Shown: positions 1-64,000, counted from the first letter of the stretch. The stretch is DNA of 64,000 nt from Chthoniobacterales bacterium (GCA_021463515.1 JAJTYZ010000114.1:263-64262), one strand, 5' to 3'. Numbers and translations: made by a program. The notes: generated by a model from the sequence alone, not told the origin.

Positions 1-710
1 CCAGCCAAACAAAGGGGAAGGCCGAGGAGTTTCGCTTCTTCCACCTCCGGCGAATTCCACACCCCGCTAAGATAAAGTGTAGTAGGAAGAGGCGCCCAAT
101 TTTGAGCGACGACCATGCACAAAACGGTCTGCACATCGAGTCGGCATGCACGCGATAAGACAGTATGCGGAAGAGCTTGAAAATAGACGGGGGCACCCTT
201 GGCATCCGTCATCGCCAAAATTACAAATCCGAGGGTGCGCCACAGATAGAGACTCTGCGCTTCCATACGAAGACACCGCGGCAACACCTCATAGCGTGTT
301 TCGGGTGCATCAACCTGAAGCCCTGCCGGGAGCGGCTCTTGGAGAATTAAAACCTGTACGAGTGAACGTTCTGCTTCCTGTCTTAGAATCCGAAAAGTCC
401 AGACTTCACCTCGACGAAGCAATGAATGACGTTCGCATTGCATACGTACAAGATCGGGCACAGACTTTTCATCCGTCGTCTCCAGCCAAAATAATTGGCA
501 AATGACCAACTGTGGCGGGAGGGCAACGAGAGTTACCTCGGCCGGCTTTGCAGTTGCAATGTCTCCCACACTCTCTACCGAGGAATCTGGTGCCAATTGT
601 GCATCACGAATCTCCCATGCTGCCTCACCAGGAATGAGCCAACGCCCCGCGGCTTCTTGTGCGGAATCAGACTTTCCGGAACGCAACTTGGCTGCTTTTG
701 CGTTCACCAT
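1..710 (-). CDS. Edge-truncated ORF directly downstream of gspK; possibly a GspL/PilM-like T2SS assembly protein
   Basis: Not in the supplied ORF track because it runs off the window. My hand translation of the minus strand from the ATG at 710..708 (MVNAKAAKLRSGKSDSAQEAAGRWLIPGEAAWEIRDAQLAPDSS...) stays open for about 236 codons to position 1. The ATG overlaps the gspK stop (ATGGTGA, 704..710). Function is guessed only from its operon position after gspK. Confidence 0.5.
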   Translation of the reverse strand, partial: MVNAKAAKLRSGKSDSAQEAAGRWLIPGEAAWEIRDAQLAPDSSVESVGDIATAKPAEVTLVALPPQLVICQLFWLETTDEKSVPDLVRMQCERHSLLRRGEVWTFRILRQEAERSLVQVLILQEPLPAGLQVDAPETRYEVLPRCLRMEAQSLYLWRTLGFVILAMTDAKGAPVYFQALPHTVLSRACRLDVQTVLCMVVAQNWAPLPTTLYLSGVWNSPEVEEAKLLGLPLCLA

Positions 711-1582
711 TCCCTCCACTCCAAGATAGATGACGTGATGCCGTCGGTTTGGCAGATGACTTCGATCGTATGCGCCACATTCGCAAATGTCCCCGTCGAG
801 CGGATGCGACGGATTTTTCCTCCGAGGCTCAGACGCTCTTGCATTGCTTCAAATTCTTTCTCGGTAAATCCCATCGTGCGGCGCACGGCATCTATATCCA
901 CAAATCCCGATGCTCCGCTTTGCACCGATTTCGCACCCACGTCACCAATTCCACACACCGCACGGATCACATCGGAAGCCGCTGCCGTAAGGTCCAAAGT
1001 TCCATCGCCATAGATAGTAAAATAGTCACGCCAATCGCCTTTGCGATTTGTGACTAATTCAAAATTCAAAACATGAGCCATTTCATCCACAGAACGAAAT
1101 GGACGGCCCGGCGGCGGCTGGCGTCCAGCGGCGCGGTATTGATCCGCTTTCGCACCATTGAGCCGTCGAGCGGTGCCGGGTTGCACATAGTCCAGCAGAC
1201 AATCGAGCACAGTATCCGCCTCCCCATCGCTTAGTCCCCAGATGCGAAATAAGGCATGTAGCGTCTCACGTTCTTCTCGCGCAAGTAGCCTATTCACATT
1301 GAGTTTTCCATTCTCACTAATTGCTCGAACTTCCAAAACTCCGCCCTCGGCGAAGGATTGCTTCTCCGTCTTCCCATTCACCGGAAAATCTACATTCCGA
1401 CCAAGGGTAATTCCGGAAAGTGCCAGCGAGGATGCCACCGCCACACGCTCCATTCCCGAGGCGTTTCCAATATCCACGTTGAGGAGTGTCAATAGCCCAA
1501 TGATCGAAAAGCTCATGATAAAAAGCGCCCACATCACCAACAGCAGCGCAAAACCCTTAGCGTTATTCCGAAATTGTTTCAT
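704..1582 (-). CDS. gspK: Type II secretion minor pseudopilin, GspK-like
   Basis: Track ORF 704..1714 trimmed to the internal ATG (MKQFRNNAKGFALLLVMWALFIMSF...), which makes an ATGA overlap with the upstream stop at 1579. It has a hydrophobic prepilin-like N-terminus, is about 290 aa, and sits last in the G-H-I-J-K order. Confidence 0.7.
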   Translation of the reverse strand: MKQFRNNAKGFALLLVMWALFIMSFSIIGLLTLLNVDIGNASGMERVAVASSLALSGITLGRNVDFPVNGKTEKQSFAEGGVLEVRAISENGKLNVNRLLAREERETLHALFRIWGLSDGEADTVLDCLLDYVQPGTARRLNGAKADQYRAAGRQPPPGRPFRSVDEMAHVLNFELVTNRKGDWRDYFTIYGDGTLDLTAAASDVIRAVCGIGDVGAKSVQSGASGFVDIDAVRRTMGFTEKEFEAMQERLSLGGKIRRIRSTGTFANVAHTIEVICQTDGITSSILEWREW

Positions 1583-2253
1583 GACGTCCCTCCCTTCACC
1601 GGCGGAATCCAAAATGAAGACGTCGCACTCCGCGTATCCTTCGCGTGCTCGTAGAGCATTGTTAGCTCGATAAGCGCGGGGCGCAGCTGAGGATTTTCCC
1701 AGCGCTCCTCCCATTTCTTCGCCTTACCATCGAAAAAACGGACGCTGAGTTCTTGAAAATCTGCAACCAATTCAAGCCATGGAATATCAGCTGCCGCATT
1801 CAGCACACGCTTTGCAGCAAATTCATCTTGTGGGAAATTGGAGGCAGGTTCGAATCGTTTGAGACAAATTCTCCAACGCCCGTCGGATGTGTCTCGACGC
1901 AAGGAAAGCAGCACAATCATGTCCTCGGATTCCGGAGCGGAACGGCATGCAAGAAAGCCCGGAGCATTTCGAAGGAGAAAAAGAAATTCCGGCACCTCCC
2001 CTTTCGTCACCGGCACCGCAACAAGGCGCGTTCGCGAGGGAAGATTACGAAAATTGCTCCGCAAAATATCGGTAATATTCGTCACCTCATCTTCTCGACT
2101 TGCCCGCGTATCAATGAGCAACACCGTTTTTAACGAAGTCTGCACCACCATAAAAATTCCACTGACAAGGATGACCAACACCCCGAGAGCCACCATAACT
2201 TCGATAAGCGTCAGTCCGCTCTGCGTATGACAAGAATGATTACGGTGCCGCAT
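1579..2253 (-). CDS. gspJ: Type II secretion minor pseudopilin, GspJ-like
   Basis: N-terminus QSGLTLIEVMVALGVLVILVSG matches the prepilin cleavage/methylation motif (G-x-T-L-I-E). ATG at 2253. Position in the operon supports the call. Confidence 0.7.
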   Translation of the reverse strand: MRHRNHSCHTQSGLTLIEVMVALGVLVILVSGIFMVVQTSLKTVLLIDTRASREDEVTNITDILRSNFRNLPSRTRLVAVPVTKGEVPEFLFLLRNAPGFLACRSAPESEDMIVLLSLRRDTSDGRWRICLKRFEPASNFPQDEFAAKRVLNAAADIPWLELVADFQELSVRFFDGKAKKWEERWENPQLRPALIELTMLYEHAKDTRSATSSFWIPPVKGGTS

Positions 2254-2614
2254 AACTCCAAAGAGTTCCCATCACGCGATTGCTGTGCAGCGTGTCATGC
2301 GCTGTGACAGTAATTTTGAAAATTCCGGAAAGCACTTTTCCCTCCGAGAGACGTACTTCTTGAGGCCGAATATCGCGGTGATAACTCACGTGAAAAACAT
2401 CCGGTACAATTTCCTCCGAAGATTCCTGAGGAGGTTCGGCTAAAGCTTCATCGAGCAGACTTTGGAGATTGAGCCGCGTGTTGGTAAAGCGCTGTTGCTC
2501 GTAATCCGCATTAAGACCAGCATTCAACGATTTCACCATCCACACCACCGCCACCGAAAAAATCGAGAGAGCCAAGACAACTTCCAAAAGCATAAACGCG
2601 TGATTCGATTTCAT
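2240..2614 (-). CDS. gspI: Type II secretion minor pseudopilin, GspI-like
   Basis: Trimmed to MKSNHAFMLLEVVLALSIFSVAVVW (ATGA overlap with the upstream stop at 2611). Prepilin-type N-terminus, about 124 aa. Confidence 0.65.
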   Translation of the reverse strand: MKSNHAFMLLEVVLALSIFSVAVVWMVKSLNAGLNADYEQQRFTNTRLNLQSLLDEALAEPPQESSEEIVPDVFHVSYHRDIRPQEVRLSEGKVLSGIFKITVTAHDTLHSNRVMGTLWSYAAP

Positions 2615-3126
2615 CGGATGAAAAAGGTTTCTTCCTGATCCCATCCCGTCACCGCACTGTACTTTTGCGCGAAGTAGGAATCGTCCTTGCGAAACATCAC
2701 GCGAATCGGCTCACAAAGCCCCGTGGGAGGGAAATACCACCGATGATTTCGAGGGCGATTCCATACCTCGTTGGGCCATGTCGCTAATTCAAACGAGACA
2801 TCCTCGGACATTTGAAAATCGGAAAGAACGTCGTTTGCCTTTCCGACATTAATGCGTTCAAGGCGGAAACCTTGAGGCTGCAAAATAATTTGGTAAGGCT
2901 TCTGCTCCGCAAGGGCATTGCATCGGGCCGTGATGGCCATGGCCTCTAACTGCCGTACTGGTGCTTTAAGTTTTTCCGCCAGCAATAAACCGGAAACCTC
3001 TGGAACGGCGGCTGCAACCAACAACGTGACGATGGATAGCACAATGACGATTTCCAAAATCGTGAAGGCGAGCATTTGCCCTCGCGCCGCAAATTCGCCA
3101 AAACATTTACAATCCCTCGTTTTCAT
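2611..3126 (-). CDS. gspH: Type II secretion minor pseudopilin, GspH-like
   Basis: MLAFTILEIVIVLSIVTLLVAAAVP prepilin-type hydrophobic segment. Sits immediately after gspG. ATG at 3126. Confidence 0.65.
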   Translation of the reverse strand: MKTRDCKCFGEFAARGQMLAFTILEIVIVLSIVTLLVAAAVPEVSGLLLAEKLKAPVRQLEAMAITARCNALAEQKPYQIILQPQGFRLERINVGKANDVLSDFQMSEDVSFELATWPNEVWNRPRNHRWYFPPTGLCEPIRVMFRKDDSYFAQKYSAVTGWDQEETFFIR

Positions 3127-3132
3127 CCCACA

Positions 3133-3558
3133 CTACCAATTGCCGATATTCTTATCGTCCGTCGTCTGATTCGGCCCCAGCGACCAAAGGTCAAAACTCT
3201 CGGGATTATGCTTTCCTGGGCGGAGGTATTGATACTCACCGCCCCAAGGGTCGAGCAGGGCCTCCGCTTTCAACAACTTGGACCAATTACGAGGTTTTGG
3301 AGGCACTGTGGGAGGATCCACTAAAGCTTTAAGACCTTGTGCTGTCGTGGGAAAATTCAGATTTTGCATCTGGTAAACCTTCAATTGCGTCGAAAGGTTT
3401 TCGATATCGCTGCGCACTCGCGTGCTTTTAGCGACTTCCAGATTTCCCACGAGGTAGTAAATGCCGGCGGACATCAAAACGACGATAATCGAGAGCACGA
3501 GCATGATTTCGACGAGCGTGTACGCCGCCGCCTTATGGAGTTGAGATGATTTTTTCAT
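3133..3558 (-). CDS. gspG: Type II secretion major pseudopilin GspG
   Basis: AAYTLVEIMLVLSIIVVLMSAG... followed by LLDPWGGEYQYLRPG...FDLWSLGPN, which is typical of GspG. 141 aa. Confidence 0.85.
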   Translation of the reverse strand: MKKSSQLHKAAAYTLVEIMLVLSIIVVLMSAGIYYLVGNLEVAKSTRVRSDIENLSTQLKVYQMQNLNFPTTAQGLKALVDPPTVPPKPRNWSKLLKAEALLDPWGGEYQYLRPGKHNPESFDLWSLGPNQTTDDKNIGNW

Positions 3559-3583
3559 GGTATGTATGGATTCAATAAAAGCG

Positions 3584-4834
3584 TCATTTCCCGCGAAGCC
3601 CTGAGACCGCTTGAAAAATTCCGCCCATCATGCAGTAGGCAACGACACCCACAACGCCGGCCATAACGACAATCACCGCAGGCTGAATCATGCTCGTGAG
3701 TGCTCCAATCGCAGCATTGAGTTCTTTGTCGTAACGTGCGCCCGTCTTTTCTAAGGCCTGGGGCAAATTGCCGGTTTGTTCCCCTACCACAATCATGTCT
3801 ATAAAAACCGAAGGGAACGATTTCGTTCGAGCCATCGCACGAGAAAGGGAAGCACCCTCACCGACATCGTTAGTCACGCGACTAATAAGGCCTCGCAAAA
3901 AAACATTCGGCGTCGCGGCATTGGTGAGTTTAAGAGCACCATAAAGGGCAATCCCATTGGACGTGAGTGTGGCGAGGGTTTGAGCAAATTGTGCCAGAAA
4001 TTTTGCACGGAAAATCGGCCCCACGAGCGGAACACGGAGCTGCACGCGATCCCACCAGACCCGTCCAGATTCGGTATTAAGCAACGCTCGAAATGCAAAG
4101 GCGAGTCCGACAATCACCAAGACAATCAGCCACCAATAAGTGCCCAAAAACTTACTCGCCGCAAGAAGCACCGCAGTTGCTAAGGGCATTTTATTTCCCG
4201 AAGTTCCAAGAAGCGTTCCAAGTTGTGGGACGAGATAGCTGACAAATAAAATGATCAACAGGAGGCCGGCAAATCCGATAAATGCGGGATAGACAAGGGC
4301 ACCCACCACTTTGCTTTTGAGGTCGGCAATGAGCTTTTGATAAGCCAGTGTCCGCTGAAGAATTGCATGAAGTGCCCCACCTTGTTCCCCTGCAGCCACA
4401 AGATTGCAGAACAACTCTCCGAAGCTTGCGGAAGCCTTACGTAGAGCCGTGGAAAAATTAACACCTTCCCGAACTTCACGGCGAAGATAGGCGGAGACAT
4501 CTTTAAGAGCCGAACCTTCTTGTCGGTTCTCCATAATCCGCAAGGCCTGTTCCAGTTGTAATCCCGCCTCGAGGAGATCGCTCAGTTCTTCGGTGAAAAA
4601 CATCACCTGCTTGGCACTTAGCCGGTAACCACCTTGAGGAAGTGAGGAATGCTGGAGGTTATCCGTGGACTGATTTTGCGCGTCGTGACGCGCTTGATCA
4701 CGAAGTTTAAGCCAGAGAGGCTGAAGTTGCTCCCGACTGAGTTTATCGCAAGCCTCCGACCGAGAGCGCGCTTCAATTTCTCCTCGCATACGATGCCCCC
4801 CGCGTTGAATGGCTTCGTAGGTATAAGCTGCCAT
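3584..4834 (-). CDS. gspF: Type II secretion inner-membrane platform protein GspF
   Basis: Trimmed to MAAYTYEAIQRGG (its ATG overlaps the gspE stop by 1 nt, TAATG at 4832..4836). Duplicated GspF/PilC-type domains with three TM segments. Confidence 0.85.
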   Translation of the reverse strand: MAAYTYEAIQRGGHRMRGEIEARSRSEACDKLSREQLQPLWLKLRDQARHDAQNQSTDNLQHSSLPQGGYRLSAKQVMFFTEELSDLLEAGLQLEQALRIMENRQEGSALKDVSAYLRREVREGVNFSTALRKASASFGELFCNLVAAGEQGGALHAILQRTLAYQKLIADLKSKVVGALVYPAFIGFAGLLLIILFVSYLVPQLGTLLGTSGNKMPLATAVLLAASKFLGTYWWLIVLVIVGLAFAFRALLNTESGRVWWDRVQLRVPLVGPIFRAKFLAQFAQTLATLTSNGIALYGALKLTNAATPNVFLRGLISRVTNDVGEGASLSRAMARTKSFPSVFIDMIVVGEQTGNLPQALEKTGARYDKELNAAIGALTSMIQPAVIVVMAGVVGVVAYCMMGGIFQAVSGLRGK

Positions 4835-6558
4835 TAGTGTCCGCCCTCCTCTGCGGTAACACGGAGAATTTCCTCCACCGTAGTGACGCCTTCCAGCACC
4901 CGATCCCATCCATTATCACGCAGAACTTGCATTCCTTCTTCGATGGCGACTGCCAACAAATCGGACTGCGAACTCCTCTTCGCAATCAACTCCTGCAGAC
5001 GCGGCGTAATCATGCAAATTTCAAAAATGGCGGCACGTCCCTGATAGCCCGTTTGACGGCAAGCATCGCAGCCCACAGCACGATAAATCACTCGATAGGG
5101 AGGCAAATGAAATCCCCGACGTTCAAGGTCCGCTACGGGATAATTCACTTCCATTTTACATTCTTCGCAGAGGCGTCGGACGAGTCGTTGTGCGATAAAC
5201 GCACGCACAGCCGTGGAAACCAAGAAAGGTTCAATGCCCATATCCACAAGGCGTGTGATGCCGCCAATCGCATCGTTTGTATGCAATGTGCTAAAAACGA
5301 GGTGTCCGGTAAGAGCGGCGCGAATGGCAATTTCACCCGTCTCTAAGTCGCGCATTTCGCCGATCATGACCACATTCGGATCCCCGCGCAAAATGGCCCG
5401 AAGACCACGTGCAAATGTAAGGTCAATCTCCGGGCGAACGGCAATTTGCAAAACTCCCGGAAGCTTATTTTCCACGGGGTCTTCAATGGTAACAATCCGT
5501 CGCGATTCCTTATTGAGTACCGTAAGAAACGTGTAAAGCGATGTAGACTTTCCGCTCCCTGTGGGTCCCGTGATGAGGACAATTCCATTGGGCATCGCCA
5601 ATAATTTATCCACGCGCTCGCGATTTTTTCCATCAATCCCCAGCCGTTCAAAAGTGAACTTTTGCTGTCCCAATAAACGCAGACTTACACTTTCGCCGGT
5701 CACGGTGGGAATGGTGGCGACACGAACGTCAATAGATTGCCCTTCAAACTCGAGAGCAATACGCCCATCCTGCGGTAATCGCCGTTCGGCGATGTCGAGA
5801 TGTGACATAATTTTTACCCGCGCAACGACCGCATCTTGAAGTTTCGCAATCTGTGCAGGTACAGGCACATTGTGCAACATGCCGTCTACGCGGTAGCGAA
5901 TTCTTAAGTCCTCATGAACCGGCTCAATATGAATATCCGTGGCTCGTTCGAGAAGAGCTTCACGCATAATTTGATTCACAAATTTGACGACCGATGCTTC
6001 GGAATCATCCTGCTCATCGAGGGCTTGAACCTCATCTTTGAGGTGATCGAGAATTTCTTCATCTTCGCGCCCTTCCAACAACTCTTCAAAAGTATCTGCT
6101 CCGATACCATAGCCTCTACGCAGTGCCTGTTGAATATCGCGACGTGTGTGCATTGCCAACTCGATGGGCTGTTGAAGCGTTTGAGCGAGGCATTGCTTGG
6201 CTAACAAATCAAACGGATCAAACGTGAGAATTTGGAGGTTTTGATCGCGTTCGCCGACGACGAGTAATTGATGACGAAGGGCGAGGCGAAGCGGCAATCG
6301 TTTTTGCAATTCGCTACCGGCAAGCGTTGGTTGTGATGGCCACCACGGGAATTGGGTGGCTTTCGCCACCTGTTGAAGGAACGTCCGTTCCTCGACATCT
6401 TTTTTCTCCAAGAGAGCCTGGATGGGTGAGCGTTGTTGCGACAGGGCATTATCAACCAGAGCCGCGACGGTAGACTCACCGGCACCGGCAGAAAGGGCAG
6501 CTTCAATCAAAATGGCACGGAGTGAAAGCATGGCTGGCAATGCCAATTTGAGGGGCAT
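4834..6558 (-). CDS. gspE: Type II secretion ATPase GspE
   Basis: Walker A GPTGSGKST, Asp/His boxes (GEMRDLETGEIAIRAALTGHLVFSTLHTND) and the tetracysteine motif CEECK...CDACRQTGYQGR. ATG at 6558; a second in-frame ATG (M10) lies at 6531. Confidence 0.9.
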   Translation of the reverse strand: MPLKLALPAMLSLRAILIEAALSAGAGESTVAALVDNALSQQRSPIQALLEKKDVEERTFLQQVAKATQFPWWPSQPTLAGSELQKRLPLRLALRHQLLVVGERDQNLQILTFDPFDLLAKQCLAQTLQQPIELAMHTRRDIQQALRRGYGIGADTFEELLEGREDEEILDHLKDEVQALDEQDDSEASVVKFVNQIMREALLERATDIHIEPVHEDLRIRYRVDGMLHNVPVPAQIAKLQDAVVARVKIMSHLDIAERRLPQDGRIALEFEGQSIDVRVATIPTVTGESVSLRLLGQQKFTFERLGIDGKNRERVDKLLAMPNGIVLITGPTGSGKSTSLYTFLTVLNKESRRIVTIEDPVENKLPGVLQIAVRPEIDLTFARGLRAILRGDPNVVMIGEMRDLETGEIAIRAALTGHLVFSTLHTNDAIGGITRLVDMGIEPFLVSTAVRAFIAQRLVRRLCEECKMEVNYPVADLERRGFHLPPYRVIYRAVGCDACRQTGYQGRAAIFEICMITPRLQELIAKRSSQSDLLAVAIEEGMQVLRDNGWDRVLEGVTTVEEILRVTAEEGGH

Positions 6559-6587
6559 TCCCTTCCGCGCTCAAAGCTACCGGGATA

Positions 6588-6617
6588 AGCGGTAGCTATC
6601 TACGTGATGAGCGGTCA
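6588..6617 (+). promoter_or_regulatory. Direct-repeat box A (AGCGGTAG-N10-GATGAGCGGTCA); candidate LytTR-type operator upstream of gspE
   Basis: Reads AGCGGTAGCTATCTACGTGATGAGCGGTCA on the + strand. The AGCGG half-sites start at 6588 and 6610, a 22-bp period. It overlaps the response-regulator stop codon (6615..6617). It lies 30 nt from the gspE ATG at 6558 and 57 nt from the ATG at 6531. The proximal half-site is also the right arm of an 8-bp inverted repeat (6575..6582 / 6590..6597). Confidence 0.55.
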
Positions 6618-7301
6618 ACTAAGAGCTTGCTTAAGACTTGGCCAATAACGGCGACTCACAAGAAGTGCTTTCCCGTTACCTAAAATCACTTCGCGGCGGC
6701 TCTCGGAAATCGCTCGAATTTCACGAATGGCAGCCAAGCGAATAATGGTGCTACGATGAATTTGCATAAATTCACAAGGCATCACTTCGAGCCATTCCTT
6801 GAGGGGACGAAGCATGAGCGTCGAAGTTCCATCTCCCAAAACTAATCGCGTATAATTTCCCTCCGATTCGATGGAATCCAGCAATGTCCACTCCACACGA
6901 CGCACGGCACCTCCGAGAAGTAAAAGCAAAGTTTGAGGCGGAACGTGAGCGGCATCCCCGTGGATGCGAGCAAGTGTGTTCGCAAGTCGAGCGGGCTCTA
7001 CGGGCTTAAGGAGATAATCAAGTGCATTAACCTCAAAGGCCCGAATGGCGTATTGATCATACGCGGTGACAAACACAATGGGCGGGAGAGGTTGTGGGGC
7101 TTGGGCTAAAAAATCAAATCCGCTTTCTCCACGCAGTTGGACATCCAAAAAAATAATATCCGGCACGCAACGCTGACACAAACGAACGGCTTCCTTGATA
7201 TTCGAGGCAGCATCTATGGTTCGCACTTCGGGATGCACTGACAACAAATGCCGCATTTCTTGCCGAGCGAGAGATTCGTCATCAATGATCAAACAGCGCA
7301 T
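6615..7301 (-). CDS. LytTR-family response regulator (REC + LytTR DNA-binding domain)
   Basis: MRCLIIDDESLARQEM...DIIFLDVQLRGESGFDFL...VFVTAYDQYAIRAFEVNALDYLLKP gives a canonical receiver domain. The C-terminal part (EGNYTRLVL...MQIHRSTIIRLAAIREI) is LytTR-like. It overlaps the kinase gene by 13 nt. Confidence 0.85.
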   Translation of the reverse strand: MRCLIIDDESLARQEMRHLLSVHPEVRTIDAASNIKEAVRLCQRCVPDIIFLDVQLRGESGFDFLAQAPQPLPPIVFVTAYDQYAIRAFEVNALDYLLKPVEPARLANTLARIHGDAAHVPPQTLLLLLGGAVRRVEWTLLDSIESEGNYTRLVLGDGTSTLMLRPLKEWLEVMPCEFMQIHRSTIIRLAAIREIRAISESRREVILGNGKALLVSRRYWPSLKQALS

Positions 7302-8824
7302 GTTGAATCATTGTAGGGAATCTCAATGAGGGCGCGAACCCAGTTTTGATCGATCTGAAACTTCAATGAGGCCTCTTTCCCGTACATGAGTTGAAGGCGA
7401 TGGCGGATATTGTCCACTCCGAGATGCCGTCGAGAAGGATCTGGCGTACGCCAGATACCGGTATTTGCCACCTCGATTTTCAAATGCTGTTTTTCGACAC
7501 GAACATCAATGTGAAGGTTCATAATCCCGCTATGGACGGCAAGGCTGTGAGTTATGGCATTTTCTATTAAAGGTTGCAGAAGAAAAATCGGTATTCGTTG
7601 TTCCTCCAATCCTTCAGCCACAGCAATGACAACTTTCAAATCCTCGGGAAAACGCTGTTGCTCGATCGCCAAATACTGCCGAGCCAAAGTCATCTCTTCC
7701 CCCACCGTCGAAAAATTATCCGCAGGATCGGACAGAGTTGCCCGCATGTAGCCTGCGAGTTCCGTAACCATTTTACGCGAGGTCTCATTTGAAGCAGGCA
7801 AGGTCGCCCGCAAAGAATTGAGAGCGTTAAAAAGAAAATGCGGATTCATTTGATACCGCAGAGCGTCCAATCGAGCACGCTCTTCTTTCAACGAGATAGC
7901 AAGTGCCCGAGCCTTAGCGTGGACGAAATAGCGTTGTGCTAATTGGCGTTCCGCAACGAGTGCGGCGACGAGGAGCCCCGTTGCTGCTAACACCCAACAA
8001 AAGGCCTGGGTAAACCAAATCGCCGCTGGAACATGTTCGGGCACCATGCGTGACGCATAAAAAACAAGTGCTGCATAAACAGAGCCCATCACCGCGGCTC
8101 CCGCTGCAGCAGCACCCTGCGGACCCAACTTGACAGCGACGAGAATGAAAACCGGAAACACCAAAAATACGAAATTTTTCCCCTGGTCTAAAAAGGCAGC
8201 ACCACACGTTAAAAATGTCATGGTACTCACCCCTGCCACCCAAAGAAGCAACTCTCCATAGACATTGGAAAACACGGAAGGTCTCCGAAGTAGGAGCAGT
8301 AAAAGCGGCGAAAGCAAAATGAGTGCCGTCCCATTGGAAAAACTCCAATTCCAGATTGCCATACCGAACTGACTGAAATCCATTTTTCGCTCTACGAACA
8401 ACCAAAACGGAACAACGATTGTCCCCGGAATCGGTGCTATAAAAGATGCTGCCATCAGGGCCAGCACGGAACGCGTATGATCAAATCCACGAGCTACGCG
8501 ACCTAATTTGCGAACGATCAAGTAGCCGACTAACGCCTCCAAAACATTCCCGGTTGCTCCCACAAATGAAAACACAAGAGGCTCACCAAAGACTAAGGCC
8601 ACGATCGGAGCGGACACCCAAATCCACGGGAAAAAGCGCCAACCCAACCAGAGCAATCCCACAAGATTGATAGCGGAAGCTGGCCAAAAAATGTGCTGCG
8701 CCCAAGCAGGCAAACTATACGGCCATAATTGATCCCCAAACCAAAAGGTAAAACATACCGTCCCCGCAGAAATCAGTCCAAAGCCCAGCCCCTGCACCCA
8801 TGGATGTTTCCAAAAAGAAATCAC
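7289..8824 (-). CDS. Sensor histidine kinase, LytS/YehU-type (MASE1-like membrane domain + His_kinase + HATPase)
   Basis: About 300 aa of polytopic Trp-rich N-terminal membrane domain resembling MASE1. This is followed by LRYQMNPHFLFNALNSL (a hallmark of the PF06580-type H-box) and an ATPase region (LLQPLIENAITHS). The only available start is GTG at 8824. Confidence 0.8.
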   Translation of the reverse strand: MISFWKHPWVQGLGFGLISAGTVCFTFWFGDQLWPYSLPAWAQHIFWPASAINLVGLLWLGWRFFPWIWVSAPIVALVFGEPLVFSFVGATGNVLEALVGYLIVRKLGRVARGFDHTRSVLALMAASFIAPIPGTIVVPFWLFVERKMDFSQFGMAIWNWSFSNGTALILLSPLLLLLLRRPSVFSNVYGELLLWVAGVSTMTFLTCGAAFLDQGKNFVFLVFPVFILVAVKLGPQGAAAAGAAVMGSVYAALVFYASRMVPEHVPAAIWFTQAFCWVLAATGLLVAALVAERQLAQRYFVHAKARALAISLKEERARLDALRYQMNPHFLFNALNSLRATLPASNETSRKMVTELAGYMRATLSDPADNFSTVGEEMTLARQYLAIEQQRFPEDLKVVIAVAEGLEEQRIPIFLLQPLIENAITHSLAVHSGIMNLHIDVRVEKQHLKIEVANTGIWRTPDPSRRHLGVDNIRHRLQLMYGKEASLKFQIDQNWVRALIEIPYNDSTCAV

Positions 8825-8986
8825 GGCTCACTCTTTTGATCTCCTCCACAGCATGGCAAGTTATTTCCTACGCGAAGACGCATAAGAAATGGATGCCGCA
8901 TTTTCCGTTCGTCCAATTTTGCCATGCCGTTCATCCCTGCCTCCTCGGACGCTGCGATGCAACCTGAGAGTAAGTCCCATTTCTCT

Positions 8987-11900
8987 ATGAAAATGAGGCA
9001 TTCATTCTTGTCGTTTTTTGCAGTGTTAACCTTGACCGTTTGCCCGCAACTTTTCGCGGAAGCTTTTCATGTGGATCGTTGCGGGGTGTGGGATGCGCGT
9101 TTTCCGGGCCATCGAGAAGCAGAGGATTTTGCCATCATGCAATTTCCCATGGTGCTGAGCAGTCGGCCCGATATGCGGCGAGTGGATGTATTTTTCGAAT
9201 ATCGCGGAGATTTGCCCATGAAACAATCGCAGGACGGGAAGCCTCCAGCGACGGCATCGCTCAATGGCAAGCCCATCCACGTAGATCTGCGCTTTGGAAA
9301 TTCCGGGGCGACGCAATGGGTGAGAGCAAAGTTAAAGCTTCCGGACAAAGACATGAAATACGCGGAAAAAGGGGCACCCAATGATCTCCGAATCAGCCTC
9401 CATGCCTCGGATGGCACGTCCTTTGAAAAGCAGATCATCATCCCGGGGCTTACCCTTTCCTCGATGGATCAGCGTATCCTCGATGGCAAAGCCGCCGATA
9501 TTAATAGCTTCAACTACGCGATGGCGGTTAAAATTCCGCCTAACAAACTCGAATTTTCCAAGGGCATTCCGAAAATCGGTAAAGTTGGATTTGGCTTTCA
9601 ATTAAACGGCAAGTTGACTTTTTACCCGTTCACGAAGAAAAAAATTAATGACACGTATGGTGGCGTAAATCTCATAGCCGGCGAGAAAAAGTACGCCATT
9701 AAGGTCGGCAGCAAAAGCTCTGCCACATGGAGAAAAGGGGAATGGGATTACGACGAATGGAAAGCCTATATGGCGTTTTCACAAACGATTGAAATTTGGC
9801 AGCTCTCCTTTTTCGGGACATTGCCGCCGGAGACCAAAAAAGTCATTGAAGCGATTCCCTTTGCCGGGCCGGATATCCGCAAAGGATTAGAAGGTTTTAA
9901 GGCTTCGTTGGAAGCCGAGCCAACTCTCACAGGTGCTGCCAGCCTCGGGTTAAAGCCGGAAGATCCTTTTATTAAAAACTGGACGCTCAATGGAGAAATG
10001 GATGTTCGGCTTTCCCTTAATATGGCACTGGAAATTACGGCTTTGGGAAAATTCGGCGCAAGAGCACTTTTGGGCGGGAAAATTGACTTGGGCGTTCAGT
10101 CCCCCGCGACCCCGACTTTTTATACCTGCAAAGGTCAAATCTATGTCGGTGCCGACCTTTACTTTGCCTGCTTCGAATCCAATTTCCGCTATGCGCTGCT
10201 GGAATTTAACCTCAGTGCCGCCCCAAAAAATATCTTGCCGCCTATCAACACTTCGAAATCCAACGAACTCACGGCACCGCTTTTTCAGATTATGAAAATC
10301 CCCGAGGAAGATGAATTTTTTCCGCTTCAAGGTCTCTCACAAAACTCCGTAGAGCACGTGAAGCCATCGCAAGAAATCACCGCATTGGCGAATCACTTCC
10401 GTCAAATATCCGCCCCCGCAATGCCTCAGGCAATGACCTTGCAATTAGGAAATGACCCCCATGACATCCAAATTAAAAGCTCTGCCACATTACCCATTGT
10501 CAATCATCTCTCGCCACTGGCATGGCCAAGCATGGCTGCCTCGCAGGATGCACAACTCGTAATTTTCGGCGTGGACACCCGTGAGTCGAATGTGAAGCCC
10601 CGCAATCCCGTGCAATTCAGCAAACTCCTGTGGACACTCTGCGATGCCAATGGGAATTGGTCCGCGCCGCAACCGATGCCTGCCGGGAATGACGCTGCCC
10701 AAATGATGGCTTCTGCCGCCTACAACAATGCAGATTCCTTTCTTGCTGTGTGGCAACAAATGCGTGACCCAAATTTTCAGGGAGAGGACCCAGGAAGCTG
10801 GATGAACCAAAATGAAATCGTCGCTGCAAAATTTGATCTGAAGGAAAAAACATGGACGCTGCAACCCATTTCCAAGTCCACTGCAGGTACCGGCGATTAT
10901 TCTCCGCAGATCGCCATGGGCGCAACCATGCAGGGCAAAGCCGTTCCCGCCCTCGCTGTCTGGCTCCATGGAAAAATTCCGCCTATCAGCGCGTCAGGCG
11001 AAACTTCCACCGAGCCTGCAAACGTAACTTTCCATTGGTCCCGCTACCACAACAGCATTTGGAGCACGCCGGATTTCTCGACGACCGATGGAAATATGCA
11101 GGCTCTCAAAGCACCCAAGGGACTCCTGGCGTTTGATCTCGCCGCCACGGAGAATGCCAATATTTTGGGTGGCGTACTCGTCTATTCCTTCGTCGCAGCC
11201 GACGGCACGACGAAACTTGCCTGCCGTTATTTCTACGAACAACTTCCTCACGATTCTCAGCAACAGTCCCACCCGCCCATTTGGGGGCCCGAAGTCATCA
11301 TTGCCGATCAAGGAATCAATCTCGATCCGATTGTCGAAATGCGCCAAGTGAACAGCGGCTTTATCGTGTGGAATCAAAATGGCAATCTCGTGAGCACAGA
11401 ATTTCGTCTCAGCACAAGCACGTCGAAATTTGACAAGCTAACGGTGATTCGAAAGGCCCCAACCGGCAGTGAGTTTTACAACATTCATGCCATCCCATTT
11501 AAAGTCGGCGAATGGTCGGGTGGCAAACTTAAGGACCAAGCGATCGCGTGGAATGAACAGACGGATGATGGCCCGAGTATTGTGCTTACGGTTTATGATG
11601 CATACACCAGCACATGGAGTGAGCCCTTCTCCCTCACACCCGGAGATGCCTTGGAATCACTTTATGATCTTAAGAGCGATCGAAATGGCAACCTCATGCC
11701 GCTCTATGTTCATACCGACTTGAGCTATGAGAACGTAAAGACTCAGGATGAAAATGGGAATGCCGTACAAGTCGAGAGCGCACCGGTTCCGGAAGCCGAA
11801 AGCCTACGCATCGGAAAATTCCGCCCTTTGCGAGCTGTTGGTTTTGCATCCAATGGATTATCCACCACCTCGGAGGAGTTTATGGGAGGCACCAAGGTTA

Positions 11901-12517
11901 ACCTAACGGCTTCTGTCTCAAATTATGGCATTCTCGGGGTTAAGCCGCTGACGGTACGTTTTTATCAGGGCAATCCCAAAACCGGCGGAAATGAAATCGG
12001 CAAAAAGGACACTCAGGTTCTCCCGGGAGGTGCCACCGCACAAGTGACAATCGAATGGGATTTACCTGAGGATATTTGGGAAAAAGATAATGCGGCCACC
12101 GAAATTTATGCTGTGTTAGATACCAACCATCCCAGTGCCGCAACGAAGATTATCGGAGACACCGCCAGCCTTTATTTGGAAGGAATCCGTCTCGATGCCA
12201 GCGTCGAAGCAAAAACCCTTTTAGCCGATGGCTCCTTTAGCGTGGAAGTTGGCATCCAAAATTCCGGCTTCCCCAACACGGGTTCCTTTCCCGTGGTCAT
12301 TTATGATTACGCAGGCATTCACGAAATCACACGCGGAATGATGCCACGTGTCGATGCCGGAGGCTTTGAACAAGTCACTCTCGAAATGCCTGCCGGAAGT
12401 GCAGGAACAGCACCCGAAGGAAAAGATTTTTTGGTGAAAATAGACCCTGAAAACACTCTCAAACTTTCCGGTAATCCGAAATTGGAGAAAAAGCTCCATG
12501 TAAAATCTAAGCCATGA
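8987..12517 (+). CDS. Large secreted protein of unknown function (about 1176 aa) with two C-terminal CARDB-like Ig-fold modules
   Basis: Trimmed to MKMRHSFLSFFAVLTLTVCPQLFAEAF, a signal-peptide-like N-terminus. C-terminal segments (VNLTASVSNYGILGVKPLTVRFYQGNP...ATAQVTIEWDLP, about 11.88-12.13 kb; SVEVGIQNSGFPNTGSFPVVIYD...FEQVTLEMP, about 12.22-12.47 kb) resemble CARDB domains. The rest is unrecognised. Confidence 0.75.
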   Translation: MKMRHSFLSFFAVLTLTVCPQLFAEAFHVDRCGVWDARFPGHREAEDFAIMQFPMVLSSRPDMRRVDVFFEYRGDLPMKQSQDGKPPATASLNGKPIHVDLRFGNSGATQWVRAKLKLPDKDMKYAEKGAPNDLRISLHASDGTSFEKQIIIPGLTLSSMDQRILDGKAADINSFNYAMAVKIPPNKLEFSKGIPKIGKVGFGFQLNGKLTFYPFTKKKINDTYGGVNLIAGEKKYAIKVGSKSSATWRKGEWDYDEWKAYMAFSQTIEIWQLSFFGTLPPETKKVIEAIPFAGPDIRKGLEGFKASLEAEPTLTGAASLGLKPEDPFIKNWTLNGEMDVRLSLNMALEITALGKFGARALLGGKIDLGVQSPATPTFYTCKGQIYVGADLYFACFESNFRYALLEFNLSAAPKNILPPINTSKSNELTAPLFQIMKIPEEDEFFPLQGLSQNSVEHVKPSQEITALANHFRQISAPAMPQAMTLQLGNDPHDIQIKSSATLPIVNHLSPLAWPSMAASQDAQLVIFGVDTRESNVKPRNPVQFSKLLWTLCDANGNWSAPQPMPAGNDAAQMMASAAYNNADSFLAVWQQMRDPNFQGEDPGSWMNQNEIVAAKFDLKEKTWTLQPISKSTAGTGDYSPQIAMGATMQGKAVPALAVWLHGKIPPISASGETSTEPANVTFHWSRYHNSIWSTPDFSTTDGNMQALKAPKGLLAFDLAATENANILGGVLVYSFVAADGTTKLACRYFYEQLPHDSQQQSHPPIWGPEVIIADQGINLDPIVEMRQVNSGFIVWNQNGNLVSTEFRLSTSTSKFDKLTVIRKAPTGSEFYNIHAIPFKVGEWSGGKLKDQAIAWNEQTDDGPSIVLTVYDAYTSTWSEPFSLTPGDALESLYDLKSDRNGNLMPLYVHTDLSYENVKTQDENGNAVQVESAPVPEAESLRIGKFRPLRAVGFASNGLSTTSEEFMGGTKVNLTASVSNYGILGVKPLTVRFYQGNPKTGGNEIGKKDTQVLPGGATAQVTIEWDLPEDIWEKDNAATEIYAVLDTNHPSAATKIIGDTASLYLEGIRLDASVEAKTLLADGSFSVEVGIQNSGFPNTGSFPVVIYDYAGIHEITRGMMPRVDAGGFEQVTLEMPAGSAGTAPEGKDFLVKIDPENTLKLSGNPKLEKKLHVKSKP

Positions 12518-12656
12518 AGGTCTCCCCCTTCCGCATCAACGGATGGACTGAGACAATTGTGGAAAGAGCCATCTCCGCCTTCGGTTCCGGTTTGACCGTG
12601 TTTGTATTTCGATCGCAGGCGAACCGGAGCAACACGGTGATAGTGCTGCCTCTCCT

Positions 12657-12705
12657 AACCAAGACAATCTTGGTTGGCAGTAACCGCGCCCAATCGGGCG
12701 CGGTT
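12657..12705. terminator. Twin hairpins between convergent genes; candidate bidirectional terminator
   Basis: AACCAAGA-caa-TCTTGGTT (12657..12675) and AACCGCGCCC-aatc-GGGCGCGGTT (12682..12705). The second is a perfect 10-bp GC-rich stem. Neither has a strong T-tract. Confidence 0.45.
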
Positions 12706-12746
12706 GCCGGAAACATCCGCAACTTTTTACACCACGATATGTCGCG

Positions 12747-15704
12747 TTAGTTCTCTGCTGCGGAGAAGGTGAATTTGTAGGTATCCGCAGGAAGCGGGCC
12801 CGAGCCGTCGGCTTTCATCACTCGATCGGTATTGAGCAGGAGTCGTCCGACATCTTGCCGACCCAGCCGCCAAATACGCAGCTTATCGCCATTCTTAGCA
12901 ACAACGGGAATCGTGCGTCCGTCTTTTACCACAGCCGTGACCGGCGTCCCCAAGAATGTTCCCAGCGCATCGTCGCCTTGCACGCGGTAAAATACCTTGG
13001 CCAAATCCTTGCCCGTGTCCACATAGACCACAGGCAAATTACTCCAGCGGCCTACCGTGGGACTCGGGCTATAAGTCCCCGTACCCGTGACAGGCTTCGT
13101 GCCTGTTTCAAGGTCGTAGAGATCAAAGCCGTCCTTCGATACATTCTTGATGGTGAATTTGCCATTGGCTTCCTTCACGCCGATCACTTGATCAATCAGC
13201 ACCTTCTCATTCTCCGCGAGGTGATGCGGCGCATCAGTCGTCACGTGAATGGGGGTGCCACTTTTAACGAACTTAATGGCACTTGGCAGCGTGTCTGTTT
13301 CATCTCCAGAGAACTTCGCATCGGCTGTTACCGGCCCATAAGGTGCTTGGATGGCCCACACGTTTTTATTCACCAACCCTTTTTCTCCGGCAACGGTGAG
13401 AATCAGGTTGTTGGCCCCACCCGCCCCAATATCGGCGGTGTCATCATCTACGGAGAAGCCATAGCCCGAGAAACCAAGTTCCACATGAACAAACCAGACG
13501 AAAGGATCGAGGTTAAAGACATTGTACGTCTGACCTCCCGTGGGCTCGGCGGGATCGGGATACCAGTGCAAATGCTTGCCTTTTGCATCCACAACATCGG
13601 GATATTTGGTGAAGTCGCTCACCCCGCGTAAAACGGATTTGATGAGATCACGAATCATCGCAATGGCCATCTGACCATCCACCGAATCTTTGGCGGGTTG
13701 ATCAAATATGTAGCCCATATTAGCACCAATAATGTCCTGCATGAATTTGCACTGGCTGTCGTTGTTTTTGTGCCCAATCTGATTCATGGAAGCCATGATG
13801 AGATAAACCGCTTGCGAAAATTCGTAAGGACGACGCCACTCATCTTCCTTCGCAAAATTGAATTTGAGGAGCGGATATCCGGGCTGCCCTGCTTTGGGAG
13901 TCCAAATCAATGGATTGTAAGTCGGTGGCTCAATGGTAAACTTTTGATTCAGCGCAGGATTTCTTGCCACTTGACTTAGAACAGCAGATTTCTTATCGCT
14001 GGCGACTTGGAGAATGACTGCCGCCCCTTGATGTGGCCCCGTTTCTGTCATCGCATCATCCAATCCAGGCCCCTTCACCGCCATCCCTGGTACCAAGCCG
14101 GGTACGGGCTGAGTAAAAGAAATCGTCGCAGAACGAACTTCCATCGAACCTTGAACCGTAATGGGCGCCGTGGGCGCATTGGGATTTTTATCCTTCCAAT
14201 GATCCAAATAATACTGCGCCCATGAATACCAAAGTCGCAGCATCGTATCCGCCGCATAATCATTAACCGGACGCGTAAAAACATACGTCGTCATATCGCT
14301 TGTGTTGGCGAGCGGCTTGCTCAAGGTGACGGTGTAAGCTTTTGGATCCTTAGAAATCACGGTCGTACCCTCTTGGATGGGATTGGGCTTGGGTTTTTCG
14401 GGTGCCGGGTTGGCCGTGACAATCATGCCCGGCTGAATAAAATCCATCTTCGCTTTTCCTTCCTGAGGGTTGAGGCTCAATACTGCATTTCCTTTGGGGC
14501 TTGTTGTCGCCGAGTTGCCCAAAGCCAAAAATTTGGCACCCGTTCCTCCGCTAGAAAGCATGAACTTTACCGTCGTCCAATCCCCCGCTTTCTCATAACT
14601 CCCCGGCGTTGCCTTGAGCGGACTTTGAGCAAAGATATTGGCGCCGGATGGAATTTTTATGGGCTGCTTCGCATCCCCCGAAGGATTAGGGATATTGTAA
14701 AAAGGCCACCCTTTCCCTCCAAAATACTGTCCCAATAACTTGTTGGGTTTCGTTTTATCACCCTCCGCCGTAAACTCACGAATTTTAGCTTGGAGAGATT
14801 CAATGTTGCCAATGGAACCCGTCCAGCCATTGGGTTCAGGCTGCGAACCCGGCGTCCAACGTCCATTTTTATTGGGATCGGGCATCGCTCCAGAAATCGG
14901 CGGGAGCACCCAAGCATCCGTCACCTCCATCGCCAATGGGAGATAAAGATTGTCCACATTCGACACATCATAATTAATCAATGTCACCAACTCGGTATCC
15001 GGAATTTGATCCTTCGTCTTAAGTTTAACCATGTATTCATGATCGCGGATCGTCCACTCCGCGAGTTGGTCTTCGGAATCATCATTGGGTGCCTCCGCCA
15101 AAGTATCCGTCGCCCGATACCACATCACCACACCATCTTTGCTCTGCGCCGGCGCAATGGCGCGGATGGAAGCCGGACGATATCGCAACGGATTGGGATC
15201 GGTCGTCGTTAGGTACGTGCCATCGGTGCCAATACCAATGCGTGCGCCATTCCAAAATACCAAAGGCAATGACACCGTGATGCTTTGCCCCGCCTTCAAT
15301 CCGAAATAACAAGTGTCACCTTCCTTGTACCCAATATAGCCACGGTATTCCTTATCCGTGGGATCGTAGGGATCATAGAGCCCTTCGGTGGAACCTTCCG
15401 CTGTTGTTTTAGAATTCGGATTACGCATGATCGGATACACCGTCTTGTCGGAATTATTTACGATCGTCAGCGTCTTGTTGGGAATCGTATTCCCCTGCGG
15501 GTCCTTTCCGTAAGTAAGGACTTTTCCCGTTAATGTCCCCGGCCCCGGATTGGGATCCCAAGGCTGCGGCTTACTTGGATCCGTCACTCCCGTGGTGCCG
15601 GTAGGCATCGGGATTTTCTCCTCCGCTCTCGCAGGTGAAAAAAACAAGGACGTGCTGGCTGCAAGCACAGCACCCATGAGCAGGCGATGACGTTTTGCTT
15701 TCAT
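12747..15704 (-). CDS. Large secreted protein of unknown function (about 985 aa)
   Basis: The track ORF starts at TTG 15725. I trimmed it to the ATG at 15704, giving MKAKRHRLLMGAVLAASTSLFFSPARA|EE, a good signal peptide. Pro/Thr/Gly-rich beta-type sequence. A C-terminal stretch (IHVTTDAPHHLAENEKVLIDQVIGVKEANGKFTIKNVSKDGFDLYD) resembles small E1-FCCH-like beta-barrel modules seen in phage and surface proteins (low confidence). Confidence 0.75.
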   Translation of the reverse strand: MKAKRHRLLMGAVLAASTSLFFSPARAEEKIPMPTGTTGVTDPSKPQPWDPNPGPGTLTGKVLTYGKDPQGNTIPNKTLTIVNNSDKTVYPIMRNPNSKTTAEGSTEGLYDPYDPTDKEYRGYIGYKEGDTCYFGLKAGQSITVSLPLVFWNGARIGIGTDGTYLTTTDPNPLRYRPASIRAIAPAQSKDGVVMWYRATDTLAEAPNDDSEDQLAEWTIRDHEYMVKLKTKDQIPDTELVTLINYDVSNVDNLYLPLAMEVTDAWVLPPISGAMPDPNKNGRWTPGSQPEPNGWTGSIGNIESLQAKIREFTAEGDKTKPNKLLGQYFGGKGWPFYNIPNPSGDAKQPIKIPSGANIFAQSPLKATPGSYEKAGDWTTVKFMLSSGGTGAKFLALGNSATTSPKGNAVLSLNPQEGKAKMDFIQPGMIVTANPAPEKPKPNPIQEGTTVISKDPKAYTVTLSKPLANTSDMTTYVFTRPVNDYAADTMLRLWYSWAQYYLDHWKDKNPNAPTAPITVQGSMEVRSATISFTQPVPGLVPGMAVKGPGLDDAMTETGPHQGAAVILQVASDKKSAVLSQVARNPALNQKFTIEPPTYNPLIWTPKAGQPGYPLLKFNFAKEDEWRRPYEFSQAVYLIMASMNQIGHKNNDSQCKFMQDIIGANMGYIFDQPAKDSVDGQMAIAMIRDLIKSVLRGVSDFTKYPDVVDAKGKHLHWYPDPAEPTGGQTYNVFNLDPFVWFVHVELGFSGYGFSVDDDTADIGAGGANNLILTVAGEKGLVNKNVWAIQAPYGPVTADAKFSGDETDTLPSAIKFVKSGTPIHVTTDAPHHLAENEKVLIDQVIGVKEANGKFTIKNVSKDGFDLYDLETGTKPVTGTGTYSPSPTVGRWSNLPVVYVDTGKDLAKVFYRVQGDDALGTFLGTPVTAVVKDGRTIPVVAKNGDKLRIWRLGRQDVGRLLLNTDRVMKADGSGPLPADTYKFTFSAAEN

Positions 15705-15765
15705 AAATAATTTCGAGGCCGTCAAAATTCCACGGCTTTTCCAAAAGAAAAATCACTTCGTGATT

Positions 15766-15795
15766 AGCGGCAGTTAAGAGCGGGATGAGCGGTCA
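15766..15795 (+). promoter_or_regulatory. Direct-repeat box B (AGCGGCAG-N10-GATGAGCGGTCA); candidate LytTR-type operator
   Basis: Reads AGCGGCAGTTAAGAGCGGGATGAGCGGTCA. Half-sites at 15766 and 15788 (22-bp period). It lies 62 nt upstream of the ATG (15704) of the 985-aa secreted protein gene, in the same relative orientation as box A to gspE. It is 196 nt from the divergent regulator gene. Confidence 0.55.
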
Positions 15796-15990
15796 TCAGC
15801 ACCTCCCACCCAAAGAAAATCAGTGCTTGCGCTCCGAAGAAATCACTAAAAATGATCCGCAATTTCGCACGCATCTCACATCCGATCTCATCTCCTCCCC
15901 AAAATTGAATCGCATCGGCGCAGCCAAAGAAAACGAACCTTTCCTACCATCCATCCGCAATTTTCGACGCTTCGTCACATTTCCATTGAG

Positions 15991-16866
15991 GTGATGTTTT
16001 TCTTCGGAGACTTCAATGCGATCAGACATTTCATGCGTTTGAATCACCCAAGTTGTAAGCGTTATAGAAGGGAGTCCGCCGAAGGAAAAAAAGATCCGGT
16101 GTCCTCCTCCCCTTCCACGTCGCCCCAAAGCCAGCTTCCTTTCCGCGCTGTGTTGCTTGATGACAATCCAAATGATCGCGATCACGTGCGTGCCATGCTG
16201 CGACGCCATCCTTCGATCCAACTTGCCGGTGAAGCAACCACGTTGAAGCAGGCTCTCGAAATGATAAGTCAGAAACGAATTGATGTTATGTTCCTCGAGA
16301 GCGAAATCAAAGGACGCTTTATCCTCGAAGAATGCCCCCTGATTCCTGCTGCCGTGAAATTAATTTTCCTCACCAACCACCAAATGGCCGCCGTGCGTGC
16401 CTTTGAATTGGAAGCTCTGGACTTTCTTCTCAAACCCCTGTCGTCCTCTCGCCTCAACGAAACCATACGTCGCCTTCTTCGCATTGATTGGCAACGAACA
16501 TCAACGCCACCCCTTTTGAAAACGGACAACAACGCGTCGGCACTTATCCCCTTTGAACGCGGACGTCGCGGTGCCTCACTCAGCGAAATTTCCCTCATTC
16601 AAGCATTCGGCAATTACACTCGCGTCACCTTCGACAAAGGTAAAAGCGAAATCGTTTTGCGCTCACTTGCAAAATGGGAGCAGTTGTTGCCCATGCCTCC
16701 CTTTCTTCGCGTGCATCGCAATGCCGTCGTCCACACAAACAAGGTTCGTGCTCTCGATGACATCAATGGCTGCAGTGTTCTGCGCTTAGACAACAATGAG
16801 GAAACCATCCCCGTAAGTCGCCGCTGTTTGCCGGAAGTTCGCCAAGCTCTTTTTGCCCAGCACTAA
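15991..16866 (+). CDS. Atypical LytTR-family response regulator (phospho-acceptor Asp replaced by Glu)
   Basis: The receiver domain aligns with the neighbouring regulator: RAVLLDDNPNDR...RIDVMFLESEIKG (against DIIFLDVQLRG)...LIFLTNHQMAAVRAFELEALDFLLKP. The C-terminal part is LytTR-like (FGNYTRVTF...LRVHRNAVVHTNKV). The start is uncertain: GTG 15991, ATG 15994 or ATG 16033. Confidence 0.75.
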   Translation: MMFFFGDFNAIRHFMRLNHPSCKRYRRESAEGKKDPVSSSPSTSPQSQLPFRAVLLDDNPNDRDHVRAMLRRHPSIQLAGEATTLKQALEMISQKRIDVMFLESEIKGRFILEECPLIPAAVKLIFLTNHQMAAVRAFELEALDFLLKPLSSSRLNETIRRLLRIDWQRTSTPPLLKTDNNASALIPFERGRRGASLSEISLIQAFGNYTRVTFDKGKSEIVLRSLAKWEQLLPMPPFLRVHRNAVVHTNKVRALDDINGCSVLRLDNNEETIPVSRRCLPEVRQALFAQH

Positions 16867-16868
16867 TT

Positions 16869-16898
16869 TAACCGCTCATCCAATCTGCGACTACCGCT
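16869..16898 (-). promoter_or_regulatory. Direct-repeat box C (AGCGGTAG-N10-GATGAGCGGTTA, on the minus strand); candidate LytTR-type operator upstream of the NHLP precursor
   Basis: The minus strand reads AGCGGTAGTCGCAGATTGGATGAGCGGTTA. It starts 3 nt after the regulator stop (16866). The AGCGGTAG half lies proximal to, and 60 nt upstream of, the precursor ATG at 16958. Confidence 0.55.
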
Positions 16899-16957
16899 TG
16901 TCCCCTTTGCGTCGCCTTCCGCGTCGGAGGCTCTCATGCTCCCGTTGTGTCCGTGTC

Positions 16958-17272
16958 ATGAACACCCACAATCCGCCCAACTTTTCTGAAATGACGCGTC
17001 GAGAAATCGAAGATTATCTTATCGAATTAGCGATGGTGAATCCTCTGTTTCGCGAACAACTTCTTGCCGAACCCACACGCGTTCTACGTGATCTCGGCCT
17101 TCCCGTAGGCGACAATGTGCATATCTGCGTTCTCGAAGAAGAACCGCAGTCCTTTTACCTCGTGCTGCCACGTGTACTGGAAGACCGAGAAAACGCCCAA
17201 GACTCCTGCGCCTCTACGTATCCCGCGAACAACACCACCGATATGTTTCGCTTTTTTCATGGCTACGCATAA
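16958..17272 (+). CDS. NHLP (nitrile-hydratase leader peptide) family RiPP precursor, 104 aa
   Basis: MNTHNPPNFSEMTRREIEDYLIELAMVNPLFREQLLAEPTRVLRDLGLPVGDNVHICVLEEEPQSFYLVLPRV matches the NHLP leader pattern (xxLExxLIxxAxxxxxFRxxLLxxPxxxL...G..LP....V.V.EE....YLVLP). This is followed by a 31-aa tail, LEDRENAQDSCASTYPANNTTDMFRFFHGYA. The track ORF starts at TTG 16853, which would run through box C; I prefer ATG 16958, with ATG 16991 as an alternative. Confidence 0.75.
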   Translation: MNTHNPPNFSEMTRREIEDYLIELAMVNPLFREQLLAEPTRVLRDLGLPVGDNVHICVLEEEPQSFYLVLPRVLEDRENAQDSCASTYPANNTTDMFRFFHGYA

Positions 17273-17290
17273 ATCGAGGGAATCAAAAAC

Positions 17291-18550
17291 TCACCGACGC
17301 ATTTTGAAATCTGCCATGATTTCAGCGGGTGCGTGCCCCATTTGGAGAAGCTCCCCCATGCGGCGCATCGCGGGTGCCGTATGATTGAAAAAACGTTTGT
17401 AAGCACGGCAAAGATAATTCAGCCCCGCTTCTCCATCCGGCGTGCGAATAAAACGATGCTTCGGACACTCACCATGACATAAAGAACGCACCTCACATTC
17501 TCGACAATAACGCGGCAGGGTGTCGGCTTTGTCATTGCCAAATTTTTGCTGGAACTCCGAATTTACCATCGCGCCCAGTGTATGATTCAAAATATTTCCG
17601 AGCTTGAAATTCGGGTACACGTAATGATCGCACGAATACACATCGCCATTGTGCTCCATCGCCAAAGCCGTCCCGCATTTTTCCTCAAAATAGCAAAGTC
17701 CGCCCCCCACCCCCATCGTATTCCCCAGCGTCACATCGAAAATTTGCACAAATGTCCGCCCCACATCGCGCTTAATCCATTCGTCAAAAATCGTGCAAAG
17801 AAACTCCCCATATTGTTTTGGTTCCACACTCCAATCGGTCACGGGCATTCGCGCCGTGCCTTCCTCATCCGCTCGCGGCGGCATCGCCAAATCCAGTCCT
17901 AACTTTTTCGCCTCTGCATCCGGCAAACGCTCGACGAGCGGAATAAATTGAATAAACCCCGATCCCGTGTCCCGCAGAAATCGGTAAACTTCCAACGGCT
18001 TGAAGGAATTGATCCGATTCACCACCGTGAGCGTGTTAAAGGCCACGTGATGTTTTTTAAGAATCCGCAATCCCGTGATCACCTGCTCATACGACCCTCC
18101 CCCTTTTTTATCCACGCGATAGGCATCATGCAAACGAGGCGGCCCATCGAGGCTCAGACCCACGAGAAATTGATGCTCCGCAAAAAACGTCGCCCATTCC
18201 TCATTCAACAATGTGCCATTGGTTTGAAACGCATTGAAAATGGTTTTGCCGTGAGCATATTTTTTCTGCAAAGCCACGACCTTTCGAAAAAAATTAACGC
18301 CCAGCAATGTCGGCTCCCCTCCCTGCCACGCAAAACTCACCTCTGGCACATCCTGCTGCTCTATGTATTGACGGATATACGCCTCAAGCACCTCATCAGT
18401 CATTTTGAAATTCTCATTCGAGGGAAACAGCCGCTCCTTTTCCAAATAAAAGCAATACTTACAATCCAGATTACAAAGCGGCCCAATAGGCTTCGTCATC
18501 ACATGAAACGCGCGCCCCGCCGACGACGTATGAAAAGTGGATGCTGTCAT
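17291..18550 (-). CDS. Radical SAM/SPASM enzyme of the anaerobic sulfatase-maturase (anSME/AslB) family
   Basis: FHVMTKPIGPLCNLDCKYCFYLEKE (CxxxCxxC plus the AslB-type context), GGEPTL, and a C-terminal Cys-rich SPASM region (CYFEEKCG...CDHY...CRECEVRSLCHGECPKHR). Trimmed to the ATG at 18550 (the track start at 18559 is GTG). Confidence 0.85.
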   Translation of the reverse strand: MTASTFHTSSAGRAFHVMTKPIGPLCNLDCKYCFYLEKERLFPSNENFKMTDEVLEAYIRQYIEQQDVPEVSFAWQGGEPTLLGVNFFRKVVALQKKYAHGKTIFNAFQTNGTLLNEEWATFFAEHQFLVGLSLDGPPRLHDAYRVDKKGGGSYEQVITGLRILKKHHVAFNTLTVVNRINSFKPLEVYRFLRDTGSGFIQFIPLVERLPDAEAKKLGLDLAMPPRADEEGTARMPVTDWSVEPKQYGEFLCTIFDEWIKRDVGRTFVQIFDVTLGNTMGVGGGLCYFEEKCGTALAMEHNGDVYSCDHYVYPNFKLGNILNHTLGAMVNSEFQQKFGNDKADTLPRYCRECEVRSLCHGECPKHRFIRTPDGEAGLNYLCRAYKRFFNHTAPAMRRMGELLQMGHAPAEIMADFKMRR

Positions 18551-18777
18551 GTTGCCCACAGCATACTCAATAGCTCTTGGTTGAACGAGGCGGCTTTATT
18601 CTTGGAGGGAAATCGGGATGTAGGCTCCTCCGGAAATTGTCTTTGGGTACCGCACCCATCTCGAGTGCTGTTTCCCGCGCCCTGAATGAGCGCGATATTG
18701 ATGCGCTCCATGGGAAGACACCTGACACGCCCTGAACTTGGCCTTTAAAAGCTCCTGACGAACTATCGGCGTTCGAT

Positions 18778-20073
18778 TCACCACCCACGGTGTTCGACGG
18801 AATCAAAAAAGCGCGAAATCGCATCGTTTCGCAAAGCGTGGGTTGCCCCAATGTCTCGTAAAGGGATCACCGAGAGCGTTTGTTCATTGTCGGTTACTCC
18901 CTGACGCGTATCCATAAATGCTGTGATTTCCTTGCTTCGAGCATCCAAGGCATGCCGCAAATCTTCCGCTTCGGTAAATTTGGCAACAAAATGCCTGCGC
19001 TTTTTCCGACTCAAGGCCTCAAGCATCACATAATATTCCTGCACTAATGCGGCGTAGAGCGGATGCGCTCGAAAGCCGAGGCGTTGCAAATCCACTGCCG
19101 CCTTTTCGAGAAGAAATCTCCCCTCAGCCTCACGTCCCAAATTAAGCACCACCTTGGCAAAATCGAGATCGCTATCCACTGTTTGTAAAGATTCGAGGAC
19201 TGCAGAAAGTTTTTCTGAAGTTTCACGAGCAGAGAGCATTTCCACGCGTTGAGGGGAGGAAAGCCGCGCCACAGCCAGTGCCCACAGGCGTGCCATTCGT
19301 GTAGAGTCAGCAACAAGGTCTGGCCACGTCTGAGCAAATCGTTCCACGGCGTCTTTCTCCGGCTCGGCAAGGGTAAGGTTTTCCAAAATTTTCCTCCGTC
19401 CCTCGGGTTCTTCGATGAGGCTTTGAAAAAGGGCGAGGCTTTGAGCCGCATGAAGTTCACGGGCATAACCGCGCAATGTTTCAGGATTTTGTGCGAGGAA
19501 TTTTTCTAATTTCGGCATTCCTTTTGTTTCAAGCATCGAGGCATAGAGCTGTGCCGCGTCGGAAGAATCATGGCGCGTAAGTGCGGCAGACAAAGCTGCG
19601 GCCAGCCATGTGGGCGGATAAACAAAGCGCTGGCCTACAAATTGCTGCTGACGTAATGCCCATTCAAGAAACATGGCACGCAAAAGAGCCGCATCAACGC
19701 TTGCCTGATCCTTCGCGGCTGCGGGTGAGATATCCACCTGAATTTTTCGTCCTGCTTCGCCCGCATTGAAAACCTGAACAAGCACATCCGGCTGACGCAG
19801 TCGTTGGCCATCGGTGGGCGTCAAAATGAGCAGGATAGGGGCACGCCACAAATCTCGGGACTCCAACTCGCGCAGCATCCCCGTTTTTAACTCCTCGGCC
19901 CGACGTGCTAAATTAGACCTTTCCTGACGGGTTCCACCGAAGACAGTAAATTGTTTAGACACGCTCACGAGGCGATTTTCCGGCTTGAGCATTTCGGGGG
20001 AAACCGCTTGCCCATACATAACGCCGAGAAATATCTCGGCCAACATCGCCCCACAAAGGAAAGTCCGCCTCAC
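18778..20073 (-). CDS. Hypothetical exported protein, mostly helical (431 aa)
   Basis: N-terminus MRRTFLCGAMLAEIFLGVMYGQAVSPE is signal-like. The GTG start makes a GTGA overlap with the upstream stop (20070). No recognisable domain. Confidence 0.6.
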   Translation of the reverse strand: MRRTFLCGAMLAEIFLGVMYGQAVSPEMLKPENRLVSVSKQFTVFGGTRQERSNLARRAEELKTGMLRELESRDLWRAPILLILTPTDGQRLRQPDVLVQVFNAGEAGRKIQVDISPAAAKDQASVDAALLRAMFLEWALRQQQFVGQRFVYPPTWLAAALSAALTRHDSSDAAQLYASMLETKGMPKLEKFLAQNPETLRGYARELHAAQSLALFQSLIEEPEGRRKILENLTLAEPEKDAVERFAQTWPDLVADSTRMARLWALAVARLSSPQRVEMLSARETSEKLSAVLESLQTVDSDLDFAKVVLNLGREAEGRFLLEKAAVDLQRLGFRAHPLYAALVQEYYVMLEALSRKKRRHFVAKFTEAEDLRHALDARSKEITAFMDTRQGVTDNEQTLSVIPLRDIGATHALRNDAISRFFDSVEHRGW

Positions 20074-20837
20074 CGTTTCTTGCCCGGCCAGCGAACAACC
20101 ACCGCGTCGGGAGTTATCTCAATCGCAGAAGCCTTGGAGAAATACGAAAGCGGACGACTGAGTGCTTCGGCCATTCCGCTAAAATGTACCTGCACAGGCC
20201 ATCCCAAATAAGGCGGTATAATGAGGCGTCCGATAGAATACTGAACCGGCTCCAAGGTATAACCGTCCATGCGTCGCACGGGTTTGTATTCCGCCTTCAT
20301 AAACACAGGAAGCGATCCCACCGGAAGCTCCGCTTCCAATCCCACACGCAAAACCCCATCACCAGGTAAAGCATAAGCCCCCCTAGGGCGCAGCGAGTAC
20401 GTGTTTTCGGGTTGCTTAAACTCAATGACCGAAGCAAACCACATAGCAACATCGTCTGCCGTCCATTTGAAAGTCACCGCACCCGGAGAAGTCGAAGCCG
20501 TTTCCATGGTTTCGGTAAAACGCCCCGCACGCTCTGCATCTTTTTCGGCGAGGGAAGGCCAACTTTCGGGAGCTTGAAATGCACGTACCACCATCAAAAT
20601 CAGAGCGACTAAAATGGCGAGTTTCACGAGCGCATACAAACGAGACCCGAGAACCTGAAGCCCTTCCTTCAATCTCCAGGGGCGTTTGGAGCGAGTTACG
20701 GCCGACGGCGGAGTGAAGCCTCCGGGAAGTGCTGTTGATGCTTCTTCCTCTGAGCGCTCCAATTTTTCTCCACAGCTGTGGCAATAAACGCGAGTCGGAT
20801 CGTTATCGAATCCACAATGAGTGCAACGTAAAGTCAT
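20070..20837 (-). CDS. Zinc-ribbon membrane protein, unknown function
   Basis: MTLRCTHCGFDNDPTRVYCHSCGEKL (CxxC...CxxC), then one TM segment (LYALVKLAILVALILMVV) and an extracytoplasmic domain of about 150 aa. Confidence 0.6.
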   Translation of the reverse strand: MTLRCTHCGFDNDPTRVYCHSCGEKLERSEEEASTALPGGFTPPSAVTRSKRPWRLKEGLQVLGSRLYALVKLAILVALILMVVRAFQAPESWPSLAEKDAERAGRFTETMETASTSPGAVTFKWTADDVAMWFASVIEFKQPENTYSLRPRGAYALPGDGVLRVGLEAELPVGSLPVFMKAEYKPVRRMDGYTLEPVQYSIGRLIIPPYLGWPVQVHFSGMAEALSRPLSYFSKASAIEITPDAVVVRWPGKKR

Positions 20838-20843
20838 GATGAT

Positions 20844-21203
20844 TTAAGATTTTGCAGGAGTGCTTGAAGACGTGGAAGAAGATGATGAAGAAGATGAGGA
20901 CGGGCTCGCGGCGGGGGTGGAGGAAGGCACCGATTTTTCTGCGGGTTTCGATTCTTTAGTACTCCCACTCTCACTCTTTGCCGCCTTCTTATAGCCGTCG
21001 CTACGGTAATCGGTGATATAAAATCCGCTACCTTTGAAAAGAAGGCCCGCGCCCGTACCCAGCAGTCGTTTCACAGCACCGTGACCCCAGGGTGTCATTT
21101 GGCATTGCGCCTCAGGGCATGTCTTCAATGCCTCCGCTTTCATGGACTGAAAAAGCTCAAAGTTTTTCCCGCATTTCGAGCAGGTATATTCGTAAGTGGG
21201 CAT
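20844..21203 (-). CDS. FmdB-family zinc-ribbon protein with a poly-Ser tail
   Basis: Trimmed to MPTYEYTCSKCGKNFELFQSMKAEALKTCP...C, the CxxC_CxxC_SSSS / FmdB pattern. The C-terminal tail is ASPSSSSSSSSSTSSSTPAKS. Confidence 0.75.
   Translation of the reverse strand: MPTYEYTCSKCGKNFELFQSMKAEALKTCPEAQCQMTPWGHGAVKRLLGTGAGLLFKGSGFYITDYRSDGYKKAAKSESGSTKESKPAEKSVPSSTPAASPSSSSSSSSSTSSSTPAKS
20862..20900. repeat. Short GAA/GAT-rich low-complexity tract encoding the poly-Ser tail
   Basis: The + strand reads gcttgaagacgtggaagaagatgatgaagaagatgagga, which gives the serine codons on the minus strand. Confidence 0.6.
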
Positions 21204-21253
21204 AAGGCAAAAAGAACTAATCCCAAAAATTAGGCGTTTCGGCAAGTGTCCAT

Positions 21254-21286
21254 AAAACGACGCACGCCCCACAAATGGAGCGTGCG
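21254..21286 (-). terminator. Candidate rho-independent terminator after hppA
   Basis: A 7-bp stem, CGCACGC (21261..21267) / GCGTGCG (21280..21286), with a 12-nt loop. On the minus strand it is followed by CGTTTTATGG. Weak. Confidence 0.35.
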
Positions 21287-21307
21287 CGATATTATCCGAA
21301 AGAAACT

Positions 21308-23500
21308 TTACCGAATCAGCGGCCCTAGCAAGAGGGCAACGACAGAAACCAACTTCAAAAGAATGTTCAAGGACGGTCCTGCCGTGTCCTTAAACGGATC
21401 ACCCACCGTATCGCCCACCACGGCGGCTTTGTGAGGGTCGGAGCCTTTGAAGTACTTTTTCCCATGAATCTCCACGCCTTCCTCAAACATTTTCTTCGCA
21501 TTGTCCCACGCCCCGCCGGAGTTGGCTTGAAAGATGGCAAGTAAAACGCCAGACACGGTGACGCCGGCCAATAACCCACCGAGTGGCTCCGCACCTGCAC
21601 CGGTGAACCATTTGAAAGCAAAGCCCACAATCACTGGCGCCAAAACCGCCAACAATCCAGGCACCACCATTTGTCGAATTGCTGCCTTCGTGGAAATATC
21701 CACGCACACATCATACTCCGCCTTCCCATGCGCTTCGTCGAAAATTTTTCGGTCTTCCTCACTCCATGCCTCATGCTCCATTCCCTCATTACGTCGCATC
21801 ACTTCCAGCGCACGACGCAAAGGAGTGATGTCCGCAAATTGACGTCGCACTTCTTGAATCATCGCCATCGCGGCACGCCCCACGGCATCGAGTGCCATGG
21901 ACGAAAATAAAAACGGCAGCATGGCGCCGACAAACAACATGGCCATGACAGAGGCATGAGAAATATTAATGCTCTTGAGTCCGGTGACTGCCATGAACGC
22001 ACTAAATAAAGCCAGGGCCGTCAAGGCTGCCGACGCAATAGCAAAGCCCTTCCCAATGGCCGCCGTCGTGTTGCCCACGGCGTCAAGTTTGTCCGTGCGA
22101 CCGCGAACTTCTTTCGGGAGCTGAGCCATCTCCGCAATGCCCCCGGCATTATCCGAGATTGGCCCATAAGCATCTACCGCAAGTTGAATACCCGTATTGC
22201 TCAACATTCCCACGGCCGCAATGGCAATGCCATAAAGTCCGGCAAGCTGATACGCCGCAATGATAGCCGCGCCAAGAATCAAAATCGGAATAGCCGTCGA
22301 GCGCATTCCGACACCAAGGCCGGCGATGATGTTGGTTGCGGTACCTGTGAGGGATTGACGCGCAATGGTAAGTACCGGCGGTTTTCCGGTGCCGGTGTAG
22401 TATTCCGTCACTAACCCAATCCCCACCCCCGCCAACAACCCCGCAATTGTCGCAAAGAAAACACCCGATGCCGTACGCGTTACACCATCCTCCACCCACT
22501 GCGCCGGCAATAATCCCGTGATGAGAAACCAACTGGCTACGAGGAGAAGTGCGGCAGCAACAAATTGCCCCATATTCAATGCCGCCTGCGGATTGCCCCC
22601 TTCGCGAACACGCACAAAGAAACAGCCGATAATTGAAACCACAATCCCTGCAGCCGCAATGAGCATGGGCAGTATGGCTGCGGTTAATCCGCCAAATGGC
22701 AGTTTTTGAAATTCCGGCAAAGCCACCATGGTTGCCGCAATCACCATCGTTCCGACAATGGCACCCACATAGGACTCAAAAAGGTCCGCTCCCATCCCCG
22801 CCACGTCGCCGACATTGTCACCCACGTTGTCGGCAATCGTCGCGGGGTTAAGCGGGTGGTCTTCGGGAATCCCCGCCTCGACTTTCCCCACAAGGTCTGC
22901 ACCCACATCCGCTGCCTTCGTATAAATCCCCCCACCCACACGCGCAAACAACGCAATGGATGACGCCCCAAAGGAAAATCCTGTCAGCACCGTCAACACC
23001 TTCGATACCTCCGACATCGTGCCTACGCCAAAAAGATGACCATACCATATAAAAAGCGAGCTCAATCCCAGCAGCCCCAAGCCCACCACCCCCATGCCCA
23101 TCACCGACCCCCCATTAAATGCTACACGCAATGCCTCATTCAACCCCGTCCGTGCCGCATGGGTCGTACGCACATTTGCCTTCGTGGCAACACGCATCCC
23201 AATGTAGCCCGAAAGTGCAGAGCACACGGCACCCGCCGCAAAAGACAAGGCAACGAGAGGACTCGATTCCGGCTCTGCAAATCCCTGCCACGCGAGCAGC
23301 GCGGCGACGATTACGACAAAAAGGGCCAGCACACGGTATTCCGCACGCAAAAATGCCATGGCACCCTTCACAATGAATCCGCCAATCCTTTGCATCTCTT
23401 CGGTGCCCGCAGGCTGACGACTAATCCAGCGAGCGCGGGCAAAGGTGAATCCGAGGGCGAGAAGCCCGGCGAGTGGTAACAGGTAAGCGAATTTATTCAT
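21308..23500 (-). CDS. hppA: Membrane-bound ion-translocating pyrophosphatase
   Basis: 730 aa and polytopic. Conserved H+/Na+-PPase motifs are present: [65 protein letters not shown]. Confidence 0.95.
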
Positions 23501-23600
23501 GATGGTGTATGAGCTAAGAAAGTCGGAAGTTTATCACCCGTTGATTCTGTCACCAAGTGTAAACACATCATATTAATGAGGCATCTTATATTTGGCTGAA

Positions 23601-24233
23601 TCAAAGTAGTTTTCGTAAGGATAGCTGACGGTAATAGGCATGCTTATCCAATTGCTGCATTTGCCCAATGGTGAGAGTTTGCAAATTAAGGCGATTTATC
23701 AAATGCCGTAGAAGCACCAAGCAAGCCACCGCATCGAAGAGGGCATCATGCCAATCCAAAGTCGGACATAGCTCCCGCACTTCTGCTTCCAAACCGAGTG
23801 TTGTCACGACAAAGCCCAATGAATGATCCTGCAAATTCGGAAGCACCGCACGGCTCAAAGCGAGAGTGTCCAACCACGGCGAAAATCCATGCATCGGAAA
23901 CACCCGCAAAAACCGTTTTTCCGTCCCCGCGCCATGAGCAACAATCACGGCACCGTTAAGCCGCACCTTAAACTCGGGCCATAATACCAACATCGTGGGG
24001 GCATTTTTAAGAGCATCATCGCCGATGTGATGTACGGCACTTGCCGACGGTGTGATGGAAACGACAGTGCGAATGTAGCTTCGGAAAAAATTTTTACGAA
24101 ATCCTTCGACGACGCTCCATGACGCCATTCCCACTTGCACGGGTTCGTCGGACTGACCTTCTGTGGCTCCGGAGCTTTCGAAATCCAATGCTGACCACGT
24201 CGCATCGCGTACGAACGTGTCGAGTGTTGTCAT
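23601..24233 (-). CDS. DEDDh 3'-5' exonuclease (DnaQ/epsilon-like domain protein)
   Basis: Trimmed to MTTLDTFVRDATWSALDFESSG (ExoI D-x-E; ATGA overlap with the DAHP synthase stop at 24230). Also AHGAGTEKRFL (ExoII-like) and HDALFDAVA (ExoIII H-x4-D). Confidence 0.7.
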   Translation of the reverse strand: MTTLDTFVRDATWSALDFESSGATEGQSDEPVQVGMASWSVVEGFRKNFFRSYIRTVVSITPSASAVHHIGDDALKNAPTMLVLWPEFKVRLNGAVIVAHGAGTEKRFLRVFPMHGFSPWLDTLALSRAVLPNLQDHSLGFVVTTLGLEAEVRELCPTLDWHDALFDAVACLVLLRHLINRLNLQTLTIGQMQQLDKHAYYRQLSLRKLL

Positions 24234-25339
24234 GAATCCGCCGGTTTCAAACCACGCGCTTTCCGCTCTCCCGCCGCCGCCGAGCGCAAAAGTTTTTCCG
24301 TCATTTTCCATCCAATGCACCCATCCGTCACCGACACGCCATAACGCAGTAGATTGCGATCGGCGAGTACCGGCTGATTCCCTTCCTCAAGGTAACTCTC
24401 CAACATGCCGCCAATCACGGATGAACGCCCGCGATGCCGCTGCGCTAAAATGTTCTTCCACACCACGCCCTGTCGCCTCGGGTCTTTGGCAGAATTGGCA
24501 TGGCTGCAATCCACCATAAAACGCGGTTCCAACCCGGCCTCACGCAAACGCCGTTCCGTTTCTGCTGTGTGCCGCGAGCTGTAATTTGCGCCCTCGCGTC
24601 CGCCTCGCAGCACAATATGCAAATCCGGATTCCCCACCGTGCGTACCATGCTCGTATGCCCCTCTTCATCAATCCCGAGAAAACTATGCGAATTTTTCGC
24701 CGAGACCAACGCATCCAAGGCGGTCTGAATACTGCCATCGGTACTATTTTTGAAACCCACCGGCATGGACAAGCCACTCGCTAATTCACGGTGCGTTTGT
24801 GATTCTGTCGTACGTGCGCCAATGGCCACCCAGCTGACAACATCGGCAATGTATTGCGGAATGATCGGATCGAGAAACTCCGTGGCGGAAGGCAATCCTA
24901 AGGCTGCAATATCGAGGAGCAATTTTCGGGCCTGACGCAATCCCGTATGCAGGTCAAAAGTCTGGTCCATCCGCGGATCATTAATCAGCCCTTTCCACCC
25001 AACTGTTGTGCGAGGTTTTTCAAAATAAACCCGCATAAAAATGCAAAGAACATCATTCAATTCATGACGCAACACCGCAAGTCGCCGTGCATAATCAAGA
25101 GCACCTTCAGGATCGTGAATGGAACACGGGCCTACGACCACGAGGAAGCGTTCGTCGGCACCATGAACAATGGCCTGCGCTTCAGAACGCCCAAAGGCGA
25201 CCGTTTCCCGCACGGCTTCGGGAACAGGCAGCGCGTCTTTCACCGTCACCGGCGAAACTAAACGTGTGTAGCGGCGAACGCGCACGTTTTCCATGGGGAT
25301 AGAGCGACGCGGCTTAGTGGAACGACTTTTTGACGGCAT
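24230..25339 (-). CDS. aroG: 3-deoxy-7-phosphoheptulonate (DAHP) synthase, class I
   Basis: GPCSIHDPEGALDYARRL...IFMRVYFEKPRTTVGWKGLINDP...DCSHANS, the class I alpha signature. The track start at 25351 is TTG; I trimmed to the ATG at 25339. Which isoenzyme (aroF/G/H) it is cannot be resolved. Confidence 0.9.
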   Translation of the reverse strand: MPSKSRSTKPRRSIPMENVRVRRYTRLVSPVTVKDALPVPEAVRETVAFGRSEAQAIVHGADERFLVVVGPCSIHDPEGALDYARRLAVLRHELNDVLCIFMRVYFEKPRTTVGWKGLINDPRMDQTFDLHTGLRQARKLLLDIAALGLPSATEFLDPIIPQYIADVVSWVAIGARTTESQTHRELASGLSMPVGFKNSTDGSIQTALDALVSAKNSHSFLGIDEEGHTSMVRTVGNPDLHIVLRGGREGANYSSRHTAETERRLREAGLEPRFMVDCSHANSAKDPRRQGVVWKNILAQRHRGRSSVIGGMLESYLEEGNQPVLADRNLLRYGVSVTDGCIGWKMTEKLLRSAAAGERKARGLKPADS

Positions 25340-25449
25340 GGTTTTAATCAAAATGAAAAGGTCTCATTAAGCCCGAAAATGACACGTCGTGCAATTCACG
25401 ACTGCGCAAAGGCTTTGCGAGCGAGCGTCGGCGAGGATAGTTTTATGAA

Positions 25450-28400
25450 ATGTCCGTTTCGGAAAATCCATCGTCGTCGTCCGGTTTCTCACGTCGACTC
25501 GAAGGTATCTTGCGAAATTTTTACCGAGCACGTCACGCGGGGGAGTCGTTGTTTCGGCGCGTTCTGCGGCGTCCGCGCACTGTGGCAGAAGCTCCGAATT
25601 TGCTGCCCTTACTCATTAAAGTTCTCGCCGGTTTTGCCCGTGTGGATGGAGAATTGCTCGAGGATGAAATTGACTCCAGCCTCGGCTTTTTACGCTACGA
25701 TTACCCCGAAGCGGTTTATTCGGAGCTGCGCACGCTTTTTCGTCAGGCCTTGCAGGAAAAGCCGGACCTTTCCGCGATGGCTCGCGAACTGCGCGGGCGA
25801 CTGAGTGAAGACCGCAAAATCCTTCTCGGCATCCAGCTCTACGATTTGGTGCATCGTGCCGGCATGAACAAGGACAACATGGCTGCCTATTACTCGTTCA
25901 TGGAACAGCTGGGTACGGCGTCGCAAGCCATTGATATCGTCTATCAACTCAACAGCGATGCCTTACCTCCGGAGAGTGAATTTTACGAAGCAAATGCCAG
26001 CCCGCTGGAGGCCATTATCTTTGGCTCAGGCAAGAATGTGGATGTGCCTATGCGAGAATTATCCGGCGACAATCGCCTCGCCACTTATCGTCATGGTGAG
26101 CTGATCCTCGTCAAAAATCTCTGCGATCATCCTGTCTCCGTGCAAGGCCGCGCCCTGCGTCCGGGAGAGTTTTCTCGCGTTTACCCCGGGCAGCGCATCG
26201 TCGTGGATGAGCATGTACTCACCTACCAAGACCTCGTTTACTATTTCAACGCCAAGAAAAATGTCTCTGTCGCCCACATTTTCGTCACAGTTACGGACAA
26301 AAACGAAATCCTGTTGGAAAAAAGTCAAACACGGGATAGTTCTCTCGAAGTTCGTTTTGGACTCAAAATTCTCGTCGTCGCCCTCAAAGATGTCCCCGCA
26401 ACTCTCAATGGTCACCGCCTCATCAAGGGAGAAAAAATTGAAGCAGTACTCGAAGATAAAATCATTTTCGATAATGACACCGAACTTTCTTTAAGTGACC
26501 TCCGTCGTCAGGCGCGTTCCTATGGTGGACGCTTTCACCTCAAGCAATCCAAGACGACCTATCTCGTATCTAATAATCCCGCGCTGCTCGATGAGGATGA
26601 CATTCTCCTCGCTCCGGGTGCAGGGAGTGAAATTTTGCTGAGTATTTTCTGCGATTTTGAGCGGCTTGTCGGGCGCTTAGAAGTTCTCAAAGCCGACCAC
26701 CCCGTACTCATTGGCGAAACTCCCATACGGAATGAATCCCCACTGCACGACGGAGACCTCATCCAAATTGACAGCACCCAAGCCCTGCGGTGCAATTTTT
26801 CCGAACGTTTGCTGGAAGAAGAGCGCAATGTCATTCATCACCTCGACGTTCGTGATCTCATTTGCCGATTTAACAATGGCAGCTTCGGTGTGGATGGTGT
26901 GAGTTTTTCCGCCACACGCGGAGAAATGATTTGCGTGATGGGTGCGAGCGGCTCAGGAAAAAGCAGCTTACTTCGTGCTATTGCCGGACAATTCCCCCCC
27001 GTGCGTGGCGAGGTTTTGTTCAATGGCAGTCCGCTCTATGGCAATTTCGAGGCCCTCAAACAATATGTCACTTACATTCCACAATTTGACGCCTTTGACG
27101 AACATCTCACCATTCGTGAGAACCTCAATTTCGCGGCAGCCATTCGCTCCCCTTACCTCTCCCGCCGCGAGCGTGGGCGACGGATTGATGGGAAACTCGC
27201 AGAACTTGGGCTTAACGAACGCCGCGACAGCGTCGTGGGTGCGACCCATCGCAAAACGTTGAGCGGTGGCGAACGGAAACGCCTCAATATCGGGCTAGAT
27301 ATGATTAGCTCTGCGGACATTTACCTTTTCGACGAGCCAACCTCCGGACTGTCCTCGAAGGATTCGGAGCACGTCATGGAAATCATCCGCGCCATGGCCC
27401 ACAACAAAATCGTCGTCGTTACCATCCATCAACCAAGTTCCAAAATTTTCCAAATGTTCAACAAAGCCATCCTGCTGGATCGAGGCGGGCGGATGGTGTT
27501 TTTCGGAACACCCACGGAAATGCTTTCTTACTTTGCCGAAGCGGAGCATCAGCAGCATTTCGGAACGCCCTTGGGAGGCTGTCCGTCCTGCGGAACCACA
27601 CGCCCGGAGTTTGTTTTTGATGTTTTGGAAACACCGCTGCGTGATTTGAGCGGCGATGTGATTTACGAAGAAAACGACCGTGGTCAACTTGTTCCTGTGC
27701 GTCGTTATTCGCCGGATTATTGGCGCGATAAATACGAAGTGTGGCGGCTTATGCGCGATGTTCGACAACCCGCCGCCGAGGCATCCCCGCCGGATACGGA
27801 GGCAGCATTGTCGGAATCTCGCTGGTCGTGGCGCGGATTTTTACACCGCGAACTTCTTCAATTTCGCACACTCCTCGCACGTTCTTTTATCAGCAAACTT
27901 CGAAATCGCGGCAATCTACTCACCACGCTCGTAGAAGCACCGCTCCTCGCCGCTCTCATTGGTGCCGTGCTGCGTTATTCCGAATCGGGGCATTACGATT
28001 TCGCCTCTTCTTTTCACATACCTACGTACCTCTTTCTCGCGCTCGTTGTCGCCATGTTTCTCGGACTTACCAATAGCGTGGATGACATCATTCGTGATCG
28101 CCCGGTGCTACAGCGCGAGCGCAATCTTAATGTTCGTCTAGGCTATTATATTTTGGCAAAAGTTCTCACCCTTTCCTTATTTGCCGTCATCCAAAGCGTA
28201 CTCTTCATCGTTATCGGCAATTACATTCTCGAAGTGCGAGGGATGTTTTGGATTTACCTCGTGGCAATGGGACTTACGGCCATCAGCGGGATTGCGATTG
28301 GACTCCTCATTTCCAGTCTCGTTCACGAGGGAAAAACAGCAGTCAATATCATCCCCATTGTACTCATCCCGCAGATCATTCTCGGCGGTGCTTTAATCAA

Positions 28401-29052
28401 ATATGAGGAGATGAATAAGAACCTCGATTTCGTTTATTCCGTAAGTCGCTGGTTTTCGCAAAATCCCGATGCAGGCGTTCCGCGCAGTGATCTGCAAGTG
28501 CCACTCATTTGCGAATTCATGCCCATGCGCTGGTCTTACGAAGCACTCGTTTTTGCTCAGGCAAAATTGAATCCGCTCACCGGTCGCCAAGAGGCCATTC
28601 AACGGCAAATCAATCAGCTGGCCCGCATCACGCACCTCACGGAATCAGAGCAACAGCGTCTCGATGATCTCAAGGAACTTCTTGCGGCACTCTCGGGTTT
28701 ACATGGTTACGACACACGGCAAATTTCCACGCGTTTGCGCGAAATTGACCGCGTCATCTATGGCGAATCTCCACCACCTGAACTTCTCGAACCTTCCGAA
28801 GGCGACATCAGCGCAGAACGATTGTTTGTTAATCAGAAAACCACGGACCTGGTGAATAAGGCAGAAATGGAGCAAAGCGATTATCGCGAAAGCCAATTTC
28901 TCAATGTGTTTTTTGGGCCAGAAAAACGCTATTTCGGTATCCAGTCGAGCATCCTAACTTTCAACACATGGGTGCTCATTGTCTCGTCGCTCCTCACCTT
29001 CCAAGTCCTCTACTTCGTCTTGCGTCATCAATTAAAACGTCAACTTGCATGA
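25450..29052 (+). CDS. Multidomain ABC transporter (TerB-like N-domain + three degenerate FHA-like beta-sandwich modules + ABCG-type ATPase + ABC-2 permease)
   Basis: Walker A GASGSGKSSLL, signature LSGGERKRLNIG, Walker B IYLFDEPTSGLS, H-loop TIHQP. C-terminal TM bundle with a coiled-coil insert (about 28.5-28.9 kb). The N-terminus LLIKVLAGFARVDGELLEDEIDSSLGFL resembles TerB/DjlA-N-type domains. The FHA-like call is weak (L..GD.I.I patterns only). Confidence 0.8.
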   Translation: MSVSENPSSSSGFSRRLEGILRNFYRARHAGESLFRRVLRRPRTVAEAPNLLPLLIKVLAGFARVDGELLEDEIDSSLGFLRYDYPEAVYSELRTLFRQALQEKPDLSAMARELRGRLSEDRKILLGIQLYDLVHRAGMNKDNMAAYYSFMEQLGTASQAIDIVYQLNSDALPPESEFYEANASPLEAIIFGSGKNVDVPMRELSGDNRLATYRHGELILVKNLCDHPVSVQGRALRPGEFSRVYPGQRIVVDEHVLTYQDLVYYFNAKKNVSVAHIFVTVTDKNEILLEKSQTRDSSLEVRFGLKILVVALKDVPATLNGHRLIKGEKIEAVLEDKIIFDNDTELSLSDLRRQARSYGGRFHLKQSKTTYLVSNNPALLDEDDILLAPGAGSEILLSIFCDFERLVGRLEVLKADHPVLIGETPIRNESPLHDGDLIQIDSTQALRCNFSERLLEEERNVIHHLDVRDLICRFNNGSFGVDGVSFSATRGEMICVMGASGSGKSSLLRAIAGQFPPVRGEVLFNGSPLYGNFEALKQYVTYIPQFDAFDEHLTIRENLNFAAAIRSPYLSRRERGRRIDGKLAELGLNERRDSVVGATHRKTLSGGERKRLNIGLDMISSADIYLFDEPTSGLSSKDSEHVMEIIRAMAHNKIVVVTIHQPSSKIFQMFNKAILLDRGGRMVFFGTPTEMLSYFAEAEHQQHFGTPLGGCPSCGTTRPEFVFDVLETPLRDLSGDVIYEENDRGQLVPVRRYSPDYWRDKYEVWRLMRDVRQPAAEASPPDTEAALSESRWSWRGFLHRELLQFRTLLARSFISKLRNRGNLLTTLVEAPLLAALIGAVLRYSESGHYDFASSFHIPTYLFLALVVAMFLGLTNSVDDIIRDRPVLQRERNLNVRLGYYILAKVLTLSLFAVIQSVLFIVIGNYILEVRGMFWIYLVAMGLTAISGIAIGLLISSLVHEGKTAVNIIPIVLIPQIILGGALIKYEEMNKNLDFVYSVSRWFSQNPDAGVPRSDLQVPLICEFMPMRWSYEALVFAQAKLNPLTGRQEAIQRQINQLARITHLTESEQQRLDDLKELLAALSGLHGYDTRQISTRLREIDRVIYGESPPPELLEPSEGDISAERLFVNQKTTDLVNKAEMEQSDYRESQFLNVFFGPEKRYFGIQSSILTFNTWVLIVSSLLTFQVLYFVLRHQLKRQLA

Positions 29053-29852
29053 TTCCACTCGAAGATAATTTCACCGATGTCTTACGCAAGGCGATGCACG
29101 GTCTCGGTCTCTCACCTCGCACGGCAGCGAAGGACGCAGGCATTTCCGAAAATGAGGTGCAAGAGCTATTGAATGGAAAGTTTGAAGAAGGCAAAGCGCG
29201 AGCCATGGCGACCGTTCTCAAGCTCCAAGGTGACGCTCTTGTACGTCTCGCTCGCAATCAATACGAGCCCCTCGTTGCTCTACCGGCATGGCTGGCAATG
29301 GTGACGACGCCTTTGGGAGACATGCTTGTGAATGCCTACATCGTGTGGGATCCGCAAACGCGACGAGGAGCAATTTTTGACACGGGAACTCGGGCTTCCG
29401 CAATTCTGAACGTTGTCCAACGCGAACAACTTGACGTTGCCGCAATTTTTCTTACCCACAGTCACCCTGACCATATTGCCGCACTGGATGAACTCAAACG
29501 TACTTTGGATGTCGAAGCCTGGTCGTCAGAAACGGAGCCTGTGCGCGGCACCAAAACATTTCGCCCAGGTGACTTGTTCAGTGCCGGACGTCATTTTATT
29601 CGCACGCGTTTGACTCCCGGGCACAGTCCGGGCGGGGCAACTTTTCTTATCGAGGGCTTAGAAGTGAAATTGGCTATCGTCGGCGATGCGCTCTTCGCCG
29701 GTTCCATCGGCGGCGTACATGACAACTATCCGGAAGCCTTGGAGACGATCCGTCGAGAAATTCTCGGGCTTCCCGAGGACACGATCCTATGTCCCGGGCA
29801 TGGACCCCTCACTTCCGTCGCTTTAGAAAAGGCCAACAATCCATTTTTTTAA
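29049..29852 (+). CDS. Metallo-beta-lactamase-fold hydrolase (glyoxalase II-like) with an N-terminal HTH-like extension
   Basis: Trimmed to MIPLEDNFTD (ATGA overlap with the ABC gene stop, 29049..29052). Motifs THSHPDHIAAL (HxHxDH), GHSPGG and PGHG. The N-terminal 70 aa (LSPRTAAKDAGISENEVQELLNG) looks like an XRE-type HTH. Confidence 0.8.
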   Translation: MIPLEDNFTDVLRKAMHGLGLSPRTAAKDAGISENEVQELLNGKFEEGKARAMATVLKLQGDALVRLARNQYEPLVALPAWLAMVTTPLGDMLVNAYIVWDPQTRRGAIFDTGTRASAILNVVQREQLDVAAIFLTHSHPDHIAALDELKRTLDVEAWSSETEPVRGTKTFRPGDLFSAGRHFIRTRLTPGHSPGGATFLIEGLEVKLAIVGDALFAGSIGGVHDNYPEALETIRREILGLPEDTILCPGHGPLTSVALEKANNPFF

Positions 29853-32719
29853 TGTGCGGGTGGTGGTGGTGCTATCCCGAGCAGCTTCGCAAAATCCGGT
29901 GTGCCACGTATCATCAGGTACATCGGGTCGTTCGCAATGGCCGTTCGAGCTTGCATTCCGCCAAGCTGAATGGCCTTTTGGGCCGCCTCAAAAAAGGCGT
30001 TGGTCTGACGGTTTGCAAACTCGAAGCGTGCCAGAGCCACCATCGGACCCGGATCGTTAGGAAGAAGTGCCACCAGTTTGCGTGCCGCCTCAAGCCCAGT
30101 CTCCCATTGTGCGTTGGCCGAAGAAAAATCTACGGCGAACTTTAAGAAATCCACATCATTACCAAAGTTCTTCATGGCCTCCGCCAATAATGCCTTAGCC
30201 TCGGCTGGCTGCCCCGCCTCGCCATAGAGACGCAAAAGATTGGAGAGAAGCCCCCCATCAAGAGGATTCCCTTTCTGTTCGTTCTGCAGTGTCGCAATTT
30301 CACGATCTACCTCTCGCAAGCGCGTAACACGTTGACGCCCCTTGGTCAACATACGGTTATTGGGGTCGCCGGCAATGGCCTGATCCCACAAAACCTCAAT
30401 GTCCTCCCAACGCTTCTGCGCCCGCAAAATTTCACTAAGTGCCATCAAGGACTCTAAATTATTGGGATGTAATTGGAGTGCCTGACGATAAGCACGCTCG
30501 GCCTCGGGCCACATTTTCCGCCAGCGGTAAATATTGCCAATGGAATTGCGCAATTTTGAAAATGATCGCTTTGCATCGAAATCCTCTTGGAAATTTTTGT
30601 CCCCCAGCAATCGCGTCATATAAGCATCCCAATAACGAAAATCTTCAGCAACAGCCTCAGGCGGGAGTTTCGCAAGTGGCTCTTTGTTGACGCGGTAAAT
30701 CAACCCGTGCGGAACGGCATAGGGATAAGTCCACTCCATTGGAAAACTCTCCTCGATGAAAAACTCCCGCTGATCCTTATTGTGCTCAAAAATCCATTGC
30801 GCAATCGCCGCATGGTAGAGGACACCGATATTGGGATCCTGCGGATTGCTTCCGGGCGGAAGCTTCATCGAAGCATCACGGATAATTTCCATCATCTCCT
30901 GATCATTCGGCATGACCGTCGTTCCCACAGGATATTGCTTGTCACGCCCCAACCATTTTTCAAACCATCCCTTCGCCTCCGGACGCCCCGGCGCATAATG
31001 ATCGTGGATGTACTTTTGATAAAAAGAATCTGCCAACGCATTTTGCGTTACAATGACAAGATCACGGCGGTCAAAGTCAGGGTCACGGCGAAATTTTGGC
31101 TCCACGAAACTTTCTCCGAGAATCATGTATGTCGGCACAAAACGCCCGGGATCTGTTCCACCAAAAACAAAAGCATCTTTGGGCAAATCTTTGAGCATGT
31201 CATGGCCGTACTCCCAGCCAAACCAATGACCACGCTGACTGCAAAGCGGCTCATTTTGAATCGCCGTCCATAAAGGTAACAGCGGCAACAACCACGCCAT
31301 ATACCGCAAAGTCGGCTTCGCTTCGGTCACACGCACTAGCACATAACCGGTACCCACGGCAGCAAGTAATGCAAACATCAGGTAGGCGTAACCATGGTAG
31401 GGAAATTGCAGCGACCACGCATCAATCGTGATATCCGTCCTCTCCATCACCGGCTGCAAAAACGCCGCCAGTAAAAAGCCAATAAAAAGCAGATAAAGAA
31501 AGGTTCGCTGACGTAAGGGCAGCCGAAAAATTGCCAAGACAGCGGCAAAGAAAGCAATGACCGCCCAAGGAGTGAAATTATGAATCAACTTGCCCCAGTA
31601 AAACGTGGAAAAAGCACGCCCCATCTCGAGAGTTGAAATACGCTCCGGATCCGGCGGAGGCGTAGGCTTTTCCGGTGCGGTTCCCATGCCTTTTCCTAAA
31701 AAGCGAACAATCAAATCCGAGAGGCTTCCGGAATATTGCGTGCGATTGATCGAATAGAAAAATCCTGCCGCCGTTCGCGTGTACCCCCAATTCATCGGGG
31801 GATTCGTCGCAGACGCAATGGACATGTAGGCATATGGCAAAAGCCCAAGGATCACAGCCAGTGGCACGAGGAAAATCAAACGTACATCCGTGCGTTGCCA
31901 TTTTAATACGAGCAAAACGATCACGCCCGTCATGGCAAAATAGAAAAACCGCATGGCAGTGTGCCAGGTGGTGGCGTCATTGGAAAGCCATGCAAAACCG
32001 AGGTAAACAATCGAAGCACTAAGTGCCGAAGCCACGAACACATCCCAAAACACTTCGCGTCTTATCAGCAAGGGCACCAACAGCGGCAGCGGTGCCAGAG
32101 CCAGCGTGAGGTGATGATTGCTCATGCACAGCGCAAACGTAAAAAAGGTCATTAAAATCGGCACATCCCGCTCAGGACGGCGCACCCACCAGTACAGCGA
32201 CGCAAAAAACAAGCCCACCAACAGGCCGTGAAGTGTGTAAACTTCGGCTATCACTGCCTGCGTCCAAAATGAAAAACTAAACGCAAACAACAGGCCGAAA
32301 CTTGCGGCAATGACGCCGGCCGCTACCGACGATGCCTCGCGGCCCTTTTTACTCCAGTTAGGCATCATCCAGCGCAACATGCTGGAAGCTAGTAATGTCG
32401 TCACACCCACAGCTAAGGCACCGCAAAATCCACTGAATAAATTGACCTCCCACGCAGCGTTGCCGAGGGGAAGTATCAACTGGAAAAGCCACGCCAAGAG
32501 CGTCCACAAAGGGTAACCCGTCGGGTGCGGGACACCGAAATGTTGTGCGGCTGTAATAAATTCGCCGGAATCCAACAGACCGACATTTGGCTGGGCGGTA
32601 TAAAAATAAACGACACCGCTCACGAATGCTGCAATGACTGCCGCCCATTTATCTCCTGGTGAATAAATAACCTCGCGATTTGAAATATTTTCCCCCGTTA
32701 CGTCTTTTGATCGAGCCAT
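29849..32719 (-). CDS. DUF2723 (GT-C-like, TMEM260-type) polytopic membrane protein with C-terminal TPR repeats
   Basis: Trimmed to the ATG at 32719 (MARSKD...). LLDSGEFITAAQHFGVPHPTGYPLW is the DUF2723 hallmark. About 12 TM segments, then TPR-like repeats (AERAYRQALQLHPNN...). Confidence 0.75.
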   Translation of the reverse strand: MARSKDVTGENISNREVIYSPGDKWAAVIAAFVSGVVYFYTAQPNVGLLDSGEFITAAQHFGVPHPTGYPLWTLLAWLFQLILPLGNAAWEVNLFSGFCGALAVGVTTLLASSMLRWMMPNWSKKGREASSVAAGVIAASFGLLFAFSFSFWTQAVIAEVYTLHGLLVGLFFASLYWWVRRPERDVPILMTFFTFALCMSNHHLTLALAPLPLLVPLLIRREVFWDVFVASALSASIVYLGFAWLSNDATTWHTAMRFFYFAMTGVIVLLVLKWQRTDVRLIFLVPLAVILGLLPYAYMSIASATNPPMNWGYTRTAAGFFYSINRTQYSGSLSDLIVRFLGKGMGTAPEKPTPPPDPERISTLEMGRAFSTFYWGKLIHNFTPWAVIAFFAAVLAIFRLPLRQRTFLYLLFIGFLLAAFLQPVMERTDITIDAWSLQFPYHGYAYLMFALLAAVGTGYVLVRVTEAKPTLRYMAWLLPLLPLWTAIQNEPLCSQRGHWFGWEYGHDMLKDLPKDAFVFGGTDPGRFVPTYMILGESFVEPKFRRDPDFDRRDLVIVTQNALADSFYQKYIHDHYAPGRPEAKGWFEKWLGRDKQYPVGTTVMPNDQEMMEIIRDASMKLPPGSNPQDPNIGVLYHAAIAQWIFEHNKDQREFFIEESFPMEWTYPYAVPHGLIYRVNKEPLAKLPPEAVAEDFRYWDAYMTRLLGDKNFQEDFDAKRSFSKLRNSIGNIYRWRKMWPEAERAYRQALQLHPNNLESLMALSEILRAQKRWEDIEVLWDQAIAGDPNNRMLTKGRQRVTRLREVDREIATLQNEQKGNPLDGGLLSNLLRLYGEAGQPAEAKALLAEAMKNFGNDVDFLKFAVDFSSANAQWETGLEAARKLVALLPNDPGPMVALARFEFANRQTNAFFEAAQKAIQLGGMQARTAIANDPMYLMIRGTPDFAKLLGIAPPPPAH

Positions 32720-32773
32720 ACGAATAAACCCTACAGCAAACACCGTCCCCCTGCCCTCCGCAAGCTCCACGTT

Positions 32774-33730
32774 TCAGGCAAACACACCTTTTTGCATCGT
32801 GCTAGGCAAAGGAATAATACTTACCTGTTCAGCCCATACATGCCGTGGTTGAGGGGCGGCGGCAATAGCGCAGAGGGCAAAGGCTGTTGCTATGCGTGCG
32901 GTGTCCTCCAAAGAGCCACCCTGCATCCATGAAAAGAGGGCACCCGCCAACATGGCATCACCTGCCCCAAAGGTCGCCCGCACCTGCAGGGGCGGCGGCG
33001 TCGCCAAAATAGAACCTTGGCGATTTGAAAAGCAGGCTCCTTTTTCTCCCATGGAAACAATGACAAGTTCTATTCCCGAAGCCACCAAGTCCTCGGCAAC
33101 ACATACGGCATCCGCCGTATTTGCCAACTTTCGTCTCACGAAATTTTCTAACTCAGAGAGGTTGGGTTTAATGACATGAGGCCGTGCTAAAATCGCCTGT
33201 TTAAGTGCCTCGCCGCTGGCATCCACCGCAACACGAATACCTCGTTCCTTATATTCTTCGACGAAGTCAGCATAAACATCCGTAGGTAAACCGGGCGGCA
33301 CGCTGCCCGCCAGCACCAAGCATTCGGTATCTATCCCGCGCAACAATTGCTGCAACGCCATCAAGTCACGGAGCAAGCGCGGCGTACCGGGAAAATTAAT
33401 GTCGGTCGTTTGTTGTTGCACAGGGTCCGCAATTTTGAGGACCGTGCGTGTCATTCCCTCAACCCGCAAAAATTTTTCCTCAATTCCTTCGCTTACCAAA
33501 AACTTTTCAAAAATGGCGGCGTTTTCTTTTCCAAGAAAACCGGTCGTCAGCACCCGGCAACCAGCGCGCGCTAAAGCCACCGCCGCATTGATGCCCTTGC
33601 CTCCCGGACGCGATTGCTCGCTCTCGACTTGATGCACATGCCCTGCGTGAAAATCCGGCATCACCAACATACGATCAATCGCGGGATTCAGCGTTACCGT
33701 GACGAAGGGAAAGGAACGTGGAACCATCAT
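32774..33730 (-). CDS. PfkB-family sugar kinase (1-phosphofructokinase / tagatose-6-P kinase type)
   Basis: TVTLNPAIDR...GGKGINAA...FGAGDAMLAG motifs. Trimmed to the ATG at 33730 (the track start is GTG). Confidence 0.8.
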   Translation of the reverse strand: MMVPRSFPFVTVTLNPAIDRMLVMPDFHAGHVHQVESEQSRPGGKGINAAVALARAGCRVLTTGFLGKENAAIFEKFLVSEGIEEKFLRVEGMTRTVLKIADPVQQQTTDINFPGTPRLLRDLMALQQLLRGIDTECLVLAGSVPPGLPTDVYADFVEEYKERGIRVAVDASGEALKQAILARPHVIKPNLSELENFVRRKLANTADAVCVAEDLVASGIELVIVSMGEKGACFSNRQGSILATPPPLQVRATFGAGDAMLAGALFSWMQGGSLEDTARIATAFALCAIAAAPQPRHVWAEQVSIIPLPSTMQKGVFA

Positions 33731-33732
33731 CT

Positions 33733-34746
33733 TTATTTTTCGGGAACGAACGCGATGCACATTGGGTTGCTGACGCGCAAGATGGCAGATGCTTTGCCAG
33801 GGTGTCCCAGTTTGTCTAGGGGATAAAAACGCACTTCATTCGTGGTTCGCCATGCTACGGCAAGCCATTGCCCCGTGGGATCGCAAATAACATGTTGCGG
33901 GTCTTTTCCCCCATCTTGCAACCATTCAGGGGAATGTAATGCTTGGTCGCGCACGGAAAAGATGACAACGGAATTATGCCCACGATTTGTCGCATAACAT
34001 CGTACGCCCGAGGGATGAAATGCAATTTCTGCGGCGTGTGTTACGCCCTCAAACCCTTCGGGCAACATCGAATAGCTTTTGCGAAGCTTGAGAGCACCCG
34101 TTTCTTTGTCATGCACAAACAGCGACAGCGTGTTGTCGAGTTCGTTGACAGCAATGGCAAGGGTACCATCCGGCGAGAAGGCAAGATGCCGCGGACCGGC
34201 ACTCGAAGCCGTTTCTGCACGGAGAGGCTTATTTTCATGCATCTTAAAATCGGCAATATCCAAGGCCCACAGGCGATCCGTTCCCAAATCCGCCACGCGC
34301 AAAAGATCACGATCCGGAGTGAACGTTACGCCATGGGGATGCGGCTCGGATTGCCTTTGTTTATCGGGGCCGGCACCTTGCGGTTGAAAAAGAGAAGCGG
34401 CCTTATCGAGACCGCCATCTTCGCGCAGAGGAAAAAGGGCAACGCCGCCATTGTAATTGCTCACGACGAGAAAACGCCCTTGAGGTTCCACGGCGAGATG
34501 ACAAGGAACGGCACCTTGCGATGAAACTTGGTTAAGAGGCGTTAATCCTCCATCAGCCTCTATACAAAATGCCAGCACTTGCGCGGTATTTTCATCCACC
34601 GAATACAGCACCCGTTTGCTGGGATGGTAAGCGAGGAAAAAGCTTTGCCCCCCTGCCACCACACGTGAAGCCGAGAGCCTCCCCGTGGTTGTCTCAAAAT
34701 GCGCGAGATGAATGCCGCTGTCAGCACTCGCTGTATAAATGAGCAT
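33733..34746 (-). CDS. pgl: Seven-bladed beta-propeller lactonase (6-phosphogluconolactonase, YbhE/Pgl type)
   Basis: MLIYTASADSGIHLAHFETTTGRLS...YHPSKRVLYSVDE...PHGVTFTPD...GPRHLAFSPDG. Start chosen at the ATG at 34746 by similarity to YbhE-type N-termini; upstream in-frame ATGs exist at 34845 and 34908. Confidence 0.7.
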   Translation of the reverse strand: MLIYTASADSGIHLAHFETTTGRLSASRVVAGGQSFFLAYHPSKRVLYSVDENTAQVLAFCIEADGGLTPLNQVSSQGAVPCHLAVEPQGRFLVVSNYNGGVALFPLREDGGLDKAASLFQPQGAGPDKQRQSEPHPHGVTFTPDRDLLRVADLGTDRLWALDIADFKMHENKPLRAETASSAGPRHLAFSPDGTLAIAVNELDNTLSLFVHDKETGALKLRKSYSMLPEGFEGVTHAAEIAFHPSGVRCYATNRGHNSVVIFSVRDQALHSPEWLQDGGKDPQHVICDPTGQWLAVAWRTTNEVRFYPLDKLGHPGKASAILRVSNPMCIAFVPEK

Positions 34747-34910
34747 AAGATGCGGATCATCGTAACTCAGGCAAGATGTGTCAGCATTTGTTTTCAAAAT
34801 AGCGGTGGAAATTTGGAAAGCGGCAGCAGAGTGCCGCTGCGACATCTTTGGTTGAGCGCAAACTTGGTGCCAACCTTGACAAATTTTTTTACGACGCTTC
34901 CTTTGCATGG

Positions 34911-36845
34911 ATGAAGGCACTCAGCGCGGTTGTGTTTCTTGGGTTGCTGACCCGTCTTTCGGCGATGGACTATTATGTTTCGCCCACGGGAAATGACGCT
35001 AGGGCCGGAACTGCTGCGGAACCGTGGGCAACCTTCAGCCATGCGCTTGGGAAAATTCAAGCGGGCGACACACTCCATCTTCTGACTGGCATTTATAGTC
35101 AGCGTCTCCAGGCCAATGGACTTGCCGGCACAGAGGCCAACCCCATCGTGATTCGCGGAGAGTCCGGAGCCATCATTGACGGAAGTTCCTTATCCGTTCC
35201 CGCCGGAGGACGGGCGGGATTGGTGGTACTCAACAACTGCTCACACCTCAAATTGGAGAATCTCGAAATTCGTAACTGGGCAACCGCAAACGCCACCCGC
35301 ATCCCCGTAGGCATTCAAGTGGAAGGCAGCGGCACTGGCGTTGCGTTGCAAAACTGTCACGTACACCACATCCACCAAAACAGCACCTCTCAAGCGGCCA
35401 ATGGATTTGGCATCGCCGTTTACGGAACACAACCGAACCCCATTGATGCTTTCGTAATTGCAAATTGCGAAATACATGACCTGCGTACGGGCCAAAGTGA
35501 ATCCGTAGTTCTCAATGGCAATGTAACTAATTTCCTCATCCAAGAAAATCATGTCCATCACGGCAATAATATCGGTATTGACCTCATTGGCTACGAAGGT
35601 ACCGCCCCTGTCGCTGTGGATCGTGCGCGACAAGGTATTGTCACGGGCAATCGCGTGCACGATATAGATTCTTCCTTTAATCCCGGCTATGACGGCAATT
35701 TTCAAAATGGTGGCGGCGATGCTTCGGCAGCGGGAATCTATGTGGATGGCGGAGCGGATATTGTCATCGAACGCAATGAAGTTACGCGGTGCAATTTCGG
35801 CATCGAGCTTGCAAGCGAACATGCCGGTTACGCCACGGAGCGGATTGTGGTGAGAAATAATTTACTCCACCGCAATCAGGGCGCCGGACTTATTCTCGGC
35901 GGGTATGATGCCCAACGTGGCATGACCAGGAACTGCGTGATTCGCCACAATACGCTTGTGCTTAATGATACCAACGAAACATGGGGCGGTCAGATTGCCC
36001 TCCAATTTTTCCTCGAAAACAATGAGTTCAAAAACAACATCCTTTGTGCCGCCCCCACGACACGGCAAGCAGTGGTGCATTATGTGACGGGAGGAACTGC
36101 GGAGCAGCGGGCTTTTAGTCATAGCAATATCTTCGATGACAATATGTATTTCATCGAAGGATCCACGGAAGCGCAATTGGAGTTTGTGCTCAACAAAACC
36201 GGCAGTGGGAATAAGACTTACACAGGCTTAACGGCATGGCGAGGTGCCGTTGGTAGCGACATCCATTCGCTCTTTGCATCCCCGGGCTTTGCTGGCGGTG
36301 CCCCCAGTGATTGCCATTCGCCAACGGACTTTGAAATAACTGCCGATTCTGCCGCTCGTGATCGAGGAGATTCCTCGGCAAACTTTGTGCCTGCCGCCGG
36401 CGAACGGGATTTCGCCGGGCAAACACGCGTTGTTGGCCCCCGTGTGGACATTGGTGGCGACGAATATCTGGCCCCGCGCCAGGCGTGGCGGGATATTTAT
36501 TTTGCACTTCCGCACGGTGACACACCCGCAGGCGATGAAGAGGACCCGGATCATGATGGCGTCATCAATTTTTTAGAATACGCCCAAGGGCTCCATCCGC
36601 TCCTTGCAGAAACTCAAGGGTTACCAAACATCACTCTTAGCGAAAGCACCTTGAGTTTTCGTTACCAAGAGGCAGTGCCTGAACTCGCCTACCAAGTGGA
36701 AACCTCACCCAACCTGCAAAGTTGGTTTCCCGTCGTTGCATCTCCCATTCACGAAAGTGTGCTTGGGCGACTTTATGAGTTTCCACGGCCCGAGGAAGGG
36801 GCTCTTTTCATTCGCCTACGGATTCATGAATCCGCCATGCCGTAA
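34911..36845 (+). CDS. Secreted right-handed parallel beta-helix protein (pectate-lyase fold)
   Basis: Trimmed to MKALSAVVFLGLLTRLSA|MDYYVSPTGNDARAGTAAEPWATF (signal peptide plus the typical beta-helix N-cap). Repeated NNxIHH/GIxL turns. The C-terminal acidic DEEDPDHDGVINFLEYA is Ca-binding-like. Confidence 0.8.
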   Translation: MKALSAVVFLGLLTRLSAMDYYVSPTGNDARAGTAAEPWATFSHALGKIQAGDTLHLLTGIYSQRLQANGLAGTEANPIVIRGESGAIIDGSSLSVPAGGRAGLVVLNNCSHLKLENLEIRNWATANATRIPVGIQVEGSGTGVALQNCHVHHIHQNSTSQAANGFGIAVYGTQPNPIDAFVIANCEIHDLRTGQSESVVLNGNVTNFLIQENHVHHGNNIGIDLIGYEGTAPVAVDRARQGIVTGNRVHDIDSSFNPGYDGNFQNGGGDASAAGIYVDGGADIVIERNEVTRCNFGIELASEHAGYATERIVVRNNLLHRNQGAGLILGGYDAQRGMTRNCVIRHNTLVLNDTNETWGGQIALQFFLENNEFKNNILCAAPTTRQAVVHYVTGGTAEQRAFSHSNIFDDNMYFIEGSTEAQLEFVLNKTGSGNKTYTGLTAWRGAVGSDIHSLFASPGFAGGAPSDCHSPTDFEITADSAARDRGDSSANFVPAAGERDFAGQTRVVGPRVDIGGDEYLAPRQAWRDIYFALPHGDTPAGDEEDPDHDGVINFLEYAQGLHPLLAETQGLPNITLSESTLSFRYQEAVPELAYQVETSPNLQSWFPVVASPIHESVLGRLYEFPRPEEGALFIRLRIHESAMP

Positions 36846-36883
36846 CGGCCCTCAACCCGCATAAACAGTGGCTTTACACAGGG

Positions 36884-37969
36884 TTAAGCAGGTGGCATTT
36901 CCGCGTATTTTACTTCAAGCACCTCTTGCTCGCGAAGATATTGCTCAGCGGCTCCCCAATCAAACTCCTCACGTCCTACCTTCGCGCTGCTGCGATAACC
37001 CTCGGATCGGCGCAGCTCGAAGCTTTTTTCAAAATTAAACATCCCGCGCTTCCAACCCGTTTCCAGCTCCTGATCGAGCTTTTTAAAATCGCCGCGTCGA
37101 ATGATATTTACCACGCCATCATATTGCAGGAGGACTTCGTGAACGGGGAAACGCTTAGATTGACTTTCATCAAGGAGCAGGCGTTGACACATGATGAGTT
37201 TTACAGAATCGGCAAGACTGGCTTGCGAACTTTCAAGGCGCTCACTTGGAATGAGCTTGAGGAAGCGTTGAACCGTTTGCGCCGCAGAAGATGTGTGCAA
37301 GGTCGCCACAACGACATGGCCGGTTTCCGAAGCTTGCAGAGCAATTTCGGCGGTTTCACCATCACGAATTTCACCTACGATGATAACATCTGGTGCCTGA
37401 CGCAGTGCCGATCGCAAGGCCATTCCAAAGTCTGTCTCGTCGGTGCCCATTTCACGTTGGGAAATGAGCGAGGGAAGGTTTTCGGGATAGACAAATTCAA
37501 TCGGGTCCTCAAACGAAATCACATGTTCGCGGCGGCGGCGGGCGCGGTGTAACACCATCGAAGCAATCGTCGTGGATTTACCACTGCCCGTTGGACCGCA
37601 GATGAGAAAAAGCCCATTTTTTGCCTCAAGAAAAGTTTGAAGCGCAGGCACGGGAACACGCACAGCTTCCGGTTCCGGAATTTGATCGGGCAACAAGCGC
37701 ATAACCCAACGCAACTTTCCCTTAGTCACCAACTGACTCACGCGATAGCGGCGTCCGTGAAGATCCATCGCACTATCAAGACATCCGGGTTCAACATGCT
37801 CGGGAACCTGAATTTCAAAAACCGTGTCCTCGTAAATCAATTGCCCATTGCGTTTGTAACTCATGGGTTCATTTGCCGTGAGGTAAAAATCGCTGATGCG
37901 GCTATCCTGGCTTAATTCTTTGAAACGTAAGCCAACCGGAGAATCAGGCGAGAGGGTTAGGTAATTCAT
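36884..37969 (-). CDS. PilT-family retraction-type secretion ATPase
   Basis: LICGPTGSGKSTT (Walker A), FEDPIEFVY, IIVGEIRDGETAEIALQASETGHVVVATLHTSSA. It has a C-terminal extension of about 40 aa compared with canonical PilT. Confidence 0.8.
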   Translation of the reverse strand: MNYLTLSPDSPVGLRFKELSQDSRISDFYLTANEPMSYKRNGQLIYEDTVFEIQVPEHVEPGCLDSAMDLHGRRYRVSQLVTKGKLRWVMRLLPDQIPEPEAVRVPVPALQTFLEAKNGLFLICGPTGSGKSTTIASMVLHRARRRREHVISFEDPIEFVYPENLPSLISQREMGTDETDFGMALRSALRQAPDVIIVGEIRDGETAEIALQASETGHVVVATLHTSSAAQTVQRFLKLIPSERLESSQASLADSVKLIMCQRLLLDESQSKRFPVHEVLLQYDGVVNIIRRGDFKKLDQELETGWKRGMFNFEKSFELRRSEGYRSSAKVGREEFDWGAAEQYLREQEVLEVKYAEMPPA

Positions 37970-38034
37970 GCTTGGATTCGGATACTATCGGTATCGTACT
38001 TGCTTGCGCGAGAAAGTTTGAGCATCACTCGTAG

Positions 38035-38298
38035 ATGAGAAATCGCCATGCCTGGACCGAACGTGATGTAAACGGCGTCAAACGAGAAATCGTCGCCACC
38101 AAGGAACGCGGACGTTGGAGTCTGCGGTTTAAGGTAGCCGGGGAAGAATACTGGACATCCATTGACCCCATCGAACGCGATCTCCTGACAACACTTCGCG
38201 ACATTCTCTACCGCAAATACCAACGACGCCGCGCCTCCTACGAGGATGTACAAATGGCCGATCGGATGTTGGGGGAATTGGGGGCGCGCTCTGAATGA
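38035..38298 (+). CDS. Small hypothetical basic protein (87 aa)
   Basis: ATG-initiated ORF in an otherwise empty 490-bp gap. No recognisable motif; coding status unverified. Confidence 0.3.
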   Translation: MRNRHAWTERDVNGVKREIVATKERGRWSLRFKVAGEEYWTSIDPIERDLLTTLRDILYRKYQRRRASYEDVQMADRMLGELGARSE

Positions 38299-38458
38299 AT
38301 TTTATTGGGAAACGAGTTGGAAAACTCGTTCTACGCTTTTGTCTCCGCGTCCTATTTCTTAGGGCATCCCATGCATTCACGCCACGTTGGAGAACTCGGG
38401 CAACAATCAGATTTTTCATTGAAATGGGACTCTTGCCCTCCGTAGTCTCCCCGCACTT

Positions 38459-39190
38459 ATGGGACGCCAATGGTTGCTGGCAAAACGCGAGGTCGCCTCG
38501 CTTAAAAAATCACAAGCGACGACAAAGTTTGTTCGAGAAATTACCATCGCTGCGCGACAAGGTGGTGCAGACGCCTCGACAAATTCACGTCTTGCTGCCG
38601 CTTTAGAAAAAGCACGCAAGGAAAGCGTGCCGAAAGATGCGATTGAACGCGCTATTGCCAAGGGAGCGGGTCATGGCGGCGATAAAATTTCTCTCGAACA
38701 CATCACCTTCGAGGGTTACACTCCGCACAAAGTGCCGGTGATTGTGGAAGTTTTTACGGATAACAACAACCGAACTGCTCCAGAAATTCGTGTACTTTTC
38801 AAAAAGGGGCAACTCGGTGCCTCGGGAAGCAATAAGTTTCTTTTCGATCATGTTGGCCTCGTTGAAGCCTACCGAACCAACGATGGAGCAGACATTGAAG
38901 AAGCCGCCATTGAAGCCGGTGCCAATGAAGTGGAACCTCTCACCCACGCGCAAAATGATGACATTCCTGAGGGCACTTATGGGGCGCGGTTTATCACAGA
39001 GTGCTCGCATACGCACGAAGTCGCACGTTGGCTTGCAGACCATGGATGGACGGTTGTGACGAGCGAGTTAGGTTATACGCCAAAGAACTTTCCCCGCTTA
39101 ACTCAAGAGCAACGTGCCGAAGGGGGAGCCTTTCTCCAGGCTCTCGATGATCACGATGATGTCCACCGAATTTGGGCTGCCGTACAATAA
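38459..39190 (+). CDS. yebC: YebC/PmpR-family transcriptional regulator
   Basis: TKFVREITIAARQGGADASTNSRLAAALEKARKESVPKDAIERAI, with length and overall pattern typical of YebC. Confidence 0.9.
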   Translation: MGRQWLLAKREVASLKKSQATTKFVREITIAARQGGADASTNSRLAAALEKARKESVPKDAIERAIAKGAGHGGDKISLEHITFEGYTPHKVPVIVEVFTDNNNRTAPEIRVLFKKGQLGASGSNKFLFDHVGLVEAYRTNDGADIEEAAIEAGANEVEPLTHAQNDDIPEGTYGARFITECSHTHEVARWLADHGWTVVTSELGYTPKNFPRLTQEQRAEGGAFLQALDDHDDVHRIWAAVQ

Positions 39191-39259
39191 CGAAAACTTG
39201 CGGCATCTCCGTTTTTTCCTGCTTTGCAAGCGACAGGCAGACTAATCTGACTTTCTATT

Positions 39260-41488
39260 ATGGCGAGCGACTTACAAACCTTATACTCCGCCCTCGTAGC
39301 CAAGGGGCTTTCGCCTGCATTAGACACGCCAGAGAATAGGCAACATCTGCATTCGGCTCTCGCTCTCGCCAATGGGATTCCCGAAGAGCAAGCTCTTGAA
39401 TGGTTGACGCGGCAATTTGATTTATTGCCCATCCGTACCTCGCGCCCTTCCATTTCTTCCCAAGTTGAAACGATCTTCCGTCAATTCGCCGGAGAAGACC
39501 GCGCTGCCGAATCGGAGCCATGGATTCCCATGGGGCTGGTAGGCCCTTTATTGATCTGCGGGCATTACAACCCCGTCGCCACCGACACATGGGGCATTCC
39601 TCGGGCGTACATGATTCCAGCCCTGCTCGACCAAAGACAATACCTCGAATACCTCCAAACACTCGACGAACGTGTGGCCGTTCGTCCCCTAAGTTCCAAG
39701 GCACGGCATGCTGAAATTCCGCGTTTAGATATCGGCAGCACACCCGATACAGCTCTCAAATGGTTGCTTGCGGATTACCCTTTTTCTGATGACGAACGTG
39801 GGCGTTTAACTGGCATTTTAGAAACGATGTCCGGCATTGGGGCGACCCATATCATCGGTGCCAAATCCCTCCCCGCAGGCTTAGGCGCGGCGTTACGTTA
39901 CCTCTGCACCGGCGAAAAAGTTTTCGACGCTTCGCTCGCACCACGGCAATCGGCCTTCCCCGAAATCCTTCTCGAAAAACACAGCGTTTTCCCGCTCTTC
40001 GTCGGCGTTCACACCGTCTATTTACTCAGTAGTCAAAAAGAAATTTTTGCCTTCGAAGATGAATGGCTTTCTTCCCACGAGGATGATCGCGAATTTCGCC
40101 CAGTTCTGGCTGAAAAGGAATTTGTCGTTCGCACCATCAATCGCGATCGCAGCACCGCCGCCGCCACAGGGAGAACGGCACCCATGGGCGATCTTACGGA
40201 ATCGAGCGGCGAAAATATCGTGGATATTGATCCGCAGGAAGCCAGTCGCATCAATCCCACAAGCATCAATACCACCGCCGAGCAGGCACTGCACTGGGTT
40301 CTCAACCGCTCCATTACCGGACGCGCCAGCGATCTGCATATCGAAAAGTATTACAACATGGCCCGCTTTCGTGCGCGAATTGACGGTGAACTTGTCACCC
40401 TTTTTTCCGCTCCGGAAGAAATGCTTCCTCGCTACGTCAGCCTCATCAAAAACTACTCCAACATGGGCCAGGAGCGTCAAGCGGCGCAGGACGGGCGCTT
40501 TTCCTTACGCCTCGGAAAACGCCGCGTGGATTGTCGTGTCTCTGCCATTCCCTGCCGTAAGGATCAGCAAAAAATCACCATTCGTTATCTCGAAAAGGAG
40601 GGCGGTGTTCGCAAATTGAGTGAGCTTCAACTGGCGAAGCGCGACCTCAAGTTACTCCAAACGGCCATGTCCCGCGATCAGGGACTCATTCTCATTACCG
40701 GCCCCACCGGCAGCGGCAAAACCACTACGCTCTATGCCTTGCTCAATAGTGTGAATAGCGAGAATTTAAACATTCAGACCATCGAAGACCCCATCGAATA
40801 CGAAATTGAAGGGCTTAATCAAACGCAGACCGATCCGGTGCATGGCATTGATTTTGCCCAAGGTCTGCGTCGCCTTATGCGTGCCGATCCCGACATCATT
40901 CTCATCGGGGAATGTCGCGATGAAGAAACGGCCACCGCGGCGGTGAACGCGGCACTGACCGGCCACTTAGTTCTCACCACATTGCACGCCAATGACTGTC
41001 TGCGTGCCGTCAGTCGCTTTATTTCCATGGGCGTTCCACCCTATTTACTGGCGGATTCCCTCGCTCTCACCCAAGCACAGCGACTTGTTCGTCGCCTATG
41101 CGGTCATTGCAAACGCATGACCCCTCTCACCTCGGCGCACCGAAAACTTTTTTCTCTCAACATGGTTCCCCTTCTACCGGAAGCCACCCACATTTACGAA
41201 TCGGGCGGCTGCCCCGATTGTCGTGAAACAGGTTATACCGGACGCATTGCATTGATGGAACTTTGCCCCATAGGCAACGAACTTTCCGATCTCATTTCCA
41301 CTAATGCCCCACAAGGCGAAATGCGCAAAATTGCGACGGCGCAGGGATTGCGGACGCTCTATCAAGTAGGGTTGCAGCAAGTGATCGAAGGCAATACCTC
41401 AATGGAGGAAATTAAATGCCTCGCTTACACCGCAATCGCCACCGAAGAGACCGTCGAAGTATCCCAAGAAAGCGAATTTGAAATTTAA
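39260..41488 (+). CDS. GspE/PilB-family assembly ATPase with a long N-terminal region (742 aa)
   Basis: ITGPTGSGKTTTLYA, IQTIEDPIEY, ILIGECRDEETATAAVNAALTGHLVLTTLHAND, and a tetracysteine motif CGHCK...CPDCRETGYTGR. No pilC, pilM-Q or pilin genes lie adjacent. Confidence 0.85.
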   Translation: MASDLQTLYSALVAKGLSPALDTPENRQHLHSALALANGIPEEQALEWLTRQFDLLPIRTSRPSISSQVETIFRQFAGEDRAAESEPWIPMGLVGPLLICGHYNPVATDTWGIPRAYMIPALLDQRQYLEYLQTLDERVAVRPLSSKARHAEIPRLDIGSTPDTALKWLLADYPFSDDERGRLTGILETMSGIGATHIIGAKSLPAGLGAALRYLCTGEKVFDASLAPRQSAFPEILLEKHSVFPLFVGVHTVYLLSSQKEIFAFEDEWLSSHEDDREFRPVLAEKEFVVRTINRDRSTAAATGRTAPMGDLTESSGENIVDIDPQEASRINPTSINTTAEQALHWVLNRSITGRASDLHIEKYYNMARFRARIDGELVTLFSAPEEMLPRYVSLIKNYSNMGQERQAAQDGRFSLRLGKRRVDCRVSAIPCRKDQQKITIRYLEKEGGVRKLSELQLAKRDLKLLQTAMSRDQGLILITGPTGSGKTTTLYALLNSVNSENLNIQTIEDPIEYEIEGLNQTQTDPVHGIDFAQGLRRLMRADPDIILIGECRDEETATAAVNAALTGHLVLTTLHANDCLRAVSRFISMGVPPYLLADSLALTQAQRLVRRLCGHCKRMTPLTSAHRKLFSLNMVPLLPEATHIYESGGCPDCRETGYTGRIALMELCPIGNELSDLISTNAPQGEMRKIATAQGLRTLYQVGLQQVIEGNTSMEEIKCLAYTAIATEETVEVSQESEFEI

Positions 41489-41506
41489 GGCACCCCTATT
41501 CGCCCT

Positions 41507-42727
41507 TTAGGAGCGACGCGCTCCGTCACAAACTTCTCGGTAAAGATTCGCGGTCGTCTGTGCCACCGCCTCCCAGCTAAACACGTGCTCCACACGTCGC
41601 CGAGCGGCCACGGCCATGGCTACACGCCGAGGTTCATCGCGCATCAGATCATTGATGGCGACGGCAAAATCACGCGAAAACTTTTCCGCATCACGCAGCT
41701 CAAACGGAGCTTCTGTCATTTGCTCCACCGGAACCAATAAACCCGTTTCTCCATGCACAACCACCTCGGGAATCCCCCCCACGCGACTGGCGACCACCGG
41801 CGTTTCGCACGCCATCGCTTCGAGGTTGATAATCCCAAAAGGCTCATAAATGGACGGACACACAAAAAGTGCCGCTTGGGAATATAGCGGAATGATTTCC
41901 GCTTTAGGCACCATCTGCTCAATCCAAATCACCCCGGGCCGCTGCGCTTGAGCTGCGGCGACTGCCTCTTGCATTTGCAAGGCAATTTCCGGTGTATCGG
42001 GGGCACCGGCACACAACACAACTTGGAATCCACGATCAAGAAACCGCAGCGCACGCACCAAATGCACAATCCCTTTTTGCCGCGTAATACGCCCCACGAA
42101 GAGAATGTAAGGTCGCGAAGGATCTATGCCATGTTTTCGCAAAACTGCATCGTCATTTTTTTGACGATATTCCTCGAGGTCAATGCCGTTGTGAATCACA
42201 TGCAGGCGCGAAGGCGCGACATTAAAATGATCCAACACATCTTCTCGCGTTGATTCCGACACGGCAATAATTGCATCGGCCATTTCCATTGCCGTTCGTT
42301 CTACCCAAACGGAAAAATCATAGCCGCCTCCCAATTGCTCCCGTTTCCAAGGACGCAAGGGCTCCAAGGAATGGACGGTTAATACGAGCGGAAGCGAATA
42401 ATTTAGCTTCATCAAAATGCCGGCCAAATGCGTGTACCACGTATGAACATGCACCAAATCAACACCGCCCCCCCCTGCCGCTGCAAAAGCCACATCCCGC
42501 TGCAGCGACGTAAAAACTGAATGGAGTGCTTTGGGGCACCCAAACTTTGTGTCATCGAAGCCAAATCCCTGCACCGTAAGGTTCTCTGCCGCCAACTTCT
42601 GATCCCCAAAGCACCGCACTTCTACCTCCATCAAACGTGCCAACTCTCGCGTCAAATAATCCACATGCACCCCTGCCCCTCCATAAATGTGTGGCGGATA
42701 TTCGTTGGTCAGCATCAATGCCTTCAT
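41507..42727 (-). CDS. glgA: Glycogen synthase, GT4 (Corynebacterium-type GlgA)
   Basis: [32 protein letters not shown]...VEVRCFG, plus a C-terminal [12 protein letters not shown] (E-x7-E). Trimmed to the ATG at 42727 (the track start is GTG). Confidence 0.75.
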
Positions 42728-42841
42728 CCACGTCACCTTATCCGTCACCCGTGTCCTTGAGAAGGTGATTGATGATTATTCCACGCCCCATTTTACACAC
42801 TCGCTTGAAATGTACTTCCAAGTCTCTATGCTCGTTTGTAG

Positions 42842-43075
42842 ATGGAACCGCACTCTGGAGAGGAACTCAAAAAATTAAGGGAGTCCAAGGGAATATCCCT
42901 GCATGATGTTGCTCAAAGTACACGCATGAGTATTTCTATTTTGGAAGCTCTCGAGAATGATCAATCCAGCGACGTTCTCCCTCTCGTTTACCAAAGTATG
43001 GCCAGGAATACTTACGCTCGCTTTTTAGCGGAGGCTTCGGAAAAAAAGTCTGCGTCTAGCGAGGCGTCGAAATAA
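42842..43075 (+). CDS. Short XRE/RodZ-like helix-turn-helix protein (77 aa)
   Basis: GEELKKLRESKGISLHDVAQSTRMSISILEALEND resembles the RodZ N-terminal HTH, but the protein has no TM or C-terminal domain. Confidence 0.55.
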   Translation: MEPHSGEELKKLRESKGISLHDVAQSTRMSISILEALENDQSSDVLPLVYQSMARNTYARFLAEASEKKSASSEASK

Positions 43076-43377
43076 CGTTCCGCCCTCATTTGCACTATCC
43101 CCGAAATGGGCTATGTTGCCTTTGCAACATTTTACGCCATGAATACAAACCCCATCATGGATAAGCTCTATCCCGCAACGTCTCCAAAGTGTCAGGAATT
43201 GCCCGAGATTTTGGATAATTATTGGACCAGCACGTATAGTCGCGATTTCCACACATCCGTACGATGCTGGGCATCCGAGGTTTCCGCTCTGGGCCTTTCC
43301 ACGGCACTCCCATCGGCACAAAAGACAAGCGAGTTTAGCGTGCTTATCATGCGCTCCGTCAAAGCCAACCTACCCAA

Positions 43378-45342
43378 CTAGGTTCTCATCGTGCCTCGCG
43401 CACTGGGCAAAGGCTGCAATGGCGACGCAAGCTCCGTCCAGTCGGACAATCGCACAAGTCCGGGAATGATAAGCGATTTAATATCGCGATCGTTGTAGTA
43501 CTTGGTTTCAAGCAATTGGCACCAAGGCATCATGGGATCAATCCACGTGAGGTGCTTCAGCCGCTCCTCCAATGCGGACGCAAGCGCACCGTAGATTCCA
43601 TAAGGTCCATGCAAGTAACAACGAACATCCTCGCCGTTTAATCCACCCCATTTTTCCAATGTGTCGAGACTTCGGAGAACATCGTAAGTCCGTAATGCGG
43701 CAAGGCTGTCTCCCAAAGTCACGAGATCATCACACACACGAAACATCGTGGCATAATGCGCCTTCAAGTCCTCGGTACAATTAAACGGATGCGGCTCCAA
43801 GGGCCCCATACCGGTCACATTGAACACGAACACCGCACGCCCAGACGCGACTTCCTGCCGAATCCACGCCTCATGACGCAGGAGAGATTTGGTGCCGTCC
43901 TCCCACAAGGCCACAGTCACCGGCCATGGCTTGGCCACCACGGCGGGAGGGCAAAAAAGTATTCCGGAATTGAGGATGCCGGCCTGACTCCACCAAAAAC
44001 CCGAAAAAGCAACGATCTCTCCCAGCACAAACTCCTGCGTAATGCGCAAGTTCAAATCCACAGGTCGCCGCGCCTTAAATACAGCGTCATGCAAAAAAGT
44101 GCGGCCTTTTTTCAAATCCTTACGAGTCGTGGCGAAAGCTTCGCTATTTTCCTCAAAGATGGTTTTGCTTTTCGGATCATCTTTCAAAACCAAGCCGCTC
44201 TTTGTTGACCAAAGTTTATTTTCCGCTAGAGGCGTTCGATCCACAGCGGAGGCGACTGTGTGATGCGCCAAGTGCTTTGCAAAAAAATCTGCCGCAGCCT
44301 CGCCCAAATGATTCGTATATCCATGCCGCGCCCCACGATCCTCGACAGCTTGCAAAGCGGAGGCATCCCCAGACATTTCCCAAAATCGCCACACTTCATC
44401 CAACGTGATTCGTTTACCTTCGATAGGAAAAAAGTCGTACTCCGGACTCAACACACATAGCGGTTTCGGCGCAAAGGAAAGCAATAAATCGGCATGGTCA
44501 TACCCAGCTTCGCTGAATCCACGCCATATTTGCTCAGCATCCTGCGCATAGCCGCTCTCAAAAATCACAAGGCGCGATGAAACAAAGGATGAGGGTGCCG
44601 CCGCCGCCAATCGCGGTTCCAGCAGCATCATCAAGCACGTTTGCGTTCCTCCCCCTGAATTTCCCGTGAGCCCGATACGCGACGCATCCACGAGGGGATG
44701 CGCCGAAAGAAAATCTATCGCGCGCATCGCATCATGCAGCATGTAGCGCGAAAGATTGTGCCCCTGCAAAAGGCATTGAAACCCACCGTACTCATGATCA
44801 CCCGTGGAGGAAATGATCACCGGATTCCCTGTCGCAGGATCATAATAATTTAAGCGCTCCCCCTGCCCCGTCGGGTCCAGTGCTAGGACAATGAATCCAC
44901 GTGAAGCCAAAATGCGACACACCGTCTGATATCGCGGCTCCGCCTTTCCCAATGTCGTATGGCCGCACAAAAACAAAATAGCCGGCGTGTTGGGAACCGT
45001 GCCATCGGGCAAATACAAATTCGCCGTCGCTTTCACACCCGGTCGTGTTTCCAACATCAAATTCTGAATCGTCAATCCCACCTCCTCTATTTCACCACAA
45101 AGCTTCACCGCAGGTACTCCCTCCACCCTAGGAAGGCCGCCGAGATGATCCAAAAAATAACGTCGAAGCTCTAGAACATACGCGGACACATTTTGCGCAT
45201 CTCGCAGCGCGTCTCGTTGCGCCTTCCGTGCAGATTGAGCATCCTGAATACGCTTTTTAAGATGCTCCCAAAGTTGAACCTTGGCGTTGTAGTAAGTGAG
45301 ACGTTGGTCAATAGACGAAAAATTCATAACAACACTCCGCAT
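43378..45342 (-). CDS. Alpha/beta hydrolase (acetyl-esterase / peptidase S9-like fold)
   Basis: Nucleophile elbow GLTGNSGGG, with the upstream LFLCGHT...ALDPTGQGER pattern. 654 aa, with an extra C-terminal domain. Confidence 0.6.
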   Translation of the reverse strand: MRSVVMNFSSIDQRLTYYNAKVQLWEHLKKRIQDAQSARKAQRDALRDAQNVSAYVLELRRYFLDHLGGLPRVEGVPAVKLCGEIEEVGLTIQNLMLETRPGVKATANLYLPDGTVPNTPAILFLCGHTTLGKAEPRYQTVCRILASRGFIVLALDPTGQGERLNYYDPATGNPVIISSTGDHEYGGFQCLLQGHNLSRYMLHDAMRAIDFLSAHPLVDASRIGLTGNSGGGTQTCLMMLLEPRLAAAAPSSFVSSRLVIFESGYAQDAEQIWRGFSEAGYDHADLLLSFAPKPLCVLSPEYDFFPIEGKRITLDEVWRFWEMSGDASALQAVEDRGARHGYTNHLGEAAADFFAKHLAHHTVASAVDRTPLAENKLWSTKSGLVLKDDPKSKTIFEENSEAFATTRKDLKKGRTFLHDAVFKARRPVDLNLRITQEFVLGEIVAFSGFWWSQAGILNSGILFCPPAVVAKPWPVTVALWEDGTKSLLRHEAWIRQEVASGRAVFVFNVTGMGPLEPHPFNCTEDLKAHYATMFRVCDDLVTLGDSLAALRTYDVLRSLDTLEKWGGLNGEDVRCYLHGPYGIYGALASALEERLKHLTWIDPMMPWCQLLETKYYNDRDIKSLIIPGLVRLSDWTELASPLQPLPSARGTMRT

Positions 45343-45437
45343 TTCCGCATTTCAAAATCATTCATCCTCTTGCTCCATTTTACCAGTAAATGCGCGACAA
45401 CCAAATGGAATCTTAAACCTTCCATTTGACATCACGG

Positions 45438-45465
45438 TAGTGACGAATTACATTTTTCGTCACTA
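45438..45465. promoter_or_regulatory. Perfect 10-bp inverted repeat; candidate TetR operator
   Basis: TAGTGACGAA-ttacattt-TTCGTCACTA. It ends 3 nt before the TetR ATG (45469). Confidence 0.6.
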
Positions 45466-45468
45466 TTC

Positions 45469-46071
45469 ATGATTAAAGGCCGTTGCAGTAAGGAAGAAAC
45501 ACGGGAACGCATACTGACAAAGGCGCAGGAGCTGTTCCGGCTCTATGGTTTTAGTAAGACAACGGTAGCTGACATTGCGGCAGATTTGAAAATGTCGTCG
45601 GCGAATGTTTACAAGTTTTTCCCTGCAAAAAGTGCCATCGTCGAGGCCTGTGCCGCTCGCGGGCTGGAGGCCATACGCCAAGAAGTGACGGCGATTATGA
45701 ACTCCGGTGGCAAAGCATCACTTCGCATCGAGAGAGTGGTGCTAGCCATTTATCACTACAACCGCCGCATGCTTCGCAATGAGCGTCAGATTTTCAAACT
45801 CGTGGCCACGGCCATAGATGAAGCATGGGCGTGCATTGATGACTTTCGTGAATTTTTACAATCCACCATGACGCGTCTGGTGCAGGATGGAATTAAAACA
45901 CGGGAATTTGCGCCGGGTAAGCCATCACAGATTGCGACATTGCTCCTCGATTCCCTAAGTGCCCCGCTTCGATCTCATTTGCATCCAGACTATGCTCCCG
46001 GCAAAAACCATGAAAAGCGAATACACGCCCAAATTCAATTTTTGATCAAAGCTCTGCAATTTTCTTCATGA
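45469..46071 (+). CDS. TetR/AcrR-family transcriptional repressor
   Basis: N-terminal HTH: TRERILTKAQELFRLYGFSKTTVADIAADLKMSSANVYKFF. Confidence 0.9.
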   Translation: MIKGRCSKEETRERILTKAQELFRLYGFSKTTVADIAADLKMSSANVYKFFPAKSAIVEACAARGLEAIRQEVTAIMNSGGKASLRIERVVLAIYHYNRRMLRNERQIFKLVATAIDEAWACIDDFREFLQSTMTRLVQDGIKTREFAPGKPSQIATLLLDSLSAPLRSHLHPDYAPGKNHEKRIHAQIQFLIKALQFSS

Positions 46072-47213
46072 ATACCACACGACTCCATTCCATCCTTTTT
46101 CTTGGTGCCGCTTTCGCCCTCGGCGGATGTGGCAAGCCTGAGACCCCCGCCGAACCGCCTAAAATGCCGCCACAGGAAGTTGGCGTGGTAAGTATCGCGC
46201 CCAAGACCATTGAAATTTTTACCGAACTCCCTGGGCGCACCACAGCCTTACGCGTCGCGGAAGTTCGTCCGCAAGTCAGTGGCGTCATTCTCAAACGCCT
46301 TTTTATCGAGGGCAATGATGTCAAAGAGGGCGAACAACTTTATCAAATTGACCCGGCAACTTATCAGGCAGCAGCTGACAGTGCCGCTGCCGCCTTATCG
46401 AAAGCCGAAGCTGCCGCAGACCTTGCAAAATTGGCCGTAGAACGGCGTAAAAAGCTTGCGGCTAATGATGTCATCAGCAAGGAAGCCTATGACGATGTGA
46501 TCGCGACCTTAAAGCAAGCCGATGCGGGAGTTGCGGTGGCAAAGGCTTCCTTAGAAACGGCAAAAATTGATCTCGAATATACGAAGGTGATGTCGCCAAT
46601 TTCGGGGCGCATTGGGCGTTCTTATGTCACCGAAGGTGCATTGGTCACCGCACGCCAGGCTAATCCTTTGGCAACCGTGCAGCAGCTTGATCCGATCTAT
46701 GTGGATGTGACGCAGTCGAGCACGGAGCTCCTGCGTTTGCAGCGCGAAGTTGCGAATGGACATATCAAGACCGCAGATAATGGCCACGCAACAGCGAGGT
46801 TGAGTTTTGAAGATGGCACACCTTATCCGCTTGATGGGAAAATCCAATTTTCGGAAGTAAGTGTGGATGCGGATACCGGCTCGGTAACACTTCGGGCGGT
46901 CTTCCCAAATCCCAAGGCTCAATTACTCCCAGGCATGTTTGTGCGGGCCAAAGTGAGCGAGGGCGTTCGTGAAAACGCGATTCTTGTGCCACAGCGCGGT
47001 GTCACTCGCAGTCCAAAAGGTGAACCGACCGCACTTATTGTGGGTGCCAACAACAAAGTTGAGCAACGCGTTCTCCAAGTAGATCGCACGGTGGGCGACC
47101 AATGGCTCGTCACGAAAGGTATCGAACCCGGCGATCGTGTGATCGTGGAAGGTCTGCAAAAAATCGCGCCCGGACGCGAAGTGAATCCCGTGGAAATGAC
47201 TTCGGAGAAATAA
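46068..47213 (+). CDS. RND efflux periplasmic adaptor (AcrA/MexA-type lipoprotein)
   Basis: Lipobox LGGCG. Also EVRPQVSGVI...EGQLLYQIDP, coiled-coil, YTKVMSPISGRIG. ATGA overlap with the TetR stop. Confidence 0.9.
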   Translation: MNTTRLHSILFLGAAFALGGCGKPETPAEPPKMPPQEVGVVSIAPKTIEIFTELPGRTTALRVAEVRPQVSGVILKRLFIEGNDVKEGEQLYQIDPATYQAAADSAAAALSKAEAAADLAKLAVERRKKLAANDVISKEAYDDVIATLKQADAGVAVAKASLETAKIDLEYTKVMSPISGRIGRSYVTEGALVTARQANPLATVQQLDPIYVDVTQSSTELLRLQREVANGHIKTADNGHATARLSFEDGTPYPLDGKIQFSEVSVDADTGSVTLRAVFPNPKAQLLPGMFVRAKVSEGVRENAILVPQRGVTRSPKGEPTALIVGANNKVEQRVLQVDRTVGDQWLVTKGIEPGDRVIVEGLQKIAPGREVNPVEMTSEK

Positions 47214-47216
47214 TTC

Positions 47217-50200
47217 ATGGTCAATTTTTTCATCAATCGTCCCATCTTTGCATGGGTCGTCGCCATCGTTATCATGCTTGCGGGATTACTCGCTCTACGC
47301 ACCCTGCCCGTCGCCCAATATCCGGCCATCGCACCACCGGCTGTATCCATCACCGCCAATTACCCGGGTGCGTCTGCCGAAACCATCCAAAGTTCCGTCG
47401 TTCAAGTCATCGAGCAACAAATGAACGGCGTGGACAACCTGATTTATTTTACATCGGAGAGCACCAAGGACGGTGCGATGAGAATTACGCTGACATTTCG
47501 TCAGGGCACCGATCCCGACGTGGCACAGGTACAAGTGCAAAACAAACTTTCCTTAGCCATTCCGCTCCTGCCTTTGGAAGTGCAACAACAAGGTATTCGT
47601 GTGGCGAAGTCGGTAAAAAACTTTCTCATGGTCGTCGCCTTTGTTTCGACCGACGAAAGCATGAGTGCCTATGACATCAGCGATTTCGTGGTGTCGCAGG
47701 TGCAAGACCCCATTAGCCGCACGCCCGGCGTGGGGGATTTTCAAGTCTTCGGATCGCAATATGCCATGCGCATCTGGCTCGATCCGGCAAAGCTCAATAA
47801 TTACAAACTCACACCGGTAGATGTTCGAACTGCCATTCAAAATCAAAACATTCAACTTGCCTCGGGAGAACTTGGCGGACTCCCGGCGATGGAAGGACAA
47901 GAACTCAATGCCACCATCATCGGCCCGACGCGATTTTCCACGCCGGAAGAATTCGGTGCCATTTTGCTGAAGGTCAAACCCGACGGTGGGCAAGTGCGTC
48001 TGCGCGATGTCGCCGACGTGCGACTCGGCGTAGAAAACTACGCGACATTTGGCCGTTACAATGGAAAGCCCGCTTCGGGCATGGCCATCCGCCTAGCCAC
48101 CGGAGCCAATGCGCTCGAAACTGCGGACAACGTACATGCAGCCATTGAGCGCCTACGGCCCCTCCTCCCTCCCGGACTTGAGGTTGTCTATCCCTTCGAC
48201 ACTACGCCCTTTGTTAAACTTTCCATCGCCGAAGTGATCAAAACGCTCTTCGAAGCGGTCCTTCTCGTTTTCTGCGTGATGTATCTTTTCCTGCAAAACA
48301 TCCGCGCAACCCTTATCCCCACCATCGCCATTCCCGTGGTGTTGCTTGGAACATTTGCGGTTCTTGCCGCAGCCGGATTCTCGATCAACACCCTCACGAT
48401 GTTTGCCATGGTACTCGCCATCGGATTACTCGTGGATGATGCCATTGTTGTCGTGGAAAATGTCGAACGCGTCATGAGCGAAGAAGGCCTCCCCGCCAAA
48501 GAAGCGACCATGAAATCCATGGAGCAAATCACCGGAGCACTCATCGGTATTGGAATGGTACTCTCCGCCGTGTTTATCCCCATGGCCTTTTTTGGCGGCT
48601 CCACGGGCGTGATTTACCGTCAGTTTTCCATCACCATTGTTTCCGCCATGGCACTCTCTGTCGTCGTGGCCCTCATCTTCACGCCCTCGCTTTGTGCGAC
48701 TATGCTGAAGCAAGTCAAAGCAGGGCATCATCTCGAAAAGCGTGGATTCTTCGGATGGTTTAATCGCAACTTTTCCGCAGGAACTCACAAATACGAGCGC
48801 ACTGTAGATCACATTCTACGACGGGCAAAACGATACTTTTTCATCTACATCCTGCTCATGGGTGGTCTGTGGTATTTGTTTTCGCATTTGCCCACATCAT
48901 TTCTACCGGAGGAAGATCAGGGCATTCTCTTCGTGCAGGTGACGACACCACCGGGAACCACCGCGCATAACACCGAAGACGTGATGGCAAAAGTGCGTGA
49001 CTATTTTCTTACGCAGGAAAAGGACAATGTGACTTCTGTCTTTTCCGTGGTAGGATTCAGCTATGGCGGACGCGGTCAGAACGCGGCGATGGCCTTTATC
49101 AAACTTAAACCTTGGGATGAACGCCCGGGTACTGAGAACCGCGTGCAGGCAATCGCCCAACGCGCCATGGGTGCCTTAATGCAATACCGCGAAGCGATGG
49201 CATTTGCCTTTGCGCCGCCCGCCGTAAGTGAACTTGGCAATGCCAGCGGATTCGACTTCCAACTCGTAGATAAAGCAGGTCTGGGTCACAACGCGCTAAT
49301 GCAGGCGAGGAATCAACTTCTCGGCATGGCGGCAAAAGACTCACGACTCGCCGGTGTTCGCCCCAACGGCCTTGATGACGAACCGCAGTACCACGTAAAC
49401 ATTGATCGCGAAAAAGCTTGGGCTCTTGGGCTCAATATCGCGGACGTCAACAGCACCCTCTCCGCCGCTTGGGCGTCCGCCTACGTGAACGACTTCATTG
49501 ATCGTGGCCGCGTCAAACGCGTCTTCATCCAAGGCCAAGCCGACTCGCGGATGCAGCCCGAGGATTTCAACCAATGGTTCGTGCGGAATAATGTCGGACA
49601 AATGGTGCCCTTTGCGGCCTTTTCCAGCGGAGAATGGGGTCATGGATCGCCACGCCTTGAACGTTTTAATGGGCACCCTTCCATGCAAATCTTAGGGCAA
49701 CCTGTTCAGGGAGAAAGCAGCGGCACGGCCATGAAAGCCATGGAAGAACTTGCCGCCAAAATGCCGACAGGCATTGGTTACGAATGGAGCGGGCTTTCCT
49801 ACGAAGAGTTAGCCGCAGGCAAGCAAGCGGGATTCCTCTACTTTGTATCCTTGCTCGTCGTCTTCCTGTGCCTCGCCGCGCTCTACGAAAGTTGGTCCAT
49901 CCCTGCTGCCGTGATGCTCTCCGTCCCTCTCGGCATCCTCGGTGCTGTCGGTGCCACTCTCGCACGTGGTCTTTCCAACGACGTATTTTTGCAAGTCGGA
50001 CTCCTCACCATCATTGGACTCTCGGCAAAAAACGCGATTCTCATCATTGAGTTTGCAAAAATGAATTACGATGACGGCATGAACCTTATTGACGCCGCAC
50101 TCCATGCGTCGCGTCAACGTTTGCGCCCCATTCTCATGACATCCATGGCCTTCATGCTCGGCGTGCTTCCTCTTGCCATCAGCACCGGGGCAGGTTCCGG

Positions 50201-50366
50201 CGGGCAAAACGCCATTGGCACAAGCGTGATCGGTGGCACCTTCACCTCGACATTTATCGGCGTTCTTTTCATCCCACTTTTCTTCGTTGTCATCCTGCGT
50301 ATTTTCCGCACAAAACCGGCACCGGAATTAAAATCAAAGCCTCGCGAACAGTCGGTTTCGGCTTAG
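47217..50366 (+). CDS. RND multidrug efflux permease (AcrB/MexB family)
   Basis: [23 protein letters not shown]..., 1049 aa, with typical motifs ([25 protein letters not shown]). Confidence 0.95.
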
Positions 50367-50375
50367 AATGATCCC

Positions 50376-51104
50376 ATGGCATCATCCGCAACCATCTCCC
50401 TTGTCACCGGTGCCAATAAAGGCATTGGTTTCGAGATTTGCCGTCAGCTTGGTAGGCTTGGCCACACCGTTCTTCTCGGCTCTCGCGATAAAATACGTGG
50501 CGAACACGCCGCCCAGCAACTTTGCAACGAAGGCCTCGATGTTCGCACTGTGCGAGTGGGCGCTACAGAACCCGACACATTTACGAAACTTTACGACTTC
50601 ATTGCGCAGGATTACGGCCACCTTGATATCCTCATCAATAATGCCGGCATTGGGCTGGATTGGGAGCTCACGGCGGATAGTGTTCCTTTGCAAATGATCC
50701 GTGACACATTTGAAACCAACTTCTTCAGCGTCATTGCTCTCACCCAAATCCTTCTGCCCCTCCTACGTAAAAGCATAGCCGGACGCATTGTGAATCAGTC
50801 CAGCATCCTCGGCTCCCTCACCCTCCACGCTACGCCGGGCTCCAAACTCGAGGGCGTCAAGCCTCTCGCCTACAACGCCAGCAAAGCCGCCCTTAACGCC
50901 TTTACCATTCACCTCGCTGCTGCGCTCAAAGATACCCCCATTAAAGTCAACTCCGCCCACCCGGGTTCTGTTCTCACCGACATGAATCCCGAAGGTCATC
51001 TCACGGTGGAAGAAGGTGCGAAAACGGCGGTTCAACTCGCGACTCTCCCGCCCGATGGCCCTACCGGTGGCTTCTTTCATCTTGGAAAATCTCTACCTTG
51101 GTAA
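50376..51104 (+). CDS. SDR-family oxidoreductase
   Basis: VTGANKGIGFEI (TGxxxGxG), NNAG, and the YNASKAALN catalytic YxxxK. Confidence 0.85.
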   Translation: MASSATISLVTGANKGIGFEICRQLGRLGHTVLLGSRDKIRGEHAAQQLCNEGLDVRTVRVGATEPDTFTKLYDFIAQDYGHLDILINNAGIGLDWELTADSVPLQMIRDTFETNFFSVIALTQILLPLLRKSIAGRIVNQSSILGSLTLHATPGSKLEGVKPLAYNASKAALNAFTIHLAAALKDTPIKVNSAHPGSVLTDMNPEGHLTVEEGAKTAVQLATLPPDGPTGGFFHLGKSLPW

Positions 51105-51347
51105 ATGAACCATACACAGGCTGCTGCGGACTGGGAGAAGCTCCGCACCTGGACAATGCCCTTTGGAAAATTCTCCGGTCGCAAGCTCTACAATCTCCCT
51201 GCCGAATATCTCTGTTGGTTTGAGCAAAAAGGCTGGCCTTCCGGCGACCTTGGGCGACTTCTCCAAATTGTCCTCGAAGCCAAGCGTCAGGGGGCCGATG
51301 ACGCCTTTAATTCCTTGCGGGGAAGTGGAGATAAGATTCGAAAATAA
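51105..51347 (+). CDS. DUF3820-family small protein
   Basis: MPFGKFSGRKLYNLPAEYLCWFEQKGWPSGDLGRLL matches the DUF3820 pattern. It starts 1 nt after the SDR stop. Confidence 0.7.
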   Translation: MNHTQAAADWEKLRTWTMPFGKFSGRKLYNLPAEYLCWFEQKGWPSGDLGRLLQIVLEAKRQGADDAFNSLRGSGDKIRK

Positions 51348-51362
51348 AAGGGGAATCTGCTG

Positions 51363-52844
51363 TCAGGCTTTCTCTTCGGAAGAGTGCTCCCCATGAAAAT
51401 TCGCAAACTTATCTTCGACAGGAGATTTATAGTTGTCTCCGCCTAGCCGTTTCCATTCCTTATAAAGAAGAAAAGTCGCCCAAAGCATAAAGAATGCAAA
51501 AAAGGACGACCATACGGGAATAAAACGATAATAGAAATCGCCCTTATCTATAAATAGCCTCTTCATCCCATCTAAGAAAAATCCCCCTAGGGCACTCGCA
51601 AATATCGCGACGATCGCCCCCACCATGGCATTGGCAGCGCAAAGTTGTCCGAATTTTTCATGCGGAAATATCCTCATAAGTAAGGGGAGTGTGGCCATGG
51701 AGTTTGCAGCAGAAAAGGGTAGATAAAAAATGGCCATCCCAAGGTAAATCCAGTAGGTCGTACTTGGAGTGAAATCTTTAAATAAGAAAATACATTTCAT
51801 GAGCGACGACGCCACAAAGGCGAACTGCGCGACAAACATGACGCGCAACGGGTTAAACTTATCCACCAACATTCCCATCGGAAACATAAGAAACACGCTC
51901 ATCAATCCAATAGACCCGCTAATCTGTCCCACTTCTCCAAGGGTTAACCCGATGGATAACACCATAAAAATCATAAAGACACCGAGTGCCCCAGACAGTC
52001 CTTGAAATGTTGTATAAAGGAATAAAAGGCGAAAGATACGTGCAGAAAAGCTTTCCTTAAAAAACTTCTTAACCGGTGCCAATGAAAGGCGTCGCTTTTT
52101 ATCCATCATCGGCTCCGGCGGTGGATATTCACCCTCTTTCACATTCAGAGACATGAGAGTAAATGCTGTTAAATAAAGAACCGCCGCACCTAAAAAAATG
52201 ACGGATGTATGGGAGGTCGCATATTTGAAAACAAAGAAATTAAAAAGTACACCGGCCAAGGAACCGACAACTTTGAAAAAACCTATAAACCGTCCCATGA
52301 ATTGCATGGGAACGACATCATTAAATAAATAATAAAAAACGGTGCTAACAAAGAGTTCAAACAGCCTAAATAGCGTGACGAAAACACAGATAAGGCCTAT
52401 AACAATCATGGACGCCGTCAAATCGGTATGCCAGTGACTGATGAACTTATACAGCCATTGCCCTATTTGATCTGCAAAGCCAAGGAGCGTCAGAAAGATA
52501 CTAATAAAAGGAGCCGAAAAAAGCAGAAAAGGAATACGCCGCCCCATCTTACTACGAAACCGATCACTGGCAGTACTGATGATCGGATTAAGGATAAAGT
52601 TCAGGGCGGAGGGGATCGTTGACATGACGAGTGCAATCACAAAGTTGGGAGCTTCGTGAGCTTTAAGAACCAGTGGCACAATCGCTGGCCACACGGCTTC
52701 CATGAGGGTAAAGCAGAAATCCCCTAAGAGCAGCCATGAGAAAAGAACGAAAACACCCCCTTTAGTATAAACTAAGGTTCCACAGCGATAAATGCCCGGT
52801 TCAGAGGAGGTGGTGCTTGGCGCAGGTGAGGCGGATTGTTGCAT
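51363..52844 (-). CDS. MFS-type transporter (12 TM segments)
   Basis: Polytopic, 493 aa, with an MFS-like DRFRSKMGRR loop after TM2. Noticeably lower GC than its neighbours. Confidence 0.7.
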   Translation of the reverse strand: MQQSASPAPSTTSSEPGIYRCGTLVYTKGGVFVLFSWLLLGDFCFTLMEAVWPAIVPLVLKAHEAPNFVIALVMSTIPSALNFILNPIISTASDRFRSKMGRRIPFLLFSAPFISIFLTLLGFADQIGQWLYKFISHWHTDLTASMIVIGLICVFVTLFRLFELFVSTVFYYLFNDVVPMQFMGRFIGFFKVVGSLAGVLFNFFVFKYATSHTSVIFLGAAVLYLTAFTLMSLNVKEGEYPPPEPMMDKKRRLSLAPVKKFFKESFSARIFRLLFLYTTFQGLSGALGVFMIFMVLSIGLTLGEVGQISGSIGLMSVFLMFPMGMLVDKFNPLRVMFVAQFAFVASSLMKCIFLFKDFTPSTTYWIYLGMAIFYLPFSAANSMATLPLLMRIFPHEKFGQLCAANAMVGAIVAIFASALGGFFLDGMKRLFIDKGDFYYRFIPVWSSFFAFFMLWATFLLYKEWKRLGGDNYKSPVEDKFANFHGEHSSEEKA

Positions 52845-52887
52845 TAAGTAACCATTCGGACCCGAATTACATCAACCCGGAATCTCC

Positions 52888-52908
52888 AAAGGCGAAAGCG
52901 TCGCCTTT
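52888..52908. terminator. Hairpin downstream of the thioesterase gene
   Basis: AAAGGCGA-aagcg-TCGCCTTT, an 8-bp stem. Poor T-tract on the minus strand. Confidence 0.3.
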
Positions 52909-52961
52909 TACAACAAGCATGGCAAGCTCTATCAAAAGATCATCCATGCCGTGAACTGGCA

Positions 52962-53360
52962 TCACGCAAAAGCATTTCGAATGGCACTCGTCAATCGCAC
53001 AGGCCTTCCCGTCGCTTTTTCGATGAGCACATGTACAGAACGCACGCGTGCGGCTATCCGCTGCGCCTCATTTCGAAATTCCACAAGGAAAGTCACGGAG
53101 GTTTCCCCCAAGCGCTCCACTTGGGCTTTGGCACTAAGCTTTTCTCCGGCGGCCATTGGTTCGAGAAAATTAGCCTCGGCCTGACGCACGGGAGCTGCAT
53201 GTGTCAAAGAAGCAAACCATGCCTCCCATCCCAGCGATGACGAACGAATCATTTCTTCAATCACGCCATGAGCCAGCGCGATCGCACGCGGGTAAAACAC
53301 CACCCCCGCAGGATCAGCATCTTCAAAGCGAATCAGCACGTTTTGCTCAAATGTGCGCAT
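52962..53360 (-). CDS. Hotdog-fold acyl-CoA thioesterase (YbgC / 4HBT family)
   Basis: IRFEDADPAGVVFYPRAIALAH, the N-terminal catalytic Asp context of 4HBT-type thioesterases. 132 aa. Confidence 0.75.
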   Translation of the reverse strand: MRTFEQNVLIRFEDADPAGVVFYPRAIALAHGVIEEMIRSSSLGWEAWFASLTHAAPVRQAEANFLEPMAAGEKLSAKAQVERLGETSVTFLVEFRNEAQRIAARVRSVHVLIEKATGRPVRLTSAIRNAFA

Positions 53361-53497
53361 GAACCTGCATTAAACCTCAACGCCATTTTTTTAGAACCTA
53401 AAAGAAACACCTCTCTCCCCCTGCACACCAAGACCGACCTCTCGCCATAACGAGGCTTGCACCATCACGCTTTGGCTTGGATATTTTCTCCGCACCG

Positions 53498-54658
53498 ATG
53501 AAACGCTCAAGGAATGACGAACCTCTCGCCAATAAAATTGCGGTGCGCCCCATTTCCAAAAATGCCCGCGAATTGACGCCAATCATCAAGACCTCAACAC
53601 CCCCTCCCGAGGCTTTGTCTCTGCCATCCACGGACGATATTCCACCCGTCAAACGCGAGGAGCGTTCCCGCATCTCCGCATCGCCCAAGAACGCCGACCT
53701 CTCGAACGTCAAACTCACTGCATCTTCAAAAAATCGGAAACGTCGCCGCCATAAGGCACCGCCTAAGAATCCGTTTGTTCTCATTTCACTTCTCTTCACC
53801 CTTTTCATCATCATGTTTTACGCCGGCTTTTTTTGGGAGTCTCTCAAATCAGCCATGCGGGCCTCTGCGGAAGCATTCATACCTATAAAACATGCTCAAC
53901 AAGACAAAGCCCTAAGCCTCATAGATGATCTGATGCAGGCAAAGCATGAAGACCGTTTCGACGAGGCGAAGGCTTCTGCGCGGGCCGCACGTCAGGCCGA
54001 TCCGCATATTCCGGGTGTTGAAATTGTGCTTGCGGAACTTGCTCTTGTGACTCAAAAACCCGCAGAAGTCGAAGCCGCCGCAGCCGAAGCACTCCGCCGC
54101 GGACAAAACCAAGCAGAAGCCAAACTACTTCTCGCGTTGGAAAAATGGATGACACGAGGCACAGGAACACGGTCCGCAGAATCCATGCTCGCGGCAAGGC
54201 AGCTCGCCAAAGAAGCCTCGGCGGAGGATATCTCCAATATGACCATCATGTATTTTCGCGGCGATATGGAGCGTTACTCCGGAGACAAATCCGAGGCTCA
54301 TAAATTTCTTTTAGGCTCCCTCTACCGCCAACGTCCGTGGCTGAGCAACACCATTCTCTCCGCCAAAATGCAGCTCGCGGCAGAAGATGCGAACGCCCAA
54401 TCCCAAGGTAAAAACAAAGCACCGAGCCCCATCGTCTCCACTCCCTCAAATGATGCCCTCCTAGCTTTACGAAAAGCCCTACAATCAGCCACGGATACTC
54501 ACCCACCCCTCGCCGCCCTTCGACGTGTGACGACAGATTGGCAGATGAAATTACTGCTCGACGATCGTGCCTTTGACATAGACGTACTTCCTCCCGCAGT
54601 TCGACAAGCAAAGACCGCTCCACTGCGTCCACTTCCCGGCATGAATGCCACAAACTAA
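53498..54658 (+). CDS. Single-pass membrane protein, paralog A (unknown function)
   Basis: The track start at 53477 is TTG; I trimmed to the ATG at 53498. Disordered basic N-terminus, one TM segment (FVLISLLFTLFIIMFYAGFFW) and a helical (TPR-like) C-domain. Paralogous to the next gene. Confidence 0.65.
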   Translation: MKRSRNDEPLANKIAVRPISKNARELTPIIKTSTPPPEALSLPSTDDIPPVKREERSRISASPKNADLSNVKLTASSKNRKRRRHKAPPKNPFVLISLLFTLFIIMFYAGFFWESLKSAMRASAEAFIPIKHAQQDKALSLIDDLMQAKHEDRFDEAKASARAARQADPHIPGVEIVLAELALVTQKPAEVEAAAAEALRRGQNQAEAKLLLALEKWMTRGTGTRSAESMLAARQLAKEASAEDISNMTIMYFRGDMERYSGDKSEAHKFLLGSLYRQRPWLSNTILSAKMQLAAEDANAQSQGKNKAPSPIVSTPSNDALLALRKALQSATDTHPPLAALRRVTTDWQMKLLLDDRAFDIDVLPPAVRQAKTAPLRPLPGMNATN

Positions 54659-54676
54659 GGCTCCTTCTTGTTAACC

Positions 54677-55849
54677 ATGCATTCATCACGACGCACGAAC
54701 AAACCACCTCAAAAAGTTCCGGTGCGTCCCATGGCAAAATCTCTCCGCAAAGTCGCCTCTGTAAATCCGCACGAACTTCCAGCGTGCCCTCAAGCCTCGG
54801 AAAAAACCCCAAACTCCGCTCATCCCTCCTCCACTCAAAACCGTCAGAAAGTTCTCACCTCCGCTTCGTTGAAACCTGCTGTTTTATCCCAGAAAAACCT
54901 CCTGACTCCCGAAGATGCCGAGCGTCAATTTGATGAAAAAAAACGCCTCACCGAGCAACACAGGCGCAACTTATGGATTACGGCATTTGCACTCCCCGCC
55001 CTCTTCGCGACAGCTTTCTACGCCGGGTTTTCATGGAAAACTTCAAAAAGGAATGACTCGCCGAACGCCTCGTCCGCCAGCACCGAAAATCAGACACAAG
55101 CCCTTCAACACATGGATGACGCCGTTCACGCGAAATACCACGACCGTTTCGATGAAGCTAAAACAGCGGCACAAGCAGCGCGTAATGCGGCCCCCGATAT
55201 CAGCGGTGTTGACGTCGTCTTTGCAGAAATCGCTTTAACAACCAATCACATTGACGCCATGAGGCAAGCGGCAAGGGCCTCCATGAAGCGCGGGCAAAAC
55301 CGTGGAGACGCGCTGATGTTTCTGGGATTAGAAAAGTGGATTCGACGCCGTTCTGTACGCAACCAATATAATGCCATTGTAGAAGCTAAAGCACTTATGA
55401 CACGGGCCTCGGAAGAAGATATGTCGAATATGATCATCATGTTTTTTCGCGGCGACATCGAAAGCAGTACGGGCGACAACGCGAAGGCTCAAAAATTTCT
55501 GCTCGGCTCGCTCTATCGTCAGCAACCTTGGGTCAGCGCCGCCATCATTTCCGCCAAAATGCAACTCGCAGAAAAAGAGGCACGCGAAGCCTCTCGCACC
55601 GGTGCCATTGACGCAGAAATTCCCGTTACCGACCTCGGACGTGCCTTTGTTGCGCTCCATCAAGCCCTGATTTCTCGTTCCAATTTGCAATCCCCACTCG
55701 CCGCCCTACGTCGCAGGGCCTCCGCATTGCAAATAAAAATGCTCCTCAACGATCAAGCCTTCGACCGCACCGCCCTCCCAAAATCCCTTCAAAAAGCCAA
55801 GACCGCCCCCCTCTTCAAGCTGCCGTGTACGGAAAATAAAAAGGGTTAG
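54677..55849 (+). CDS. Single-pass membrane protein, paralog B (unknown function)
   Basis: The track start at 54668 is TTG; I trimmed to the ATG at 54677. Same architecture as paralog A (LWITAFALPALFATAFYAGFSW TM). Shared blocks: HDRFDEAK, LEKW, SNM.IM.FRGD, KFLLGSLYRQ.PW, SAKMQLA, PLAALRR. Confidence 0.65.
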   Translation: MHSSRRTNKPPQKVPVRPMAKSLRKVASVNPHELPACPQASEKTPNSAHPSSTQNRQKVLTSASLKPAVLSQKNLLTPEDAERQFDEKKRLTEQHRRNLWITAFALPALFATAFYAGFSWKTSKRNDSPNASSASTENQTQALQHMDDAVHAKYHDRFDEAKTAAQAARNAAPDISGVDVVFAEIALTTNHIDAMRQAARASMKRGQNRGDALMFLGLEKWIRRRSVRNQYNAIVEAKALMTRASEEDMSNMIIMFFRGDIESSTGDNAKAQKFLLGSLYRQQPWVSAAIISAKMQLAEKEAREASRTGAIDAEIPVTDLGRAFVALHQALISRSNLQSPLAALRRRASALQIKMLLNDQAFDRTALPKSLQKAKTAPLFKLPCTENKKG

Positions 55850-57060
55850 CCCTCCCTTAAAATCTTTCGCGTTTGCCACCGCCTCACCCATGCCCGCGCC
55901 CACTCGGGAGATGTTCCGAATTTTCCAAGCCACAGGCGACGGAAGGAATGCTTAAAATACTCCCGATGCGCCGGGGCGAAAAAATAATGATGCATGCGGG
56001 CAAAAGCTTTCCCGGGCGTTTCACGGTATTCGTCAAGGCCGGCTTGTATTTGTGCAAAAACTGTCTTTTCGCCATCGCCATATTCATCGGCAAAAGCATC
56101 CCACAAATCCTGAACAGCCTGCGGTTGGGAGAGATAGCGCGAAAGGGTTTCAAGCTCCGCCCTAAAATCATCCCCTTCCTTGCCCGTTAAAGCAAAGACC
56201 CCCTCGTCCTGCATTTGATGCGGCGTGAGCGAGGCGGCGACTAATTTTTTCCCCTCAAAATCTAAATGCACCAAATATCCCGTGCTGAGGTAATACGAGC
56301 CGACATTATCATCATTTCTAAAAACGAAATTTCCCTGGCCATAAGCAATGGGAACTCCTTTGTAGATTTCTCCTCCCTGCGGAACGTGCGCATGGTGAGC
56401 GACCACGGCCGCTGCTCCTGCTGCCGCAAAGCGGCGTAGCCCCTCAACAACATAAGGCGGCGGCATCGGCGCATGTTCACGGCCCCCATGAAAAATCACC
56501 AGCACAGCATCTACCTGAGATTTCAGAGCGCGAATGTCGGCTTCTTGACGCTCGACATCATAGACGTAAGCTCCCGGACTGTTATTTATGGATGCACACG
56601 CTTCACCTTCGCCACAATTGATAATCCCAAGGCGGAGTGCCTCCGATTCGATAATTAACGGACGTGCCGCATCTTCTCCCGTCATCGCCGCGCCCACCGT
56701 GCGAATACCAGCGCGTTGAAGCACAGACAGCGTATGTTCGAGGCTTTCATACCCGTAGTCCATGGAATGATTATTCGCCAATGCTGCCACGTGAAATGGA
56801 ACCTGCGTCAACGCCGCAATCCCCGCCGCTTCATCCCCCCGTAAACACGGCCCACATTTATCTAAAGCTGTCCCTTTATCGCCAAGAACGCATTCCACAT
56901 TCACGATATTAAGATCACTCTCGCGTAAAATTGGTAGTAAATCACCATAGACCGCCAAGGGGTCTCGTTTGATGATGTCTTCATAGTGCCAAATCGGTGC
57001 CCAATCCGACGCAACCGTCACGCGATACCCCACCTTCTTTTTTTGCTCAAAAAGATTCAT
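55846..57060 (-). CDS. CapA-family metallophosphoesterase-like protein (PGA_cap domain)
   Basis: LALANNHSMDYGYESLEHTL, VIFHGGREH and AHHAHVPQG patterns. Its 3' end overlaps paralog B by 4 nt (convergent). Confidence 0.75.
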   Translation of the reverse strand: MNLFEQKKKVGYRVTVASDWAPIWHYEDIIKRDPLAVYGDLLPILRESDLNIVNVECVLGDKGTALDKCGPCLRGDEAAGIAALTQVPFHVAALANNHSMDYGYESLEHTLSVLQRAGIRTVGAAMTGEDAARPLIIESEALRLGIINCGEGEACASINNSPGAYVYDVERQEADIRALKSQVDAVLVIFHGGREHAPMPPPYVVEGLRRFAAAGAAAVVAHHAHVPQGGEIYKGVPIAYGQGNFVFRNDDNVGSYYLSTGYLVHLDFEGKKLVAASLTPHQMQDEGVFALTGKEGDDFRAELETLSRYLSQPQAVQDLWDAFADEYGDGEKTVFAQIQAGLDEYRETPGKAFARMHHYFFAPAHREYFKHSFRRLWLGKFGTSPEWARAWVRRWQTRKILREG

Positions 57061-57331
57061 TGGAAAAAATTCAGCTTCTTAGTTGTCATTCCCATTTGCG
57101 CTCGGCAGAAAAAAGCCCCATAATCATCAGAAACGTTAAAGGCTATGAATAGAGAAGTATCTCATCACGGCGTACGGTTGATGTCCACGAAATAGTTTGG
57201 CCCGTCGCTTTGGGGTTCTTACAGGACGTACTTGTTGTATGTCATTATTGAGCACCATAAATAATATCCGATAAGCTCCCGCAAAATGGGGTATATGGCC
57301 TCATTGAAGCCGCTGCCCAAAAATTTTTGCA

Positions 57332-57368
57332 TTGACATAATACGCGGTAATTTTTATGATGTCACGTG
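57332..57368 (+). promoter_or_regulatory. Sigma70-like promoter (TTGACA-17 nt-TATGAT) followed by a GTCACGTG box
   Basis: TTGACA at 57332..57337 and TATGAT at 57355..57360. The 13-mer ATGATGTCACGTG (57356..57368) recurs upstream of lacI. Confidence 0.55.
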
Positions 57369-57390
57369 TTTTTAAGACGAAAAGCCCTCC

Positions 57391-58821
57391 ATTTATAAAA
57401 AAAAACCAATATTTTACATCCTTCTTCTTATTGGATTTATTCTATCAGTTTCTTTGAGAGCCTCGGATTTTTCATTAACGCTCGAGGGAAAGGTCTCTTG
57501 GGAAAACGTGCCGTGGAATCCTTCGTGAACGCTAGGTGCTGAGGATACGATTTCCGATATTTCATCCGATGGTGACATCCAACGCTTTTTATATCTCAAT
57601 GGAAATTAGAAGGTGAAAGATTTGACGCGGGTGGGGCGCAACGGTGATGGGAGAGTCATTATTTATAATGATGATGAAACCACAGGGGACCAAGATCAGA
57701 CGCTGACGATTACCGATACCCTTATAGTAAAAAAGGCTCTGTACTTCCGCAGTTTTAATACTGATGGGCGCCTTACTGTTAATGTCGCTAATCTTATCAT
57801 TGATCACAGTGCGGAGATCGGAATCAGCGAGGCTCCCGACAGCGGTAAAGTAACCCTCCACGTTACCGAAAACACAACCTTCAAGGGGGGAAATACACGA
57901 TTTTACCTTTTTGCCAACGCCACCCAAGACACCCAAGTGAATCTCGGCCATATCATTTTTGAAAAGTCCTTAAGCGGAGGAAGCCCGGGAATTGATATTC
58001 AGGCCCAGACATTGCGCGTCAAAAGCCTCGAGACTCCCGCAGAAGGTAGCGTGGGTACAATTCGTGTGGGAATTGAAGGGGGAGCTGGAACGTTGTTGAT
58101 TGATGGCGGAGAAGATCAGGGCACAACGAGCTTCAGCTCCGTGATCATTAATCAAGGCAGCAGATCTTTAACGGTGGAAAAGTCAGGCAACACTATCCAA
58201 ATTTTGAATCCGCAAAGGGGCAATCGCTACACGGGTGGTACCGTTATTCGCGGCGGCGTTCTTGCCGTAAATAATGAAGAAATGGGGAGTAGCGGCTTGG
58301 GTTCGGGAGCGGTAACCGTTAAAGCTCAGGGTACACTTGCCGGTAACGGAGCGATCGTTCTTGGCGCAGGGAATTCTACAACGGTCGAGGCAGGCGGGAT
58401 AATTGCCCCAAGTGCTTATGGCACTGCTGGATTTAGCGTGCTACGGTTCAATAATTATGCGAACAAAGACAAAGAGGAGAGCCTCCTCTTAAAAATGGAA
58501 GACGGTTCAGGGTTCACCTTCAACGTAGATCAAGAAGGCCATAGCGACCAAATTCTATTTGGCTATTTTCAAAAGGGGAGCGTCATTTTTAATGGCTCTA
58601 TCGCCGTCAATGTCAAAGGAGACCTTGCGGAGGGAGTGATTTATAATTTGTTTACATTTAAAGCCAGAGGAGGCACTGAAACGGGTCTGTTGGAAAGCAG
58701 CGGCTTGTTTGAAGGGCTTGTCGCTGGCAAAGGGTTTGAAAAATTTATCCCGACCTTTCATTATGATGAGCCGGAAGTCGGCGGAATCGGCATCATTTCA
58801 ATGACCGTTAACGCCCGTTAA
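57391..58821 (+). pseudogene. Decayed paralog of the PEP-CTERM autotransporter-associated beta-strand-repeat protein
   Basis: In the same frame as track ORF 57613..58821 (GTG start), my upstream translation reads ...KKKPIFYILLLIGFILSVSLRASDFSLTLEGKVSWENVPWNPS*TLGAEDTISDISSDGDIQRFLYLNGN*KVKDL. This aligns with the N-terminus of the 60073 gene across two in-frame stops (TGA 57526, TAG 57607). There is no ATG/GTG/TTG start for the signal peptide, and no PEP-CTERM tail (it ends ...ISMTVNAR). Confidence 0.7.
57397..57405 (+). repeat. A9 homopolymer at the 5' end of the decayed gene
   Basis: ataaaaaaaaacc. One extra A would join the upstream ATGATG frame (57356) to the signal-peptide frame, but that ATG lies inside the -10 box. 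Confidence 0.8.
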
Positions 58822-58839
58822 TAAATTTTAAATTTTTTC

Positions 58840-58875
58840 TTGACCTTGTTGCAAATTCGCGGATGATGTCACGTG
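58840..58875 (+). promoter_or_regulatory. Promoter-like element (TTGACC-16 nt-GATGAT) plus a GTCACGTGA box upstream of lacI
   Basis: TTGACC at 58840..58845 and GATGAT at 58862..58867. The 13-mer ATGATGTCACGTG is at 58863..58875, and the 8-bp palindrome TCACGTGA at 58869..58876. The ATG at 58886 is only about 10 nt further on. Confidence 0.5.
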
Positions 58876-58885
58876 ATTTCAAATT

Positions 58886-60076
58886 ATGCCTCGTCTCACC
58901 CAGCTTGACATTGCCTCGCACGTCGGAGTTTCGCGTTCGACGGTAGCAGCGGTGCTATCGCGGTCGCCGCAGGCACGGATATCGCCTCAAGTACGGCAGC
59001 GGATACTAAGTACAGCGGCGGCGTTGAATTATCGGCCCAACAATCAAGCGCAACTTTTACGTGGGGCAAAGAGCGGCTGCATCGGGGTATTGAGTTTTAA
59101 TGGAATGTTTGCGTTGTCGCAGCGGAAGGTAAAAGCGGCTGCGGACGCCATACTCGCGCAGGGTTACCAATTGGTGGTGCAGGAAGTGCTTTGGTATGGT
59201 TCGCAGGATGAGCAAGCCATTAAGCGGGCGGTGGAGGGCTTTCTGGATGCGCGGGTGGAAGGGATTCTTTTGGTGTACCCAAGTACCGCCTTTACGCAGG
59301 AATGGCTGAATAAAATTTTGGAAGCCGAAGTTGCCGTTGTGGGGATTGCCGGAGATCATCTGCACGGAATTGCCAATTTCGTTTCTGACCGAACTTGGGG
59401 TTACGAACAAATCACACGACATTTACTGGAGGAAGGTTTTAGGCGCCTTGCTTTACTCTCTAATGACTCATCCTATGAGAAGATTGGTTTTTTCAAAGCA
59501 TTAGAGAATTTCCCTGAAGCTCGTGAACAAGCACGCATACTGCATCCGGTAACTCCGGCGAACTGTTTAAAAGAACTCTCAATAGAAGACCAGTATTACA
59601 TGCCTGGTGTGTGGGGGATGAGGCAAATTCTGGAGAGTGAAAAAGAACTTCCGGAGGCATTGGTTTGCGCTAATGACCATTGGGCACTCGGGGCACTGCA
59701 GGTCTGTCATCAGGCGGATATTCGGGTTCCCGAGGACATGGCTATTACGGGGTTTGACAATGACCCGGCGGGAAAATACGGCGCAATTCCCTTAACCACG
59801 ATGAACCACCCGGTACGAAGAATTTCCCAACAAGCCGTAGCTCGGCTTGTGGAGATAATTCAAAACAATCAGGTTTCTCTCGAAGATAAAGTGTCCATTC
59901 GCGGTGAACTCATTGTTCGCAAATCTAGCGGACTTACACAGGCCCCCACATGTACGCGAACTACATGGAGCCCCCCACATCCTCCCTCGCCGAACTTTCA
60001 CTCTCAAACACCAGCTTCATCCTTAAATAACCAGCTCAAGCACACAGACTTGCAGCACAAATCGTTAAATATATGA
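58886..60076 (+). CDS. LacI-family transcriptional regulator with a C-terminal extension
   Basis: N-terminal HTH LTQLDIASHVGVSRSTVAAVLSRSP...ISPQVRQRILSTAAALNYRPN, then a periplasmic-binding-fold core. There is an extra Pro/Ser/Thr-rich tail of about 50 aa. Confidence 0.9.
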   Translation: MPRLTQLDIASHVGVSRSTVAAVLSRSPQARISPQVRQRILSTAAALNYRPNNQAQLLRGAKSGCIGVLSFNGMFALSQRKVKAAADAILAQGYQLVVQEVLWYGSQDEQAIKRAVEGFLDARVEGILLVYPSTAFTQEWLNKILEAEVAVVGIAGDHLHGIANFVSDRTWGYEQITRHLLEEGFRRLALLSNDSSYEKIGFFKALENFPEAREQARILHPVTPANCLKELSIEDQYYMPGVWGMRQILESEKELPEALVCANDHWALGALQVCHQADIRVPEDMAITGFDNDPAGKYGAIPLTTMNHPVRRISQQAVARLVEIIQNNQVSLEDKVSIRGELIVRKSSGLTQAPTCTRTTWSPPHPPSPNFHSQTPASSLNNQLKHTDLQHKSLNI

Positions 60077-61596
60077 AACATACAAACCTCATTGCATCCA
60101 TCATTGGCGTATTAGCCTTTGCCCACCCCGCACCCCTTCGTGCCACGGATTATTCCACGGTAATCGGAGGCGGTGTTGTCACATGGACAAATGCATCATG
60201 GACTCCCTCGGGTATCCCGGGTGTAGGTGATAATATCACCGATATCTCATCAGACTCTGCCACCCAGAGGGGCTTTTACCTTAATGGAGACCATGAAGTA
60301 AAAAACCTTACGCGGGCGGGCAACAGCGGCATGGGTACATTGCAAATTTTCAATTATTCTAGCGCTACGAACACCACACAAACATTGACAATTACCGACA
60401 CATTGACGGTACAGCGTAACTTAGGGTTTCGAAGTCAGAATAATACACAAGGGCGATTAGTCATTGATGCAAAGGATATTATTATTGATTCCACGAATGT
60501 CGGAACGACACTTACTATTAGCGAGAGCACTAATTACCCAAGAGTGACCTTAGATGTCTCTGGTAGCACAACCTTCAAAAATGGCAATTCGAGATTTGTG
60601 ATGGAGAGATATGCAACGAGTGAAACAATCGTTAATCTAGGGAATGTCTTCTTCGAAAATACCCTGAGCGGAGGGAGCCCAGGCTTAGAAATCAATGCAG
60701 GCACTCTTAAAGCCACAAGCCTTTCTTCTTCGACCAATGGTAGTGTCGGCGTTATAAGGACAGCATCGGGTTATACCAATGTAGCCAAGCTGCTTATTGA
60801 TGGAGGTAGTGGCACAAATACAACAGCGTTTAAGGCTATTATTTCAGATTATGGGGATGGCAGGCTCACGGTGGAAAAGACGGGGAACACTATTCAAATA
60901 CTGAATTCTACAAATGGAAGTTCTTACCGGGGTGGTACTATTATTAGTGGCGGTGTCCTTGCAGCCCATAGCACCAATGTAGGGTCGAGCTCTCTAGGCT
61001 ACGGAGCCGTTACTGTTAAAACAAATGGCACATTAGCGGGCTCTGGCGCGATTATATTAAAGGATGGTAACTATACAACGGTTGAGGCGGGAGGAGCGAT
61101 TGCTCCAAGTGCCCATGGTGAGGGAGGGTTTAGTTCTCTAAGAATGAATAATTATATGAATTATACCAATGTAAGTCATCAACTTCTAGATATGGAAGGC
61201 GGTTCTTCCTTTACCTTTAAGTTGGATGGTTCAGGCAATAATGACAAAATACTGTTTGGTTTTTATGCAGCAGGTGATGTCGTTTTTGGCGGAGATATCG
61301 CTGTCAATATCACTGGTACTCTTTCTACAAATGTTGTATATCAACTCTTTCACTTCAGTAGTGGTGGCATTGAATCACCATCACCCATAAATAGCGGTAT
61401 TACGAACGGCCTTATAGGTGGCACAGGGTTTGGGGGCTATATTCCGACCTTTCATTATGATGAAGCTGGCTACGGAGGAACGGGCGTAATATCTATGACA
61501 GTCATTCCTGAGCCTACAACAACATTGCTTCTAATGGCTTCGCTGCTTGGGACTCTGGCCGCTTGGCAACAAAATCTGCGAAAGAAACGCCAATAA
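60073..61596 (+). CDS. Autotransporter-associated beta-strand-repeat protein with a PEP-CTERM sorting signal
   Basis: Signal peptide MKHTNLIASIIGVLAFAHPAPLRA. Repeats of the type LTVEKTGNTIQILNSTNGSSYRGGTIISGGVLAA...GAVTVKTNGTLAGSG. C-terminus VIPEPTTTLLLMASLLGTLAAWQQNLRKKRQ (PEP + TM + basic). ATGA overlap with the lacI stop. Confidence 0.85.
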   Translation: MKHTNLIASIIGVLAFAHPAPLRATDYSTVIGGGVVTWTNASWTPSGIPGVGDNITDISSDSATQRGFYLNGDHEVKNLTRAGNSGMGTLQIFNYSSATNTTQTLTITDTLTVQRNLGFRSQNNTQGRLVIDAKDIIIDSTNVGTTLTISESTNYPRVTLDVSGSTTFKNGNSRFVMERYATSETIVNLGNVFFENTLSGGSPGLEINAGTLKATSLSSSTNGSVGVIRTASGYTNVAKLLIDGGSGTNTTAFKAIISDYGDGRLTVEKTGNTIQILNSTNGSSYRGGTIISGGVLAAHSTNVGSSSLGYGAVTVKTNGTLAGSGAIILKDGNYTTVEAGGAIAPSAHGEGGFSSLRMNNYMNYTNVSHQLLDMEGGSSFTFKLDGSGNNDKILFGFYAAGDVVFGGDIAVNITGTLSTNVVYQLFHFSSGGIESPSPINSGITNGLIGGTGFGGYIPTFHYDEAGYGGTGVISMTVIPEPTTTLLLMASLLGTLAAWQQNLRKKRQ

Positions 61597-61637
61597 TTTG
61601 AATTATAATTTCTGCGGCTACTAGCGGGAGGCTTCTC

Positions 61638-62501
61638 ATGCGACCTGCAAGTACTTGTGTAGCATTCTCATTAATAGAGATGTTGGTCACCATAGGTTTG
61701 GTCATGATTTTGGCCACTCTGGGAGTTGTCGCCATGGGAAAGTTTCTGGAACGGGCAAGCGGCATTCACTGTGTCTCAAATCTCAAACAGATTGGCATGG
61801 CTACTGTAGCTTATGCGAGTGAACATGGAGGGGAACTGCCATTTTATTATTATCAGCCAACGGAGGGGAATTCTGGGAGCGGTGCTATTGCTGGCACATG
61901 GTTTTACCTTCTGGCTCCCTATCTTTCTGTTCCTCGCACAGAAGTCAATACACTTCCCGCTAATACTGATCGCACACTCTTAGGAACAGCCGACGTTCCA
62001 ATCGAAAAAGCCAACGTCTTTACCTGCCCGGGGCATCGCACGAGTGAAAGTACTTTGTATTGGAAGCCAAAGCCGATGTCCTTCCCAACGCGAATACCCG
62101 TTAGCTATTCACCGTCATTGACCCTTGGAACTACTGCACTCTATTATTCGCAATCTCATCGCCGAGGAGCGGGCATATTACACCCTACGGGATACACGAT
62201 GTATCCCATAAAACTCCATGAGATCGCGACACCGACAAAAAAAATCTGGATTTGCGACTCATCAACAGCTGCTTACCTCAATACTTCGGAGTCCCGTTGG
62301 TTACCAGGAGGAAACCCAAATCCTGAATATCATTACCCTTACTATAGTTTCACTCGACACGATCAGGCAGGTAATGCACTTTTTTTTGATGGGCATGTCG
62401 AGCGGATGCCGTTGACAACCTTTACAGAATATCCCTTGGGGCTTACCAAAGCTCTCGTTCGTTACTTTCATCCCTTCCGCGAAGCTCAACTTGATGAGTA
62501 A
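61638..62501 (+). CDS. Prepilin-type N-terminal cleavage/methylation domain protein with an H-X9-DG motif
   Basis: CVAFSLIEMLVTIGLVMILATLG is a prepilin-like N-terminus. The C-terminal RHDQAGNALFFDGHVE fits H-X9-DG exactly. A GGGAGG Shine-Dalgarno sequence lies 7 nt upstream of the ATG. Confidence 0.85.
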   Translation: MRPASTCVAFSLIEMLVTIGLVMILATLGVVAMGKFLERASGIHCVSNLKQIGMATVAYASEHGGELPFYYYQPTEGNSGSGAIAGTWFYLLAPYLSVPRTEVNTLPANTDRTLLGTADVPIEKANVFTCPGHRTSESTLYWKPKPMSFPTRIPVSYSPSLTLGTTALYYSQSHRRGAGILHPTGYTMYPIKLHEIATPTKKIWICDSSTAAYLNTSESRWLPGGNPNPEYHYPYYSFTRHDQAGNALFFDGHVERMPLTTFTEYPLGLTKALVRYFHPFREAQLDE

Positions 62502-62573
62502 TAACTTTACATCCTATGTAAAAACATACGGATTCCACGAGATATCCATAGAACAACACCTAAATATATTCAT

Positions 62574-64000
62574 ATGAAAAAATATTTTCTTCTTCCGTTT
62601 TTCCTCATACTTGCTGCGTGCAAGCCTTCGGCCCCTACGACTTCTCAATCTCCTACAGCAACACCGACGCCACTACAGCCCTTACCTCCTGCGCGTCAAG
62701 CTCCATCTCCCCCGCAAGATTTACCCACTGTCTATGTGGCCACTACAGGTAACGATTCGCAAAATGGCCAGCAGGAGGCACCCTTAGCTACAGTGAAGAA
62801 GGCTGTAGAAACGCTTGGGACACAAGGTGGTGTCATTATTCTGCGTGAAGGAGTGTATCATGAAACTTTTCAACTTCCCTATAAACAGGATGATGACGCC
62901 CCCCTATGGATTATGGCTGCACCAGAAGAAAAAGTGATCTTTGAAGGGGGCCTCCCTATTACGGAATGGAAGAAAGATTCGGCCTATCCAGGGATGTTTT
63001 TAGTACATGCCCCCCAACGAGAGACGATGTTTGGTGCGGCGGAATATGTAGAAGTTTGGGAAAATAATTATCGCATTCGCTATCGTAAGGTGGCAGACCC
63101 TGCGGGTGTTATGGCATGGCCCGGAAGTGTATGTACGATGGATGGGGATCAGTTGTTAATCCATGTACGTGATGGACGCACACCTCTTGAGGCCGAATTA
63201 TGGCATAATAAAGTCGCTCAGGGCGTGAGCATCTCAAAGTCTAATGTCAAACTTGTGGGAATTACCTTCCAAAATTATCTAGGGGGAGGGCAAGCAAGAG
63301 CCCTAACGCTTAGCCGAGGGAAAAATATTAACATTCACCACTGCCACTTTATTAATAATACTATTGGCATTAGCAACTCGGGCCGTGAAACACATGTCGA
63401 GGATTGCTTGTTTAACGAAGTAGGACTAGGGATTCAACATAGTGGAGGACCAACGAATGTAGGAATAGACCTCGTGGCACGCCGATGTATTTTCCAAAGT
63501 GCCGCAGGGGCCTTTGCGTTTTCGGATTTGGGTGAACATGTACGCAATGGTATTAGGATTTATTATCCCGGGGATGGTGCGACAATTGAACAATGCGTGA
63601 CAGCAGGATTTTGGGCGGGCATTTATATTAAGACTGTTTCCGGTAAAGAAGGCTCGCGTCCTTACTATATTCGAAATAATACCCTTATTGACACCTTGCG
63701 AAGTGGAGCAGATCATAAGCATCCAAGAACATTTGTTCAGCGCAATATTATAGGTCCCTATGTTGAAGCTTCCGGTGCGGGGCCTAATGGCAGCTACCTA
63801 CGTCAATGGGGAGCAACGCTCAAAGAAAATTACTATTTTGGCCATTCCGGCAAAGCTATAGAAGGTGAAATTAATGGACCAGAGCCATTTGTAGATTTAG
63901 TCGGTGGAGATTTGCGTCTTTCTCCCAAGTTAACTTTCCCCGTACCCGCCAATCAATTAGGTGCCACAGAAATCCTGAAAGTTCACTGGAATAAACGACT
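62574..64000 (+). CDS. Lipoprotein with parallel beta-helix repeats (3' end beyond the window)
   Basis: Not in the ORF track because it is truncated. My hand translation from the ATG at 62574 gives MKKYFLLPFFLILAACKPSAPTTSQSPTATPTPLQP... (lipobox LAAC), then VYVATTGNDSQNGQQEAPLATVKKAVE...GGVIILREGVYHE (beta-helix N-cap). It stays open for 475 codons to the window end. Confidence 0.8.
   Translation, partial: MKKYFLLPFFLILAACKPSAPTTSQSPTATPTPLQPLPPARQAPSPPQDLPTVYVATTGNDSQNGQQEAPLATVKKAVETLGTQGGVIILREGVYHETFQLPYKQDDDAPLWIMAAPEEKVIFEGGLPITEWKKDSAYPGMFLVHAPQRETMFGAAEYVEVWENNYRIRYRKVADPAGVMAWPGSVCTMDGDQLLIHVRDGRTPLEAELWHNKVAQGVSISKSNVKLVGITFQNYLGGGQARALTLSRGKNINIHHCHFINNTIGISNSGRETHVEDCLFNEVGLGIQHSGGPTNVGIDLVARRCIFQSAAGAFAFSDLGEHVRNGIRIYYPGDGATIEQCVTAGFWAGIYIKTVSGKEGSRPYYIRNNTLIDTLRSGADHKHPRTFVQRNIIGPYVEASGAGPNGSYLRQWGATLKENYYFGHSGKAIEGEINGPEPFVDLVGGDLRLSPKLTFPVPANQLGATEILKVHWNKR

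Follow-up and report, generated by a model that had tools for sequence, protein, structure and literature searches.

The stretch of DNA analysed in this work (the window) comprises 64,000 nucleotides from a Chthoniobacterales bacterium. A small peptide gene lies in it between the gene of an atypical LytTR response regulator and that of a radical SAM enzyme. The features discussed below are:

704..6558, minus strand: type II secretion/pilus-like operon with T2SSE (start at 6558), T2SSF, a pseudopilin and T2SSK (Pfam)
6583..6614, minus strand: putative LytTR-type box facing the T2SS operon, 1 mismatch
6615..7301, minus strand: RR1, a canonical LytTR response regulator (D12, D13, D57 and K109 present)
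7289..8824, minus strand: histidine kinase, the candidate sensor (MASE1 membrane domain and PF06580 His_kinase)
8905..8936, plus strand: putative LytTR-type box before the p1197 gene, 0 mismatches
8924..12517, plus strand: p1197, a large secreted protein of 1197 aa, likely regulon member
12747..15725, minus strand: p992, a large signal-peptide protein of 992 aa, likely regulon member
15761..15792, minus strand: putative LytTR-type box facing the p992 gene, 2 mismatches
15991..16866, plus strand: RR2, an atypical LytTR response regulator (Pfam Response_reg and LytTR); the gene-caller start is 14 codons later
16872..16903, plus strand: putative LytTR-type operator CCGCTCATCC-N12-CCGCTTGTCC, 0 mismatches, ending 54 nt before the peptide ATG
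16958..17272, plus strand: NHLP-type peptide gene, 104 aa (translation, TIGR03793 match and homolog alignment)
17291..18559, minus strand: anaerobic sulfatase maturase, radical SAM/SPASM (TIGR03942, NF010308 and alignment with anSMEcpe 4K36)

Judging from its conservation, the small peptide gene is real: its frame is not a chance one, since its homologs form 32 clusters conserved over the full length and the identical protein is found on 22 public contigs. The DNA of the gene is identical across four contigs of the same species, so that polymorphism within the species says nothing about selection. In agreement with a preliminary description of the locus, translation of 16958..17272 gives 104 residues with one Cys and neither Gly-Gly nor Gly-Ala, the C-terminus being ...LEDRENAQDSCASTYPANNTTDMFRFFHGYA. 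There is no Gly between residues 52 and 102, "AN" occupies the position at which the homologs have "GG", and no hidden GG was found when the end of the leader was read by eye in three frames. The translated tail does not contain a C/S-x-P/A-x-R motif and, alone among the homologs, has gained a Cys. A scan for the σ70 consensus detected no promoter-like site upstream of the gene; in the relatives a -10-like hexamer can be seen by eye ~28-33 nt past the operator box, and the version present in the window is weak.

The homology of the peptide to the NHLP leader family is secure at the sequence level. The TIGR03793 profile matches residues 13-75 (E 5e-13) with 48.7 bits, slightly short of its curated threshold (50.9 bits). 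Profile positions 1-63 of 77 are spanned, and both the early end of the match and the shortfall in score come from the loss of the leader end in this copy. The nearest homolog bearing a GG, that of locus L020 (64% identical), reaches 74.5 bits over positions 1-77, and since it passes the full profile the family is assigned to NHLP. The NHLP leader proposed in the preliminary description stands as a statement of homology, but the window copy by itself lies below the threshold. The leader domain corresponds to residues ~9-72; in an AF2 model, residues 9-72 are predicted to be folded and residues 74-104 to be disordered. The window peptide matches the family consensus at 50/64 positions of the NHLP domain, at 3/15 of the leader end, which is degenerate and lacks the GG, and at 7/8 of the C-terminal motif, conserved here as MFRFFHGYA.

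The homologs were compared over a set of 34 independent loci, whose hosts are Verrucomicrobiota (Chthoniobacterales, Terrimicrobiaceae). A leader end of the type D/E-L-D/E-x-Φ-x-G-G is present in 29 of the 32 homolog clusters. The GG is absent from the window copy and from L026/L030, in which the folded leader and the C-terminal motif are kept. The core predicted for the relatives consists of the 11-15 residues after the double glycine and ends in ΦFxGYx; for instance, the predicted post-GG peptide of L020 is TGSSNDMFRFFRGYA. This core is Cys-free in nearly all family members, though they are located within LanM clusters. The alignment places the peptide in a small family of verrucomicrobial double-glycine peptides with an NHLP leader. 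No literature treating NHLP together with LytTR was found, nor any description of such a cassette.

Downstream, the radical SAM/SPASM gene is convergent with the peptide gene at a distance of 18 nt, as previously noted (the peptide stop ends at 17272 and the enzyme ORF starts at 17291), and a consensus scan found no terminator between the two. The anSME-type identity first suggested by the N-terminus of the enzyme was corroborated by profile searches, with 515.5 bits for TIGR03942 (cut-off 349.45) and 499.1 bits for NF010308 (cut-off 484). In contrast, the enzyme falls below the cut-offs of the RiPP maturase models DynA (216.8 vs 450), DarW (167.3 vs 650) and DarE (149.5 vs 650), and the remaining models of this kind score it lower than these three. 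It aligns over its full length with anSMEcpe 4K36 (residues 20-400, E 1.4e-58), the CxxxCxxC motif, all the cysteines of the two auxiliary 4Fe-4S clusters and the Cys-Asp pair being aligned and identical. With respect to the known maturases anSMEcpe (PDB 4K36-4K39), AtsB and ChuR, the window enzyme is like anSMEcpe from end to end and nothing notable differs. Its orthologs form more than 120 clusters at 73-85% identity, several of them named anaerobic sulfatase maturase by NCBI. Three ortholog contexts, at 78-82% identity, place the gene beside UvrB, beside a gene with an FGE-sulfatase domain (this ortholog being 81% identical to the window enzyme) or beside ribonucleotide reductase (RNR). On these alignments, the window enzyme is a housekeeping anaerobic sulfatase maturase. 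No sulfatase gene was detected in the 64-kb window, either with a signature regex or in a Pfam search of every large ORF, an outcome that neither strengthens nor weakens the assignment. Genes for anSMEs commonly lack a sulfatase gene nearby.

The two genes had been described either as unrelated neighbours, the enzyme being a housekeeping maturase, or as a minimal RiPP pair, and the first description is the one that fits the comparison. A tblastn search with the window enzyme found no rSAM gene in the 34 independent peptide loci, 17 of which extend 1.3 kb or more past the peptide gene (counted from coordinates), and none of the three ortholog contexts includes an NHLP gene, so that the co-occurrence that a pair would predict was not found on either side. 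A scan for CxxxCxxC in all frames of at least 200 aa of the peptide loci gave a single match. This match, in L001, falls at residue 308 of a frame of 351 aa, which overlaps larger ORFs of the opposite strand and is therefore probably no gene. The box scan of the window revealed no LytTR-type box before the rSAM gene. Given convergent genes, a boxless enzyme gene and passed anSME equivalog cut-offs, the enzyme was rejected as partner of the peptide; from these sequence comparisons, their adjacency is due to chance and the enzyme lies outside the peptide system. The pairing that had been flagged is ordinary and makes no case for a new RiPP class.

On the other side of the peptide gene, the LytTR regulator of the preliminary description was confirmed as a protein with Response_reg and LytTR domains, RR2, whose gene ends 91 nt before the peptide start codon. 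Synteny is conserved: RR2 orthologs (58-72% identical) immediately precede the peptide gene in most loci, about 22 of the 29 in which the region is readable. The phospho-acceptor Asp of RR2 is changed to Glu ("MFLESEI"), and this D57E change is present in 14/14 close orthologs. In the related regulator YpdB, the substitution D53E mimics phosphorylation and renders the protein constitutively active (PMC4847170), a parallel to the natural Glu of RR2. Owing to this resemblance, RR2 may need no signal and may be independent of any.

RR1 and the candidate sensor kinase lie 8 kb from the peptide. The kinase is 49% identical to that of L001, where the gene order is HK-RR1-RR2-peptide. In L026 and L030, a MASE1 kinase is found directly after the peptide. 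Only 4 lineages have a kinase gene in the vicinity.

The operator that precedes the peptide gene conforms to the consensus CCGYTYRTCC-N12-CCGYTYRTCC, two 10-bp direct repeats 12 bp apart. Published LytTR sites consist of repeats of 9-11 nt with a spacer of 11-13 nt (PMC4847170), and the geometry of the box fits this rule. The window contains 4 boxes, 0.29 being expected. In 22 independent loci the box is situated 41-55 nt before the peptide start codon, and across 413 kb a total of 59 boxes were found: 22 before the peptide, 27 before Nif11 precursors, 4 before p992, 2 before T2SSE and 1 before p1197. Of these boxes, 56/59 point toward the downstream gene, and for the other 3 no gene was recognised in the 400 bp that follow. 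In the clusters of the relatives, the same operator precedes almost every Nif11 precursor gene. We infer that the consensus represents a putative LytTR-type operator bound by a regulator of this class. The side remark that the peptide might play a pheromone role gains strength from the conserved regulator-peptide adjacency and from this direct-repeat box, which keeps a fixed distance to the downstream peptide gene.

The other boxed genes of the window are likely members of the same LytTR regulon, judging from their boxes. Homologs of p992 (54-61% identical) adjoin the cassette in L004, L005, L006 and L018, and boxes precede them in L004, L006 and L018. In L018 a box is also present at the same position before T2SSE. 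Translation of p1197 probably begins at M22/M24 (8987/8993), which precede the signal peptide. Searches of p992 and p1197 against Pfam and PDB assigned them to no family and gave only a weak CARDB-like stretch.

As the preliminary description had noted for the immediate neighbourhood, the usual RiPP partners are missing: tblastn and Pfam detected no LanM, cyclodehydratase, C39 exporter or Nif11 gene in the whole 64-kb window. At least 14 loci of the relatives have NHLP-type C39 exporters beside the cassette, and the relatives co-occur with LanM and Nif11-type precursors. In L004 the HlyD protein passes TIGR03794, and the C39-ABC and the second ABC protein match TIGR03796 and TIGR03797 best. 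The loci L004, L005 and L018, which share the gene order of the window, have HlyD-C39 ABC-ABC between p992 and RR2; the corresponding interval of the window is only 265 bp. The cassette is found without a nearby exporter or LanM in L001, L003, L023, L027 and the window. The GG site and the C39 exporters of the relatives are not visible from the window alone, the window copy being the exception.

Without a GG, the double-glycine consensus and a C39 exporter within 64 kb, the export of the window copy appears doubtful. The conserved, folded leader of ~64 residues goes far beyond the needs of a C39 peptidase, and the model hints in this way at a further partner.

We favour, at a probability of about 0.5, the reading in which the peptide and the rSAM enzyme are unrelated and the peptide is an autoinducer-like signal of a LytTR regulon, represented in the window by a copy that lacks both GG and exporter. 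The peptide gene would be transcribed from a promoter bearing the LytTR-type operator. In the relatives, the ~90-aa leader would be cut after Gly-Gly by the adjoining NHLP-type C39 peptidase/ABC exporter, which would work with the second ABC protein, an HlyD adaptor and an outer-membrane factor, the last two needed because the host is a diderm Verrucomicrobium. Cleavage would free a peptide of 11-15 residues ending in ΦFxGYx, and this peptide would feed back via the MASE1/LytS-type kinase and the LytTR regulators, like ComCDE and PlnABCD. The window copy would be either a variant of the circuit that does not depend on cleavage or its decaying remnant.

By analogy with such circuits, a signalling role is the most likely one for the peptide, since peptide, Nif11, secreted-protein and T2SS genes have the operator in common. 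Signal is preferred over product because the peptide is single-copy beside the regulator while the other boxed genes vary between clades, and because its core is nearly Cys-free inside LanM clusters and its gene has a kinase neighbour in L001, L026 and L030. A wider proposal is tentative and, in our estimation, falls somewhat short of an even chance: that soil Verrucomicrobiota (Chthoniobacterales, Terrimicrobiaceae) run a peptide quorum-sensing system like the bacteriocin circuits of Gram-positive bacteria, in which an NHLP autoinducer, through LytTR regulators and their operator, would turn on arrays of prochlorosin-like lanthipeptides, giant secreted proteins and T2SS, the species of the window having been rewired to do without GG cleavage.

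The peptide could instead be a regulated product, a short linear NHLP-type bacteriocin/microcin or an effector that is exported with the lanthipeptides and switched by LytTR, which we hold to be unlikely though not far-fetched. Its leader type and the exporter trio are those that define "NHLP bacteriocin systems" (TIGR03793/4/6/7), its gene shares its box with those of the Nif11 lanthipeptide precursors, and the phosphomimetic Glu of RR2 could free the cassette from a signal. However, an unmodified core of 11-15 aa whose C-terminus is conserved contrasts with the hypervariable cores nearby, no immunity-like gene accompanies the peptide, and the peptide keeps its regulator even where exporter and LanM are missing (L001, L003, L023, L027 and the window).

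It is rather improbable that the ~100-aa protein remains uncleaved, at least in the lineages lacking GG, and acts inside the cell as an NHase-alpha-like partner of RR2, either as co-activator or as anti-activator. Such a role would be compatible with the retention of the leader fold and the C-terminal motif in the GG-less copies of the window and L026/L030, with RR2-peptide adjacency as the most conserved feature of the locus, and with RR2 itself, which is not phosphorylatable at the usual site and therefore needs other control. It is at odds with the canonical double-glycine leader end of 29/32 clusters and with the C39 exporters beside the cassette in at least 14 loci.

There is a slim chance that the window peptide gene is a functionless, decaying remnant, left once the exporter trio had disappeared from between p992 and RR2 and the cleavage region had drifted. 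L004, L005 and L018 keep HlyD-C39 ABC-ABC where the window has 265 bp only, drift is confined to the leader end (3/15 matches) and the -10-like element is weak; against this, the reading frame is unbroken, the NHLP domain and the C-terminal motif remain close to the consensus (50/64 and 7/8, respectively), the box is perfect and 22 contigs encode the identical protein.

Finally, modification of the Cys/Ser/Thr tail by the anSME-like rSAM/SPASM enzyme (a thioether, a formylglycine or a cyclophane on FRFFHGY) is very improbable: the 18-nt spacing, an arrangement repeated in four samples, the Cys unique to the window tail and the position of anSMEs as nearest relatives of the cyclophane/ether maturases DynA and DarE, the next-best matches here, are outweighed by convergent genes that are therefore not co-transcribed, by an enzyme gene without a box and a tail without C/S-x-P/A-x-R, by four recurrences that belong to one species and are not independent, by the lack of any rSAM in 34 peptide loci, and by a bona fide anSME, above the equivalog cut-offs of its family and below every RiPP maturase cut-off, whose orthologs (78-82%) are in unrelated contexts and never beside NHLP in the examined loci.

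Several known systems resemble the cassette in part. It shares with the NHLP bacteriocin system (TIGR03793 with TIGR03794/03796/03797) a homologous leader, the double-glycine end and, in the relatives, the exporter trio. However, its core has only 11-15 residues, is nearly devoid of Cys and is conserved, unlike hypervariable substrates that undergo modification; the cassette includes no tailoring enzyme and is linked to a LytTR regulator and operator. In the window copy the GG region is missing as well, and the score is 48.7 bits vs 50.9.

Double-glycine peptide autoinducers with LytTR regulons are a hallmark of Firmicutes, and ComC/ComDE, PlnA/PlnBCD, BlpC/BlpRH and SppIP/SppKR are Gram-positive peptide-pheromone systems that control bacteriocins or competence. 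The relatives share with them the double-glycine precursor and the C39 ABC exporter, both absent from the window locus, a peptide beside LytTR regulators (two in L001, as in plnCD) and 12-bp-spaced direct repeats before peptide and bacteriocin-type genes. However, the Gram-positive leaders have 15-25 aa while that of the cassette is a folded NHLP domain of ~90 aa, and their kinases are of the HPK10 type while that of the window combines MASE1 with PF06580 (LytS type). The regulator adjacent to the cassette peptide also differs in having Glu at the phospho-acceptor position. Among Gram-negative bacteria, RaxX/RaxB/RaxH-RaxR of Xanthomonas combines a double-glycine peptide, C39 ABC export and a two-component link. 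RaxX is unlike the cassette peptide in being tyrosine-sulfated, with a short leader, a non-LytTR regulator and no sequence relationship.

The window kinase resembles the LytS/LytTR systems of Proteobacteria in carrying PF06580. BtsR, of the pair BtsS/BtsR (YehU/YehT), is the best NCBIfam match of RR1 and RR2, with scores of 91 and 159 bits that are far below the equivalog cut-off of 246. A published YehT-binding oligonucleotide (GCCGCTCA, ACCGCTTA) has the operator half-site core CCGCTYA as well. In contrast to the cassette, BtsS/BtsR and YpdA/YpdB are devoted to pyruvate sensing and the control of transporters, not to peptide, lanthipeptide or secretion genes, and MASE1 is a feature of the cassette's candidate sensor that sets it apart from them.

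If true, such a circuit in diderm soil Verrucomicrobiota would extend the logic of LytTR regulation and double-glycine peptides to a new phylum and to a new leader type. The biological role of prochlorosin-like lanthipeptides is still described as unknown in PMC10783134, and the operator before the Nif11 genes would provide a testable handle on when arrays of these compounds are expressed.

The gene arrangement reported in the preliminary description, a short peptide ORF with a convergent enzyme gene and an upstream LytTR regulator, is borne out by translation, coordinates and domain content, and the translated peptide agrees with the protein quoted there:

15991..16866, forward strand: protein with Response_reg and LytTR domains (RR2), ending 91 nt 5' of the peptide ATG
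16958..17272, forward strand: NHLP-type peptide ORF, 104 aa
17291..18559, reverse strand: radical SAM/SPASM ORF (rSAM), convergent, 18 nt past the peptide stop codon

The peptide tail has, as had been described, a single Cys and no Gly-Gly. The absence of a cyclodehydratase, a lanthionine synthetase (LanM) and a C39 exporter, first noticed near the peptide, holds across the whole 64-kb window, where no Nif11 precursor was found either. The window does encode a 1200-aa ABC fusion (25450..29052), in which a TerB-like domain at the N-terminus is joined to an ABC ATPase and an ABC-2 permease; it is not a C39 exporter. The start codon of the peptide is overlapped, in a different frame, by a 17-codon ORF (MLPLCPCHEHPQSAQLF, 16936..16989) that begins 5 nt after a GGAGG; in several relatives a GGAGG recurs about 30-35 nt 5' of the peptide start codon. 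Assignment of the peptide to the NHLP family stood as homology to TIGR03793 (residues 13-75, E 5e-13) but just missed the curated cut-off (48.7 against 50.9 bits), and the match stops at profile position 63 of 77.

The window peptide belongs to an NHLP/double-glycine family, of which it is a divergent representative. Its homologs form 32 clusters of 95-134 aa (mostly 103-106) that align over their full length. Each combines a highly conserved NHLP domain (MTRREIEDYLIER...LGLPVG...EEEPKSFYLVLPRVL) with an acidic leader end of the classic double-glycine type (e.g., EEASDADLDEVAGG) and a core of 11-15 residues, variable in its first half and conserved at its end. This end reads MFRFFxGY[A/T/S/H] in the closest clade and DLFxGYΦ, QFFRGYV, HRFFKGYR or SFFLGYL in others. 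The GG-bearing homolog of locus L020 covers the entire TIGR03793 profile and passes it with 74.5 bits. The family is small, since a profile search of 1.84 billion representatives returned only 5 clusters at E <= 1e-30; beyond them lies the general NHLP background (3381 matches at E <= 0.001). That search also returned P0156, a 406-aa protein with an unusual multi-leader architecture, in which four tandem NHLP-like domains are followed by a GG site and then a tail rich in Gly and Tyr (GGLYGGLYGGYGG...). More distant members (L039, 6128..6451; L040, 8579..8902) keep the regulator-peptide-exporter order and have a core ending in ...RWP, which suggests subfamilies with distinct mature peptides. 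The AlphaFold model shows a fold of three helices and a hairpin over residues ~9-72 (pLDDT 73-89) and disorder over residues 74-104, consistent with a folded leader followed by a flexible cleavage region and core. Compared with the family consensus, the window copy retains 50 of the 64 residues of the NHLP domain and 7 of the 8 at the C-terminus, but only 3 of 15 at the leader end, where it has a two-residue deletion and 'AN' at the 'GG' position of its homologs. The loss is confined to the cleavage region.

Scanning of genome and metagenome collections yielded 34 independent loci with a peptide homolog, all from Verrucomicrobiota where named (Terrimicrobiaceae, Chthoniobacterales/Chthoniobacteraceae, 'Verrucomicrobiae'). 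The window gene order is repeated on four further contigs of the same species, which are outside these 34. Several loci are short or come from long-read MAGs with frameshifts; in L010 and L011 the regulator, peptide and exporter genes are frameshifted, probably by assembly errors rather than as pseudogenes. RR2 lies directly 5' of the peptide gene in about 22 of the 29 loci in which that region is readable, and is 58-72% identical in the close clade. At least 14 loci flank this cassette with an HlyD adaptor, a C39-peptidase ABC transporter and a second ABC protein, accompanied in several by an outer-membrane factor. For instance, the HlyD protein of L004 passes TIGR03794, and its two ABC proteins best match TIGR03796 and TIGR03797 below the cut-offs; these three models describe the NHLP bacteriocin export system. 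A clade at 44-50% identity has tandem Nif11-leader precursors by the cassette, together with a class II lanthipeptide synthetase (TIGR03897, 654.6 bits). In L008 (1..14400) about 16 such precursors lie beside LanM, their leaders ending in ...VAGG and their cores being rich in Cys, Ser and Thr; L031 and L034 likewise have tandem Nif11-leader precursors beside LanM. Homologs of p992, a 992-aa window protein, adjoin the cassette in L004, L005, L006 and L018. The gap between the p992 and RR2 genes holds the exporter trio in L004, L005 and L018 and only a 265-bp spacer in the window. On these comparisons, the simplest history would be that the exporter was lost in the window lineage and the double-glycine region decayed afterwards.

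The upstream regions of the peptide genes have in common a pair of 10-bp direct repeats spaced by 12 bp, CCGYTYRTCC-N12-CCGYTYRTCC. Allowing up to 3 mismatches, four such boxes occur in the window (0.29 expected; none of 100 shuffles reached four), all within a stretch of about 10 kb (6.5-17 kb) and each oriented to the following gene:

6583..6614, reverse strand: box before the T2SSE-T2SSF-pseudopilin-T2SSK operon (type II secretion)
8905..8936, forward strand: box before p1197, 0 mismatches
15761..15792, reverse strand: box before p992
16872..16903, forward strand: box before the peptide gene, 0 mismatches

They may correspond to the 'box C' of the preliminary description. Over the 413 kb of the window and the 34 loci together, a scan allowing up to 2 mismatches gave 59 boxes, of which 22 lie before a peptide gene, in every case at 41-55 nt from its start codon. 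Nif11 precursors account for 27 more, p992 homologs for 4, T2SSE for 2 and p1197 for 1; none of the other 3 is followed by a recognised gene within 400 bp. Nine of the L008 precursors have their own box some 100-120 nt upstream; those without one may be co-transcribed. The products p1197 (1197 aa, 8924..12517) and p992 (12747..15725) are very large proteins with signal peptides, for which Pfam and PDB searches gave nothing besides a weak CARDB-like stretch. Since p1197 as annotated begins inside its box, its real initiation codon is probably M22 or M24. Most relatives show a -10-like hexamer (read by eye) about 28-33 nt 3' of the box, which would place the box at about -72 to -41; the hexamer is weak in the window, where no σ70 site turned up in a consensus scan upstream of the peptide gene.

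The geometry of the box is that reported for LytTR regulators, whose sites consist of two repeats of 9-11 nt with 11-13 nt between them (PMC4847170). Its half-site core, CCGCTYA, recurs in a published YehT/BtsR-binding oligonucleotide, and BtsR is the top NCBIfam match, below threshold, of both RR2 and RR1, the second LytTR regulator of the window. RR1 has the canonical receiver residues. RR2 carries Glu at the phospho-acceptor position, normally Asp ('MFLESEI'), both in the window and in each of the 13 other close orthologs (14 in total); distant orthologs keep the Asp and lack the acidic Asp-Asp pocket. RR2 is probably independent of phosphorylation, since the substitution parallels D53E of the related regulator YpdB, a constitutively active phosphomimetic with raised promoter binding (PMC4847170). 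This Glu is at odds with a simple kinase-to-RR2 relay and leaves room for alternative mechanisms. A MASE1/PF06580 histidine kinase gene forms the order HK-RR1-RR2-peptide in L001 and lies directly 3' of the peptide gene in L026 and L030; the window has the corresponding kinase (49% identical) with RR1 (6615..8824, reverse strand).

We propose, with a probability of about 0.5, that the peptide would act as an autoinducer-like signal, after export and cleavage behind GG in relatives. The regulator and peptide pair is invariant while the other boxed genes vary by clade, and the peptide gene occurs in one copy, the core it encodes being short, conserved and nearly Cys-free amid hypervariable lanthipeptide cores. 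Its gene bears the box of the regulon, which would permit autoinduction, and kinase genes adjoin the cassette in some lineages. ComCDE and PlnABCD are the reference for such signalling logic, which the proposed circuit would mirror, including two regulators as in the pln system. Given the exporter and the shared box, the peptide could instead be just a regulated secreted product, which the invariance of the pair makes rather unlikely. An uncleaved intracellular partner of RR2 would suit the exporter-less window and the altered receiver, and is improbable beside the GG sites and exporters of relatives. More doubtful again is a decaying remnant, a reading specific to the window copy and partly overlapping the others: the leader end and hexamer there are degraded, and the NHLP domain, C-terminus and box are kept.

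That the peptide is a substrate of rSAM, the minimal RiPP pair of the preliminary description, is very improbable; the anSME (anaerobic sulfatase maturase) scores, the 34 loci and the ortholog contexts all speak against it. The enzyme is an anSME, a well-characterised class, and has no evolutionary link to the peptide. It passes TIGR03942, the anSME equivalog, with 515.5 bits (cut-off 349.45) and NF010308 with 499.1 (484), and stays far under the cut-off of each peptide-maturase model (among them DynA 216.8/450, DarW 167.3/650, DarE 149.5/650). It aligns end to end with crystallised anSMEcpe (4K36, E 1.4e-58), including the CxxxCxxC motif, the cysteines of both auxiliary clusters and the Cys-Asp pair. 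Its homologs number ~8000 at E <= 1e-50, and more than 120 clusters share 73-85% identity with it; NCBI gives several of these, from Chthoniobacterales and Terrimicrobiaceae MAGs, the name 'anaerobic sulfatase maturase'. In contrast, the top non-self homolog of the peptide is only ~64% identical and its family numbers just 32 clusters. Orthologs at 78-82% identity adjoin UvrB (L043), an FGE-sulfatase-domain gene (L044/L045) and ribonucleotide reductase (L046), and no NHLP gene occurs in these loci. Together with the high conservation, such unrelated neighbourhoods give the profile of a stand-alone housekeeping gene. In L044 (9314..10384) and L045 (2421..3491) the 81%-identical ortholog is directly upstream of the FGE-sulfatase-domain gene, anaerobic and aerobic-type maturation genes thus being side by side. 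No radical SAM gene occurs anywhere in the 34 peptide loci, at least 1.3 kb 3' of it (the place of rSAM in the window) being readable in 17 by our count from coordinates. A CxxxCxxC scan of all long frames of these loci gave a single match, at residue 308 of a 351-aa L001 frame that overlaps larger opposite-strand ORFs. The two genes are thus almost certainly unrelated neighbours, the alternative also offered in the preliminary description.

NHLP precursors and their exporters, like their association with LanM clusters, are already known; the families were identified here with the curated NCBIfam models TIGR03793/4/6/7. In the literature covered, which leaves out most subscription journals, we found no description of the fixed cassette of an NHLP-type peptide and an atypical LytTR regulator, of the operator consensus, or of this operator before Verrucomicrobiota Nif11 lanthipeptide precursors, a weak sign of novelty. 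The peptide/rSAM pairing itself is ordinary. The family is conserved together with a LytTR regulator and a LytTR-type operator, joined in relatives by an NHLP exporter. The operator marks out a regulon that takes in a type II secretion operon as well as genes for lanthipeptide precursors and large secreted proteins.
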